Positions 1-64,000 of a DNA stretch of 64,000 nt are shown piece by piece (within the stretch, counting starts at the first letter, position 1; every line of letters starts with the position of its first letter). The position numbers and the translations under genes are program-made. The notes beneath the pieces are model-generated. The model saw only the letters and a program-made list of their open reading frames with translations, was not told where the DNA came from and did not search any database. Source of the DNA: Chara braunii (lineage: Eukaryota; Plantae; Charophyceae). The stretch spans positions 12,422,114 to 12,486,113 of the forward strand of contig BFEA01000001.1 of NCBI GenBank assembly GCA_003427395.1, given 5' to 3'.

Positions 1-1410
1 TCATACCATACCTAGGCCGAACCGGAACCAAGTCTGGGACACGTCGAATATCGAGCTAATGTCGAGCCTGAAAAATGTCGGAGTCGTACCAATACCGAGC
101 TTGAAATAGGTAAATTACCGTACAACGCCGCAATCCCATGATAGTACCGATCCTCAGAATATGTCGACGCGGCCAAACTCGAGCCTAGAATGAGTCAAAT
201 GCCGAATGATTATTGAGTCTGAAAAACGTCGGCCGTCGTAGAATGCCACAACGTGAATGTCGCCGAACCTCCCGGAACCATGTATCCGCACCGAGCCAAA
301 TACCATACCGTCGACCCAAGGTAGCACCACCCCATGTCGTCCATGCGACTCCCACTCTCGGAACATCCCAAATGCGGTAATGTTAGTAATCAAGCAAACC
401 AGGGAAAACGACGCAGGGAACCTCGACCATCGGCAGTAGTGAAAACTGATAAAATCCGGGGAAAATGCTCAATCCGGGGTCGGAACTAATGACGGGTAAT
501 CGAGGCGAAATTAGGCCAATTTCCTAATAATCATGGTCTCCCGTCCCTTCCATCATTTTTCATCATTCTTCCCTTTCCTTAATTCTATTGTTGGAAATAA
601 TAAATTAACTGTAAGTTCCNCAAAATTAAATTNCGAGAAAATTTAAATAAATGGCCGAATTCTTTTTGTTTCTTTTCTCTCTTACCATTTTTAATATTTT
701 TCTNTNTTTTTAATTTCATTGNCGGGAACACAAAATAACAAGGGTATTCCCCCTTGAATTAAATGCCATAAAAAATAAAGAAAGTAAGGGATATTATGTT
801 TTTCCCTTCTCCCCTACTGGTCGTAATCCCTTTTCCCCATCTTTAATTATGGTACTAAAATAGACAAAAATTTGAGGCCTCATTTCGGCCCCGGTCGTAT
901 GTCGCAAAAAAAATGTGGCTGCGAGGTCAGTTCCCGCGATGCCTCTCCGCGGCAGGCCAATCCGGGTCTAACCGTCTGGACGGCCGGAAATGACGGTCCG
1001 TTGATGTGCCGAGTGCGACCACCCATCCCGCCATTTTTTAGGGTTACCTGTAAGGTTCAGCGCGCCCAAAATCAAGGGCGCCCTGAGCTCCCCTAATTTC
1101 CGCTGCCTGGTCTAACCAGAGTACCGTCAAAACTCAGACTCGTCTTTGCGCCTAAGTCCCAAAACCGTAGATTTCAGGCGGCGCACTGCTTGTGGCCGCC
1201 TGACAACGGGGCGGGGTTGAGGGGGACCGGGGCCGCGAGGGGTGGGGGCCCTGGGGGGATGGTCGGCGGGGCCAGGGCCAGCGGTTGAGGTGTCTAGAGC
1301 GGGCACTGCTGGAAGTGGGGTGGTCGGTGGTGCAGGCACTGCAAGGAGGGTTGAGGGGGGGGGGTGTCGTGGTTGTGGCCCTTGCGGGGGGTGACGGTGC
1401 GGGGCCCTCT

Positions 1411-1446
<36 letters not shown>

Positions 1447-2584
1447 GTGGGTCGGGGACGTGGGGGGTACCCGGATAGCTGGGATAGAGCCCATGAGGGG
1501 TAATGGCACCATGGGTTGGTGAAACGGGAGCACTGCACTCTGCAGGCCCTGCAGGGCCCTAGCCCCTGGGGGTGGGGGTTGTAGGGCAGATAGGGCCCTA
1601 CAACTTAGTGGCTCACCAGAGTAAGCACTGAAGACCGCCGTGGTCGGCGGCGCCACTTCTCGTGGCGCGAGTAGGGTAGTAGACTGGTAGTAGACTAGTA
1701 GTGTCGTGGTTCGGGGTCGTTGGTAACTTGGTGCTGCCGCTGTTGCGGGCCTGCGGCTGTTGCCTCTTGTGCGGTAGGCCGGGGGTAGTAAGTGTTGCGG
1801 GGCTCGGGGGAGACGGGGGTAATTCACGTACGTGCCTCAATGGGGTTGGGGTGGGTTGTCGAGGTTCGTGGTGTGTATGATCGTGTTGCGGGGCCGGGGG
1901 TAGTTGGCCTACGGGTGCACGCACTGCACGACCCTCTTGTTTTCCACAATCTCATAGACTTACACCAGTGCGGACTCCGCTAGGCTGGTAGCCTGGAAGT
2001 ATGCACACAGGGGCCTGGTAGGGGACCCTGCTAGGCTGCTACAGACACCTACCCGGCCCTAACGTGGTATCGTGTCTGAATCTGCCGGTCCGCTGCCCTG
2101 CAACTCATATTTTTAAAATATGCAAGTTGATGCAACCGATGTACATCGTACGTTGAGGACTTTTTTTTTTTTTTTTTTTTTTTTTAATCGTGCTCAGCAT
2201 AATGGACTGCTAAACATTGCACTGCATCGCCTGCTGATAAAAAAAAAAAGAAAAAAGATAACAATAAACATTACAATGATATAAAAAATAAAAAATTACT
2301 CGCAAGACACAATACGCAGTATTATGCCAGAGCAGCCAAACTGTCGGTGTGTACATGATAATGGAGGCTTATACAACATTCGATCTGACACAAGTTACAC
2401 AGCAAACATTTCCAAATGCAGTATAGAGTAATACATTGCATGATCGCGCTGATATACAATGAACAAACAATTGCAAGAGACCAAAAACAAGGTGAACACA
2501 ATCGCACGAATGTATGCACAACGCCAAACCAGCTGAAAGCCTGAAACCAACTGAATGTATGCACAACGCCAAACCAATTGAAGG

Positions 2585-2696
<112 letters not shown>

Positions 2697-3349
2697 TGAG
2701 TCTCCGCATCCGAATGATGAACCATGTGTCTCTTGAAGAGTGACCTCCATTTTAAGCTCGCCGATCAATGGGTGCAGGAATTGTCACCAACGGTGTGCCC
2801 TGCGGCCCCTGCCCATGTGACCCGAGTCGTGTCCTCCGTCTGCCCCATCGCCCTCCTCCATCATCGCCGTCCACCGTTCGTATTTTAGGTATGTAATCGG
2901 AGTACCCCGCATCATCAGTGTCTGTGGTCTCTCTAGGGGCGACATCCGTGATGTCATCGTGGACGATAAGTACACTTCCGCTCTCTTCTCACCTGGCAGT
3001 GCATCCCCTGCCCCCTCCTTGCCGACGCGGTCCGCCATCGCTGCAGTCCTCCCTCCAACATCCAATGCATCGCTCTCGGCTGCAATCTCTCCATCCTCGA
3101 GATGCGCAGGGACGGATCGCTTAAGATGAAAACGAATATGCGGCGACGAACATGACGCCTTCCTTGCCGCGGCCTTCTTCCTCGCTCGAGAAAGACTCGC
3201 CTTCGTGGTCCTCGTCATAACGACATCCGATGTCTTCGTCGGCAAAGCACTCCCATGTCGGGCCCCATACTCTGTCATGGCGGTGTGTCGAGCACCGCCG
3301 ACCATCGCGATGGATCGGATCCCCATAGATGGTGCTGCTGGCCTGCCAA

Positions 3350-5345
3350 CAATCCCCACTCCCTGCTCGTCCAACCCCCCACTAGTGGCCCCACTGGTAT
3401 AGATTCTGGTACTGTCGAGCCTGCTTGCTCGTTTGTGAGTATGGACCCCATATTTTCGCGATAAGGAAACCATGTAACCTTTCGATTTAGTCATGTTAAT
3501 TTCCTTTCCAGTCGTATGAATAATTCGAAAGATATTGTTTCACCTAATTTCTCTTCTAATCCGGTTAGTTTAAGAACTTTAAGTAAGCAGGTTCGTTCTT
3601 CCTTATCTACCTTCTTTAACAAGGATATTGATGTGGCCCCAACTCTCTTCTCGGCATGTTTCTTTGATGGTAAATATGACGGTAGCCTCGGTAGGTATAT
3701 CAAGGCTGAGGAAGTAACGCAGAGTAAGAAGCGCTTTGAGGGTCTTGTTCTTTGCCCGCTAGACCATAACGCTGGTGATACATATGCATGTTGTGCTGTA
3801 GTTTATGCATTGGGTATGAGGAGGTTGTTGACTAGCAATCCGGGATTACAAATTGTGAATGAGGATGAGCAGATGTAAAGTTGTAAACTTGCATATAATT
3901 TAGGGAAATTTTCTCGACTCGCACCCTGGGCAGGGAAGGGTAGGTTAGGCAGGTCGTATGTCATATCTAAACATAAAGATGAAAATAAATGGGTGCCCAT
4001 CTGTTCCTCCTGGTCCGAGCCTTCTCGATGGGCATCTAGGATTTTCTCTTCTTGTGTTAATGAATTTCTCAGACGTCTACCTAAATTCACTCATTTCAAT
4101 TTACGTAGCATGCATTTCTTACCTCTTTCCTGCATGAAGTTAATAAGGGCATACAACATAATGAGGAATTGCTGGCCGGAAGTTCCGACGTTAAAAAAAT
4201 GTTTTGCCAGCTTCCTCATCCGACTCTCTTGTCGACATTAGAATGGTCTGTAAGCGTTTTTGAAGAGAAAGGGTTTTATAAGTGCCTGGTCAATGGAAGC
4301 AAAAAGCAGGTTACATTAAGTAGGGTGGCTGTTAGTGAGGTCGGTTTTAAGTCAGTCGAATTCCCTGTGCTGACAAGCTTTGTGGCGTACGATTTGGCCC
4401 ATATGTTTACGTCAGCAACGGGCTTAATTCTGAAACAAAATATCAGCATACCGATGGGGAACTCTTCTAGTCCGACTTTAGCATGTTTAATGTGTGACAT
4501 TGTGTGTCCACAATGAGTACACCTTTCTGAAGAGTCTAGGGAATGATGCGAGGTTGGTGAAAGGTTGTCGTTTAATTGACAATGTTTCTGTTTTTATTAG
4601 ATAGAAGGCCGGGGACGCATTGTCCAAAAATAAGGCCGCAATGATTCTTTCAAGGGTTCATGTTATGATCAGCATTTGGTTTTGGAGAGTACAAGCAAAG
4701 GTCTTGAGTGGCCTTATTTGGGATGTCGAGTTCTGGTGGGAAAACAGCCAGTCAAGGTCTATTGTCAGGCCTTACATAAAAATCATGAGAGTATTCTTGA
4801 TGAGTATGAAATAATATTTCAGAATTTACAGAACTTCGACTCTTCTTGCTCCAAGAAGCAGAAGATTGCGGTGATTACTTCCTTCTTTCACAAAGCTTAT
4901 GACATGGGCACACTGCCAGGAACGGAGGCCGCATTCCTATTCGGTCTGACAACCGAACTGCACCGAAGGGGTTTTCCGGACCAGGTATTCGATAAAGCTC
5001 TGATCAATTTTAATATTAAGGTCGGGGGGTCTTGGAGTGAGTGGGTCCGATGTTTTACTAGCTGGACTTAATCAGCTATCTGTAGGGGGACTGTTTTCTT
5101 TCTTGGGGGGGGGCCTTCTTTTCCCGTAGCCTATTCCCACCTTTTGAGCTATCGTAGGACTATATAGGACTGTGCTTTTCTGTGTTCGTCAACTAGCACT
5201 ACCCCTTACCCCTGACGATGGCCGGTACACCGGGGGACCGGCCGAAACATGTAGGGTAATCGCCATCGGTGCTTCAAGTTTCGGCGAGTGCGCTGAAGCG
5301 CGCTTCGCCTTCTTTCTGTTGTCAGCCATGATTGATTATTTTTTC
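3350..5345 (+). mobile_element. Decayed, 5'-truncated Penelope-like retroelement (RT plus thumb, probably Naiad/Chlamys-type) with 3' UTR
   Basis: Frame-shifted plus-strand fragments in RT order: LVLCPLDHNAG..CAVVY (DK-region), YVISKHK..PICSS, DVKKMFCQLPH (motif A), LKQNISIPMGNSSSPTLA (motif B), CRLIDNV at ~4566-4586 (degenerate motif C), PYLG, ELHRRGFP (PLE thumb). The ORF stops at 5071 with no C-terminal GIY-YIG. A hammerhead follows. Boundaries approximate. Confidence 0.85.
5206..5259 (+). ncRNA. Minimal type I hammerhead ribozyme
   Basis: TTACCC-CTGACGA-T-GGCCGGT-(10-nt loop)-ACCGGCC-GAAA-CAT-GTA-GGGTAA: 6-bp stem I, intact CUGANGA/GAAA core, 7-bp stem II, palindromic minimal stem III (ACATGT), GUA cleavage triplet (cut after 5253). 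Confidence 0.92.
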
Positions 5346-6583
5346 AAGCTGGCACGCTAGGGGGACTACGCTGCTTTCTTTTATCTTGCTGTCTATCTCC
5401 CTTCTTCCTCTCCTTCTTCCGCTGCTTTCACATTCTCTCCATGATTGCCTAATGTGTATCTCACATGGCTTGCTATGTTGCATGTAATCGTACTGTTGAC
5501 AATGCAGGCAGAAGTTCGAGTCCAGACCCAATGAGATGACCGGAACAAGATCATTCTGAATTACCTGGGGCCGGTCCGTTCTACCATGATATCTGATGCC
5601 CGTAGCCCGTTCAAAGCAGGAAAATAGGGCAAAAGAGGACTGAAAGGAGAAAAGAAAACAAAGACAACAAAGAGTAAGGCAAGTGAAACTGCATAGCCAC
5701 CAACAAAAAAAAAAAGAAAAAAAAGGGGGAAACTACGCGGGAGTCAGAGAAATGAGTTATAATTGCAGTATGGACCAAGATACAGTTTCCAAATTGCAGT
5801 TTGGGCAATGTATACAACCCCGCTTTCTGGCCAGGTAGGGCACTCCAAGTGCAATTGCAAGCTGTATCTTGCCCCATAGTGCAATTATAACTCGTTTTTG
5901 TGACTCTAACGAAAACCAACCAACCTGCATAGCCGTGCGCGGCAGAATAGAATAAAATGTCTGAAAGGAGTAGATGCTAGACATAAATATCCTCAAGAAA
6001 GTCACACAAGCCTATGGGCCTCGATGCACTACTGCAGCTTTACACTTGAGGTTTCAAGAGTGTGGCATCGCTGCATGAACTCCTGATGCGGCATAGCTGC
6101 TAAATAAAGTAACACAAGTCTATGGGCCTTCCTATGGGCCCAAGACCTGTTCGTGGGGTTGCAGACTCACTCTCGAGAACATCGTTGAGAGTGAGTCATA
6201 GCTGCACTAACTGTGGAAAGGCACTCACCATAGAGAGTGAGTCATAGCTGCACTAACTATGGAAAGGCACTCATGATTTTTGTTTTTCCAAGTGTTGTCA
6301 GATGTCACACTCCGGAGTGTCACTCTTGATGATTCAAGAGCGCCTGCCTGCAAGTTCACTTTTTTTTTCCAAGGGAGGACGAGAGCACCCTCCACACGCC
6401 CCATTGTTTTTTTTTTTTGGGAGGGGGGGGCACGTTCCAAATGAGACCACAGGGGCCCCGTAACACACCCCTACATATCAACCCGGTGTAAGCCTGCCGA
6501 GGCCAGTACTCAGCTTAGGCTCCTGGAAACAGGGTCCAGTGTCCCTTAAAGGAATCTCCAAAAAGAAAAAAGAAACAACGGCG

Positions 6584-6727
6584 GACGCGGCATGTTTTGA
6601 GTTCCTAAAGGCACGAAAACAGGCCTTCAGCGACTGTGTCAGGGCCTGAGTTCGAAAAGGCGTTCGTAACTCAGGCCGGCAGTGGTGTCAGGGCGGAGGT
6701 TTCATTAAGGCGGTTGTGTCTTTTTTN
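6584..6727 (+). repeat. Partial copy of the arm of the 7.2-8.0 kb foldback element
   Basis: Near-identical to 7214-7352. Confidence 0.85.
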
Positions 6728-6739
6728 AAAAAAAAAAAA

Positions 6740-7197
6740 AAAGGATAGAAACGAGTTTGTGGGGCAGTTGAGTGACCCAAATCCTGTCGTGCAGTACTCG
6801 TGATCCCACCATCAGAATTTTACATGTGGTACCCAGAAAAGCAAGGAGATCTTTGTTCCCCTCCTCTCCTTAACACTGGGCATGCCCGTGCAAAGAAAGC
6901 TTCCCGCCTGAATCTTTTCAATCGGTTGGGGGTGTGGCCAACCTCAAAAGAGGGTGGGGTCATCCAGAGGCCCAGTGGATAGAAGATTTTCAGTATTTTA
7001 CTTGCTGTTGTGCAATTATCTCATTGGGCGGAGCCCCCCTTCAATCATGGAGTATATGGGGGGTGTCAGAAGTCGAGTTCATTCCAGAAAAACGTGGCAG
7101 TTACTTTGTTCACTGTCGATGCAACCACCACCATCAGATCATTTGTGATCTGATGGCTGGGAAGCACCCAGCGGTGGGAGGTCTGTGTTTCTTATTT
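6740..7197. repeat. Dispersed non-coding repeat (MITE-like), also present at 43.7-44.5 kb
   Basis: 6740-7070 matches the reverse complement of ~44140-44467; 7105-7195 matches ~43757-43850 directly. Confidence 0.8.
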
Positions 7198-7213
7198 TTT
7201 TGAAACAAAGGAG

Positions 7214-7349
7214 GACGCGGCATGTTTTGAGTTCCTAAAGGCACAAAAAACAGGCCTTCGGCGACTGTGCAAGGGCCTGAGTTCGAAAAGGCGTTCGTAA
7301 CTCAGGCCGGCAGTGGTGTCAGGGCGGAGGTTTCATTAAGGCGGTTGTG

Positions 7350-7387
<38 letters not shown>

Positions 7388-7814
7388 CAGTCGGTCGTGC
7401 CGCGCCGCAGCTGCAAGGAGAAAAAAAAGTTTTTTTTTTTTTTTTTTTCCCGGTCGGTTCCACCGCGCCGCGCCGTGCCGCGGCTGAAAAAAGAAAAAAG
7501 AAAAAAGAAGGTGTATCGGCCCCATGGTCGGGCCACGGCCGAGATGTCTCGGCCACACCCCAGATTGGCCATGGCCGAGATGTCTTGGCCACACCCCAGA
7601 TTGGCCACGGCCAAGATGTCTCGGTCACACCCCAGATTGGCCACGGCCGAGATGTCTCGGCCACACCCCAGATTGGCCACGGCCGAGATGTCTCGGCCAC
7701 ACCCCAGATTGGCCATGGACCAGATGTATAGGCCACACCCCGGCCGCGGCCTGACCATGGTTGCTTTTCTTTTTTCTCCAGCTGCGGCATGGCGCGGTGC
7801 GGCGCGGCCGACGG

Positions 7815-7849
<35 letters not shown>

Positions 7850-8009
7850 TTTTTTCCTCCTTGCCACCGCGGCGCAATCGACCGAAAAAAAAAAAGAAAA
7901 AAAAGACACAACTGCCTTAATGAAACCTCCGCCCTGACACCACTGCCGGCCTGAGTTACGAACGCCTTTCTAACTCAGGCCCTGACACAGACGCCGATGC
8001 CTGTTTTTT
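7214..8009. mobile_element. Foldback/MITE-like element with long inverted arms around a minisatellite
   Basis: ~7245-7530 and ~7750-8009 are inverted copies, including matching poly(T)/poly(A) blocks. No TSD resolved. Confidence 0.75.
7531..7741. repeat. 36-bp minisatellite, about 6 copies
   Basis: Unit GGCCACGGCCGAGATGTCTCGGCCACACCCCAGATT in direct tandem with no spacers. Each unit contains the hairpin GGCCGAGA-tg-TCTCGGCC. Confidence 0.95.
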
Positions 8010-8029
8010 CTGTCCATTACGAACTCCCA

Positions 8030-10517
8030 TGTGACAGAAACGTACTTCCCCCAAGAAAAAATTACAAAGCAAATGTATGGCCCACAACGTACTGCCCATT
8101 AGGAACTCCCATGTTTCTAAGATCGAAACACTATTGGCAAAGAACTACGAGCTACGAACTGCAAATCTCGAAAATGCACAAGGCAATTCACTAAAAATTT
8201 TACAATTCAACCCTAAAATTATTTCATAAGGCATGCTAAATTCTTAGATACAGTTCAATTCTAAAACTCAGTCCAAGTATGTACTAAATTTGATCTTAAC
8301 AAGAAATTGGGACTTGGTGTATTAATATTGTCTACAGAAAATAGATGATTGAAAACAGCCAAGAAAAGGGCCACATATAGAGAGTCCAAGGGAATTCAAA
8401 GGGAGGGAGAGATAACCGCGGCCACCGCATACACGAGCCAGATTTTCCCAGATGGCACAAAGTCAAGCGTAGTACACTCCCCACACCACTCAAGGCGTGG
8501 GTGACCCTGTGTCACTGTTCCTGTTCTTGGAGTCTTGGAGATCAGCCACTCTTAGGGCCAGATCCCACTGGCAACGAGGATTGGAATAAGTGGCGGAATC
8601 TGGACGTGTTCCAGACAGAGATGCAGAAAAGCAGACCAATCACAAACTTCTGAAGCTCTCCACAAACACGTCCAGATTCAGAGGCATATTCCAATCCTCT
8701 TTGCTAGTGGGATCTGGATCATCTGGCCCTTAGAAAGTGAACGTCACTGTAACTCCAAACGCGGTTATGGCTGGAAATTGTGTTACCCTTCGCGCCTGGG
8801 AAACGTTCCCACCGCCACTACTGAGTCTCCCACTCCCACTGATGGCGCCGCCACCCATAGGGCTTCAGGGCTTTACGAACCCAGCAGAGATCTCGTCCCT
8901 TCATCATATTAATTTCCCAGATTCTACCGTTGGTATGTAAGAGATAAAAATGCAAGCAGCAGTTCCCAGGATGACCACAGGTCGAGCGTAGAACACTCCC
9001 CACACCACTCAAGGCATGGGTGACCCTGCATCACTGTTTCCTGCGCTTGAAGAACAGCCACTTTCAGAAAATAAACTTCAGTGTGTCCCGGTAGGCAGAA
9101 TGTCTAAACTCTTCCTAACATCAACTAAGCGCGCTCCGTGGTTGACTATCTGCATACTTGGCTCTCACTCAAAACATAACGAGTCTATCGGTGCGACTGA
9201 CCGAAAATAATTCTACTAACACCAAGAGATTTCCTCCCCTAAGTACCAGTAGAACGAACGAACCTGGAGCCAAAGCATCGCAACATCGCAACAGCAGAAG
9301 CGGTCCTAAGAATCTACTACGTAGACAACACTAGAAAGAAGAAGTGAAGTACCCAATCAGAACTCCAGAAACCTACAAGATATCAAACTGAAGGAACGAT
9401 TGCTCCGCACAACCAAAAACCTAACCAGCACTGCTAGCAGAGCAAGAATCAAGTACCAAGAACCACAGACCTAACCAGCGTTTAAGAACATCGAGAATCT
9501 GTGAATGAACATATAATTCTGAAAAATTGCAACATCAAGCACAAATCCCAAGTCCTAGCCTCGATGCGCGTTGTTGTAAGAGCGCTTCGCTCACGTGCGG
9601 TCGCACATCGGCGCTAGAGTCACACTACCTCACGGGTTGACGTGGGTAGTGTTCTGACCCCCAGTAAGGGGGTTCCACGTAGGTTTCCACAGCCGCTGCG
9701 GGGGTTCCACGTAGGTTTCCACAGCCGCTGCGTCTTCGACACGTGGCATCTCGGGCTGACACGAGTGGAGACAAAGTGGAGTAAGCCTTTGGTATGGCCA
9801 AGTGTGTGTGATCAATTCATGGGAAGCGGGGAGGTAATCGGCTCGGAACGGGAGCGTGGTATCAAGAGGGATAGGCTCGGCACGGCATCTGCAGACGTGA
9901 AGTGACAGCACGAGGTAGAAGAAAGGGGAAGGGATCGGCGACACGCGGCAGATGGGGTAACGTCGGCGACACGCGGCAGACGGGGTAACGAGCATCACGG
10001 AGGTCGAAGGGGAAGGGAGCGGCGACACACGGCAGAAGGGGTAAGGAGCATCATCATCGCCCGTGGTGAGGGAGGATAGGGTGGGGAGGAGCTGATCGCA
10101 GGTGCAGGATAGAAGAAGAGATGGGTTGGTGGGGTTAAGACAAGGAACGGGGAACGGGAAAGACGAACACCATCACTGGAGAGCGGAGGAAATAACACAG
10201 CAAAATAACACAGCGACGTCACCAAATCGAGACAACAATCTGAGGAACGACGACAGATCGAAGAAAAAGGCAAGGGGCGTTGGCGAAAGACAAACGACAG
10301 CAATACAAGGAAGAGAGACAGAAGGGAGCGAAGGGCAGCCCTATTGAAACCCCCCTCTGGGGCCCCGGGTAGTCCCTGCTACTCGGTGGAGGGGGATACG
10401 GGCAGCGAAGAGAAGAGGGAGATTCAGCACGGCAAATAATCGGGCAGCAAAAAAGGGGGGGGACACGGCACGACAGGTAACCACAAACCGGGGGCCACAG
10501 CTTGGCAGGTAATCACA
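8030..10517 (-). mobile_element. Possible solo or partial LTR
   Basis: Minus-strand termini TGTGAT...GTCACA, a pyrimidine-rich 5' part like the other LTRs here, internal duplications (8465/8985; 9668-9731). Flanks TCCCA/ATCCA are not a clean TSD. Confidence 0.3.
8555..8729. mobile_element. Tourist-like (PIF/Harbinger) MITE, 175 bp
   Basis: Termini GGGCCAGAT...ATCTGGCCC, ~55-bp imperfect inverted arms, TTA on both flanks (8552-8554, 8730-8732). Confidence 0.85.
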
Positions 10518-10767
10518 ATCCAAACCCTCCCCACGAACACAAACTTGTTAAAAAAAAAAAAAAAGAAGAGACTCGGTGTGAGAAGAAGAAAAACAAAATC
10601 CCGAGAGACCAAACGGAAAAGTCATCATAGCTCCGCAGTGGAAAAAAAAGCAAAAATTGCCCGCCACAATTTTTTTCCAAGGAGCCATGAGGCACCATGC
10701 AGCACAGGGACTCTCGGCACTATTGGGAAAGCATTTGACACAGCAACATGAAGCCAGCTCATCCACG

Positions 10768-12537
10768 ATGACCACTGGAGTCATGTCACAAGCACAACAG
10801 ACGCAAGAGGAATCCCAAAACCAACAAACACACGGGGAAGGGAAACAGACACAGCTCTACAGACAGAAGTGAAGGAAGGGAATCAAGGGCAACAAGAAGC
10901 CCAACAGAACCAGCAAGAAGCCAACGTGAGCACCTGGGCACAAAGAGTTAAGAGACCCTTCACCCATGAAAAGATAAACATCAAAAGACAGTCGGGAGGA
11001 GAGTCAACCAGCCTGACAATCCCCCTTGACGGGCTGACCTCGGCCATGCCTTTTTTATGACACGGCTCCTCACAGCCTCGGAGAAATCAGTGAGGGAACG
11101 GAAAGGAAAAAGGACCATGTTCACACACCTCCCGGAGGCGGGCCTGGTGGTGAGAGACAAGATCTATACCGAACATGCAACCAACTGGGTTTTCCACGAC
11201 GATGCGAGCTACAAGTCCACGAACGATAAGATCGGATGGATCAGGAAGAAGCTAGAAACCTTAAAGGGAAACAAGGAAATCGCAGCGGACTCTTTCCTCA
11301 TCCACCCGGTCTCGAAAACGATCTTCACTGTGCTTAGTATATACACAGAGTACAAAAAAACAATGGACAGATGGAGAAACATACGTTGTGACAGATCCGA
11401 GGTCCGTCTCTACCCGTGGTCCCCCCAAAAACGTGCCACACCAGAGGAGCGGAGAAACAGATTGATGGCGGACTATTTCTGGGTAGAATTCCGCCATATC
11501 CCCATCAAAATCCAAGCGGCATTTATGCAGGACTTCGGGGAAAAAATTGACATTGTGGACTTCATAGACCCCCTTCCTAGTTACGTGACTAGAAGGGACG
11601 ACTATCTGATGCTGGCACTTGACTACCCGCCCAACCAACCGTTCTCAATTGACGATGTGATACCGTATTGGATAGGGGACCACGAGCACAAGGCATACAC
11701 CGCACACAAACTCAGACCGTGGTGCATGAAATGTAAGGCATATGGTCACCTATGCACAGAACAAGCGTGCCCGCAGCACCCAGGTAGGAAGACAAGGATC
11801 ACAGGGAGACTGACTCGAGACCCATTCAAAATGGACAGCTGGAGGACGGTTGACCCTGGACACGAAGGCTGGGTCTTCATCGACCAGGAGGAGAACGGGA
11901 AAAAGAAGGGGTGGGTGTGGGAAAGACAGACTGAACCGGAATGGAGCACCAACCCCCCAGAGGAATGGGTGCCTCCGAAACCGGTGGAGGTTCACGTGAG
12001 TGCCTCAGCAGGAACACCCAAGAAGAACACACGGAAACCGGCTGCACAGGAAAAGGAAAAAGAGCGGAGCGTACAAACCGGGCAGAACGAAAGAGACCCA
12101 AAAAAAGGAAAGGAAAAGGAGCCAGAACCGGAATACTACATGGACACCACTCTGACAGACCTGCCCCAAAAGGTGTCTGCCCAGGACGGACCAAGCCGGA
12201 AAGAAGGGGGGCCTCTCACGCGAATCAGCACTGAGAACCGGTTCAAAACACTCGGGGTGGACAAAGGAACAGGGGAGGAGGAGGAGGAAGGTACGGGGGA
12301 TGGGAAAGTGGGAAAAGACCGCCTGATGGATTTGAGGATGATCAAGAAGAAACTGAGAAAAAACAACGGAAAGAACCAAAAAGGAAAACCAGAAAACGGG
12401 GTGGAAGAAGATCAGAACCTGGCAAAGGAAAAGGAAAAGGCGGAAATGTCCGAAATTGCAGAAAGTCCAGACCCATTCAAAGGAATCTTCGGACCCAGTC
12501 TGATGGACTGGGATGCATCCCCCCTGGCACACCCCAC

Positions 12538-12541
<4 letters not shown>
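10768..12541 (+). pseudogene. L1/Tx1-clade LINE ORF1 (gag-like, zinc knuckle), frame-shifted and truncated by an insertion
   Basis: Q-rich N-terminus, TWAQRV motif, 525-aa ORF with LYPW...WVEFRHIP, knuckle CMKCKAYGHLCTEQAC, NRFKTL motif and basic disordered tail. Cut off by poly(T) at 12542. Confidence 0.75.
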
Positions 12542-12570
<29 letters not shown>

Positions 12571-12635
12571 GAAANAAGCTCCATTTATTGGTGGGGAGCA
12601 ACACCTGCTGGAAACCGGGTCCAGCGTCCCATAAC
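12542..12635 (-). mobile_element. LINE 3'-tail motif plus poly(A), minus strand
   Basis: Reverse complement of GGGACGCTGGACCCGGTTTCCAGCAGGTG..GCTCCCCACCAATA..GGAGC, followed by poly(A). Same motif as 60165. Confidence 0.8.
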
Positions 12636-14646
12636 GAGTACGTTCAGAAAACTTCAGAAAACTTCATCAGACAATTTCAAGAAAATGAGACGAGGAACTA
12701 CTAGAAAACTCTAATTGGCCTAAGGATGGAGTTCGGAAAATTGAGATACCGGGACCATTACCCGGCTTTAGCTCGGAACTATTGGAGCTACCTCATACAT
12801 GTTTATGACAAATTCATGAAAAATTTCAGAAACGACTCGGAAAAACCCCATCGATCCGCTTTGCCTCACTCCGGCAAGACTGACTGCAGCGGAGCCACCA
12901 TCTCTACTGCTGCTATGCCATACTCCCATCCTACCAGCTAGCCCCCTCACTGGTAGGACGCGTGATAACCCACCATCTTCTCCCACTCACCTTATTAACT
13001 CTTACTATCGTTCCAGAAGCAAGAGAATAGGCCACAAAGGTCCTACGATTGTTCCAAAAACTTTGAAAACCTACCCACACCCTTCCAACGTTTTCCAAAA
13101 CTGTTGTACACTTCTGCCGCTCTCTTCCAGGTCTCACACCCCTACTTTCTGCTGGGTTACAGGGCAACGCAACTCATCCCAGCTCCGACCAGCGTCGTCC
13201 CGGCAGCAACCCTTAGTTGTCCCGTGGGAAGCCCCCCCAAGACCTCCCCAGATCTCTCTACCAGACCTCGCGCTCCTGCGTCGCAGGTTACAGGGCAACA
13301 CCCCAGCTCCGGTCAGCGTCGTTCTGGCATCGAACAACCGCAGGTCTCGAGTACAACAGTGATGACACCACGTAAGAAGAGCCGGTAGGGATCCCCAAGT
13401 CCTAAAACCTCCTAGGACCACTAAGCACCCAAATCTCTTTAGGGCATTCAAAAAGTGTTTAAGAAATATAAGAACGGGGGGAACAAAACTAAAACTGTCC
13501 GCTATCCTAGATTCCCCCTTCCAACAGATAGAGCGTCGGTCCAAGCTTTCAGCCCTCGTAACAGAACTCATTTGATCTCATACCCCCTTCTGTTAGGGTA
13601 ACAGGGCACCACAACCCTCCCCAGTACCGATCAACCTAGCTCTGACGGACAGGAAATGCCTTCCTCCCTCGACAATTCCCGTAGCGGCAAGCCCCTAAGC
13701 AGGTTACAGGGTCAATACCCCAGCGCCAGCTATGTCGGATGATCTGGTTATGCCTTCCACCCTCGGCATAACTTCACAGGCCTCAAGCTCCCCCTGGGTT
13801 ACAGAGCAGCGGCTCCAGCACCGGCCTGTGTCGTCCCAGCCTCGTCCTTCTGACCTGCTTACTCAAACAAACAGCCTTTTCTGTTGAAGATCCCCTTACT
13901 ACCTTCCTTCCTTCAAACCTAGTTCCCCCCCCCCTTCGGCTCACTGTGTAGCCCTGAAATTCTCTCCTTCCCTCAAAAGATCCTGACACTGCTATAAACA
14001 GCCACCCCCTTGCCTTCTCTCCCCACCCGCCAGTACTGATCCGACCCTAAATCAGTCTGGCTAAGAGAAAACAATCCCCCAATACCGCCTCAAAACAATA
14101 GTCCTCAATAGTTCTCAGGTTGATTCTCAGCCGAAGCCATGTAATGGCCCCGGTATCTCAAATGACTTGTGTAACTCTATATGGGACGCTGGGCCCGGTT
14201 CCCAGCACGTGCTGCTCCCCACTAATANNNNNNNNNNNNNNNNNNNNNNNNNNNNNNNNNNNNNNNNNNNNNNNNNNNNNNNNNNNNNNNNNNNNNNNNN
14301 NNNNNNNNNNNNNNNNNNNNNNNNNNNNNNNNNNNNNNNNNNNNNNNNNNNNNNNNNNNNNNNNNNNNNNNNNNNNNNNNNNNNNNNNNNNNNNNNNNNN
14401 NNNNNNNNNNNNNNNNNNNNNNNNNNNNNNNNNNNNNNNNNNNNNNNNNNNNNNNNNNNNNNNNNNNNNNNNNNNNNNNNNNNNNNNNNNNNNNNNNNNN
14501 NNNNNNNNNNNNNNNNNNNNNNNNNNNNNNNNNNNNNNNNNNNNNNNNNNNNNNNNNNNNNNNNNNNNNNNNNNNNNNNNNNNNNNNNNNNNGCTGGGAA
14601 CCGGGCCCAGCGTCCCATATAGAATTACACGTGTCATTCAGGGTCA

Positions 14647-16023
14647 GGGCCTCGTTCAACACCGCTACAAAACCCTTACATGTAAGGTTTTCATCGTTCC
14701 ACCCTCCCTAATCACAAAGAAAAAGAAGTCGAACTTGTTTTCACATTCGCGGCCGTAAGGGCGGGCCCTAAAAAAGTAAGGCTCCGCAGCCAAAACAGAC
14801 CTTGATGCAAGGACGTCCGTGGAGGTGACTTGAAAGTAGGGGGTGGCACCCTTACATCCATGAAAAAACCATTTTTATTCTTTATTTTTTTTAACGTCAG
14901 GTCTGTCTTTGGCATTCCTGCTCCAACGACAGTGTTGTCTGGTAGACTGCAGGACTGCAGTCCCACGGCAACCTCGAACGGCCGTGTGGTTCCCCGCCTG
15001 TGACCTTGCAGTCCCTCCGGTTCACCGTTTCGGCTGGCATTTGGAAGCGACCATTGCGGGGTCCGTGTGGAGGCGGTTGAGATGGCCATTGGAGATCTTA
15101 GGTTTGAATTTGAATGCAGTTGTTGTGCTTCCCTGTGATCTTGTATATTGCAGTCCTCTGCCTTCCATGATTTGTCCTGATGTAAGTCGACAGCTCCATT
15201 CCTTGTCATTTGCTTGAGGAGCGCATGGCTGACATGGTGAGGAAGACAGCTCCGTCTCCATGTGCCGACAGACCGTGAGGACGGCACTGGCGACCATTGT
15301 CTTCTCACGGGGTGACAGTATTCTCATCGCCGCCTCATCCTTTCCGCCGCCGTCCATAGCTGAACTCCCTTGCGAAAACACGCCACACGGTAGTCAAACG
15401 AAGCCATGTGTGGTGCCACAATGGTAGAGTATTGGCGCATGCAAAGTCAAAAATGCGCACGCAAGGACTCTAGAATGCAAGGTGTGCGAAGCAAACTGGT
15501 GGCGCGGAATTTGAATTCGAATGGTGAGGGTCCACGCGCGCATTCTCCTCATCACTGGATGACATTGCGCGCCCATATCACAGCCCCGCCTGGCTTCGTG
15601 ATGAGGCCGGACCGGTTGTCCCACGGGCCCAAAGGTGGCGGATACAATTTTGTCCGACGCAACTGTGGGTCGGACATTCGGATTCCTCTTTCGGCTGCTT
15701 AGAACACAAACAGGGGCACCTGAAACGTAAGTGCGCCTAAGTGTAGGGTTTTCGTAATCAATGCTGGCAGGAGCCCTTATTTTTCTTCCTTATACATTCT
15801 AAATTCTTTCTGTATATGGGACGCTGGACCCGGTTTCCAGCAGGTGACGCTCCCCACCAATAGATGGAGCCTCTCCCCAGGTGCTAGTGGTGTCTGCTCT
15901 TATCAGCACCACTTTCGTAAGTGGTTGTGGAAAGAAAAATGGGGTAAGGGAAAATTAACCACTTTTTCGCCGTAAGGGCGCCCTTACAAAGTAAGAGTTT
16001 TGTAGTGGTGTCGAACGAGGCCC
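14647..16023. mobile_element. Non-autonomous PIF/Harbinger-like DNA transposon, 1377 bp
   Basis: Imperfect ~33-bp TIRs GGGCCTCGTTC(A/G)ACACC(G/A)CTACAAAAC(C/T)CTTAC, 3-bp TSD TCA (14644-14646, 16024-16026). Contains a truncated LINE tail at ~15756-15930. Confidence 0.88.
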
Positions 16024-16169
16024 TCAGCCAAGTTGAACATGGATTCAAAGAACCCAAACAAGCTCTCATTGTGTGCGATCACAAGGCAAGACCAGACACA
16101 GAGCGTAGCTTCAGAATGGACAGCACAGACTCAGCATCATACCAGCGCCCAACAAAAAAATGAGCAAGA

Positions 16170-16262
16170 TGTTGGTAGGTGTGTAAGTGGGTGTGTGCGT
16201 GTGTCGGTAGGTGTGTACATGTCCGTGCGTGTCTTGTCTGAACTTCGCCCCAAACACGGGGG

Positions 16263-16339
<77 letters not shown>
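16170..16339 (+). repeat. Dispersed (GT)-rich repeat ending in a (GA)n tract
   Basis: Closely matches the reverse complement of ~63103-63250. Confidence 0.85.
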
Positions 16340-16344
<5 letters not shown>

Positions 16345-16534
16345 CACTGCCCTTGATCACTACCTAATTAATTATTGCTTATACCCTATATGTACAAAAT
16401 TCTCAGGGGGTAGCGCAAACAAGAGAAGAAAGAAACGAGCTTGTATCCCTTGCTAGAAGAGTGAGAGACTGAGGGGTAAGAAAGGAAAGGACAAGAGTGA
16501 CAGAAAGAGAGAAGAGAATATCCGGGAAAAATCT

Positions 16535-19500
16535 ATGGTCAAGATGGCAGGACGAGGAAGGCCGAGTACATCAGCAGGGACTAATGAAGAGGCCTTGGTT
16601 GGAGTTATACGGGAGTTGGTTGAAAGAGTTGATACTATAAAAGGAGGGTCAGACATTGCAAGAGCAAAAAGACCAGATGAGAGAATACCATGTTTCAGAG
16701 GGTCACAGGTTAATGACTTCTTGGACGAGTATGAACTATTTGGACTCAGTTATGGTTAGACAGACAAGGAACGACTTAAGCACCTCCTATCTTACTGTGA
16801 TACTGACTCAAGATTGACAGTCCAAGAATTAATGGAAGGAGCTACTACCTGGGAAGAGGTCAAAGAGAGATTGAAAAAGAAATTTGAGAAAGATTCAGTT
16901 CAAACTACAACTAAGGATTTGCTTAACATCAGAAGAGCTAAATATGACACTTCCAATGTTTTTCTTCAGACTTTTATCCAAACAGCAAGAATAATTTCAT
17001 ATTTGGATGAAGCTCAGAGATGCCATATATTTTTGACAAACTTTACTGACACTGAAAGACAAACAGTTCTTAATCAGGCTCAGCACTATCCTCTCAGATT
17101 GGATGAAATGGTTGCAATCATAAGAACTCTACTTACTGTCTCCCATAAGAAATGGTCACTAGATCAGATCAGCACTTTGGCCAAGGATTGGGAGAATAAG
17201 AATGAAATGAATAGGGGAAGCAATCTGACTGCTGAGAATATTTTTCAGAAGGTAATGACTAACTTTATACCTGCAAGGCCTGCAACGCATGCTGTAGATG
17301 ACAGGGGGAAGAAGAAGGCTGAAAGTGAAGAGGAAGACGACGATGATGATGACAATGAGGGCTATGGTAAGAAAGAGGATTTTTCCAGATCTAAAAAGAA
17401 TGGGAAGAATGGTGATGGACGAAACAGAGAAAGGAGAAAATATGATGAGCATCCTAAGAGGATTTTTACCTGCTACTACTGTGGTGAAGAGGGTCATACT
17501 ACCACTTATTGCAAGCCTCTTGAGGAGGATGTAAGGAGTGGGGTGACAAAGAAAGATGCAATGGGTCATGTTTGTGATAGTTCGTGGAATAAGTTGGACC
17601 CCAGACATCCAGGAGGTATGAGGATTCTTGCTCTTAAACATGATAAAAAAATGAAGATTAAGAAGAAGAGAAAGGTCAATGTGAATGTCCATTTTCTCAT
17701 TAAAGAATTGTCTGATGAGTTAGTACAGGAACAAGTGATTCTCATACTACGGTTGGACTGTCTCTGCAATCCTTAACATTAACAGAATGTGAGTCTAGGG
17801 AGGCCTCTACAAGTGAGCCTTCACTAGAGAAAAATCCTACTTTTCAGAATTTCTCTGAATTAGTAGAGTCTTCTTCCAATGAGATGGTTCGTTTTCTGGT
17901 CAACATGGTGTCGTTTCATGGCGATTTACCCCCAGAACTCGTTATGGAACCTAGTGTCAGGGTTGGTGAAGTGAGGAACCACCAAACTCGTATGACACCT
18001 CAAATGATAGAAGAAAAGAAAAGGAAGAAGGTTGAGGAGTCACTTATTAACATCCTTGATGACCCTGAACCGGAACGCTCATAGAAAAATAATGAACAAG
18101 AGAGAAAGATAAAATTTATTCTCAAGAGTGACTTGGATGATGAGACTGTGATTTCTTATGTAATTGCTAAAATGCTGGAAGAAACGGAAGTGACATTGTC
18201 CTTCAAGGAAACAATGACACTTGCACCCAAACTGAGAGAAAAGTTAAAGAAGTTAATTGAGAAGAAAAAATTGGAAGTTAATTATTTGGGGTCAGTCTTT
18301 CCCAACCAAGTGAATAGATCACTACCTGGTTGCAAGATGAAATTTGCAACCATGGGATATGAACACCTTACAATTCGCATTAATCAAGTAAAGATTCTAG
18401 CCCTAGTGGATTCTGGGGCGGAAATGGTACTTCTTTCACGACGAACGATGGAGACATGTAATTTGACTATTGATAGGTCTGCCCAAAACGTACTAAGCAA
18501 TATTGCAGGGGAACTGTTTGTGGCTGGGTTTATAGACAATTTGCCTATCCGAGTTGGGACAATGACTGTGGAATTACTGGGTTTTGTAGTGCCACATCTA
18601 GATTATGACTGTATTCTGGAAACTTCATTCTTGCATAGGATGAAGACCGTCCAATTTTTTAGTCATGAGGGGTCATCTTGGATCGGCCTACACGATCCTG
18701 AGACTGTCCAAGAACAGATCTTTATGGTCTGTACAAAGAATTATTTCAACCACCAACTATCTGCTAATTCAATCCGAAGGGAAGAATTTGCCGAAAGGGT
18801 TAGGAGACTAAAGGAAGAAGGAAAACAAGAAGCAAAAGAAGAGATTTCAGTGGGAATCAATCAAGTTTCCAAAATGATAAAGGCCCTTGGTAGGCTCGAG
18901 GATGAGAACGGGCAAATTGAAGCCTTCAAGAAGGTTGTAGAGACTGCTAAGGGAGGAAAGATGGAATTGAGATTTGCATCGACTCACCCTTTTTTAGGAA
19001 AATAGTCACTATGTCAAAAAAAAAATATAAGCCCAAAGGGGTGAAGAAAAACCTAGTGGCAGTCCTAATAGAAAAATATTATGATGAAGCCTTAAAAAAA
19101 ATAAAAAAAATTATAAGAGCATTGAGGGAATCAGAAAAATTGGAGAATAGAGTCACCAAAGAGGGATTCAACACAATGAAGATAGGCTGGGATCAATTTA
19201 TCCTGCCTAAAGAGAAAGAATATATCTTCAGGATGTGTCAGGAATTTTCTGGTGCTTTCTTTTTTAATGATGAAGAGAGAGGACGGTTGGACGTGGACAT
19301 GATCAAGATGGCCAAAATCTGGACGGTTGATCATGTTCCATGGAATGATAGACCAACCAAGTATGCCCTAAAGAAAGAAGCGGAAGTAGTAAAGTACCTT
19401 GACAAGAAGATTGCATCTAATGTTGTTGAACCTGCTGATGGACCGTATGCTAACCACTGGTTTTGTTTCTGGAAACCAAGAGGCGGATTAAGATGAATAC

Positions 19501-22296
19501 AAAATCTTCAGAAGCTCAATTCTGTGACGGTACGTGATGCAGAAAGTCTTCCTAATGCTGATCTCCTCGCTGAATCCTTTGTTGGTCGATGTATTTATTC
19601 TCTAATTGACCTGTATTCTGACTTTGATCAGTTCCCTATTGATCCCACTAGCCGGCCAATGACTGCTATGCACACGTCAAGGGGGCTTGTTCATATGTGT
19701 GTGGTACCTCAGGGCTGGACTAACGGAGTGACAGTGGTTCAAAGGGATATGATCAAAGTCATGCAGAATATTTCTCCTGAAATAACCAGTCCCTACATTT
19801 ATGATAATCCTATAAAAGGACCCTTGGTAAGAGATGAAACTTCGGTCGCAGGGAAAGTCAGAAAGTTTGTCTGGGAACATGTTGAAGGAGTAAAGATGGT
19901 CCTAGAGAGACTTCAGAAGTATAATCTGACTGCCAGTGGACCAAAGTCCCTTCTCTTCCAACCAGAAGTGATAATCTTGGGCTTCAGATGCTTCTCCAAG
20001 GGTAGGAGTCCAGATCCCAAGAAGATAGACAAGATCTTGAAATGGTCTCTGCCTCTCAAAAGAGTGACAGACGTCAAGAGCTTCTTGGGAGTTTGTGGAT
20101 TCTGGAGGATTTTTATTCCTCATTTTGATGCCCTTGCAGAGCCTCTGAGGGAAATGGTAAGGCAGGGTGCTAATTTAGCATGGAATGAGAAAAGACAAAC
20201 CGCAGCAGAAACATTGCAAGAAAAACTAAGAGATGGTGGTGTAGTGCTGAGAGTGCCATATTATGATGATGAGGAGAGAAGGTCTTTCATCATTGAGGCG
20301 GATGGAGGACCAGTTGCTCTGGGTGGATTGGTTATTCAGAAAGATGAAAATGGGAGAGAAAGACCTCTGAGATTTGAGAGCAGAACCCTCAATTCTACTG
20401 AAAGAGGCTACACCCAATTCAAGAAAGAGTTACTGTCAATCATCCATAGCCTCAGATGATTCAGGCACTACGTTTTAAGAAGGAGATTCATCCTGAGGAC
20501 TGATGCATTTGCTGTGATTGGTGCCATTAAAAAGCACCAACATGTAGATCCAACAGTCAGCAGATGAATCGCCTTCATCTGGACATATGATTTTAAGCTG
20601 GAAAAGATCCCCACTGAGAAAAACAGAGCGGATGGCTTAAGCCGGATTGAGTGGCGAGAGGAAGAGGAAGAAGATGTGAGTGGAGCTATTGAAGAATCTG
20701 CCTATGTTGATAATTTTCTTAATGAGAAAGATGATGAGGACTATGAAGTGCCATGCTCCTACAAGTGGAATCTATGGCCAGAAGAAAGAGACAGCTGGGG
20801 AGAGATCTCTAGTGCGTACATTTACGAATCGGTTCTTGAGAAATAAGGGGAAGATGAACCAAATGATTGGTATGCTAACGTCAACGCTGCAGCAGTGGCT
20901 GCTCATGAGATTGGAGAAAGTTCAGGTTCAAAGGAAGAAGAAGAGAGTGAAAAGAAGGCAGAAGAGATATTTTTCTTCTTCGAAGAATATGATGAAAATT
21001 ATCAAGAGATTGACAGAAAGATGGAAAAGGAGCAACTAAAAGAATATTACCGTAAGGATTCAAGGAAGAAATTCAGATTAAAGAGAGGACATCTCTTTGT
21101 GGATGGTAAGGGAGGTTTACCTCCACTAAGAGAGTGGTCTGTGGTAAAGAGAGACAGTTAGAGATAATTGCTGCCCTGCATGAGGGCATGAGGGGGTCGC
21201 TGGTGGCCACAGGGCTGCTGAGGCTACCTACTCCAAGACTGTCAAACTCTACTTCTGGCTTGACATGAGAGACGTGATTTTCAAATATTGTAAATCATGT
21301 GTCTTATGTCTGAAGAGGTCTACCACAAGGATGATTGAGACCCTATTCCCTACAATCCTGGTAAAGTCAGGTAGCAGAGTTCATCTGAATCTCATCACTA
21401 TGCCTCCAGGCAAGGGTGGGATGAGATACATATTAAACATGAGATATAATTTATCTGGATATGTTGAGGCAAAAACTCTGAAAAGGAAGACGGCCGAGCA
21501 AGTGGCTGACTGGATAGAAGAAGTCTATCTCAGGTATCCTTTTATCAGAGAATTTGTCTCAGACAGAGGATCATAATTTAGGAATGAGATTGTCAGAAGA
21601 GCCACACTCAGATTGGGTGTCAGGATTCGGTATGTGACTACTTACCATCCTCAAGCGAATGCACCTGTTCAAAGAGGTCATTGAACCCTGAAGGATTCAT
21701 TGGCTAAGTGGTGTGAAGGGAATCTCAGCAATTGGCCAAAGGTATTAAGAGCTGCTGTATATGCTGATAATATCACGGTCAAGAGAACTACTGGTTATGC
21801 GTCTTTTACTTTGTGGTATGACCGATATGCTACATTGCCTATTGAGAGTATTGTCAAGACATGGTCAAGTCAAGAAAGCGATAGAGACTATTCTACTTCA
21901 GAACTCGTTCAGATCAGAATGAGGCAGATATCTGAAGTTGATCAAGCAGTGATGGATGCAGCAGAGAGAATGACATCCAGCAGACTATCGGATCAAGAAA
22001 GATGGAACAAGAAAAGATATATAAGAAAAGAGAAATTGAACATTGGAGATGTTGTCCTTTTGTTTGGCAGTTCCCTTGAGACGCAATGGACTAAAAGGTT
22101 GGAGCCCAGATGGCTTGGTCCCTACAGAATCACGGGGGAAGCAGAGGGCAAAGTTTATGGGATTTCAGAGATGAATGGATCAAGAGTTCACGACATGGTG
22201 TCAGGGTCAAGGCTTCGTAAGTTTATTTTTAGAGACCCCGACTTGATCCCTACAGTGACTCCAAAAAGAGGAAAGAGAAGTCAACCATCTAAGTGA
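16535..22296 (+). pseudogene. Ty3/Gypsy gag-pol, decayed (element 1)
   Basis: Gag with CYYCGEEGHTTTYC (17471-17512); protease LVDSGAE; RT (LIDLYSDFDQ, VPQGWTNG, PYIYDN as degenerate YIDD); RNase H (EADGGP, KKELL); integrase (H..H..CKSCVLC, SDRGS, HPQAN); RWLGPYRI. Order PR-RT-RH-IN. Many stops and frameshifts. Confidence 0.95.
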
Positions 22297-22597
22297 GAGA
22301 ACAATCATAGCGGACTGAGAGAAAGAGTACAGTGAGACGCTGAGATGGCAAGACTCAGTTTCAGTGGACTCAGATCATTCATGAAAGGTCAATTCAGCAT
22401 TTTAGATTCTGCATTTCAATTTCAGAACTTCGATTTCATCATTTCAATTTCGGTAATTTAATTCCAGTTTTCAGTTTCAACATCTCAGCTTCAATATATC
22501 AGTTTTCAGCAAGTCTTTTCATTCAGTATTTCAGCAAAACGACTAAGTCAGATCTTTTCATGCAGTGCTACAGTCGTTCCATGAGTGTCAAGTCCCT

Positions 22598-24147
22598 GAG
22601 AGTGGGGGAATAACTGTAAAATTAGTTTCTTAAGTATTGACACAGTGTCAAAGATTTGAGAAGCTCATGGATGTGGCACATCGAAGGATATTATCAGTAC
22701 TATCCTAAGATAAAGAGAAGAGCATGGTGGACATGAGGAAGTCCAGTTCTGTCTGACTAAGAGTTATCAGCAGAAGGACTTCGAGTCTCTTAGTAAAATG
22801 TTCATCCAAGAAATCCAGATGAAGGCAGACATAAAGAAGTTCAGCTTTACTTGACTGAGAGTGGTCAGTAGAGGGACTTCGTACCTTTCGCTAAGGGTCT
22901 GTCTTCACTCAGACGAGGGAAGGGACCTCTCTGAGATCAGTGTTTCAGTATTTCCTTGAGAATGACGGGACGTCTCTTGGAAAAGAAATCCCAGTTGAGG
23001 GAAGGGACCTCTCTGGGGCTAGCACTAAGTTCTTTGTCTGAGGCTGAAGGGAGGTCTCTTGCAAACTCTTAGTGCTGGCTAGCATGTTATTGTTGAGTAC
23101 CTCTTGAGACTGACGAGAAGTCTCTTGAGAAATGTTTGTTCTGTTATGAGGCGTGGGCAGTTTGCTTGTGGGTCATGATATGCTTGCCTGATTGTCTGTG
23201 CCTGGGAGTCTTCTTCTCTAACCTGAGGGTGCATTGATTGCCGGGGCCAGCCAGAGCCTTACCGCAGTAGGTTGCAATCTGGTGGGGTCAGCAGGTCCCC
23301 GACGCGAGTGTCGAATTCCGTAGTCAGCTGAGGCTAAGACTCCAGGAGTCTGGCCTATGAAGTTGAAAGGGGTCGGCTGGAACCCTACCGCAGTCAGAGG
23401 ATGCAATCTAGTGAGGTTCGCCAGAGCCTGGAACTGTGGTTAGACCGGGTCCCACGTTCAAAAATCTGGGCGGGGCAGCCAGCGCCTTTGGCCAAAAACT
23501 TGTAGGTGAGCCGGTCCCTGCAAATCCGAGTTCGGGACAGCTTGACTGACGGGACGTCTGCTGTCATAGGGTGACCAGACCCGCTATAGTCTGGGTGTCC
23601 TGGCGAGAGTGTCAAGGGGCTGTCATACTCAAGTAGTGGGTATGTTGGTCCTAACCTGGAGGCAGGTCAAAGGGGCTTTCAAGACAAATAGTCTAACTAG
23701 TCCTGGCCTGAGGCAGGCCGAATGAGGTATGTCAGAATGACGGGACGTCTGGCATTCCTGGTCAGTGGTGGGTCGAAACCAAGGCAGTCAATAAATCCTG
23801 GGTATGAAGAGTTGTTATGTGTTAATTGTTATCTGTTATTTATTGTTTTATTTATGAGTTTTATTTTAATTTGTTAAATGTTTGACTGCTGGTTGTCAGA
23901 GGGTCTGCCTGCTCAAGCATGGTTGTTGTATGTGGGATTTGCTGATTTTGCAGGTATATAAATACTTATCTGAAGTTCCCAGACCAGAGAAAGGAAAAAG
24001 GGTTTGGTATCCCCATCAGGTGCTTGAGAAGCTGAGAAGGCGTCTCACTCAGGCCAGAGAACAGAAAAGAGGGTTTGGTATGCCGTATTTCCAGCATGGC
24101 AGACAGAGTGGGTACTCTCGTTACTGGGGTCATCCCTGACATAGATG
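22598..24147 (+). mobile_element. PPT and probable partial 3' LTR of element 1
   Basis: Purine tract GAGAGTGGGGGAA (22598-22610), then TGTAAA at 22615. Internal repeats (GAGGGAAGGGACCTCTCT x2, TGACGGGACGTCT x3), TATATAAA near 23954. Right boundary is a guess; the matching 5' LTR is at most a ~55-bp remnant ending TGTACA at 16396. Confidence 0.55.
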
Positions 24148-24149
24148 CC

Positions 24150-26389
24150 TGATCAAGATTTAAGGTAACCTTCATACGAAAGACCAGCAGTTGAATAAGT
24201 CAAACAAGCAGACAAAATTCTTCTTAAAATTTTATTTGGTGACCGATAAGCGGCCTGGTTCACGAGGAACCTGCATCCCTGGCCTTAAGGAAACCAAACT
24301 CTCAGGCCTGGGACGCTGTAGAAGGGACTGTGAACTGAAATTTTTAGGGGCAGAAAACAAATTCAGAAAGATGAAAAGAAGTCGTGTTTATACAAGACAT
24401 AAACTGTGGCCATGAGCTCAAGCTGGAAAAGAAAGAGAAGGAAGAAGATGTTGGAGAGAATGCAGTGATTAGGGTGATGAGGAGACGAGACAACACACGG
24501 GATAGAGGAAGGTGGGGCAGGCACTATGGCCTTGCTTACAGCTGGGGTGGAAGGAGCTCTAGGGATATAAGGGGGTGAAGAGGCGCTAGGTGAACCGTAG
24601 CGCGCGTCGAATTTCTTACGGAGGAACTCCATCCTGTCAAGAGATGGAATCCTCTCATACAATCCTGCTAACGAATAGCGGGGGTGAGGTCTCAGGCGGC
24701 CGTAGCCTCACGGCTCCTCCTCTTCCTCCTCCTCTGGGCAATAATCCCTCCATGCCCTAGGCGACGGTTCTTCTTTTGCCTTCCCTCCTCTTCCTCCCCT
24801 TCCTCTACCCTGTCCACGACGCGCCTCGGGCATGATGCAGGATGAATGGCCGTCAAGGAAGAAGATAAGGGGAGGATGATATAACACTAAGGGATATGAC
24901 AAGAATGGGACTGTGTAAGCGAGGTTCACAACGGTGAGGTGGATTAGGAAATCAGAAAGTAAAAGACTATTAAAAAGAGAGGGTAGAAAATGGTTGTGCG
25001 GGATATGGAGAACTACAGCATAATACAGAAAGATGAGTATTGATAGAAAAGGCTAACGCAGAGAAAGAAAAGAACTGGCACGAAGAAAGAAGGCTAGACT
25101 AGAAGAACGGGAACGAGCGTTGGAGGAAAAGGCGATCGTAGAAAGAAGAAGAGAAAAATAAGACGAGCACAGAAAAGAAGGACGATCGTAGAAAAGAAAT
25201 GCGGACACAGGAAAGGAAAGTGAATGCGGAAGAGATAGGTCAACGCAAAGAAAAGAAAGGGTCAACGCGAGCGTTGAAGAAGAGTCAGCGCTGAAAGAAA
25301 AAAAGGAAAACTAACTGCGCAGAACCGAAGTGTAGGTTTCACAGCGAGTTGCTAATAGGAACGAATGAAAGTGTTGCTTGCTCGTACTGGTTCTATACTA
25401 GAAGTGTGATGCGTTTTGACCCAACGGGGACGCTGGGTGGGGATTTGGTATTATGTCGGAGGGCGCGGTATCCCGGCCCTCCTCTGTGTACCAAGTCCCT
25501 GCTTGATACCGGTCCTCGCTCCGATGCTCCGGCCTATAGACATGTCCTGGACCTCATGCTGTTCCTGGTATCACAGTTGTGTCTCGACGCGGACCAGTCC
25601 CTGTGACGTTGCCTTTAACAAAAGGGTGCACCACAGGACCTTCTATTGGTCAACGCAGGCTCGGCGCCCTGCTGTACAGCAGAGCACAACCGGCCTGTAA
25701 CCGTGGAAGCCGTCGGGTCTGCCCTGGGAAGCGGAGGTGAGAAGACTGACTCAGACTTTTCAACTGCGCGCCAAGCGCCTCTCTACAGGTTATGGGTCAG
25801 GTACATTAAGTCATTGTCAGGAATGAGAAGACTATGAAGAGAAAACAGAAAGGGGGAAGAAAAGAAAACTAAAGGAAAATAAAAAGGGGACTAGAGGCTT
25901 GACCCGCAGTTGTGTTGACGTGCTTTAGTAGGGAAAAATTTGTCGGTCCCAATCACTATATCGCGTCGTTTTATATTGATGTTATTATTATTATTATTAA
26001 TGAAAAAATTTTATTCTGCCGTCTGCTTAAGTGCGGTTGAGCCTTAGTCGTGTTGCGGGAAGGACCCACCAACGGTTCGAATTCGAGCCCGTTTAAATAA
26101 GTGGCCTAGGTGGGCCGACTTTTCACTACTATTCCGCGGCTTTCACACTCGACAAAGCGCCGTGCAGCAGAACCTCAAAAGTGGAGGGCGACCCTCAGCC
26201 GCATTGGTAGGAAGCTTATCACCCCTGAATGGGGTCGTAAGCCCCCTCCTTACCATCGGATATGGGCACCCGATAGTGGTAAGCCGGAGGTCTATTTTGA
26301 AAGGGAAAATGCGGTCGTTGGTATCCCATTATGGGATCTCTATTTTTTTTCTCTCCTTTTCTTCGGACCTCGGTCATGTTGCACAGTCT
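24150..26389 (-). mobile_element. Probable 3' region/LTR of a diverged Gypsy relative, with a decayed ORF at ~24363-24836
   Basis: Two consecutive minus-strand ORF fragments in one frame split by one stop, a pyrimidine-rich leader, and at 26197-26290 a motif set shared with the pre-LTR structure at 47378-47520. Confidence 0.4.
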
Positions 26390-29300
26390 NNNNNNNNNNN
26401 NNNNNNNNNNNNNNNNNNNNNNNNNNNNNNNNNNNNNNNNNNNNNNNNNNNNNNNNNNNNNNNNNNNNNNNNNNNNNNNNNNNNNNNNNNNNNNNNNNNN
26501 NNNNNNNNNNNNNNNNNNNNNNNNNNNNNNNNNNNNNNNNNNNNNNNNNNNNNNNNNNNNNNNNNNNNNNNNNNNNNNNNNNNNNNNNNNNNNNNNNNNN
26601 NNNNNNNNNNNNNNNNNNNNNNNNNNNNNNNNNNNNNNNNNNNNNNNNNNNNNNNNNNNNNNNNNNNNNNNNNNNNNNNNNNNNNNNNNNNNNNNNNNNN
26701 NNNNNNNNNNNNNNNNNNNNNNNNNNNNNNNNNNNNNNNNNNNNNNNNNNNNNNNNNNNNNNNNNNNNNNNNNNNNNNNNNNNNNNNNNNNNNNNNNNNN
26801 NNNNNNNNNNNNNNNNNNNNNNNNNNNNNNNNNNNNNNNNNNNNNNNNNNNNNNNNNNNNNNNNNNNNNNNNNNNNNNNNNNNNNNNNNNNNNNNNNNNN
26901 NNNNNNNNNNNNNNNNNNNNNNNNNNNNNNNNNNNNNNNNNNNNNNNNNNNNNNNNNNNNNNNNNNNNNNNNNNNNNNNNNNNNNNNNNNNNNNNNNNNT
27001 TTTGAAAGGGAAAATGCGGTCGTTGGTATCCCATTATGGGATCTCTATTTTTTTTCTCTCCTTTTCTTCGGACCTCGGTCATGTTGCACAGTCTAGGGAC
27101 CGGCGCGACGGTGGTTCGAGTGCCCTGACTGTGCACGCGCTNTTGAAGTTTCCCGCCNNTCTTATTCAAGATTTATTTAAATTTAGTGTTACTTTATTAA
27201 ATCCAAAAATTCGANTCATTATCAGAAAAACCCTCTTTTAGTACACCGGGGTCGCTCTCACCCGGAGCTTTATAAAACAAGCTGCCTCTGGGTCTTGAAG
27301 CAAAAAGTGCGTGAGGGGAGCGTTATCACTCCTCGAGTGTGAGTAATGGCATCGCGCTGAAGTCTTAATTCTTGGCACTCCGGACTCAGCCTGGCTAAGT
27401 ACTTTTGCGGATAGGGGTAGTGCGGGCTGAGCACTTGCGCAGACTATTGGGAAAGAGTGGCTATGGCGCTGCATGGGTAAAGGCCCGGGTACTGGTATCA
27501 CCAGGCCCGCTGGAAGCCCATGTCTAGGGAAGGGCCCTGTATCACAGTCATGCTCAACTACGATGGGGGTGATGAAGTGAGGATGAAGATCAACGTGGAA
27601 GGGGCAAAATAGGTGGGGATGCGGACTGATGGAAAACTACAGGACGCGATCACGGAGGCGAAGGACCGTGCGGAGAGGTGCTGCAAGAGGGACGGAGTGA
27701 CGGCAAGATTGCAGGTAACGGTCTCGTATCATGAGACCGAGACCTCAATGGACACAACGGACCTGGAACAAGCCCACGTGGACAGGGACTCGGGTGGAGA
27801 GAGCGAAATGAGTGAAACAGGGGACCGGGGAGACGGACCTCAGGTCCTGGAATAGACCAGGCGGAATCCAGAGGCATCACTGAGCTGCGAAGCCGGTGGA
27901 AGAGGGACCCGAGGCCAGCTCACGACAGCAGACGCCCAGAGGCCGCGGGACGGGTGCAAAGCAGAGTAGGGAAAAAAGACGGGTCTGAGAAAACACGCGG
28001 GCAAGAGTGTGAACACGACGAAACCCGAAGCAAGGAGGCTGCGGTAAGTGTAGTGGCACGGGTACTTGCGCGACACGTGGCAGTTCAGAGAGAGAGAAAA
28101 TAGTGTCAAGTGACTAGAGGATGAGTCTACTGCTGAGTTTTCTTGCGGTCCACTTCGGGAGATCAGCTCAGGAGGGACAATGAAGTGGACACCACTCGGA
28201 AACACACGTATGAGCTGCACGGGCGGAGTGGGCGCATACACGCGCGACAGGTGTTCGTTCGAAGGAGAGAGGCAGTGAGAAGGTCAAAGAGAGTGTGCAG
28301 GGGTTGACGTCAACACTTACCTGCACGCTTGTATGAAGTGTGTGTTGTTGCTCCCGGTAGGAAGTGCAGGATGCGTCACGAGAGAGAGAGCCTGAATAAG
28401 GAAGGGAATCAGTTGTGGAGGGAGTGACGACAGAGTTGGCGAGCTTGCGGAGTACGATTGATGTCAACTGGCTCGTGCAAGCTTGCACGAGAGCTCGCTT
28501 GGGCCCTGCGAAAACAGAGAGGAGAATGACATGTGGAGTCGGCAGAGCGAGGGGATGCCAACAAAAGGGGTGGACTGCGCGGATGAGCAAAACACGTGAT
28601 CTTGCTGGATACAGTTGACGCAAACAACTGTCCCTAAGCACGCTTGCTGTGCACGGCGTCCACAGAGTTACAGTGAGTTTTAGTGTTAAGGCGAGAGATT
28701 AGGAGGAATAGTGTGTGATCGTGCCACGTGGCCTGAGTTTGAGCACCCATTCGAGTTTCTTGTAGCCCAAGAGGGAGCGGGCCGATAAACCGTTAGTCAT
28801 TGTGCGAGCAGAGAGGGAGCGAAGCGAACGGGACGGAGAGAAAAGAGGACCAGGCAAAAGGAGAAGGGAAGGGACTCTCCGCGTGGTGGAACCGGTGAAC
28901 CATTCGAATCTCTTTTCGAATGGGGTAGAGGGCTCGTAGTACCTACCACACTTCGCACCTACCGGCAGAGGGGAAGGAGCCTAAATCGACGGACTTGGAC
29001 CGCGAAACCAAATGTTTGATGCTTCTTGGGGTTTTCTGTTTGATACTCTGACTGTGGTTATGTTAATTGTGATCACTTTTGACATCACATATCTAACCCG
29101 AGCCGCCTACAGGGATGGACACGTGGTGAAAAGACCAGGGTCGTCAACACGGCTTCCGCGAGTGAGTCAACACGAGGGTTAAGAAAATCGGTTACGTGAA
29201 GGGCAGAAGCGATAAGTGTGTGATCATCGATAGAAGCCTGGCTTTAGTGTTATAACACGGTCTCGCCTCATGACATCTTATGAAAGGAACTGATGTGCAT

Positions 29301-30282
29301 GTGCCAGTATGTTGTCAGCTGTGAATGGTTCTCGATGATCCACTGTTTGACTCCGGGATCGTAGGAGTGAGTTCATCTTCCTTCTCTCGTTTCGCGTGTG
29401 TGATCTGAGTCAATGCAGTTTAGAGATCGTCAGGGAAGGAGTATGGTTAAGGCTGAGCCTTACGTACGTGACATGACCTGAGAGACGAGAACGCATGGAA
29501 GTTCTCAGTGGCAGATTGTACCTTTTCTGTGCTCGACATCTCTAGTGTAGGGAAAATAACCTTGTCGCTCTGCTGTAATAAGGGTGTTCCTGGTTGATTC
29601 GCTCTGTTAGCGGAGGGTTACCAATTGCACTCTCAGTCGAGCCACCGAGACGACGCGAATGCGGACCCGTCAATTAGAAAGGGCGAGAAGGCTTACCTTC
29701 ATCGGGGACTGTAGGTCCCACTGACTTTTGCTGCTAAGTTGAGTTTGAAGCCACTTGCCTTGGCATGGAAGGACTCAAAGCGGAAACTACAGCCTGTACG
29801 ATCTTACCAAAGAGCTTTCTGTGACCTTGGTGCGCTTAACACGGGGATGAGGGGCTTATGAACGGTCACACCAGTCGTTATTGACACGCGTGAGACAGGG
29901 AGGAATCTGGTCTGATACTGAACCCGACAGCCCATACAGGTATGGCCGACGGGTGGGAGTCATGAGACAATGAATCGGGGTGCTGACAGTTTGAGACTGT
30001 CTTGGCTTTAGTAATGACAAGGAAACTCTGTCTACAAACCAAAAGTAGCATATGATCTGATGAAACCGATTCTAAAGTCATCTCGCATATGACCCAAAAG
30101 CGTGGGAAGGTGTGTGATAGTTGTCATGATTTGCACTTTTCTTCTATCCTTATCCTTGTTTGTGTATCACTTGGATAAAAAATTGAGTTAGTTTTGAGTA
30201 GTGTCTCAGTTTTTGTGGGATGTTTATAAGCGGACGCTGTGCTCTTCAGGCCAGGACATTGTAGAGGAATTCTCTGCTTGAG

Positions 30283-30337
30283 TATTATTATTATTATTAT
30301 TATTATCATTGTTATTATTACCATCATTATTATTATT
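30283..30337. repeat. (ATT)n microsatellite
   Basis: Imperfect ATT run. Confidence 0.9.
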
Positions 30338-30918
30338 TTCCAAAGCTTGTTGTTACTTAAATGTAGCAGCTCCGTTGCTCATTAATGAAGGAATGGGTCA
30401 GGCGACAACATCGGGCTCGACAAGTGTCCCTGATTCTAACTGCATGACACGGGTGTTGAGTTAATGTGAGTAGTTTGCCTCAATTTTACCCTCCTTGGAG
30501 GATGAAACACCCGTGACAAAATTCGTATGACCAGATGGTGGTGTGATCTTTCCGCAGATGCTCGTATGGTTACATGGTTTGTGCGGTTATCTGTGTGATT
30601 GTTCAGGCGTGAGATCATACTGGCCTATGAGCACCCGCCCTGGTTGACCCCAAGAGTGCGATTGAGATATTACCCCTGCTAATGTTGGGTCCGAGTAATG
30701 TTAGCTTTTAACTACTCACAAGTAGTTAGCCACAATTCATAGTGTTGATCTTTTGACCCTAGGAATCACGGATAATGACCGTTGATAGCAGCCCCAATGA
30801 ACTCACTAGTGTCGGGGACTTTGTTCTAGTGTCTTCTTGCGCTTACTGGAAAAGAAAAATATACGTATATATACATATATAAATATGCAGGCCTACTAGG
30901 TCTGCAGACAAAAGGGGG

Positions 30919-33527
30919 TGTTATGGGATATGCGTTGTGATCTGAATTTGGTCAACTACACTCCAAAGGATCGTTAAGGGTCCAGAGAAAGGCTTTCGTT
31001 CCCCTAATTTCGTACCGGAAGCGAAAGATAGGGTTAGGAGGAGGGATACGAAAAGCATGGACACCCTGGTTGTGACCTGTACTTTGCACGAGACGAAAAC
31101 AGAGGGCTGGAAAAACAGAGTGTTGAGAGAAACTGAGAAAAGCGAGAAGTTTTTGAGGAAGTTTGCTATGGAGAAAACAGAAAGTCATCACAAACTTATT
31201 GAGTACGTTTTCTATATCTGCGGGTCAAGTGGGAAGCCGCATAGTACTGTTTCATCATTGGAAAGCCTGGAGCAGACCAAGGCAAGAGCCTAAGAGGAAA
31301 TAAGAGTGCTTTGATCTCTGTCTCAGAGGACCCCTCCCGTAAATCCGGTCTGTAAGCAATATACAACGTTTGATACTCCTCACTGTTAACAGAGGGTGGT
31401 GCTGAGTACTGTTTATCAATGCGCAGGACTCGGCACTGCTAACTGTGTTTCTGTGCATAATGCGGCTGTCAGTATGCAGAGTTCAGTAATAATGGCAACA
31501 ATCAACCAACGAATCAATTAATTCCCAATCAGTATTCGGCTCATGATCAGGCAGTACTCTATCGGTACCATAATAGTACCCCAGATGCCTGAACGTTAGT
31601 CAGCAAAACTGCGGTTGCCCCTAATCATTGAGGGATCATAGCGTGAAGATTCATTACTCTGGCAGATCTCAGACAATATCAAATCAACGTTTATTTCATC
31701 ATTCAACTATTCAGAAAATCAGGAGCTAGTCAGTTTACCATGATCAAACAGTCAATCGGTTCCTTTATCAGTTTTTCGGATTAGCGCACGGATCGGCGCT
31801 CTGACCAGCATTTTGATCAGTATTCAGTTTTCTCAATCAGGTAATTAATCAATTGTCCTCAATCAACAATCACTCAGCCGGTAATCATTCGATCAGCTAT
31901 TCGGACCTGCAATCTGGAACTACAGTCAGTAACATCAACAGGAAACAACAACCAGGGGGTAGTTTCGCTTTTAGAAGCAGCAATCGAAAAGCAACCAGAT
32001 ATCAACAACTAGCAACCTGCAACCAGGGATCATCAATTAGAGCAGCACTTCAGAATGGTAATCAGAACAACAACTCTCATCAAGTAATCAGTTCTCTAAT
32101 CTGCAATCAACCAATATTTTTTCAGCAAACAGTTTTCAACAATCAGTTTTCAGCAATCAGTTTTCAGCAATCAGTTCAGGAATCAGTTCTCAGTGATCAT
32201 CCAGTCGGTTTTGCGCTGGTAGGGCCACTCATGAGCACAGTTAAGTCTACGCTGGTCAGTGAGTCAGTGCTGGCCAGTCTCAATCGGATTTCGTGCAAGG
32301 AGGCATTCCGCTATCAGTATGTTAAAGCCATTGTTTTCAGACAGGGAGATCTGTCGATCTTCGTTGTCCATACCAACTTTGCTGACGGTACTATCCATGA
32401 CTTGAGGCCATACCTGAAGAAGGGCAAGGAGGCTCATGAGCATTTCGATCCAGTCTGGATCACAACCGCCAAGTACCTCGAGCAGAGAGAGAGGGAGCTC
32501 GATGAGGGTGGCATTACGCTGATCCGCAGTTTTGGCCGAAAGCTTTATACTGACTATCTCTGGCCTCCTGTTCCTTCCCTCCTCATAGATGGCACGAGTT
32601 GGCTTGACATGGTTAGCTTGGAGAAAAGGTATATCTCTCCAGCAGTAATCGACATTGAGGCACTGACTGAGCCTACCGAGTATCCCTACCTCAGACGAGG
32701 GGTCTTTTCAGTGGACGGACTGCCTACACTGTGGGAGGAGTTCTGCTCTATGGTTAACTTTCGTGTCATGTACCTTGGATGGTCATGTTCAGAGNNNNNN
32801 NNNNNNNNNNNNNNNNNNNNNNNNNNNNNNNNNNNNNNNNNNNNNNNNNNNNNNNNNNNNNNNNNNNNNNNNNNNNNNNNNNNNNNNNNNNNNNNNCTAT
32901 GGTTAACTTTCGTGTCATGTACCTTGGATGGTCATGTTCAGAGCTTGCTGGCTTCAGGTGGCTCTTTGTCATGAGGCAACAACCTCAGATTGTATGTGGG
33001 CGTGGGCCACAGCACCAGAGATGGACCACAAAATGAGAGATTGAGAGAGACCGATCAGGGGGATGAGTGAGGATTCTTGAGAGGTGCTGACCATGCTCGC
33101 ATATATGTACTTCCTGAGATTATCATGAGTTTTCATTCTTCCCTCATTCATTTGAATCTGTCATTACTCGAGTCAGTCAGTCTTGCTTCTTGCATTAATC
33201 CTGCCTGATGATTGCTATCGTGGATAATTATGTCACAGTTCTCAAAATCAGATTGACATGAGTGATACATGCACAACCCCCTATCATAATTTTATAATTG
33301 TTATTTGCATAATTCTCTGCTGTTCCGAATCCAAATAAAAGATTCCCAAGACCGGGGACCGGCGAAGATCGTAATTGAAGGGTCTCGCTCGAAGCCGGAC
33401 CACACAACAGGAATGGATTTGCATTATTTATTTTATTTTATTTATTGCAGACACACACAAAAATCCTGCGTGACAGCCTGTTGGCTTTCACGTCGCCCAA
33501 AGAGGCTCGACTGGAAAAAGTGTGACA
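30919..33527 (+). mobile_element. 3' LTR (~2.5 kb) of a third LTR element, apparently inserted into the 5' LTR of element 2
   Basis: PPT AAAAGGGGG (30910-30918), then TGTTA... and ...GTGTGACA ending at 33527, exactly where similarity to the 3' LTR of element 2 begins. Partner LTR not visible. Confidence 0.65.
32231..33036 (+). CDS. Hypothetical protein (~220 aa after closing the false gap) encoded within the LTR
   Basis: ATG at 32231 (MSTVKSTLV...). Globular-looking composition. The gap flanks overlap by 47 bp and merging them keeps the frame open to TGA 33036. Confidence 0.5.
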
Positions 33528-35452
33528 GCGAGCGCCTAAGCTCCAACTTCTTCGCGCGCCTCGCACCCCCGTTTTTTGCTCTGCATCCCTGCGCCATCTT
33601 CCTTTCTTGCTACGGGCGTTTTCCCCCATGCACGACCCTTCGTCTTCCCCTACGCCCATCTCGATCCCCACCCCATCTTCCTCTGCGAGTGAATGGTTGT
33701 GTAGTTGGGATGCGCGGATCAATGTGGAAGGCGAAAAGGCGCACCACTTGAACGAACACCCCAATTACGCCTGACCACGCGACTCCGCGGAACACCCCTT
33801 CCGAAACCCTTCACCCTTCTCTGTCCTGCTCATCTACAACCGGCGCTGCCCGCACCTCGCGCTGACAACCCGCCGCCTCCCACGTTATAAGTTGTCGCAA
33901 CCCCCTCCTCTCCCTCTCTTTGATCTCGGCTTCAATGCTGCGCGAGCTATGCGCGAACGTCCGCGACGCCGAACAGGATTGACGAACCCAAGTTACGGGT
34001 GGAGTGACGACGTGGGTCGGGCTTAGCGATAGACTCGGGGTAAGCCAGCCGAAGGGATTGAGTTGTGGTGGAGATCGGGCGCCGATCACGACAGGGTCTT
34101 GTGGCTATGGTGGTCGGTGGTCCTTGGGAAGTTTGCGGTTGCGCCTGAGGGCGTCAGCCAATTGGAAAATTTTATGTACAAGGAACCTCGCTTTCTTTTT
34201 TCCATTGCTGCTTTGTCTCCGTGAGATGTATGCAACGTCCCGTCGAGTGGGTAATCGGTTGTATGCATAGGAGTGAGTTGCAGTGAGATGGTCTGTGAAG
34301 GGGTGTGAGTCTGCGTATGCATGTATGTGGTCCTTGGGTATTGCGTGGCGATTGTCTGCCTGGATGCATGATTAACTCGGCCATCGTACCTCTTTTTCCT
34401 TTTGCCTCGTTCCCTTGTTGGTTTCATTGCTCGATCGCGTAGGGCGGGGGCCTTCGTGTACCGAAGGGATCCCTTCCGTCCTGCGCGCTCGAGTCGGAGT
34501 CCCGCGGCACTGACGTCTGACGTGGCACATCACTGTTGAGGATCGGAGGCGTTCACTGTGCCTACTAAAGGTGGTCAGCAAACGGCTCCGCCCCTCCTTC
34601 GGACCCCTCTGGTTGAATGGTGCCACACCAGAGAGAGAGAGACGTTGTCGCTCTTTGTATGGAGACGGGTTTCCCATCGAGCACGGGTTCTCGCTTGTGC
34701 ACTTACCCCGACTCCGCGCGTTGCAATGCACTCCCGATCTTCCCTATCGTCGACGACGACAGCGTCTACTGCGACGCGGACGTACAGAGTGCCCTACGAC
34801 GCACGGAGCAGGTTCACTGGCGTAACCCTGAATGGGCGTGCCACATCGAGGGGGAAGGGTTTGTGCTGATAGACCGCTTTTCTTCCCCGCCCCTTATACT
34901 GCCTTACACCGACCTGACGGTGCTCCCCTGGTCTGCGGCTTGCGCTGCGTGGCGCCCCTTGTTTGGTTGCCGATGGTGCCAGCAGGGGGACTCCTGCTCG
35001 TGGCGAAGGCTGGTTCTGGGGTACGAAGGAGACGCTCGGTTCCCTGAACTCTCCCAGGACGCCGGAGCTCTCCCTGCCCGTTTCCGTGTCCCGACAGCGG
35101 CGACAACCCCCGCCCGCCGAGTTCCCCCGGCCATGAGTCCCCGAGGCCTCGACGAACCCAACGACGAGGCTGGAGAATCCGCGGGGGGGAATCCATCGCC
35201 CTTTACGCGGAGCAGGCCCGTTGAGGAATAGGTTCCCCGCCTGTCCGTTCTCCCCGTTCTCCTCCCCCTTTGTTTTTTTTTGGTAATCCTGACCAAGGAT
35301 CGAGCCCAAGTCGGGGGAAACCTATCGGCCCCGAAACGAGAGACTCCCATTCCTACCGGGAGACTCAACCCCCATGGCCAAAAATCCTCGGCCACGCCCC
35401 CTTCTACTCTGATCGGTGACCCAGTACGGAAAGCCGCGACGGGGCACGAGGT
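33528..35452 (+). repeat. 5' LTR of element 2 (left end lost)
   Basis: Collinear with 47724-49689. TATA-like CACGTTATAA at 33881-33890. Ends ...GGGGCACGAGGT with no CA. Confidence 0.92.
34617..35231 (+). CDS. LTR-encoded hypothetical protein; second copy at 48817-49374
   Basis: Open in both LTRs. Core PIFP..YC..ALR..GFVLI..LILPY..LTVLPW is shared with the ORF at 61100-61666. Start codon uncertain. Confidence 0.65.
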   Translation: MVPHQRERDVVALCMETGFPSSTGSRLCTYPDSARCNALPIFPIVDDDSVYCDADVQSALRRTEQVHWRNPEWACHIEGEGFVLIDRFSSPPLILPYTDLTVLPWSAACAAWRPLFGCRWCQQGDSCSWRRLVLGYEGDARFPELSQDAGALPARFRVPTAATTPARRVPPAMSPRGLDEPNDEAGESAGGNPSPFTRSRPVEE

Positions 35453-35464
35453 TGGTATCAGAGC
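35453..35464 (+). promoter_or_regulatory. Primer-binding site complementary to initiator tRNA-Met
   Basis: TGGTATCAGAGC directly after the 5' LTR. Confidence 0.93.
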
Positions 35465-35651
35465 TGATTCATTTTGGCTCCGAGGTTTTCCTAGGACGAT
35501 TACCCTGCTTAGGAGTTTTTTTTCCTTTTTTATCTTTTTTTTATTCTTAGATTTTTCTCATTGTTGAGTAGGCTGGCTCCCCGTTGACGCCGGCCCGCGA
35601 ATAACAATCAGAACCGAGCGGGAGGCCGGGCTCGAGATCCGCCTCCCCGCG

Positions 35652-38600
35652 ATGGTGGAACCCGAAATTGGGGGTGGAAACGGCGGCGATAACCACGCGG
35701 TGATGGCCAATCATCCCGTGTATTTTGTACCTCCTCCCTCCGAGGTTCCCATCTTCTCCGAGGATGATACCGACCCTCGCACCTGGCTAGCCGCCTTGAA
35801 AGCCCAGGGCTGGTCGGACGAGTTGCTCCGAGAACGAATCCCGAGGAGGTTAGCCGGAACCGCTTTTGAGTGGTATGGGCAGAACCCCTACACTAATTGG
35901 CTACCCTTCCAACGAAAGTTTCTCGACCGTTTTGATCACATCGTACCTGGGCAGTGCCTTCATCTGATAAAAGAATATACGCAGCAGCCTCGGGAAACCT
36001 TGGCCAAATATGCTGAGCGTTTTACTTATTTAGTTGAACGTTCCGGGGTCGATGAAAAAATGGTGCGGACTGATTTCGTTAGGGGACTGTCCGATTCTCG
36101 CTTGTGGAAGAAGATCCGCAAGAAATGCAACCCGATAGAAGACTGAGCTCATTCAGTATGCCATTAAGTACGGGAAGGAAAATTACGATGTAGGTCTGGA
36201 TTCGGAGTCCGACGAAGACAACCCTTCGGGTGTCGGACGCCATAGCTTCTCCGCTATAGCGTGAATGTTTGAGGATCGCTTCGGGTTAGGACCGGCAAAG
36301 AAGAATTAGGATCAAAAAATTTTGTCTTCCGCATCGACCTCCCGACGCTCTGGTCAAGCTCAAGGAGGTCGGGACGAGGACGAAATATCAATGAAAGAGG
36401 TCGCGGCCCAGCTGGTCACGGTGGTGGCCCCGCTGACGAAATTCGTTCAAAACTTGCAGCGGTAACGGGTGGCAGCTGCGCAGCGACAGCAAACGGCCAT
36501 GGTCGCCGGTACCCCTATGACCTGACCAGCTGCACCAGGCGTCGCCCAGCCTCTGCGATGCTACAACTGCAATCAGCCGGGCCACCTTGCGAAGGACTGT
36601 CCGAAACCTCGAACTCAGACTGGGTCCGCGGGGCCCACCGGACCTTCCCAAATCCCGTTAGCTGCTCCAACCGCTGCAGGACAAGGGAGGGTAGCCACAG
36701 TGATGGATACTGGAACAACGGAAATGGTGACCCCTGCGGCCACCGAGATAGGACCCAATGAGTATATGGCTGCGACGATGTTCGAACCCGGGACCATTGG
36801 AGTGATACGCCACGTCCAAAGGATTACCGAGGAAAGCGACCTCGGGCCTTGTCGGCCGGGGTTCCAAGATCTCACAGCCCCTGGCCCTGAGTACAAAGAC
36901 GGGCACATCGACGTGTTGGATGCATTGAAGGCTCTGGATCTACGGATCCCCGTCCCTATTCCCTATCTGCAAACCATTTCCGAAGCTGCTAACGAAAAGT
37001 TTATCGAACGATGCCTCAAGAACAGGCGCCGATTCGAGGAAAGTCGAAAGGGCAAAAAGTCGGTCCTACGAGACCTACCCACAAACGAAGAGTCACAGCC
37101 CTCGACCTCAAAGGTGCACGAAGCAAACCGGGTAGGAATGATCCAGACCGTAGATCCTGCCTCGGAGAAACCTGAGGTATTCCTTTGAGTGTGACTGCGA
37201 GGTCTAGGGAAACCCCTCGGCCGCCATCCTAGACCCGGGATCGTCAGCGGTCGCCATTTCTTGGAGATTGACGAAACGATTGGGAAGGGAAGGACAAGTT
37301 CAGCCCCTCCGACCGGATGAACTGTATATATCCGCTACGGAGGACAACATTCATTGTAAGGGGCGGATAACGAACGTGCCTATACGAGTGGGGCGGGTGC
37401 ATTGCTTGTGCGACGCAATCGCACTGGATGTACAGGCGTATGATGTTCTGCTAGGCATTCCGTGGCAGGCGGCGGTCGGAGCGCGAATGCACTTTGACAG
37501 CTGTAAGGTGGTGCTCACATCGGCCCACCCCAAACCACAAACGATACCGATGAGATTGGCGGTGCGTATGTGCACCCAGCCTGCGCCTCGAATCACTACG
37601 AAAGCCCATCAAATCAACATGATCCAACGCCTGTCACCAGGCGAAAATAAAACTTCATCGGAAACTGACGAGACTGATGTACCCGACCGATATCCGGTCC
37701 GGGTTCAGGATCGGTGGCACCATTCCTGGCGACGAGAACCCATTGAAATAGTTCGGGGCGAGTCCGATTGGTCGCACGCGTTCTCCTTCGTGGTGCAGGG
37801 AGAACCCCTGTTGAGGGTGTCCCGAATAACTGACCTTTCGGAACCCCCTGCGTCCTTATACTTTAGGACGGACCCCCTACCTGAAAGGTTTGCGGAGCTT
37901 AGGGGGTTATGCGATTTGACTTTTCGGCCTCCTAGGCCCCTACTTACGAACGCAAAAGCCGCCCTGCTCTTGAAGGAAGGGGTGTCGTTTCAACCCCGAA
38001 CGAGGGAATATCGATGGAGGCCGAAGGAGCTGTTACAGGTCTTTTCAGTGGAACCCTCGGCTGAAACCGAGCTCGAGAACGACAGTGACATGGAAAACGA
38101 ACCGATAAGCCCAGCAGACAATCAACTCATCGCGACCGTGCTTTCGGCAAAAACCGACAATTCGTTGTTTGGTGCCTCACCCGAAGCCAACGCGGCAGTC
38201 CCCACGGTTACGTCGACGATCTCCCTCCCTGAGGGAAACGTGGACGTCCGACTGCCGGCCCATGTGCCTGACGACTACAAGCGCCTTCTTTTGGCGGTCA
38301 TATGGGCCTACCCAGAGGCCGTCAGCATCCAGGACCACGATATAGGACTCACCCACCTGATCCAACACGCGATTGATACCGGTGATCGCGCTTCGATACA
38401 TTGCCGACCGTACCGCTATTCCCTAAAAGAAAGACAGCTGGCCTTGGAAAGGGTACGGGAGTTCGAGCGGTTGGGGTGGGTTGAACGATCGCTTGGACCA
38501 TGGTCATTTCCCGTGGTCCTCGTGCCAAAACGAAACGGTTTAGTCCGAGTGTGTATTGACTACCGCAAATTAAACGCTATCACCACCAAAGATGTTTATC

Positions 38601-41527
38601 CGCTGCCGCGGATTGACGATCTACTGGATGCTATCGGGTCCGCTCGGGTCTTTTCGAAGTTCGATATCCGACACGGGTTCCACCACGTCGCAGTCCGACT
38701 GGAAGAGGCCCAAAACCGCTTTTGCCCTGTTCGAGGGCACGTGGCAGTGGATCCGATGTCCCATGGGAATTTGCAATGCCCCTGCAACATTTCAGCGGGC
38801 CATGAATATGGCCTTCGCCGAGTTCGTTAACAAAACCCGTTTGACATAGCCGTTGATAAATTTGTGAGTGATTTTGTACATGGATGACATTTTGGTCTTT
38901 TCCAAAACCTACGAATACCATGTGGAACATATCGAATGGGTGTTACATGCATTGAAAGATGCGGGGTTCAAAGTGGCTCTGGAGAAATGTGAGTTTTTTT
39001 TGTCCGAGATTTCCTTTTGGGGCTACATCGTCACGGTCGAGGGACTAAAACCTGATCCCCGGAAGGTAGCAGCGGTCCGAGAAGCCCCAGCCCCAGTCAC
39101 GCTCACTCAGGTTCGAGCTTTCCTAGGGCTGGCCTTCTTATTATCGATGCTTCATTCGGGGCTTTGCCTGCCTCGCCAAGCCGCTGACGAACCTGCTGAA
39201 GAAGGAGGAGCAGCTGATATGGACGCCAGAATGCGAGGCGGCTTTTCAGGCACTTAAGGAGGCTCTGACATCGGCGCCCGTGTTGGCGCGTCCCGATCCG
39301 ACGAGACAGTTTGCGCTGCATACCGACTGGCAACCGCACGCGATATCGGCGGTACTGACTCAGCAAGGAACGGATGGAAGGGAGCACGCCATCGAGTATG
39401 CGTCGAAAACGCTAAGCCAGGCGCAGTCAAACTACGAGGCATGCAAGGGTGAGTGCTTGGCGGTGGTGTGGGGGGTTCAGCACTTTCGACCGTATCTGTA
39501 CGGCCAGAAGTTCGTGCTCGTGACGGATCATCAGCCATTGCTGTCGTTGCGGAACAACACACGGGTACCTTGGACCGCGCCACCGGGCAGCACGGAAACG
39601 CCGACGGTCTGACGCGCCTCCAGCCGCCGAACAAGAGTCCCGCGAACGAAAGGTTGATCCCGTGGAAGCCGATTTCGCCTTCCACGGAGCCCGGCTACGG
39701 GGAGGAGAATGTCCTCCGCAGGGGTGTTGCAGCAATCGGAGATGGCGATCTCCCTTGAGGAAGCCGCCACCCCTTCTTCCCTTCCCTATTCTTTAACCCC
39801 CTCTCCTGACCCTGACTCCCCTCCGAGCACACCTTCCCAAATCTGCTTCTTCTGCACCTTGCCCATGATACCGGACGGGGGAGATCCTCCCCTCGAGGGG
39901 CCTAACTTTCTTCCCTGGGTACAATGTAGTCAATGTCACATCGCCCGGTCCCATAGGAGTTGTGCCCGGTATCGGAATGAGAAAAGTTGGAACTGTCCCA
40001 ACTGTCGGACGGACCACGTACCTACGGAAAAACTATATTTAGTAGCCAGAATGGCACACAGAGTTTTGCCAAGTGTCCGTCGAGCGGAAGTCTGGACAGA
40101 TCTTTTGCTATTACGGAGACTGATAGGCGACCCGCTGACGGAACTTACCAAGGCTGAACGGTGACGTGTCACGGAACGGGTGCACGATTACCGCTGGCAG
40201 GGATCCGTCCTTCAAAAACGAAAAGACGATGACGTCAACGGATCTAGTTGGCTGACGGTTCCACACCCATAGGCCAGGTTCGATTGGACACGAGCCGCCC
40301 ACGAGGAGGATGCGGTCCACTTTGCAGTCAAATACACGGAAAAAGCAATAGAGAAAAACGGATGGTACTGGTCGGGAATCCGGGAGGATGTGAAAGACAT
40401 CGTCTGGACTTGCCCGGCCTGTGCGGCCGATAAGGCGCTGATACAGATGCCCCGTACAATAGTGTATACCCGGGTAGAGCGCCCCTTCCAACTGGTCAGT
40501 ATCGATACGACGGACATCAATGTGCCGAGAGGCCCTGTTGATCAAGGAGAACTCAATGTTCTTCTTGTAGCCGTAGACCATTTTTCGAAATGGATCGAAG
40601 CGTATCCAATGACCCGCCGGAACTCGCAGGAAGTAGCCTGGTATATTAATCGCTTTTTGTGCATGCACCTGAACGTGGAAGAGATACATATGGACAGAGA
40701 TACATATGGACAATGGATCTGAGTTCCAGGGGGAAGTAGAGCGACATCTTGTAAGGGCAGACGTTAAAATTTCGTACTCCCCAGGGTACTGGCCCCAAGC
40801 CAATGGGCTCGTGGAGAACGCCAACTGAATGATCAAGACTGCACTTAGACGGAATATCACGGCAGGTGATACCAGGCCGTGGCCTGTCATAGTCGACCAC
40901 ATTTTGGCCGTCTATCGGGCTACTCCCCACAGGAGCACCGGGATGTCCCCGTTCCAACTGAGAACCAATAGCGTCCCCAGAGTGCAGTTGTCACCTCTAG
41001 TGGGTACGGAAGTTGGAGTAACCCGGGCCCAACACAAGGACAAGGTCCAGCATTACTTGGATCTGATGGCCTAGACCTATCCCGCGTTAGCCTGAAGACG
41101 ACAAAGGGCCGTAGATCTGACGCATCAACGGCAGATCCGGGACTATGAGAACCGACACCCCACAGCGGGACCAATGCCCCGTTATAAAATCGGGGACTTG
41201 GTGCAGGTACGGAAATCTGCGCGCTCCTCCAAGATCCACCCACGCTATACCGGCATTTACGAGGTGACGGAAGTTGGCGCACGAGGACAGCACTCCGTGA
41301 AGCTGGTCCCCCGGCATAGAACGCAGGCCAGGTTGCTTACGCGACACGAGGCGGCTCTTCGACTGTTTCAGCCATCTCCGGGCTGCGAATCGGCTCTTGC
41401 CCCGTCCGAGCCTTCGTTCTCTCTCTCCCCCTCTCCTTCTTCGTCTTCTTCCTCTTCCCGATCTGCCTCGTCCCTTGGTACTGAGAGTCTCAGGGAGCAG
41501 GATGAACCATCGCCAGCCGGAGCATGA
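35652..41527 (+). pseudogene. Gypsy gag-pol of element 2 (Gag-PR-RT-RNaseH-PHD-integrase), decayed
   Basis: Gag (LAGTAFEWY..FLDRF), CYNCNQPGHLAKDC (36559-36600), ILDPGS protease site, RT (VCIDYRKLN, PMGICNAPATFQ, LYMDD), RNase H (HTDW, GECLA, TDHQPL), integrase (H..H..CPAC, VSID, VDHFSKW, PQANGLVE), PRYTGIYEV. Confidence 0.95.
39844..40005 (+). other. PHD finger (C4HC3) inside Pol
   Basis: CFFC...WVQCSQCHIARSHRSC...WNCPNC. Confidence 0.85.
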
Positions 41528-41981
41528 GCCAGTCGAGCACTTCCAGACGCCGCTTGCTGATCGCTTGTTGCGGCACCAGTTCAATGAGGAAAGGCAGTTG
41601 CGATACGACATTCAACAGGTCAACGTGCCAGCGCCCGGGGTTACTGATCTGGCGGCCTACTCGTTACTTTGTGATCGGCTGACGTATGCGGGGGTATACG
41701 TGGATGTGATGCAATTGTCGGGGCGAGAGACGACTCGAGTGTTCATAGAGTTTCGCGCGCTTTAGGTGGCACCTAATTTCGTGCACAGCGTCGCCACCTT
41801 TATCGGAGACCTGAGATCAATGGAGAGAGTGCAAGGACGGGGAGGACACCGATTCACAGCCCACGAAGCGCTGTTACGCAGGGCAGAGGACGGACCAATT
41901 GTGTTGGTGCCACAGCTCCCCGCGCTTCTTCCTCCCGCCGCCCCTCTCAACATCCAAGCTATTCCCCCTGCCCCGTACTAA
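41502..41981 (+). pseudogene. Accessory ORF A, unknown function (one internal TAG)
   Basis: ATG 41502 overlaps the end of pol. Fragments 41397-41765 and 41766-41981 are in one frame. Confidence 0.55.
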
Positions 41982-42860
41982 ATGCCTCCCTTTTTCTCTT
42001 ACACCACTCTCCCCTATCAACTCACGGAGGGCCCCTATCCTATGCGCGAGTTCTCGTAGTATTTGGTGGAGCTGACTGACGTGGAGCCGCTGCCCTTCGC
42101 AGACGAAGACGCATGGGAGTTGCACCGTGCTCTATACAAGTCGGTGGCGTTGGGGATGTTCCGATTCTTCGTGGATCACGAAGACCACTGCATCGGGGAG
42201 CACTTCGTCGTTTATTACGTCATCACGCGGCCCAAGCCAGCGCAAAAGGAGGAGACGGTGGTGTTGTACCCATTTGCCCAGCTCCAGACGACCGATCCGG
42301 GATTGTTGGAGCTCATACATCTTGAGCTCCTATCCATTGCACAAGTGATCGCGAGCGAGGAAGAGGAGATCCAGCCATGATTGCGGACGGCGGCTGCCCC
42401 GCGGAGAACGTACAACGCGGTCGTTATCCCGGATTACATTGCGCAGCGTGAGGAGAAGTTGGAGGACTTCCCTGAGGAAAAGCCGCTGCAACCTCCCTCA
42501 TCGTATCCCAGACCTGCGCCGCCAAAGGCCCCCGAGAAGACGCCGAAGAGGAAGAGACGCCACCAATCGCCAAGAGCGCGAGGTAGCCGAATCGGAGGCG
42601 GCGAGGAGGTGGTTCAGCCCGTGCACGCGCGGAATCCCGACCCTATGCCTGTGAGTGCGGCGATGCTGGTCGAGGAGACTGTCGTGCCATCGCCGTCCCT
42701 CCCGCGCGTGCCCGATCTCAATCTCGATGGAGCTTGGCCATCAGCCGCAGCAGCCGGAGGAGGAAGCCGAATGGGATTACCGGATCCCGTATCCAGACCC
42801 CCCGTCCTCGCGGGACCTTTCCGCTTCCGCCAGCCACCCCGGAGCTGTGTGTCCGAAATT
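41982..42860 (+). pseudogene. Accessory ORF B, unknown function, with basic NLS-like and proline-rich tail
   Basis: ATG directly follows the TAA of ORF A. One frame through 42063-42380 and 42381 onward, with two stops explicable by single transitions. Contains PKRKRRH. 3' end approximate. Confidence 0.55.
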
Positions 42861-43297
42861 GGATTTAACGCGGGTTTCACGTTAAAAAATTCAACGCGCG
42901 TTGAATTCGCGTTCAATCCCCGTTTGAACGCGCGTTGGACGGGGAAAAACGGGTTCCGCAATGATTTTTTTCCTAGGCTAAACATAATTGGAAAAAAAAA
43001 AAAAAAAAAAGGGGTCGTAGATCTTTTTGAGTTCTACGACCCCATATTTTTATTTCTATTTTTTTAGCTTTAAATATATTTTTAAAAAATAAAAAACATA
43101 AGCACAATAAAAAAACAAAAGCAAGAAATAACATGAGTCTTTTTTTTTTTTGGGTTTCACAGAGATTTTTAAGGGCTAAAACAAAAACAGAAAAAAAAAA
43201 TAAAAAATATAGGGTTGTAGATCTTTCAAAGATGTACAACAAAATATTTTTTTTGATTTTTTTTTATAACCTCGTGTATTTAAAAAAAAATCAAAAC

Positions 43298-43676
43298 CTG
43301 TGTAGCACACCGAACATGTTCGGCGCCCCACCGAGCAGCCGAACATGTTCGGGCGCTTGGCCGAGCGCGAACCACATGTTCGGCCGAGTGCAAATTAGAG
43401 GGCTGCCGAGCGCGTCCTCATGTGTGTGTGGTGTGTGGGATGTATGTGGGGTGTTCGTGGGATGTCTGGGGGTGCGTGTGTATGCGGTGTGTGTATGTGT
43501 ATGTTTAGGAATCATGAGCGATGCCCCCCAGGGCCCCCCAACCCCTATATATATAAAAAATAAATAAAAAAATTAAAAAAATAAAAATATTCGGGCTCGG
43601 TCTATATTGGGTCACGTTCGGGTTCGGTACCGAGCGTTCGGGTTCGGTCACCGAGCCCGAGCGCGATGCTACACAG
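43298..43676. mobile_element. hAT-type MITE, 379 bp
   Basis: TIR CTGTGTAGCA/TGCTACACAG, perfect 8-bp TSD ATCAAAAC (43290-43297, 43677-43684), subterminal CCGAAC/GTTCGG repeats. Confidence 0.9.
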
Positions 43677-44987
43677 ATCAAAACCATAAACAACATATTT
43701 TTTGGCCTGCATGGCTTAGGTAATCTTGCTGGGTAGACTCCCTGATTTTCCCTGCTTCGTTCACTGTTGTTGTAACCACCACCATCAGATCATTTGTGAT
43801 CTGATGGCTGGGAAGCACTCTGCCGTGATTTCCAGTGGGAGGTCTCTGTTTTTTTTGTTTTTTTTTTTTGCCTTTCTCCTGTTTTCTCAGTCCAGGAACT
43901 CGTAATGAACCTGTCAGGCCGCTGCCACTCAGTGTCACACTGGATCGGCCACACTCCAATCCGTCTGCTAATGGGACCATGCCCCTGGGGTGTGGTCCCA
44001 TTAGCAGTCCGATAGAAGTGTGGCCGATCCTGTGTGACACTGAGTGGCAGCCGCCAGACAGGTTTATTACGAATTTCTGGGCTGAGAAAACAGGAGAAAG
44101 GCCACAAAAAAAAAAAAAAGAAACTGACAGCAGTGATTCTGACACCCTCCATATACTCCGTGATTGAAGGAGGGCTCCACCCAATGAGATAATTGGACAA
44201 CAGCAAGTAAAATGCTGAAAATCTTCTATCCAGTGGGCTAAGGCCGACCCCAACCTCGTTTGGGGTTGGCCACACCCCCAACCGATTGAAAAGATTATGG
44301 TGGGAAGTTGTCTTTGCACGGGCATGCCCAGTGTTAAGGAGAGGAGGGGAACGAAGATTTCCTTACTTTTTCGAGTAATACATGTAAAACACTGCCCGTG
44401 GGATCACGAGTACTGCACTGCAGGATTTGGGTCACTCAACTGCCACACAAACTCTTTTTTATCCTATCCGGTTGCTAGTGGGACCATGCCCCTGGTGCTT
44501 GTCTTTTTTTTTTTTTTCCGTTGCAACGGGAAAGAACTTTTTTTTTTTTTTTTAAACAACGGGCCCAGTGCCCAAGGCTGATATTATCAATGAAAGTGTT
44601 GAGGCTGGGGACCTCACAGTCTATCCAGAGTGAACCCGAAAAACAGTTGAGAACCGGGCTCACACTGCTGTCTGGTCGAAATTGCCCTCAATACTGGTAG
44701 GGTGATGGTCCTGAGTGCTGGTCACACTGCGGTAGGATAGTAGGGACAGGGGGTGTGCTGGGAGTATTAATGTGGGGATGGGTAGGGTAGGTGGCCTATC
44801 CCTGGGGTCTGGTCCCACCTACGGCCGTTGGGTTGAGAAACCTCAACGGTGTGACACCATTTACCGCATTTTTTAAATCCGAAAAATGCATTTCAGATTT
44901 ATTCGTAGCAGTTTTTATTCATTTGAAGAAAATGATGCGAAAATAGTGGTTTCTGTCGAGGATTCTGCGTATCTTGAAGTACCATAT

Positions 44988-45109
44988 GGGCCTCGCTGCA
45001 CTACTCTCGAAATGTGCAAAACGAGAGTGAATCTTTCCCTAGAATATGGAAAGATGCACTGCCATAATTTTTGTCTTTTGTGCATGTCGAGAGTAGTGCA
45101 GCGAGGCCC
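44988..45109. mobile_element. Small Harbinger-like MITE
   Basis: Inverted termini GGGCCTCGCTGCACTACTCTCGA. Related ends at ~6016 and ~49855. Confidence 0.75.
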
Positions 45110-46765
45110 CATGATGTGGAAACACGAGGACGTCGAAGTGGGTCCAAAGAGCAATGAATATAGGCAAGAACAGGGAAACATACATCGACTTTCTTTTTTC
45201 TTTTGTTTGTGCATGTGGTGAGCAACGGAGCGAGGCCTTATAGAGCCCACGCACGACAGTTACGGCTTTCATTGCACTGACGAAGTGCCTGACACAGTAT
45301 ACGAGAAACGGGGAACAGCAGACGGCGACAAATCCCAAAAATCACAAAATTTCTCATCGACCATGTTGAGAAACCTACCCTTGACCGTGGAGGGTAGTTT
45401 TCTCAACTCCGTGGCGCTTGCCCATGCCGCCTTCCCTCCATTGCGGGAGTCCATTCGAAGTCCTTATAAGAAAAAAAAAAATCATTCAAATCACCCCGTA
45501 GGACATCAACCTTTCGAAATACTTCCAACCGTGGGATCGCAGCCCTGTCGACGGCCACATCCTGTCGAACGTTGTCGCTCGTCGTAGAAAACTCGGCGTT
45601 GAGTTTTCTCAACAACACAGGTGGGACCAGACCCCTGTTGCTACCAGCAATCACCACAGTCTGGTCCTTGGCCTCTACAACACCCTGGGCTTTCAAAAAA
45701 AAAAAAAAAAAAAAGAATGGATCTTCTGCTAGAACGTGGAATAATACACCGCCATATGATTGTCTTTTGTGCATGTGGNNNNNNNNNNNNNNNNNNNNNN
45801 NNNNNNNNNNNNNNNNNNNNNNNNNNNNNNNNNNNNNNNNNNNNNNNNNNNNNNNNNNNNNNNNNNNNNNNNNNNNNNNNNNNNNNNNNNNNNNNNNNNN
45901 NNNNNNNNNNNNNNNNNNNNNNNNNNNNNNNNNNNNNNNNNNNNNNNNNNNNNNNNNNNNNNNNNNNNNNNNNNNNNNNNNNNNNNNNNNNNNNNNNNNN
46001 NNNNNNNNNNNNNNNNNNNNNNNNNNNNNNNNNNNNNNNNNNNNNNNNNNNNNNNNNNNNNNNNNNNNNNNNNNNNNNNNNNNNNNNNNNNNNNNNNNNN
46101 NNNNNNNNNNNNNNNNNNNNNNNNNNNNNNNNNNNNNNNNNNNNNNNNNNNNNNNNNNNNNNNNNNNNNNNNNNNNNNNNNNNNNNNNNNNNNNNNNNNN
46201 NNNNNNNNNNNNNNNNNNNNNNNNNNNNNNNNNNNNNNNNNNNNNNNNNNNNNNNNNNNNNNNNNNNNNNNNNNNNNNNNNNNNNNNNNNNNNNNNNNNN
46301 NNNNNNNNNNNNNNNNNNNNNNNNNNNNNNNNNNNNNNNNNNNNNNNNNNNNNNNNNNNNNNNNNNNNNNNNNNNNNNAAGGAAATGCACCCACATGCAC
46401 ACACATGTGCTCCCAGTCTTGGGGTATGTGGTGACCCTTACTTTTTTTCCCTCTTGCTGTTTGAATTTCGGGAGGGAGGGGCATGTTTGGCCACCCCACC
46501 CTGTTAGCAGGGGTCAAAATTTTTTTTTCTTTTTCTTGTTTTTAGTGTTTGGGCGCGTAGGGCCACGTGTCCGAGGCCCAACGCGCCGGTTCCGTTTTTC
46601 AAAATTCGACGGAACACCCCCGTTTTCGCGTTAAACGCGATTTAATGGGGGGGCCCAGGCCCGTTGAACGGGTTCAACGACGTTGAATTTCGCCCGTTCT
46701 CCGTTCATAGGGCACACAGCCCCGGAGTGCCCCGATCATTGACATTAGCAGTTCCTCCGAGCCGG

Positions 46766-47239
46766 ATGGTCCATCCGACAGAGGTGGATTTCATGGTGGA
46801 GCCCACCACCATCAGGCTCGAGGCCATTGCGGGGGCGCCGCGCCCTGATCCAGCGTGGGGGCCATATCTGACACCCCCTTTTCAAGGGTGTGTTGCGGCG
46901 CGGCTGGCAGGGACGCTCATCTACGAGACCGGGCAGCGTCCCAATGTGATGTATCACTTCCTTGTCTTCGTGGCGCAAAAGTGGGAGCGGCGGCCCTACA
47001 CCGAGACTCATGTGGTGATGACGGGTCCCGGACCCCGATCGGTGCGCAAGCGGGTGGTGCGAGCGGTGGCGGATCTGGCGCCACGTGTCCTGTCTCATGT
47101 GCCGGGGGCCTTTCTCTATCCCTCGTTCGTCCAGCACCACTTCCATGAGGAGGACGCGTTGACGACTCCCGCGGCAATGGCCGTTTTCCTTCCACCTATT
47201 CCACCCCCTCTTCATCCCGACATCGATCACTTCCTTTGA
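46766..47239 (+). CDS. Accessory ORF C (157 aa), unknown function, uninterrupted
   Basis: ATG 46766 to TGA 47239, ordinary protein-like composition, just upstream of the 3' LTR. Confidence 0.6.
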   Translation: MVHPTEVDFMVEPTTIRLEAIAGAPRPDPAWGPYLTPPFQGCVAARLAGTLIYETGQRPNVMYHFLVFVAQKWERRPYTETHVVMTGPGPRSVRKRVVRAVADLAPRVLSHVPGAFLYPSFVQHHFHEEDALTTPAAMAVFLPPIPPPLHPDIDHFL

Positions 47240-47723
47240 TCACCCTTGTCTACTTCTCCCTTCGTCTCTCTTTCTCTTTCTCTTCATCGTCTTCTCCTCC
47301 TATGCCCAAAGTTCGCGCGTCGAGACGCGCTGTACAAAAAAAATAAATAAATAAATAAATAAAAAATTCAGTGGACAACTTACCGATCGGGCCAGCTGAC
47401 GATGAAGGGGCCGCCCAAGCATCCAAAATATGATGACATCAGTAGTCGGGAGACTGCTAATTTTTCGGAACCCCCTGCGCATCACAGATGTGATAAGCTC
47501 AGACCCGTACCACGCGGCTTGCCGTATCCCTGAGGAAAAATCCCCCGGAAGCCCAAAGTACGGATGTGAATGAAAAGGGTTTTTTTTTTTTCCTTTTTAC
47601 TTTTGTTTTCTTTTTGAAACGGCTTTTTCACTTTTCTTTGGTTAATAACTTCCGCGCGGGCGAATAGCGGCCGCGGTGTGAAGACCAAGAAACGGTTTCG
47701 GTTGGGACTTTTTGAATTTTTGT

Positions 47724-49700
47724 GCGCGCGCCCCCAAGCTCCGACTTCTTCGTGCGCCTCGCACCCCCGTTTCTTGCTCTGCATCCCCGCGCCATCTTCC
47801 TTTCTTGCTACGCGCGTTTTCCCCCATGCAGGACCCTTCGTCTTCCCCTACGCCCAGCTCGATCCCTACCCCATCTTCCTCCACGAGTGAATGGCTGCGT
47901 AGTTGGGATGCGCGAATCAATGTGGAAGGCGAAAAGGCGCACCACTTGAACGAACACCCCAATTACGCCTGACCACGCGACTCAGCGGAACACCCCATCC
48001 GAAACCCTTCACCCTTCTTTTGTCCTGCTCGTCTACAACCGGCGCTGCCCGCACCTCGCGCTGACAACCTGCCGCCTCCCACGTTATCAATTGTCGCAAC
48101 CCCCTCCTCTCCCTCTCTTTGATCTCGGCTGCAATGCTGCACGAGCTATGCGTGAACGTCCGCGATGCCAAACAGGCTTGACGAGCCCAAGTTACGGGCG
48201 GAGTGACGACGTGGGTCGGGCTTAGCGATAGACTCGGGGTAAGCCAGCCAGAGGGATTGAGCAGTGGTGGAGATCGGGCGCCGATCACAATAGGGTCTTT
48301 TGGCTATGGTGGTCGGTGGTCCTTGGGAAGTTTGCGGTTGCGCCTGAGGGCTTCAGCCAATTGGAAAAATTTTGTGTAAAAGGAAACTCGCTTTCTTTTC
48401 TCCATTGCTGCTTTGTCTCCGTGAGATGTATGCAACGTCCCGTCGAGTGGGTAATCGGTTGTATGCATGGAAGTGAGTTGCGGTGAGATGGTCTGTGAAG
48501 GGGTGTGAGTCTGCGTATGCATGTATGTGGTCCTTGGGTATTGCGTGGCGATTGTCTGCCTGGATGCATGATTAAGTCGGCCATCGTACCTCTTTTTCCT
48601 TTTGCCTCGTTCCCTTGTTGGTTCCGTTGCTCGGTCGTGTAGGGCGGGGGCCTTTGTGTACCGAAGGGATCCCTTCCGACCTGCGCGCTCGAGTCGGAGT
48701 CCCGCGGCGCTGACGTTTGACGTGGTGCATCACTGTTGAGGACCGGAGGCGTTCGCTGTGCCTGCTGAAGGTGGTCAGCAAACGGTTCCGCCCCTCCTTC
48801 GGACCCCTCTGGTTGAGTGGTGCCACACCAGAGAGAGAGAGACGTTGCCGCTCTTTGTATGGAGACGGGTTTCCCATCGAGCAGGGGTTCTCGCCCGCGC
48901 ACTTACCCCGACTCCGCGCGTCGCAGTGCAGTCCCGATCTTCCCTATCGTCGACGACGATAGCGTCCACTGCGACGTGGACGTACGGAGTGCCCTACGAC
49001 GCACGGAGCAGGTTCACTGGCGTAACCCTGAACGGGCGTGCCACATCGCGAGGGAAGGGTTTCTGCTGATAGACAACTTTTCTTCCCCGCCCCTTATACT
49101 GCCTTACACCGACCTGACGGTGCTCCCCTGGTCTGCGGCTTGCGCCGCGTGGCGCCCCCAATTTGGTTGCCGATGGTGCCAGCAGGGGGACTCCTGCTCG
49201 TGGCGAAGGCTGGTTCTGGGGTACGAAGGAGCCGCCCAGTTCCCTGAACTCTCCCGGGACGCCGGATCTCTCCCTGCCCGTTTCCGTGTCCCGACAGCAG
49301 CGACAGCCCCCGCCCGCCGAGTTCCCCCGGCCGTGAGTCCCCGAGGCCTCGACGAACCCAACGACGAGGCTTGAGACTCCACGCGGGGGAATCCATCGCC
49401 CTTTATGTGGAGCAGGCCCGACGAGGAATAGGTTCCCCGTCCCTCCTTTTTCCCCATCTAGAGGAACCGAGTTGGGCCCGTCCGTTCACCCCGTTCTCCT
49501 CCCCCTTTGTTTTTTTTTGGTAATCCTGAGCAAGGATCGAGCCCCAGTCGGGGGAAACCTATCGGCCCCGAAACGAGAGACTCCCATTCCTACCGGGAGA
49601 CTCAACCCCCATGGCCAAAAATCCTCGGCCACGCCCCCTTCTACTCTGATCGGCGACCCAGTACGGAAAGCCACGACGGGGCGTGAGGTTGCGCATCACA
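47724..49700 (+). repeat. 3' LTR of element 2; true left end somewhere in 47489-47724
   Basis: Collinear with the 5' LTR up to ...GAGGT (49689), then TGCGCATCACA. Candidate TG starts at 47489, 47565 and 47677; no clear PPT abuts any of them. Confidence 0.9.
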
Positions 49701-50508
49701 ACAGGCGGAGGTCCTGAAACCCGGCCCTCCTCACCTGAGACTCGGATGATGTAATCGCCCGTAAGTGTAGGGTCTTCCTTACGGCCTGTGGAATGAAAAA
49801 AAAAACAAGTCGGGTAAATTAATCACCCTGGTCCAGTTAGGGCGCCGTTACAATGGGCCTCGCTGCACTACTCTCGAAATGTGCAAAATGAGGGTGAATC
49901 TTCCTCTAGAATAGGGAAATGTAAGGATCCGTAAGTGGGGTGTGGAAAGAGGCCATTGGCATGGGCACGGTTCCACTAGCACACACGAGTCACGGCCTAT
50001 TCCAACCTGTGCGACGCTTTGAGAAAAGGAAGAAAAGTATTTTAAAGACCGTAAAAAAAACAAACATGCCCATGTCACATTTCCCAAGATGGCAAGATGG
50101 GAACGAGGGCCGCGTTCGAAAGTGCTGCTTACCATGCCGCCAATGCTGAATGAGGACAGAGTGGTTGGTGACGATTGCAGTCTCATGTACCACCCGGAGG
50201 GAGTCCCTTAGTGTGCCCTACTGGACTCCCTTCTCTGACGATTGCCATGCACAAGCGTGCACTGCGTACATGTTGAGAAAAAAAATCCAATACTCGATGG
50301 GGCTGGAATAGACTGGGAAAAAAAAGGTGCTGGTGGTGAATACCAACCCCTTGGACTACTTGATTTGTTTTTCCCGCGTGGCTTGGACTCTCTTTCACAC
50401 CTGCTCTCGTCCTTCTTCAGATTCTCTTCTTTACTGCGCCGTTCTTGATTGCCTCCGTCCTTGGTATTGCTGCTGTCTTCCGTTGCTTTGTTGCTTATGT
50501 CGATGCAG

Positions 50509-50548
<40 letters not shown>

Positions 50549-50636
50549 AGCTCGCTTGCTCGCTGGGTCGATTGCATGCAAGGTCGTATCTGATGTGATC
50601 CGATCGTTATTTTCTCTTATGTATTCTGCTCTGCTC

Positions 50637-50642
<6 letters not shown>

Positions 50643-50702
<60 letters not shown>
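50643..50702. repeat. (CT)n microsatellite (another at 50513-50545)
   Basis: Perfect CT run. Confidence 0.97.
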
Positions 50703-50706
<4 letters not shown>

Positions 50707-52092
50707 GACATCCGTCTGTCTATGGTCTAGGCTGTTGTTATTTATTTCTTCCGTGTTGTTCTCTCTTCTCTCTTCTCTATTGTGTTATTTCTTTCCCTCT
50801 CTCGTCGATCCTACTCTCCCTTACATTTACTGAGCATATGCCCTCACGGCCTGATCCCTGCGATTGAGTCATCCACGCATGTGGTTTCTTTTTGCATGTC
50901 GCCGTCCTCCTGGCTTGCGTTTCGCATATGCCTTTCTCTTGTTTCATTCTCTCGTTCTCTCTTCCGTTCACTCCGACTGACCTGCTCGCCTACCCCACCC
51001 ACCCAACCCACCCACCCACCTGCGAGCGCCATCCCATCCTTCCAAGCATTCCCAGAGTCTCTGTTGATCTCCTCCGCCCATCCATCGTTCATCCATCCGC
51101 TCATCTTCCAGCTGCTTCCGCCGTCTCTCTCTGTGCTTCTTTCCCGGCGCTTGAGCTCTCTCCCTCCCTCCCACGTCACGCTTTTGAGCTCGCAGGCTGC
51201 TCTGCGTTCTTGCCCTCCGGAGGCCGAGGACCTTGTCTACGTACTGTTGGGATTCTGCAAAAAAAAAAAGAAAAAAAAAAAAGAAGAAAGTTACGTTCTC
51301 ATCAGGAGGATAGGAGGATAGGAGGATAGGAGGATAGGAGGATAGAGTGGTCTACGCAGCGCTCGCTCCCGAGCGTTAGTCCCTACGACCGGTCGTCTGG
51401 GAAGTACGGTCTAGCCGTAATCACAGACAGAGGAGGACAGCCTCATCGCACGTACGCCCAACATAGATAATAGATAACACGCTCAAGACAGCCCCCACAC
51501 CCCTCGTCATCGCATAGACAGCATAGCGCGGGCCCAATGTACTGAAAGATGCCCTCTCATCACGCCTTTCTGCTGCCGTTTCCCCCCCTCCACCCCCTCC
51601 TCCACCCTCTTAATCGGCTGCCGTTTAGTACAGCTTCCACTACGATCCTCCACTGTGATCCTCCCTTTTTCTTTTTTTTTTCGTTTTTTTTCTTGAGCCT
51701 TTTTCGATCCTCTCTCGTCAGACACTCAGCGTCCTTGCAGGTTGGATGTGTACTTAGCTGGTGCTCAGAGTCTGACCCCTGCTGCTTAATACGTGTGCTT
51801 ATCGAAGTTATCGGGCAGCCTGAAGCGGACTTTGGAGTGGTTTGGGAGAATTGATCATTGCCCACTTGGTTTAATTGAACGCGCAAGAGTGTAATTGCCA
51901 CATCAGGAGCTCTGTTCCTTGCGTTTCAGGAGTTAAAAACTTTCTTTTTCGAACGTTTTTGGGGCAAAAGGATGCCAATGAATCAATGAATTAATTAATC
52001 GTATGGGAGATAGAAGTGGCAGTGAATTAATTAATCGTATGGGAGATAGAAGTGGCAGAGGAGGGGAGGAGAAGTGAGTTTTTTTTTTTTTT

Positions 52093-52123
<31 letters not shown>

Positions 52124-54165
52124 GGNNNNNNNNNNNNNNNNNNNNNNNNNNNNNNNNNNNNNNNNNNNNNNNNNNNNNNNNNNNNNNNNNNNNNNNNNNN
52201 NNNNNNNNNNNNNNNNNNNNNNNNNNNNNNNNNNNNNNNNNNNNNNNNNNNNNNNNNNNNNNNNNNNNNNNNNNNNNNNNNNNNNNNNNNNNNNNNNNNN
52301 NNNNNNNNNNNNNNNNNNNNNNNNNNNNNNNNNNNNNNNNNNNNNNNNNNNNNNNNNNNNNNNNNNNNNNNNNNNNNNNNNNNNNNNNNNNNNNNNNNNN
52401 NNNNNNNNNNNNNNNNNNNNNNNNNNNNNNNNNNNNNNNNNNNNNNNNNNNNNNNNNNNNNNNNNNNNNNNNNNNNNNNNNNNNNNNNNNNNNNNNNNNN
52501 NNNNNNNNNNNNNNNNNNNNNNNNNNNNNNNNNNNNNNNNNNNNNNNNNNNNNNNNNNNNNNNNNNNNNNNNNNNNNNNNNNNNNNNNNNNNNNNNNNNN
52601 NNNNNNNNNNNNNNNNNNNNNNNNNNNNNNNNNNNNNNNNNNNNNNNNNNNNNNNNNNNNNNNNNNNNNNNNNNNNNNNNNGAACCCTCCCCCTTCCCCT
52701 CCCCCTCCCCCTCCCAAACGGGCTTTTCCTCTTTTGCAAAGACTGGCGCAATGCGTTCCCGGCCATCATCCAGCGGCATTTAGGGGGCGAACTCAAACTA
52801 CCACTCTTCTGCCTGTATCTGTCAGCGACCATAATTGCTGCCGAACTTGTATGCATCTGGGCGCAATTCCGTCCTGAAATAAGTGAATTCAAAGCTCCTA
52901 GTCTGAGTATGTAGTCACATAGGAGTAGCAGTATCTCAAATGTATCGGACCGCAGTATTCACGCCATACCTGGATGAATATGGCCACATTTCCGCCCACA
53001 AATACGTAAAGAAGTAGTCGTGTGAGTAGGCCTCTACTGGTAGTGTGCGTATACCCTGTGTCCATTCATATATAATAGACAAAGCGGTACGAAAAAGGAT
53101 TTTTTTTTTGTTTTTTTTGTTTTGAAGTTGAACAGAAAAAAAAAAAAAAATGGCTTCCTGTGTCCTTCTGCAACTTGAAGGGGCCGTCCGATCTCTCCAT
53201 TGGAGCGGGTTCCCGCTTTAGCAAAAAGGATTGGACTGAACGCCTGAATCTGTCTGGACGGGTTTCTCGCAAAGATGCAGAGAAGCTTGCAACAACTCAG
53301 CTCAAATCATGCACCTGTCGTGGGCTAAGAGTCGTCATTTTGGCCTAAGGCCGAGATAGGGGTCAAACGGCCACACCCCAGTGACTGTCATGAACACAAC
53401 CTGAACTGAACCAAGGCCTCCTCTTGGGGGGTACCCGAAGCAAGGCCTAAAACCCAAACCGGCCTTCAGAGGCCCAACGTGCGACAGTTGACCGTAGAAA
53501 GTCAAAGGTCAACAGAAGCTCCTGAAACTCAGGCTCACGAGTCAAAGTCAACATGGACCCAGTCCAGGCCGCCGATCAAACACACACACACACTTGATCC
53601 TTGGCTGTTTGCAGGTATGTTTGCAGGTATCTGTCAAGGATCAAGTCCAAGGGGGAATCTGTAACTGTAAAGAAAGATCCAGGCCATTGGCTGCAAGACA
53701 ATCCGGGCCATTGTTTTTTCCGTTCCGGCATATGGATACACCGGCCGGGTTAACTCATCACTCGCGGAATAATGTATAGTTGCCGTCTTTGGGTTTAACC
53801 ATTGTACCTGAGAAAGCAGAGGCTGATCAACTGGAGTCAACAGTACATATGATGGACTCAGCCCCTGCTGACGGACATTTCAGTCTTGCACTTGCTGCTT
53901 GACGCCGGCTTGACGCTGGCTCTACACTGACTGGACGCTGGCTGCTTGACATTGACGACGGCGCGAGACTGCTGAAGATTTGGGCTGGCGCCTTCTCTGT
54001 CAGACTCTGTGGCAGCAGCTGGATACTTGTCAGCAAGCCGAAGATTTGGGCTGGCGCTTTCTCTGTCAGACTCTGTGGCAGCAGCTGGATACTTGACTTT
54101 GCTGACGTGGCTCTTGCCACACTGTCTACGAGATTGATGAGACACCGGCGAGGAGGAGGAGGATC

Positions 54166-54321
54166 TTTTTTTTTTTTTTTTAATAAAGAACAGTTACTGA
54201 GACTGTTAGTGATGTGGCTATAAACATCCACCACTAACAGCCCAGCTACTAGCTCAAGTCTATTGGTGGGGAGCTGCACCTGCTGGAAAACGGGTCCAGC
54301 GTCCCTCATACAAATAATGCT
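54166..54321 (-). mobile_element. 156-bp retroposed insertion (LINE 3' tail or SINE) with 16-bp TSD
   Basis: Poly(A) tail, conserved GGGACGCTGG motif, TSD GAGGAGGAGGAGGATC at 54150-54165 and 54322-54337. Confidence 0.9.
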
Positions 54322-54832
54322 GAGGAGGAGGAGGATCAGGGCTTTGAGATTGGGGAAAGCTTACCTGTCTGCGTTCGTGATCGATATTGCGCATTGCTGA
54401 TTCGTCTTCAGACTGAGGTTGTCTGCTCGTTGCAGGCGCCACGTCAGGAGCTATGTTCATTGTCAGAGGGTGTCAGAGGAGACTGTCAGCTGACGTGGAA
54501 GTTGGAGATGCCTGAAGGAGGAGTGGGCTTGTGAGGGAGATCTATCTGCTACACTGATGGACACTTTCTCTTCCACCCTCTAAGTCTTATCTCCCTCCTA
54601 TCAGCCTCTTCTCCGGTGACATGACATTGGGCTACTTGATCACTTGTACAATTTTTGGAGACATTGTATCTGCGCTGAGACGTACTGCTTCTCGACAATG
54701 ACGAGCTTTCTATCTGACTGGGTTCGTTGCAAGCTGATCAATAGCCATTTTTTATGCACCTCTCCAACGATCGCATCCAGATTCCGAGGTAAAATCCAAT
54801 CCTCCCTGCTAGTGGGACCTCACGGGCCGTCT

Positions 54833-54864
<32 letters not shown>

Positions 54865-56510
54865 AAATGATCTCAAGCCCTTTCTAGTCTGGTGGGTGTC
54901 AGTCCGGTTGCTTATCACCGGCAAGCATGAGTACACACAGAAAATCGAAAGTTTCTTTTTTCTTTTTTTTTTTACATCGTTCATGCTTTGGGAAGGCTGT
55001 GTGAACGTACTCGTCTTCCCATCATTCCTCGTCGTCCTTTTCCTCGTTGTCCTTCTCATCGTTGTCATCATCGTGTTCGTCGTCTACATCTCACTTCTCC
55101 TGGAGATTGAACTTGTAAGAAACAAGGGAAATGGTATGAAAGGTTTGCTGTCGTTTACAACGACAGGAAACCCTCGGCGTGGTTTTTCGAAATGTAATAT
55201 GATGTCTTTTGGGGAAATCAGCGTGGTTTGGATCTGTGACGTCCTCAGCTGTTTTCAGCAGCCCGTACTGGTGTTATGAAACATCAAACCATTCTTTCGC
55301 AGTATAGGATGGGCTGGGTTGATATTCCTCTGTTAGTCTTGCCTGAGTCTGGTGTAGGTGATGAGATCCAACGTTGGGGTAGTTGCGAAGTATATATGCT
55401 ACCATCTTCACCCGGATTCAATAGACGTGCATTTGTGCTGTATGTAAACTCAAAGATACCCAGAATACGGTGATAGTGACCTCGCATGAAGATGGTAGAT
55501 TTATTGCTCGAAACTGCCTTTTCTGCATCACGTTCAGTCTCGTGTAAGATTAGCCCTGAAAGACACTCATTTGTCTGAATTTCTGGTAACAGAATTAGAA
55601 TCCATACTTTAGGTGTTTGGTTCTGTTTCCTGTGAATCTCATCGTCGTGTTCCTCGTGTACCTTGTCGAGATTGAATTCACAAGAAACAAACGAACTGGT
55701 ATCTGGCGCGCACGCGCGTGAGAGCGAGCGAGCGAGAGAGAGAGAGAGNTTTTTTTTTTTTTTTTTTTTTTTTTTTTTCCCTTCTTAATTTTAAACAGAA
55801 CCTTAGTGTTCCGGCTCCTTTTCCATTCTTGGGAGCATCAGTCTGGGCCCCGGGGGCACGGTTCCACTAGCACACGGCGAGTAGTGTAAATTTGTAAAAT
55901 GTCCGCACAAACCACCTGTGAGACAACAACTGCAGGAAATCGCCCGACCACTGTTGTCGGAAAATCGGATGGCAGCAAAACCATGATGGATTTATAATTC
56001 AAAGTTGTGTTTTTATTTTGTTTTCGGTATTTTCTGTTTGCAAAGAATGAGAGGTGGAGAAAAGAAATAGAAAGGACTCATTTCGATTGGCAACACCTCA
56101 ATAGAGAAAAGAAAACTCAAGTACTCGAAGGGGTTGGTATTGACCTCCTTTCTTTTTCCCGTGCAGTGCAACCCCATCGAGTAGTACTTCATTTTTGGCG
56201 CAGAATATACAAGAATGTGCGCGCTTCCTTCAGTATGGCAAACCGTCACTTTAGTCATCCCATCCGGCACACAAAGGGTCTTGGTCACAGCAATCGTCCG
56301 GTAGAGCTTCTATCCCAACAGCGCAATGAAGCAAATTCAAGCAATGAATCGACTCTGACTTCATTGGGCTTTGGCGGGTGGCATGAACGTGGACGTTTTT
56401 GGGGGGAGGGCGCGAAGGTGGGGAGGGCATGATGGGTGAGGGTGCATGAATCAAACATCACCAGTTTTTTTTCTTTTTTTTTCATTTTAACTACTTTTCT
56501 TCGTTTTCAG

Positions 56511-56583
56511 GTGGTGTCGCAGCCGTCGTAATAGGCCATCACTCGTGTGCTCGTGGAGCAGTGCCCCGGTTCGTATTCCACCG
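56511..56583 (+). other. Candidate spliced exon (73 bp) of an unidentified transcript
   Basis: Long polypyrimidine tract with TTTTCAG acceptor and CG|GTGAGT donor. No partner exons established. Confidence 0.35.
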
Positions 56584-56730
56584 GTGAGTCAGAGCACTCC
56601 CCCAATCCGATTTCCTGTTCGCTAAGGGTTTAGGCAGGGGGTGGCTTTCTGAACTTGAGCATCTGGGCCTTTTCACCTTTTCACTTACCTTTTTTTTTCT
56701 TTTTTTTTTTGAAAAGCCTTAGGCGTCTTG

Positions 56731-59700
56731 AGGGGAGTCCTCACACTTCTCTATAAAAAAAGGGGATAAAATGAATATCCGAAATTACAGGCCCATCACC
56801 CTCCTCACAGTGACATACAAAATGCTGGCGAAAGCGCTAGCCAACCGGATGATCCCGGTGATGGAGGAAATCATTCACCCGGCGCAGTCAGGCTTCATGC
56901 AAAATAGGAACATTCAAGAGAATATATTACTTGTCCACAAAGTCCTCCAACTGGCCAGACGCTCACGTCAAAATGCAGCATTGGTGTTCATAGATTTTGA
57001 GAAGGCCTACGATCACGTAGACTGGGTATTTCTTGACAGCTGCTTACATAAGATGAATTTTGGACCTGTATTCCGGCGGTGGATTCACATCCTCCATCAC
57101 AACGCTACCGCCTGTATACAACTAAATGGCTCTCTAGCACCTCCACTACGACTGGAAAGGTCGGTGCGTCAAGGGGATCCTATAGCGCCCTTCCCATTCC
57201 TGATCATCATGGAGGCATTGTCGGCAAACCTCCGTGCAAATAAGGACATTACGAAAATCAAGATAACCAATATCCCGGAAGACGCCATCCCGGTATGTTC
57301 CTTATTTGCAGATGACCTCACAGTTTTGGTGGAGGCTACTACGGGCAACATGGAAGAGATCTATAGAATGATGGAGAAGTCTTCTCAGGTCTCTGATATG
57401 ACAATTAACTGGGGAAATAAGACACAAGGATGGTGGATTCACTACCAGGGAGGCCGACCCCCAGAGACCCCCAGTATCTCTTGGTTACCTTTGGAAGCTC
57501 CGCTTAGAATACTGGGAGTATCAATGACAGCAATGGGCTGCCCTCAAACAAATGACCAATTGATCAGCTCCCCTGCCCTAACCAAGCTATCCAATTGGAA
57601 AAACAAACACACATCTATATTCAGTCGAGCACTAGTGATCAACAACGTGATTTTCGCCTCACTATGGTACAAGTCGTTAGTATGGTCACTGAGCAAGGAA
57701 GCGTTACGTACATTAAAAGCTAAAGTGGCGGCCTTCTTATGGCGAGGGGACGGAGAATTTACAAATGTCACAAGCCGGGTAGAGTGGGATTCAATCATAC
57801 AACCCAAAGTTGCAGGAGGATTGGGGATAATAGACCCCACAACACAAACCACGGCACTCTGTCTCCAATGGATCAAAAAGCTAATCTTTATGACGGACAG
57901 TCCCTGGACACCTTTGGCTTTAGAGCATTTGGCTCGCATAGCCCCTTTGGCCCCTTCCACGGTACACCCCCTCACTTGGGTAGAGGACTGTTACTGGACT
58001 ATCCCACACAAATGGCCGAAGAGGAATGGGGAACCTAGCGAACAAATGGATCGTTTTTGGCCGTCCCTGTTAAGGAGCTGGAGGAAACTCCCCCTCCCAG
58101 ACAGACAACCCCTGGAGCGGTGGGAGGAAGTGCTCCGCCAACCCCTTTTCAGGAACCGATGGCTCACAAACAGACAAGGGCAGCTCATGTGTAGTTCGAA
58201 GATCCCATGGAAAGGTTGGGTGAAAAACGGAATTGTACGAATAAAGGATATCTGGGATAGTGGCCGCGGTAACTGGAAAACAGCTAATGAACTGCGCAAG
58301 ACCTTGAAATACTGTCATAGTATTGACCGAAACCTCGACACCATCATTGAAGTGGTCCCTCTGTCATGGTATAGAATACTGAGGAAGGGCCCCTCTTTAC
58401 AAGAAGGAGACTGGATAGCAGTCAGCGGGATCACCGATCAAATAGGGATGATACATATGATCCGGACGCAAGACGTCCTGGTGGAAATGTATGAAATCAA
58501 CAGATTGGGAGCTATGAGCGGTGGACGAGATCTCTTCATTTGGCAAGAAAAAACTGACATCTTTCGCATCCGGGTCCCTGGTGAGGGGGAGGATGCCCGG
58601 GTCTTTCAACCAAACACTAAGATACAAGACCTCCCCCTCGACCCCTCAGAATGGAGGTGGAAACCGGCAGCGAGAAGAGCAAATTCTACCACAACGATTA
58701 GCCTTCAGAAGTTGACTATGAAATCCACATACAAAATGCTTAGGCCCAAGCGCCACCTTAAAGACCGAATAATAGACCGGTGGGCACAGCATCTCAATGT
58801 GGAACGCTCTCTTCTGACACCAATATCGTGGTTCCAGAACCGAAAAGAAAGACCAGCGAAATTCACCTCCCTTCAGTGGTAGATAGCACATCGGTGTCTG
58901 CCGACCATGGATTGGTTGATTGATCATACAAACCTGGAACAAAAAGGTCAGGCCCTTCCTTGGTGTCCACGCTGTCTACGGCCCTTCCCTCCACGGAAAA
59001 CTGCAGAAACTATAGAACACATCTTTATGCAATGAAGGACAGCGCAACTAACATGGCGATGGTGGGATAGAATATGGAGAAAAATAAATCCGGATTCCCC
59101 ATGGCCCTGGACATGGCGGGCAATACTGTTGGGCTACTGCCCTCAAATCCAGGAATATTCCACGTTCACATAAAATATGTTTCACTTAGGACGCAAAGCA
59201 GTGCTCTGGGGGCTCTGTTGGCAACATTGCCTCTTAGCAAGGGAAGGAGTACAGGTGGAAGGACCGGAGACCACAAATCAAATCCAACAGCAAATTCAGA
59301 TGGAAATTATGAGAAGATGGCAAACAGTGAAACGTCATCTGGACCTTTTCCAAACAAAGCACTGCAAGATATCAGGAAGACAATCTCTTCTTTCGGAAGA
59401 GATTGGCTGGGGGGGGGGAAAGGTGGATGGATGGCGAAAGTAGAATGAAGTGGTAATAATGAAGACCAGCAACAGCAGCAGGAGTTGGTAGAAGACAGAG
59501 ACTACCGCCTCATTTTCAACGACAGGCTGAACATTGACCCCTCCCTTCCCCTCCGCCCCCCAACAGACTTCCCAGACCCTTTTCCACCACACCCACTGTC
59601 CCTGATAGAATCATCTCTCTGAAAAAGGAGTAAGTATGGGTAGGTGAGGCCTTCTGGCGAAGATGTTTGGCGAAGAGTCTCCCCTAGTATCCTGCTCAGT

Positions 59701-60306
59701 TAATCCCCTGGTTCTCAGGGCAATCAATGCTAGCAGGTTTTCTCATTACTGGTATTGAATGTATTATTGTATATCGCTCTGTTGTGTGCAGTTGGTAGTT
59801 TGCCTCAACCTTTTTCAGTCCACAAACAAAAAAGGGGGAGTGATGAAAGGGGTCCCCACTGGTGCCCCCCAGTGGCCTCCTCTCGAATCACCCGGTTCCG
59901 CATATCTCAATCTCAGTCTGAGGGTAGAAGCCCCTCCGCTATCCAATTTCTCAGGGGGAAGGAACCAGAGCGTAGTTGTATACTTGGCACCTGTTTTTAA
60001 GGTGAAGAGGTCCGTTCACCCCCCCTCTCTCATACTACTCTGGCCAACCTGTGCTTCACACGTACCTGCTCAGTAAATCCCCTGATGACAGGGCAATCAA
60101 TGCTGGCAGGCTCCACAATCACTCATCGATCACTGTTCTCAGACACTTCTCATTCTCTGTAAACGGGACGCTGGACCCGTTTTCCAGCAGGTGATGCTCC
60201 CCACCAATAGATGGAGCCTCTCCCTAGGTGTTAGTGGTGTCTGCTCTTATCAGCAGCACTAACGCTGATGGGGGCGTGTTTTGACAAAAAAAAAAAAAAA
60301 AAAAAA
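56731..60306 (+). mobile_element. 5'-truncated L1/Tx1-clade LINE with poly(A) and 10-bp TSD
   Basis: TSD AGGCGTCTTG (56721-56730, 60307-60316), poly(A) at ~60286-60306, ORF2 RT, structured 3' UTR. Confidence 0.93.
56771..58882 (+). pseudogene. LINE ORF2 reverse transcriptase fragment (endonuclease lost; decayed zinc-finger region continues to ~59530)
   Basis: NYRPITLL, QSGF, IDFEKAYDHVDW, VRQGDP, LFADD, GGLGI. Downstream CPRC..ETIEHIF. Confidence 0.95.
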
Positions 60307-60344
60307 AGGCGTCTTGGACTCTTTTCGCTTGTCTTTTCTTTCCT

Positions 60345-60915
60345 GTTGCTTCTGGCTACATCGTCCATATCATCTGAATATAGTATAGTGGTTAAGTGGC
60401 CGCCGAGCACCGGTACCCTTGGGCTGTACCCGTACTGCCCGTTGTACTTGGCCCTTCGAGTCCACCAGACATCTCTGATGGGAGTGCCCAGCCTCGAAGA
60501 GAATATGGAGATGGTGGGCTTGCCACTGGTCGCAGATGGGGGGCCAAGAGGTAGAGTGGGATGACAGATGGGTGCTGCCGGGTTTTGTTAAAGAAGACGA
60601 GACGGGGAAGAGAGGCTGGCCATATGTGGCTCATGTGGCCAGAGCAGCTATCTGCTCAGTCATCTGGCCTGACAGAAACGGGTCCAGATTTAAAGGTAAG
60701 CCCTACTCAGATGTGGAGATAAAGTCAACGGTCAAGCGGCGCTGAGTTAGGCAATTTGGGCAGCCTGCCAGTGGCGGAGAGGGGCTAAAAGTGTGGAAAA
60801 GCGCCAACTTGAAGGCGAGTTCCTTGGTGGTTCCTCAAAACTCGAGCGATCCGCAACGGACTGGCAGCAGTGCACAGGACAAGAGGGCTGGTGATTACAA
60901 AATTGTTACTAGATT
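60345..60915 (+). pseudogene. Decayed C-terminus of another L1-type ORF2
   Basis: ESTRHL*WECPASKRIWRWW...IWPDRN is typical of the L1 ORF2 C-terminal zinc-finger region. Confidence 0.65.
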
Positions 60916-60919
60916 AGGA

Positions 60920-62697
60920 TGTGACGCCCAACCTCACGCCCGGCGCAACTTCCTGATCGGAGTGGGATGGGGGCCTGGAAGTGCGAAGAGGGGTGTGCCA
61001 AGGATTTTTGGAAAAGTGGGGGTTAAAGTCCCAGGTCGGAACTGGAATCTTCTGTGGCCGAGTTCAGGGGCAGAGATGCAATAGAGCACTGGGAAAATTT
61101 CACGGGCGCGGGCTTGCACGCTGGTTGTGCGGGGCCGTCCGATCTTGACGTGATCGCCAGTTCTGGGGAGCCTGTCGAGGCGGTCCTTGGGGCCCACGCC
61201 TTCGGGGTCCGCCACGTGGCGTGGGTTGGTGGGAACTATGCCTAGATGCCGAGGCTTCGGGGGTTCGGGTATGGGCACGTCGGCTGCAGCTTCTGCGCGG
61301 GGTGGAGGGCCAATAAGGCGATATGGAATTCCACGGTACTACTGTAAGCTGATGATAGGGGAGGAGGAGGTGGTATGGCGGGAAATTAGTGGTGATAAGG
61401 ACGAAGCCGGGGGTTATGAAATATTGCGTGTTGTACGTGTTTGGGTACTCGGGTATCCGTGGGTCGCTTCGCACGGCAAGATGGAATTCCCTAGCGCAGA
61501 ATCTATCGTTTCCCGTGAGGCAGGGGAACACCGGGTTTCTCAAATTTCCCCGTAATCGGAGTTGCTCTTCTTCCCAGATTTCCCGGTACCCGAAATACGA
61601 CTCGTAATCCTCGGAATTCCAAGATACGTCGGAACTCCGCGAGCTCGTCATTCTTTCATCACTCACACCTTGGGGGATAAGTTAATCAGGGAGATCACCG
61701 CTCGTAAGTGCGTAAGAGAGATGCGAACAAGTCGCACTTACGCGCGATAGGTAACCCGATCCCGGTTGACGTCGACTCCTACTTCAGTGATGGGCTGACT
61801 ACGGGTGTTAGCCAGGACGCGATTGGCGAGTCCGAGTGGTATGGACACATGTAAGCCGCGCTCCATTCGGATCGCACTTGCAGGTGCCCATATGGCACGT
61901 CGGATGGTGCGCTCCAGACTACCCGTAAGATTCGACAAGCCAACACACTCTACTTATCACGCCAACATGCAATCCCCATTCTCATTCATTATGCACGAGG
62001 GTTCGAAGGGAAACGATCAAAAACGAAAATGCGAAGGTGCGCGAACCATCCACATCGATACAAAAAAAAAGAATCAAATCGAACAACAGGACGAGTATAT
62101 GGCCGCAAAAACAAGGGCGAGTTACCCGTAATCGACACCAAAATTTATATACATAGATAAAAAAGGACCGAAAAGAAAAGCGCAAATCCATGTCCATTTT
62201 CGACTTCAACTCTCTCTCCTCTCTCTCTCTCNCCGATGCCGACAGTCCGTCGTCACGCATCAAAACATGAAGCCGTCACCCCGCTTAGTCCTCCTGCGCC
62301 CGTCAGGTTCGCTCCGCGCCCACAGTCCGTCGTGGCCCGCGTCAACCCCGCGCACTCGGCACCAGCTCGTCGGGTCGCCCGACTCCCACTTCACTCACCT
62401 CTTACTTCGCTCGTGTGCCGACCCTCTCGATCGCGTAACCCCGAGCTTCCAGCAACTGTTAAGAGAGAAGGTTAATCGCGCAACCGGAATTTATAGCGTG
62501 CATGCATGCGCGAAGAACATGGAATTACAAGGACGTAGATAGATGCGGGAAAGGGAGTGCTTACGTTTGCACGGTCGGGCCGCGGCGTGGGGGACGTACC
62601 CAACTCCACGCATCGATCCGAACATGCAAACGCGGCTACCCAGCAAGGGAGGGGAGAGAGGAAGAAACGAGGCGGGAAGAATAAGAAGCAAGAAACA
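60920..62697 (-). mobile_element. LTR of a diverged relative of element 2 (other end in the gap)
   Basis: Minus-strand end GGGCGTGAGGTTGGGCGTCACA versus GGGCGTGAGGTTGCGCATCACA in element 2; CACGCTATAAA TATA box near 62490; homologous ORF in the same position. Confidence 0.8.
61100..61666 (-). CDS. LTR-encoded hypothetical protein (188 aa), homologous to 34617-35231
   Basis: PVFP..FC..AVR..GFVLI..LLLPY..LTVVPW core; intact ATG-to-stop ORF. Confidence 0.7.
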   Translation of the reverse strand: MSDERMTSSRSSDVSWNSEDYESYFGYREIWEEEQLRLRGNLRNPVFPCLTGNDRFCAREFHLAVRSDPRIPEYPNTYNTQYFITPGFVLITTNFPPYHLLLPYHQLTVVPWNSISPYWPSTPRRSCSRRAHTRTPEASASRHSSHQPTPRGGPRRRGPQGPPRQAPQNWRSRQDRTAPHNQRASPRP

Positions 62698-63099
62698 NNN
62701 NNNNNNNNNNNNNNNNNNNNNNNNNNNNNNNNNNNNNNNNNNNNNNNNNNNNNNNNNNNNNNNNNNNNNNNNNNNNNNNNNNNNNNNNNNNNNNNNNNNN
62801 NNNNNNNNNNNNNNNNNNNNNNNNNNNNNNNNNNNNNNNNNNNNNNNNNNNNNNNNNNNNNNNNNNNNNNNNNNNNNNNNNNNNNNNNNNNNNNNNNNNN
62901 NNNNNNNNNNNNNNNNNNNNNNNNNNNNNNNNNNNNNNNNNNNNNNNNNNNNNNNNNNNNNNNNNNNNNNNNNNNNNNNNNNNNNNNNNNNNNNNNNNNN
63001 NNNNNNNNNNNNNNNNNNNNNNNNNNCAAGTTCAACTCAGATGGCTGCTTATGTTTCCTTATCGGTCAACCACCTCACCCTTCCACCCCTAAAAATTTC

Positions 63100-63102
<3 letters not shown>

Positions 63103-63148
<46 letters not shown>

Positions 63149-63260
63149 CGTGTTTGGGGCGAAGTTCAGACAAGACAAGCACGGACATGCACACACTCCC
63201 GTACACACCTACCGACACACGCACACACCCACTTACACACCTACCGACATGCACACACAC
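63103..63260 (-). repeat. Dispersed repeat with (GA)n tract, copy of 16170-16339
   Basis: Reverse-complement match. Confidence 0.85.
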
Positions 63261-64000
63261 ACAAACACAGGCACAAGCACGGGCGGAGGGAGAGAAAAGT
63301 CAAACTCCAGCTGCAGTGCCGATAGCAAAGCACAAACTATCGTGGGTGAACTTTGAGTGAATTTAAGTGAAACAGACAAGCAATCGACGTCCACCCCAAG
63401 TTTTTTTTTTCCCCATGCGACGTGCACTCCCGGTTTTCTTCTTGCTTTTTCTTTTTCTTAGGAAGACCTCATTTCATGGATGCTGTGGGTGGTGCATTGA
63501 AGTTTGAACCCTTGCCTCTCTCAAAAATCAGGGTACGGCAACTGCTTTGCAATTTGGATTTATGATAAATTGATAATGCATTCTCGGCATCTGCGGCTTG
63601 GTTTTGCTGAGAACATAAGAAAAGGGCTCTGAGGTCTGTCAAAGTTTCACCGTTCTGCTCTCTGCTGCTGAGCACTAGAATGAGGGTTGGTTCTCTTCTC
63701 TCTCTAGAAAGGCCTCAGGAGCCACCAGGCAACTACCTGAAAGCGTTCTTGCTCTCATCTTCACCTTCTTCTTCTTCTTCTTCCTTTTTTTTCTTTAATT
63801 CAATCACCATGTCTTTGTTTGTCAAAAAAAAATCTCCATACTCTGGGCCTCATTCCACACCACTACAAATGTAAGGATACTTACAAAATCATCTTTTTTT
63901 TGTAAGGATACTTAGGGTCTCGCCGCACCGCACACGAAACGAAAACGAAACGAGTGCATCTGTCCAACAAAGGTGGTCAAATACACTCGTTACCATTTAT

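What the first reader, a model, noticed from the sequence alone, without database searches (positions are those of the whole stretch)
47476..49700. Gypsy element whose integrase attachment end is not in the 5' LTR but is encoded internally (A...B-A-B split-repeat layout)
Seen: the 5' LTR ends ...GGGGCACGAGGT (35452) and abuts the PBS TGGTATCAGAGC with no CA. The 3' LTR matches it to ...GAGGT (49689), then adds TGCGCATCACA (49690-49700). The same 11-mer occurs at 47476-47486 as TGCGCATCACA-GA-TGTGAT, which resembles an end-to-end CA/TG junction. A diverged relative at 60920 also ends GAGGT-TGGGCGTCACA, the same length and register. Established: in canonical LTR reverse transcription the right end of the cDNA is copied from the bases just upstream of the PBS, so both LTRs must end identically; split direct repeats are typical of tyrosine-recombinase elements, yet this element has a DDE integrase. 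Inference, two models: (1) the linear cDNA starts at 47476, is circularised, and integrase opens the offset CA-GA-TG site; (2) RT first copies the 11-nt internal template and this oligo jumps to the PBS position (TGCGCATCACA resembles TG-GTATCAGA), like hepadnaviral primer translocation. Either would be a non-canonical Gypsy replication route. Only one full element is visible here, and I cannot confirm novelty without a literature search.
Basis: partly seen in the sequence, partly recalled or inferred. Interest (0 to 1): 0.9.

Follow-up and report, generated by a model that had tools for sequence, protein, structure and literature searches.

The report
Gypsy retrotransposon with permuted integration ends
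A group of Ty3/gypsy retrotransposons in the alga Chara braunii lacks the right-hand integrase end in its 5' LTR and encodes it once as an 11-base block just before the 3' LTR, so each new copy must gain that end by a step missing from the textbook LTR replication scheme.

Summary
The genome is Chara braunii.

In the window plus 12 related loci (about 320 kb):
- Every LTR that precedes a tRNA-iMet primer-binding site (PBS) ends ...GAGGT and abuts TGGTATC, with no CA end (12 of 12).
- Every LTR that faces flanking DNA carries GAGGT, then 0 or 1 T, then an 11-mer ending CACA (14 of 14).
- In 10 elements the same 11-mer sits 2 nt before the 3' LTR. There it forms a palindrome, for example CGTCACA-TA-TGTGACG.
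- Four perfect 4-bp target-site duplications lie outside TGTGAC...11-mer. The terminal 11-mer is therefore element DNA.
- Internal and terminal 11-mers share family-specific bases.
- The elements encode gag, protease, RT, RNase H and an rve (DDE) integrase. No tyrosine recombinase was found.

Canonical reverse transcription cannot put the 11-mer on the right end. It must be re-derived each cycle from the internal copy. My preferred route is a bridging of the two cDNA ends, followed by integrase processing. This is inference; no extrachromosomal junction was seen.

I found no published description. The scan has noted the same architecture on other pieces of this genome (s1-565563, s1-576342, s1-559047, s1-557972).

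The parts
33517..33520 (.). Left copy of the 4-bp target-site duplication (AAAG)
   Evidence: It matches ACAG at 49701-49704 in 3 of 4 positions. Perfect 4-bp duplications lie at the same positions in L001, L004, L009 and L012.
33521..35452 (+). 5' LTR. It starts TGTGAC and ends GAGGT, with no CA end and no 11-mer. It lacks about 230 nt found near the start of the 3' LTR.
   Evidence: Self-BLAST aligns 33521-35255 to 47721-49455 (93.7%) and 35239-35460 to 49476-49698 (95.5%). Sequence read.
35453..35464 (+). Primer-binding site TGGTATCAGAGC (initiator tRNA-Met type), directly abutting the LTR
   Evidence: The same direct abutment occurs in 11 other elements.
35652..36146 (+). gag fragment
   Evidence: Pfam Retrotrans_gag, E 2.1e-08.
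37268..39257 (+). Protease and reverse transcriptase fragments (two ORFs, broken)
   Evidence: Pfam RVP_2 and RVT_1. Best homologues are Chara braunii RT proteins.
37836..37852 (+). Second copy, inside pol, of the motif that precedes the internal 11-mer (TTTCGGAACCCCCTGCG)
   Evidence: It is the best internal match to the pre-11-mer context. It lies at the same distance from the PBS (2.4-2.6 kb) in 6 of 7 elements. Its function is not known.
40390..41305 (+). Broken DDE integrase (rve) region
   Evidence: Pfam rve, E 3.7e-07, on ORF 40390-40722. tblastn with the L004 integrase ORF covers 40501-41305 at 48-51% identity.
47441..47458 (+). Conserved hairpin (7-bp stem, GGGA/AGGA loop) upstream of the internal 11-mer
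   Evidence: RNAalifold on 7 elements. Three pairs show compensatory changes and 92% of cells are paired.
47461..47475 (+). Conserved block TTTTTCGGAACCCCC that ends exactly where the repeated 11-mer begins. It stands where a polypurine tract would be expected.
   Evidence: Alignments A1 and A2. GGAACC and the following C-run are nearly invariant across 10 elements.
47476..47486 (+). Internal 11-mer (B1), TGCGCATCACA
   Evidence: The equivalent block is present in L001, L004, L005 and L007-L012.
47487..47488 (+). 2-nt spacer (GA here, TA in all relatives) at the centre of the palindrome ATCACA-GA-TGTGAT
47489..49689 (+). 3' LTR core, from TGTGAT to GAGGT
   Evidence: A DNA-run contig joins 49700 to 47489 with 8 other bases between them. 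Other copies therefore use these same boundaries (table 5c).
49690..49700 (+). Terminal 11-mer (B2), TGCGCATCACA. It is the CA end of the integrated element.
   Evidence: It lies inside the target-site duplication.
49701..49704 (.). Right copy of the target-site duplication (ACAG)
60920..62666 (-). LTR of a related family (the L001 type). It ends GAGGT-TGGGCGTCACA at 60920 and is cut by an N run on its other side.
   Evidence: It aligns to the L001 3' LTR at 90-92% identity.

Best explanation
This is a decayed copy of an abundant Chara braunii Ty3/gypsy lineage in which the ends made by reverse transcriptase and the ends used by integrase are offset.

Shown by sequence comparison: the right-hand integrase end (...CGTCACA-3') is not encoded upstream of the PBS. 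It is encoded once, in the 11-mer B1 that sits 2 nt before the 3' LTR. Together with the LTR start, B1 forms a built-in end-to-end junction, CACA-NA-TGTGA.

Inferred route:
1. Minus-strand DNA is primed by tRNA at the PBS. The right end of the cDNA therefore stops at GAGGT, sometimes with one extra T left by primer removal.
2. The left end of the cDNA carries a 13-nt extension, B plus NA. Either plus-strand synthesis starts at the conserved GGAACCCCC|TG boundary, or the minus strand copies an RNA primer that covers B-NA.
3. The right end is extended on that left-end extension by a third template switch. This resembles hepadnaviral circularisation and gives a relaxed-circle or cohesive-end molecule with the junction GAGGT(T)-B-NA-TGTGAC.
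4. The DDE integrase cuts after CA on both strands and inserts the DNA with a 4-bp duplication.

The product is LTR-PBS-...-B1-NA-LTR-B2, as observed.
For: - Asymmetry: 12 of 12 PBS-adjacent LTR ends lack the 11-mer. 14 of 14 flank-adjacent LTR ends carry it.
- The internal block B1-NA-TGTGA is found in 10 elements, always after GGAACCCCC.
- Perfect 4-bp duplications lie outside TGTGAC...B2 in L001 (ACCA), L004 (CTAC), L009 (CCAC) and L012 (AACA). The window and L008 match in 3 of 4 positions.
- Position 3 of the 11-mer is G in both B1 and B2 of one family. It is C in both in another family and in the window element. This position lies outside the inverted repeat with the LTR start.
- B1 and B2 differ at 6 of 99 positions, like LTR divergence of 3-7%.
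- The joint GAGGT/B varies by one T, which equals the first PBS base, in L005, L007 and L009. That fits a joint made anew at each insertion.
- An rve integrase lies downstream of RT-RNase H.
- There is no purine tract next to the 3' LTR.
- Tf1 cDNA is reported to carry single-stranded copies of both primers at its 3' ends (PMC11042837).
- Retroviral integrases are reported to cut palindromic LTR-LTR junctions (PMC1180852 and PMC1905944).
Against: - No extrachromosomal junction was observed. The only 49700-to-47489 joint in the DNA runs has 8 unrelated bases between the two sides, which indicates two adjacent insertions.
- All sampled copies are old (LTR identity 93-97%), so activity cannot be checked.
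- The proposed plus-strand primer or boundary, GGAACCCCC, is not purine-rich. No such primer is known to me.
- Two of eight elements with both flanks readable have no recognisable target-site duplication (L005, L011).
- The sample is about 320 kb of a draft assembly with many gaps.
Confidence: 0.45

Rival explanations
1. Closed-circle route. Blunt linear cDNA with B-NA at its left end is ligated by host end-joining into a two-LTR circle. Integrase then opens the circle at the palindrome next to the joint.
For: It gives the same end product and the same covariation. The 0 or 1 extra T at the joint looks like the end heterogeneity of retroviral two-LTR circle junctions. Foamy virus and HIV-1 integrases are reported to cut such palindromes (PMC1180852, PMC1905944, PMC4372172).
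Against: A two-LTR circle would hold two identical palindromes, B-NA-LTR at the joint and B1-NA-3' LTR. Cutting the second would give LTR-B-NA-LTR-PBS-internal-B. No such copy and no GAGGT-B-NA-TGTGA junction occurs among 10 elements and about 25 LTR ends. It also makes replication depend on host ligation.
Confidence: 0.2
2. Primer translocation. Minus-strand synthesis first copies the 11 nt of B1. The short DNA then moves to the position just upstream of the PBS, using TG or TGG homology. The linear cDNA is thus born with the 11-mer at its right end.
For: B starts with TGG or TG, like the PBS. It explains the covariation. Hepadnaviruses do this with a 3-4 nt primer (my own knowledge).
Against: Nothing known could prime at the 3' side of B1. 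The tRNA 3' end does not pair there, and the strictly conserved iMet PBS abutting the LTR (12 of 12) would lose its role. An exact homology-guided transfer does not predict the extra T seen in three copies.
Confidence: 0.1
3. Ordinary canonical element. The missing 11-mer is a private deletion, an assembly error, or a defect of dead copies, while unsampled master copies have symmetric LTRs.
For: The window copy alone would allow it. The copy is old, there is TG microhomology at the putative deletion, and the assembly is a gapped draft.
Against: 12 of 12 independent 5' junctions from at least three subfamilies on different scaffolds show the same direct abutment. 14 of 14 outer ends have the 11-mer. 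The internal copy is conserved and covaries.
Confidence: 0.03
4. The terminal 11-mer is target DNA. The element ends at GAGGT and inserts site-specifically next to a genomic TGNGCGTCACA motif.
For: The bases after GAGGT are similar in all copies.
Against: The 4-bp target-site duplications lie outside the 11-mer in four perfect and two near-perfect cases. The 11-mer varies with the element family, not with the locus. An end at GAGGT would have no CA and no inverted repeat with TGTGAC.
Confidence: 0.02

Closest known systems
Canonical Ty3/gypsy (Metaviridae) LTR retrotransposons such as Ty3, Tf1 and gypsy
   Same: Gene order is gag (CCHC), protease, RT, RNase H, rve integrase. LTRs are long. The initiator-tRNA PBS abuts the 5' LTR. 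The integrated element is bounded by TG...CA with short inverted repeats and a 4-bp target duplication.
   Different: The 5' LTR has no CA end, so U5 does not encode the right attachment site. The 3' LTR is 11 nt longer. No polypurine tract abuts the 3' LTR; a palindromic end-to-end junction stands there instead.
DIRS-1, Ngaro and PAT tyrosine-recombinase retrotransposons with split direct repeats or an internal circle-junction sequence (Capello et al. 1985, cited in PMC5006619; PMC7192593; PMC6681497)
   Same: The layout is A1...B1-A2-B2. An internal sequence reproduces the junction of the two element ends, so terminal information is regenerated from an internal template.
   Different: Those elements encode a tyrosine recombinase, make no target-site duplication and lack a DDE integrase. 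Here rve is present, no recombinase was found in any ORF scanned, 4-bp duplications are present, and B is only 11 nt.
Integrase cleavage of the palindromic junction of retroviral two-LTR circles (foamy virus PMC1180852; HIV-1 PMC1905944, PMC4372172)
   Same: A CA-(spacer)-TG palindrome made of abutted LTR ends is a substrate for a DDE integrase. Two staggered cuts yield processed ends.
   Different: In retroviruses this is a side route and both ends are already encoded canonically. Here the right end exists only after the ends are joined, so the route would be obligatory.
Hepadnaviral (and caulimoviral) circularisation by template switching at the ends of minus-strand DNA (reviewed in PMC5454437; otherwise my own knowledge)
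   Same: The plus strand reaches the 5' end of the minus strand and continues on its 3' end, using a very short terminal redundancy.
   Different: Those viruses have no LTRs and no integrase, and the circle is the end product. In the Chara elements this step is only inferred.
Tf1 cDNA with single-stranded copies of the PBS and PPT primers at its 3' ends (PMC11042837)
   Same: A Ty3/gypsy element whose cDNA ends carry reverse-transcribed primer sequence as 3' tails. My preferred model needs this kind of left-end tail.
   Different: In Tf1 the tails are trimmed or drive integrase-independent insertion. They do not supply an attachment site.

Membership tests
Ty3/gypsy LTR retrotransposon | pol order RT - RNase H - integrase (rve), with gag and an aspartic protease upstream | tested here: met
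   L004 has gag/zf-CCHC, RVP_2, RVT_1 and RT_RNaseH, then rve downstream. L005 has rve. The window has Retrotrans_gag, RVP_2 and RVT_1 and a broken rve.
Ty3/gypsy LTR retrotransposon | Direct long terminal repeats, and a tRNA PBS immediately after the 5' LTR | tested here: met
   LTR pairs are 93-97% identical. TGGTATC(A/G)GAGC abuts the LTR in 12 elements.
Ty3/gypsy LTR retrotransposon | Integrated element bounded by TG...CA and flanked by a short target-site duplication | tested here: met
   The boundaries are TGTGAC...TCACA. Duplications are ACCA, CTAC, CCAC and AACA, plus two with 3 of 4 matches.
Ty3/gypsy LTR retrotransposon | Both LTRs end alike, with the U5 end (CA) copied from the bases just upstream of the PBS | tested here: not met
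   The 5' LTR ends GAGGT in 12 of 12 cases. The outer LTR end carries 11 (or 12) further bases in 14 of 14 cases.
Ty3/gypsy LTR retrotransposon | Polypurine tract immediately upstream of the 3' LTR | tested here: not met
   The 25 nt before TGTGAC read TTTGGAACCCCC + 11-mer + TA in all 10 elements, with no purine run.
DIRS/Ngaro-type tyrosine-recombinase retrotransposon | Encodes a tyrosine recombinase and no DDE integrase | tested here: not met
   Pfam scans of the long ORFs of L004, L005 and the window found rve and no recombinase domain. Short or broken ORFs were not all scanned.
DIRS/Ngaro-type tyrosine-recombinase retrotransposon | Split direct repeats or an internal circle-junction sequence (A1...B1A2B2) | tested here: met
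   The layout is LTR...B1-NA-LTR-B2, with B1 equal to B2 within the range of LTR divergence.
DIRS/Ngaro-type tyrosine-recombinase retrotransposon | Insertion without a target-site duplication | tested here: not met
   4-bp duplications are present.

The most novel reading that the evidence does not exclude
A whole lineage of DDE-integrase LTR retrotransposons must join its two cDNA ends before integration, as a relaxed or closed circle, because the right attachment site exists only in that junction. Its template is an internal circle-junction sequence. That would combine canonical LTR replication with the logic of DIRS-type elements and pararetroviruses.
Probability: 0.6. Interest if true: 0.85.

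Novelty: new variant of a known kind. Interest (0 to 1): 0.8.

Why it matters
The textbook scheme of LTR reverse transcription predicts that both LTRs end alike, and that linear cDNA is the integration substrate. Here a large natural family breaks the first rule systematically. It still uses a tRNA PBS and a DDE integrase and still makes target-site duplications.

If the inferred end-joining step is real, three things follow:
- Circle-type junctions would be an obligatory integrase substrate. In retroviruses they are mostly treated as dead ends.
- There would be an evolutionary bridge between integrase elements and the split-repeat logic of tyrosine-recombinase retroelements.
- LTR annotation tools would mis-call this family, because they require a PPT and matching LTR ends.

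The idea is directly testable by sequencing extrachromosomal DNA ends in Chara.

Tried and rejected
- Private deletion or assembly error: rejected after fetching 12 related loci.
- Terminal 11-mer as target DNA: rejected by the position of the target-site duplications.
- The 11-mer as complement of a tRNA 3' end (TGTGACGCCCA ends in CCA): rejected. The window and the L004-type family have TGC..., so the complement ends GCA.
- The 11-mer as a diverged PBS copy (BLAST aligns TTGGTATCA with TTGCGCATCA): rejected. Relatives share only TGG.
- RNA ending beyond B2 and passing B2 on directly: I found no step of reverse transcription that could copy it.
- Read laying: no GA-type junction and no usable RNA start or end. 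The loose-end table did not list 49689 or 49700. RNA coverage was low, mostly 90-95% alike, and on the sense strand if the library is of the usual stranded kind.
- Metagenome scan for the internal motif: no match.
- Rfam and tRNA scans of the region: nothing.
- My memory that Dictyostelium DGLT-A has asymmetric LTR modules could not be confirmed in the papers read, so it is not used.
- Five literature searches found no description of this architecture. The Chara genome paper is not in the searchable library.
Full report
**What is at the coordinates.** The window comes from Chara braunii. The best protein matches of the element's RT fragment are CBR_g proteins of assembly GCA_003427395.1.

The 5' LTR ends GGGGCACGAGGT at 35452. 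The initiator-tRNA type PBS TGGTATCAGAGC follows at 35453 with nothing between. The 3' LTR matches up to GAGGT at 49689 and continues with TGCGCATCACA to 49700. The same 11 bases stand at 47476-47486, followed by GA and TGTGAT. On the minus strand at 60920 another LTR ends GAGGT-TGGGCGTCACA. The exact 11-mer has only these two occurrences in the window.

Self-comparison gives the LTR pair as 33521-35460 against 47721-49698, at 94-95% identity. The 5' LTR starts TGTGAC at 33521 and lacks about 230 nt that the 3' LTR has after its own start at 47489.

The copy is old and broken. It has gag, protease and RT fragments, a broken rve region, an N gap at 45779-46378, and fragments of other repeats inside it.

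**Is it private to this copy?** No. I fetched 12 loci around related Chara RT genes and scanned them for LTR ends. With the window this is about 320 kb.

- Every LTR end that precedes a PBS reads GA(G/A)GT|TGGTATC. This holds for 12 of 12: the window, L001-L005, L007, L008 twice, L009, L011 and L012.
- Every LTR end that faces flanking DNA reads GAGGT, then 0 or 1 T, then an 11-mer ending in CACA or a decayed form of it. This holds for 14 of 14.
- No LTR runs from GAGGT straight into flank.
- No PBS is preceded by the 11-mer.

**The internal copy.** In 10 elements the 3' LTR is preceded by the same arrangement. This is a conserved block TTTGGAACCCCC, the 11-mer, two bases (TA; GA in the window), then the LTR start TGTGA(C/T). 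The 11-mer's last seven bases and the LTR's first seven form a perfect palindrome in most copies, CGTCACA-TA-TGTGACG. This is what two abutted LTR ends would look like. There is no purine tract where a PPT should be.

**The terminal 11-mer is element DNA.** Four-base direct repeats flank TGTGAC...11-mer:

| Element | Left / right flank |
|---|---|
| L001 | ACCA / ACCA |
| L004 | CTAC / CTAC |
| L009 | CCAC / CCAC |
| L012 | AACA / AACA |
| window | AAAG / ACAG |
| L008 | AGTC / AGCC |
| L005, L011 | none recognisable |

Four perfect 4-bp matches among eight elements cannot be chance. A contig in a DNA run joins position 49700 to 47489 with eight unrelated bases between them. Other copies therefore end and begin at exactly these bases.

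**Concerted change.** The 11-mer differs between subfamilies:

- TGGGCGTCACA in the L001/L005/L007/L009 type and in the window's 60920 LTR.
- TGCGCGTCACA in the L004/L008/L010-L012 type.
- TGCGCATCACA in the window element.

Within each type the internal and terminal copies agree at position 3. That position lies outside the inverted repeat with the LTR start. Differences between B1 and B2 of the same element amount to 6 substitutions in 99 positions, plus one 2-nt deletion. Several are CpG transitions. This is in line with LTR divergence of 3-7%.

**What kind of element.** The relatives encode gag with a zinc knuckle, an aspartic protease, RT and RNase H. An rve integrase lies downstream of RT. 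No tyrosine recombinase domain was found in the ORFs scanned. The lineage is Ty3/gypsy by gene content and order. It fails two textbook features: matching LTR ends, and a PPT abutting the 3' LTR.

**Why the canonical scheme fails.** This rests on established knowledge of LTR reverse transcription. The right end of the cDNA is fixed by the first base copied from the tRNA primer, which is the base 5' of the PBS. Genomic 5' LTRs, which template the RNA, read GAGGT|PBS. The cDNA's right end should therefore be GAGGT. The 11-mer at the outer end cannot come from the parent's 5' LTR, and I found no step that could copy it from the RNA's 3' end. Its only template is B1 or cDNA copies of B1. B1 lies two bases before U3, and B2 lies directly after U5. 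The simplest topology is that the U5 end becomes contiguous with B-NA-U3, meaning the two cDNA ends are bridged.

**Preferred route (inference).**
1. The left end of the cDNA carries B-NA. Either plus-strand synthesis starts at the sharp, conserved boundary GGAACCCCC|TG, or the minus strand copies an RNA primer that covers B-NA. Tf1 cDNA is reported to carry such reverse-transcribed primer tails (PMC11042837).
2. The plus strand reaches the end of the minus strand at GAGGT, sometimes with one extra T from a retained primer nucleotide. It then continues on that left-end tail, as hepadnaviral plus strands do at circularisation.
3. The result is a junction GAGGT(T)-B-NA-TGTGAC.
4. Integrase cuts after CA on each strand. 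It removes NA from the right end and NA plus the complement of B from the left end, then inserts with a 4-bp stagger.

This accounts for five observations: the layout, the target-site duplications, the covariation, the sharp left boundary of the repeat, and the variable T at the joint in L005, L007 and L009.

**Closed circle or bridged ends?** A ligated two-LTR circle would contain two identical palindromes. Cutting the other one would give LTR-B-NA-LTR-PBS-internal-B. Among 10 elements and all LTR ends seen, no such form and no GAGGT-B-NA-TGTGA junction occurs. With random choice this outcome has a probability of about 1 in 1000. I therefore prefer a nicked or cohesive-end junction, in which only the true ends are processed. 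The closed-circle version is not excluded. Foamy virus and HIV-1 integrases are reported to cut such palindromes (PMC1180852 and PMC1905944).

**What is not shown.** No extrachromosomal junction, no cDNA end and no transcript end was observed. The read-laying run gave only contigs of 2018 DNA runs and thin RNA coverage. All copies sampled are old. The assembly is a gapped draft. The mechanism is therefore an inference from anatomy.

**Known or new.** Internal circle-junction sequences and split direct repeats are known from DIRS-1 and Ngaro-type elements. These use a tyrosine recombinase and make no target duplication (Capello et al. 1985 as cited in PMC5006619; PMC7192593; PMC6681497). Five full-text searches found no description of a DDE-integrase LTR element with this layout. 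The library does not hold every journal.

Within this scan the same architecture has been reported on other pieces of the genome:
- A follow-up report reaches the same reading (s1-565563).
- Two first-reader notes describe it (s1-576342, s1-559047).
- One follow-up mentions an unexplained end asymmetry (s1-557972).

I reached my reading from my own loci before seeing these notes.

**Verdict.** The structural interpretation is supported. The mechanism is plausible but untested. I rate it a new variant of a known kind, of high interest to people who work on reverse transcription and integration.

Noticed in passing
window 37836-37852; L001 10625, L003 10702, L005 10439, L007 9749, L008 10305, L009 10439: The motif before the internal 11-mer, (T)TTGGAACCCCCT, recurs 2.4-2.6 kb after the PBS, between protease and RT. 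In some elements the match extends into TGGGCG or TGCG. In the L003 gene frame it encodes L-E-P-P. In position it resembles a central/3' PPT pair. It may mark a second plus-strand start, or it may only reflect coding constraint.
   Followed up: partly
window 47441-47458 and the aligned positions in L001, L004, L005, L007-L009: A conserved hairpin (7-bp stem, AGGA/GGGA loop) lies about 17 nt upstream of the internal 11-mer. Three of its base pairs show compensatory changes. It may position the cleavage at GGAACCCCC|TG.
   Followed up: partly
L011 16590-16635: The palindrome unit is tandemly duplicated: 11-mer-TA-TGTGACG-CCC-11-mer-TA-TGTGACG. This looks like a strand-switch or slippage product at the palindrome.
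   Followed up: no
window 49853-49919 and 44986-45052: A short repeat (93% identical between the two sites) has enormous depth in the DNA runs, about 2x10^5 summed word depth. It also has the highest RNA coverage of the stretch. One copy lies inside the element and one in its 3' flank. Rfam has no match.
   Followed up: partly
window 43755-44465 versus 6742-7167: The element's 12-kb internal region contains fragments of another repeat that is also present at 6.7-7.2 kb of the window, one of them inverted at 88% identity. Part of the unusual length is therefore nested insertion.
   Followed up: no
window 47387-47650 and 49562-49735: Summed contig depth is 10 to 100 times higher over the first ~170 nt of the LTR plus the ~90 nt before it, and over the last ~130 nt of the LTR, than over the LTR middle. 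The termini, including the internal junction, are shared by far more copies than this family's LTR body.
   Followed up: no
L008 4900-4973 versus 19087-19125: An LTR end with its 11-mer and about 36 nt of flank is present twice in inverted orientation, one copy about 140 nt before the 5' LTR. This is either an inverted segmental duplication or an assembly artefact.
   Followed up: no
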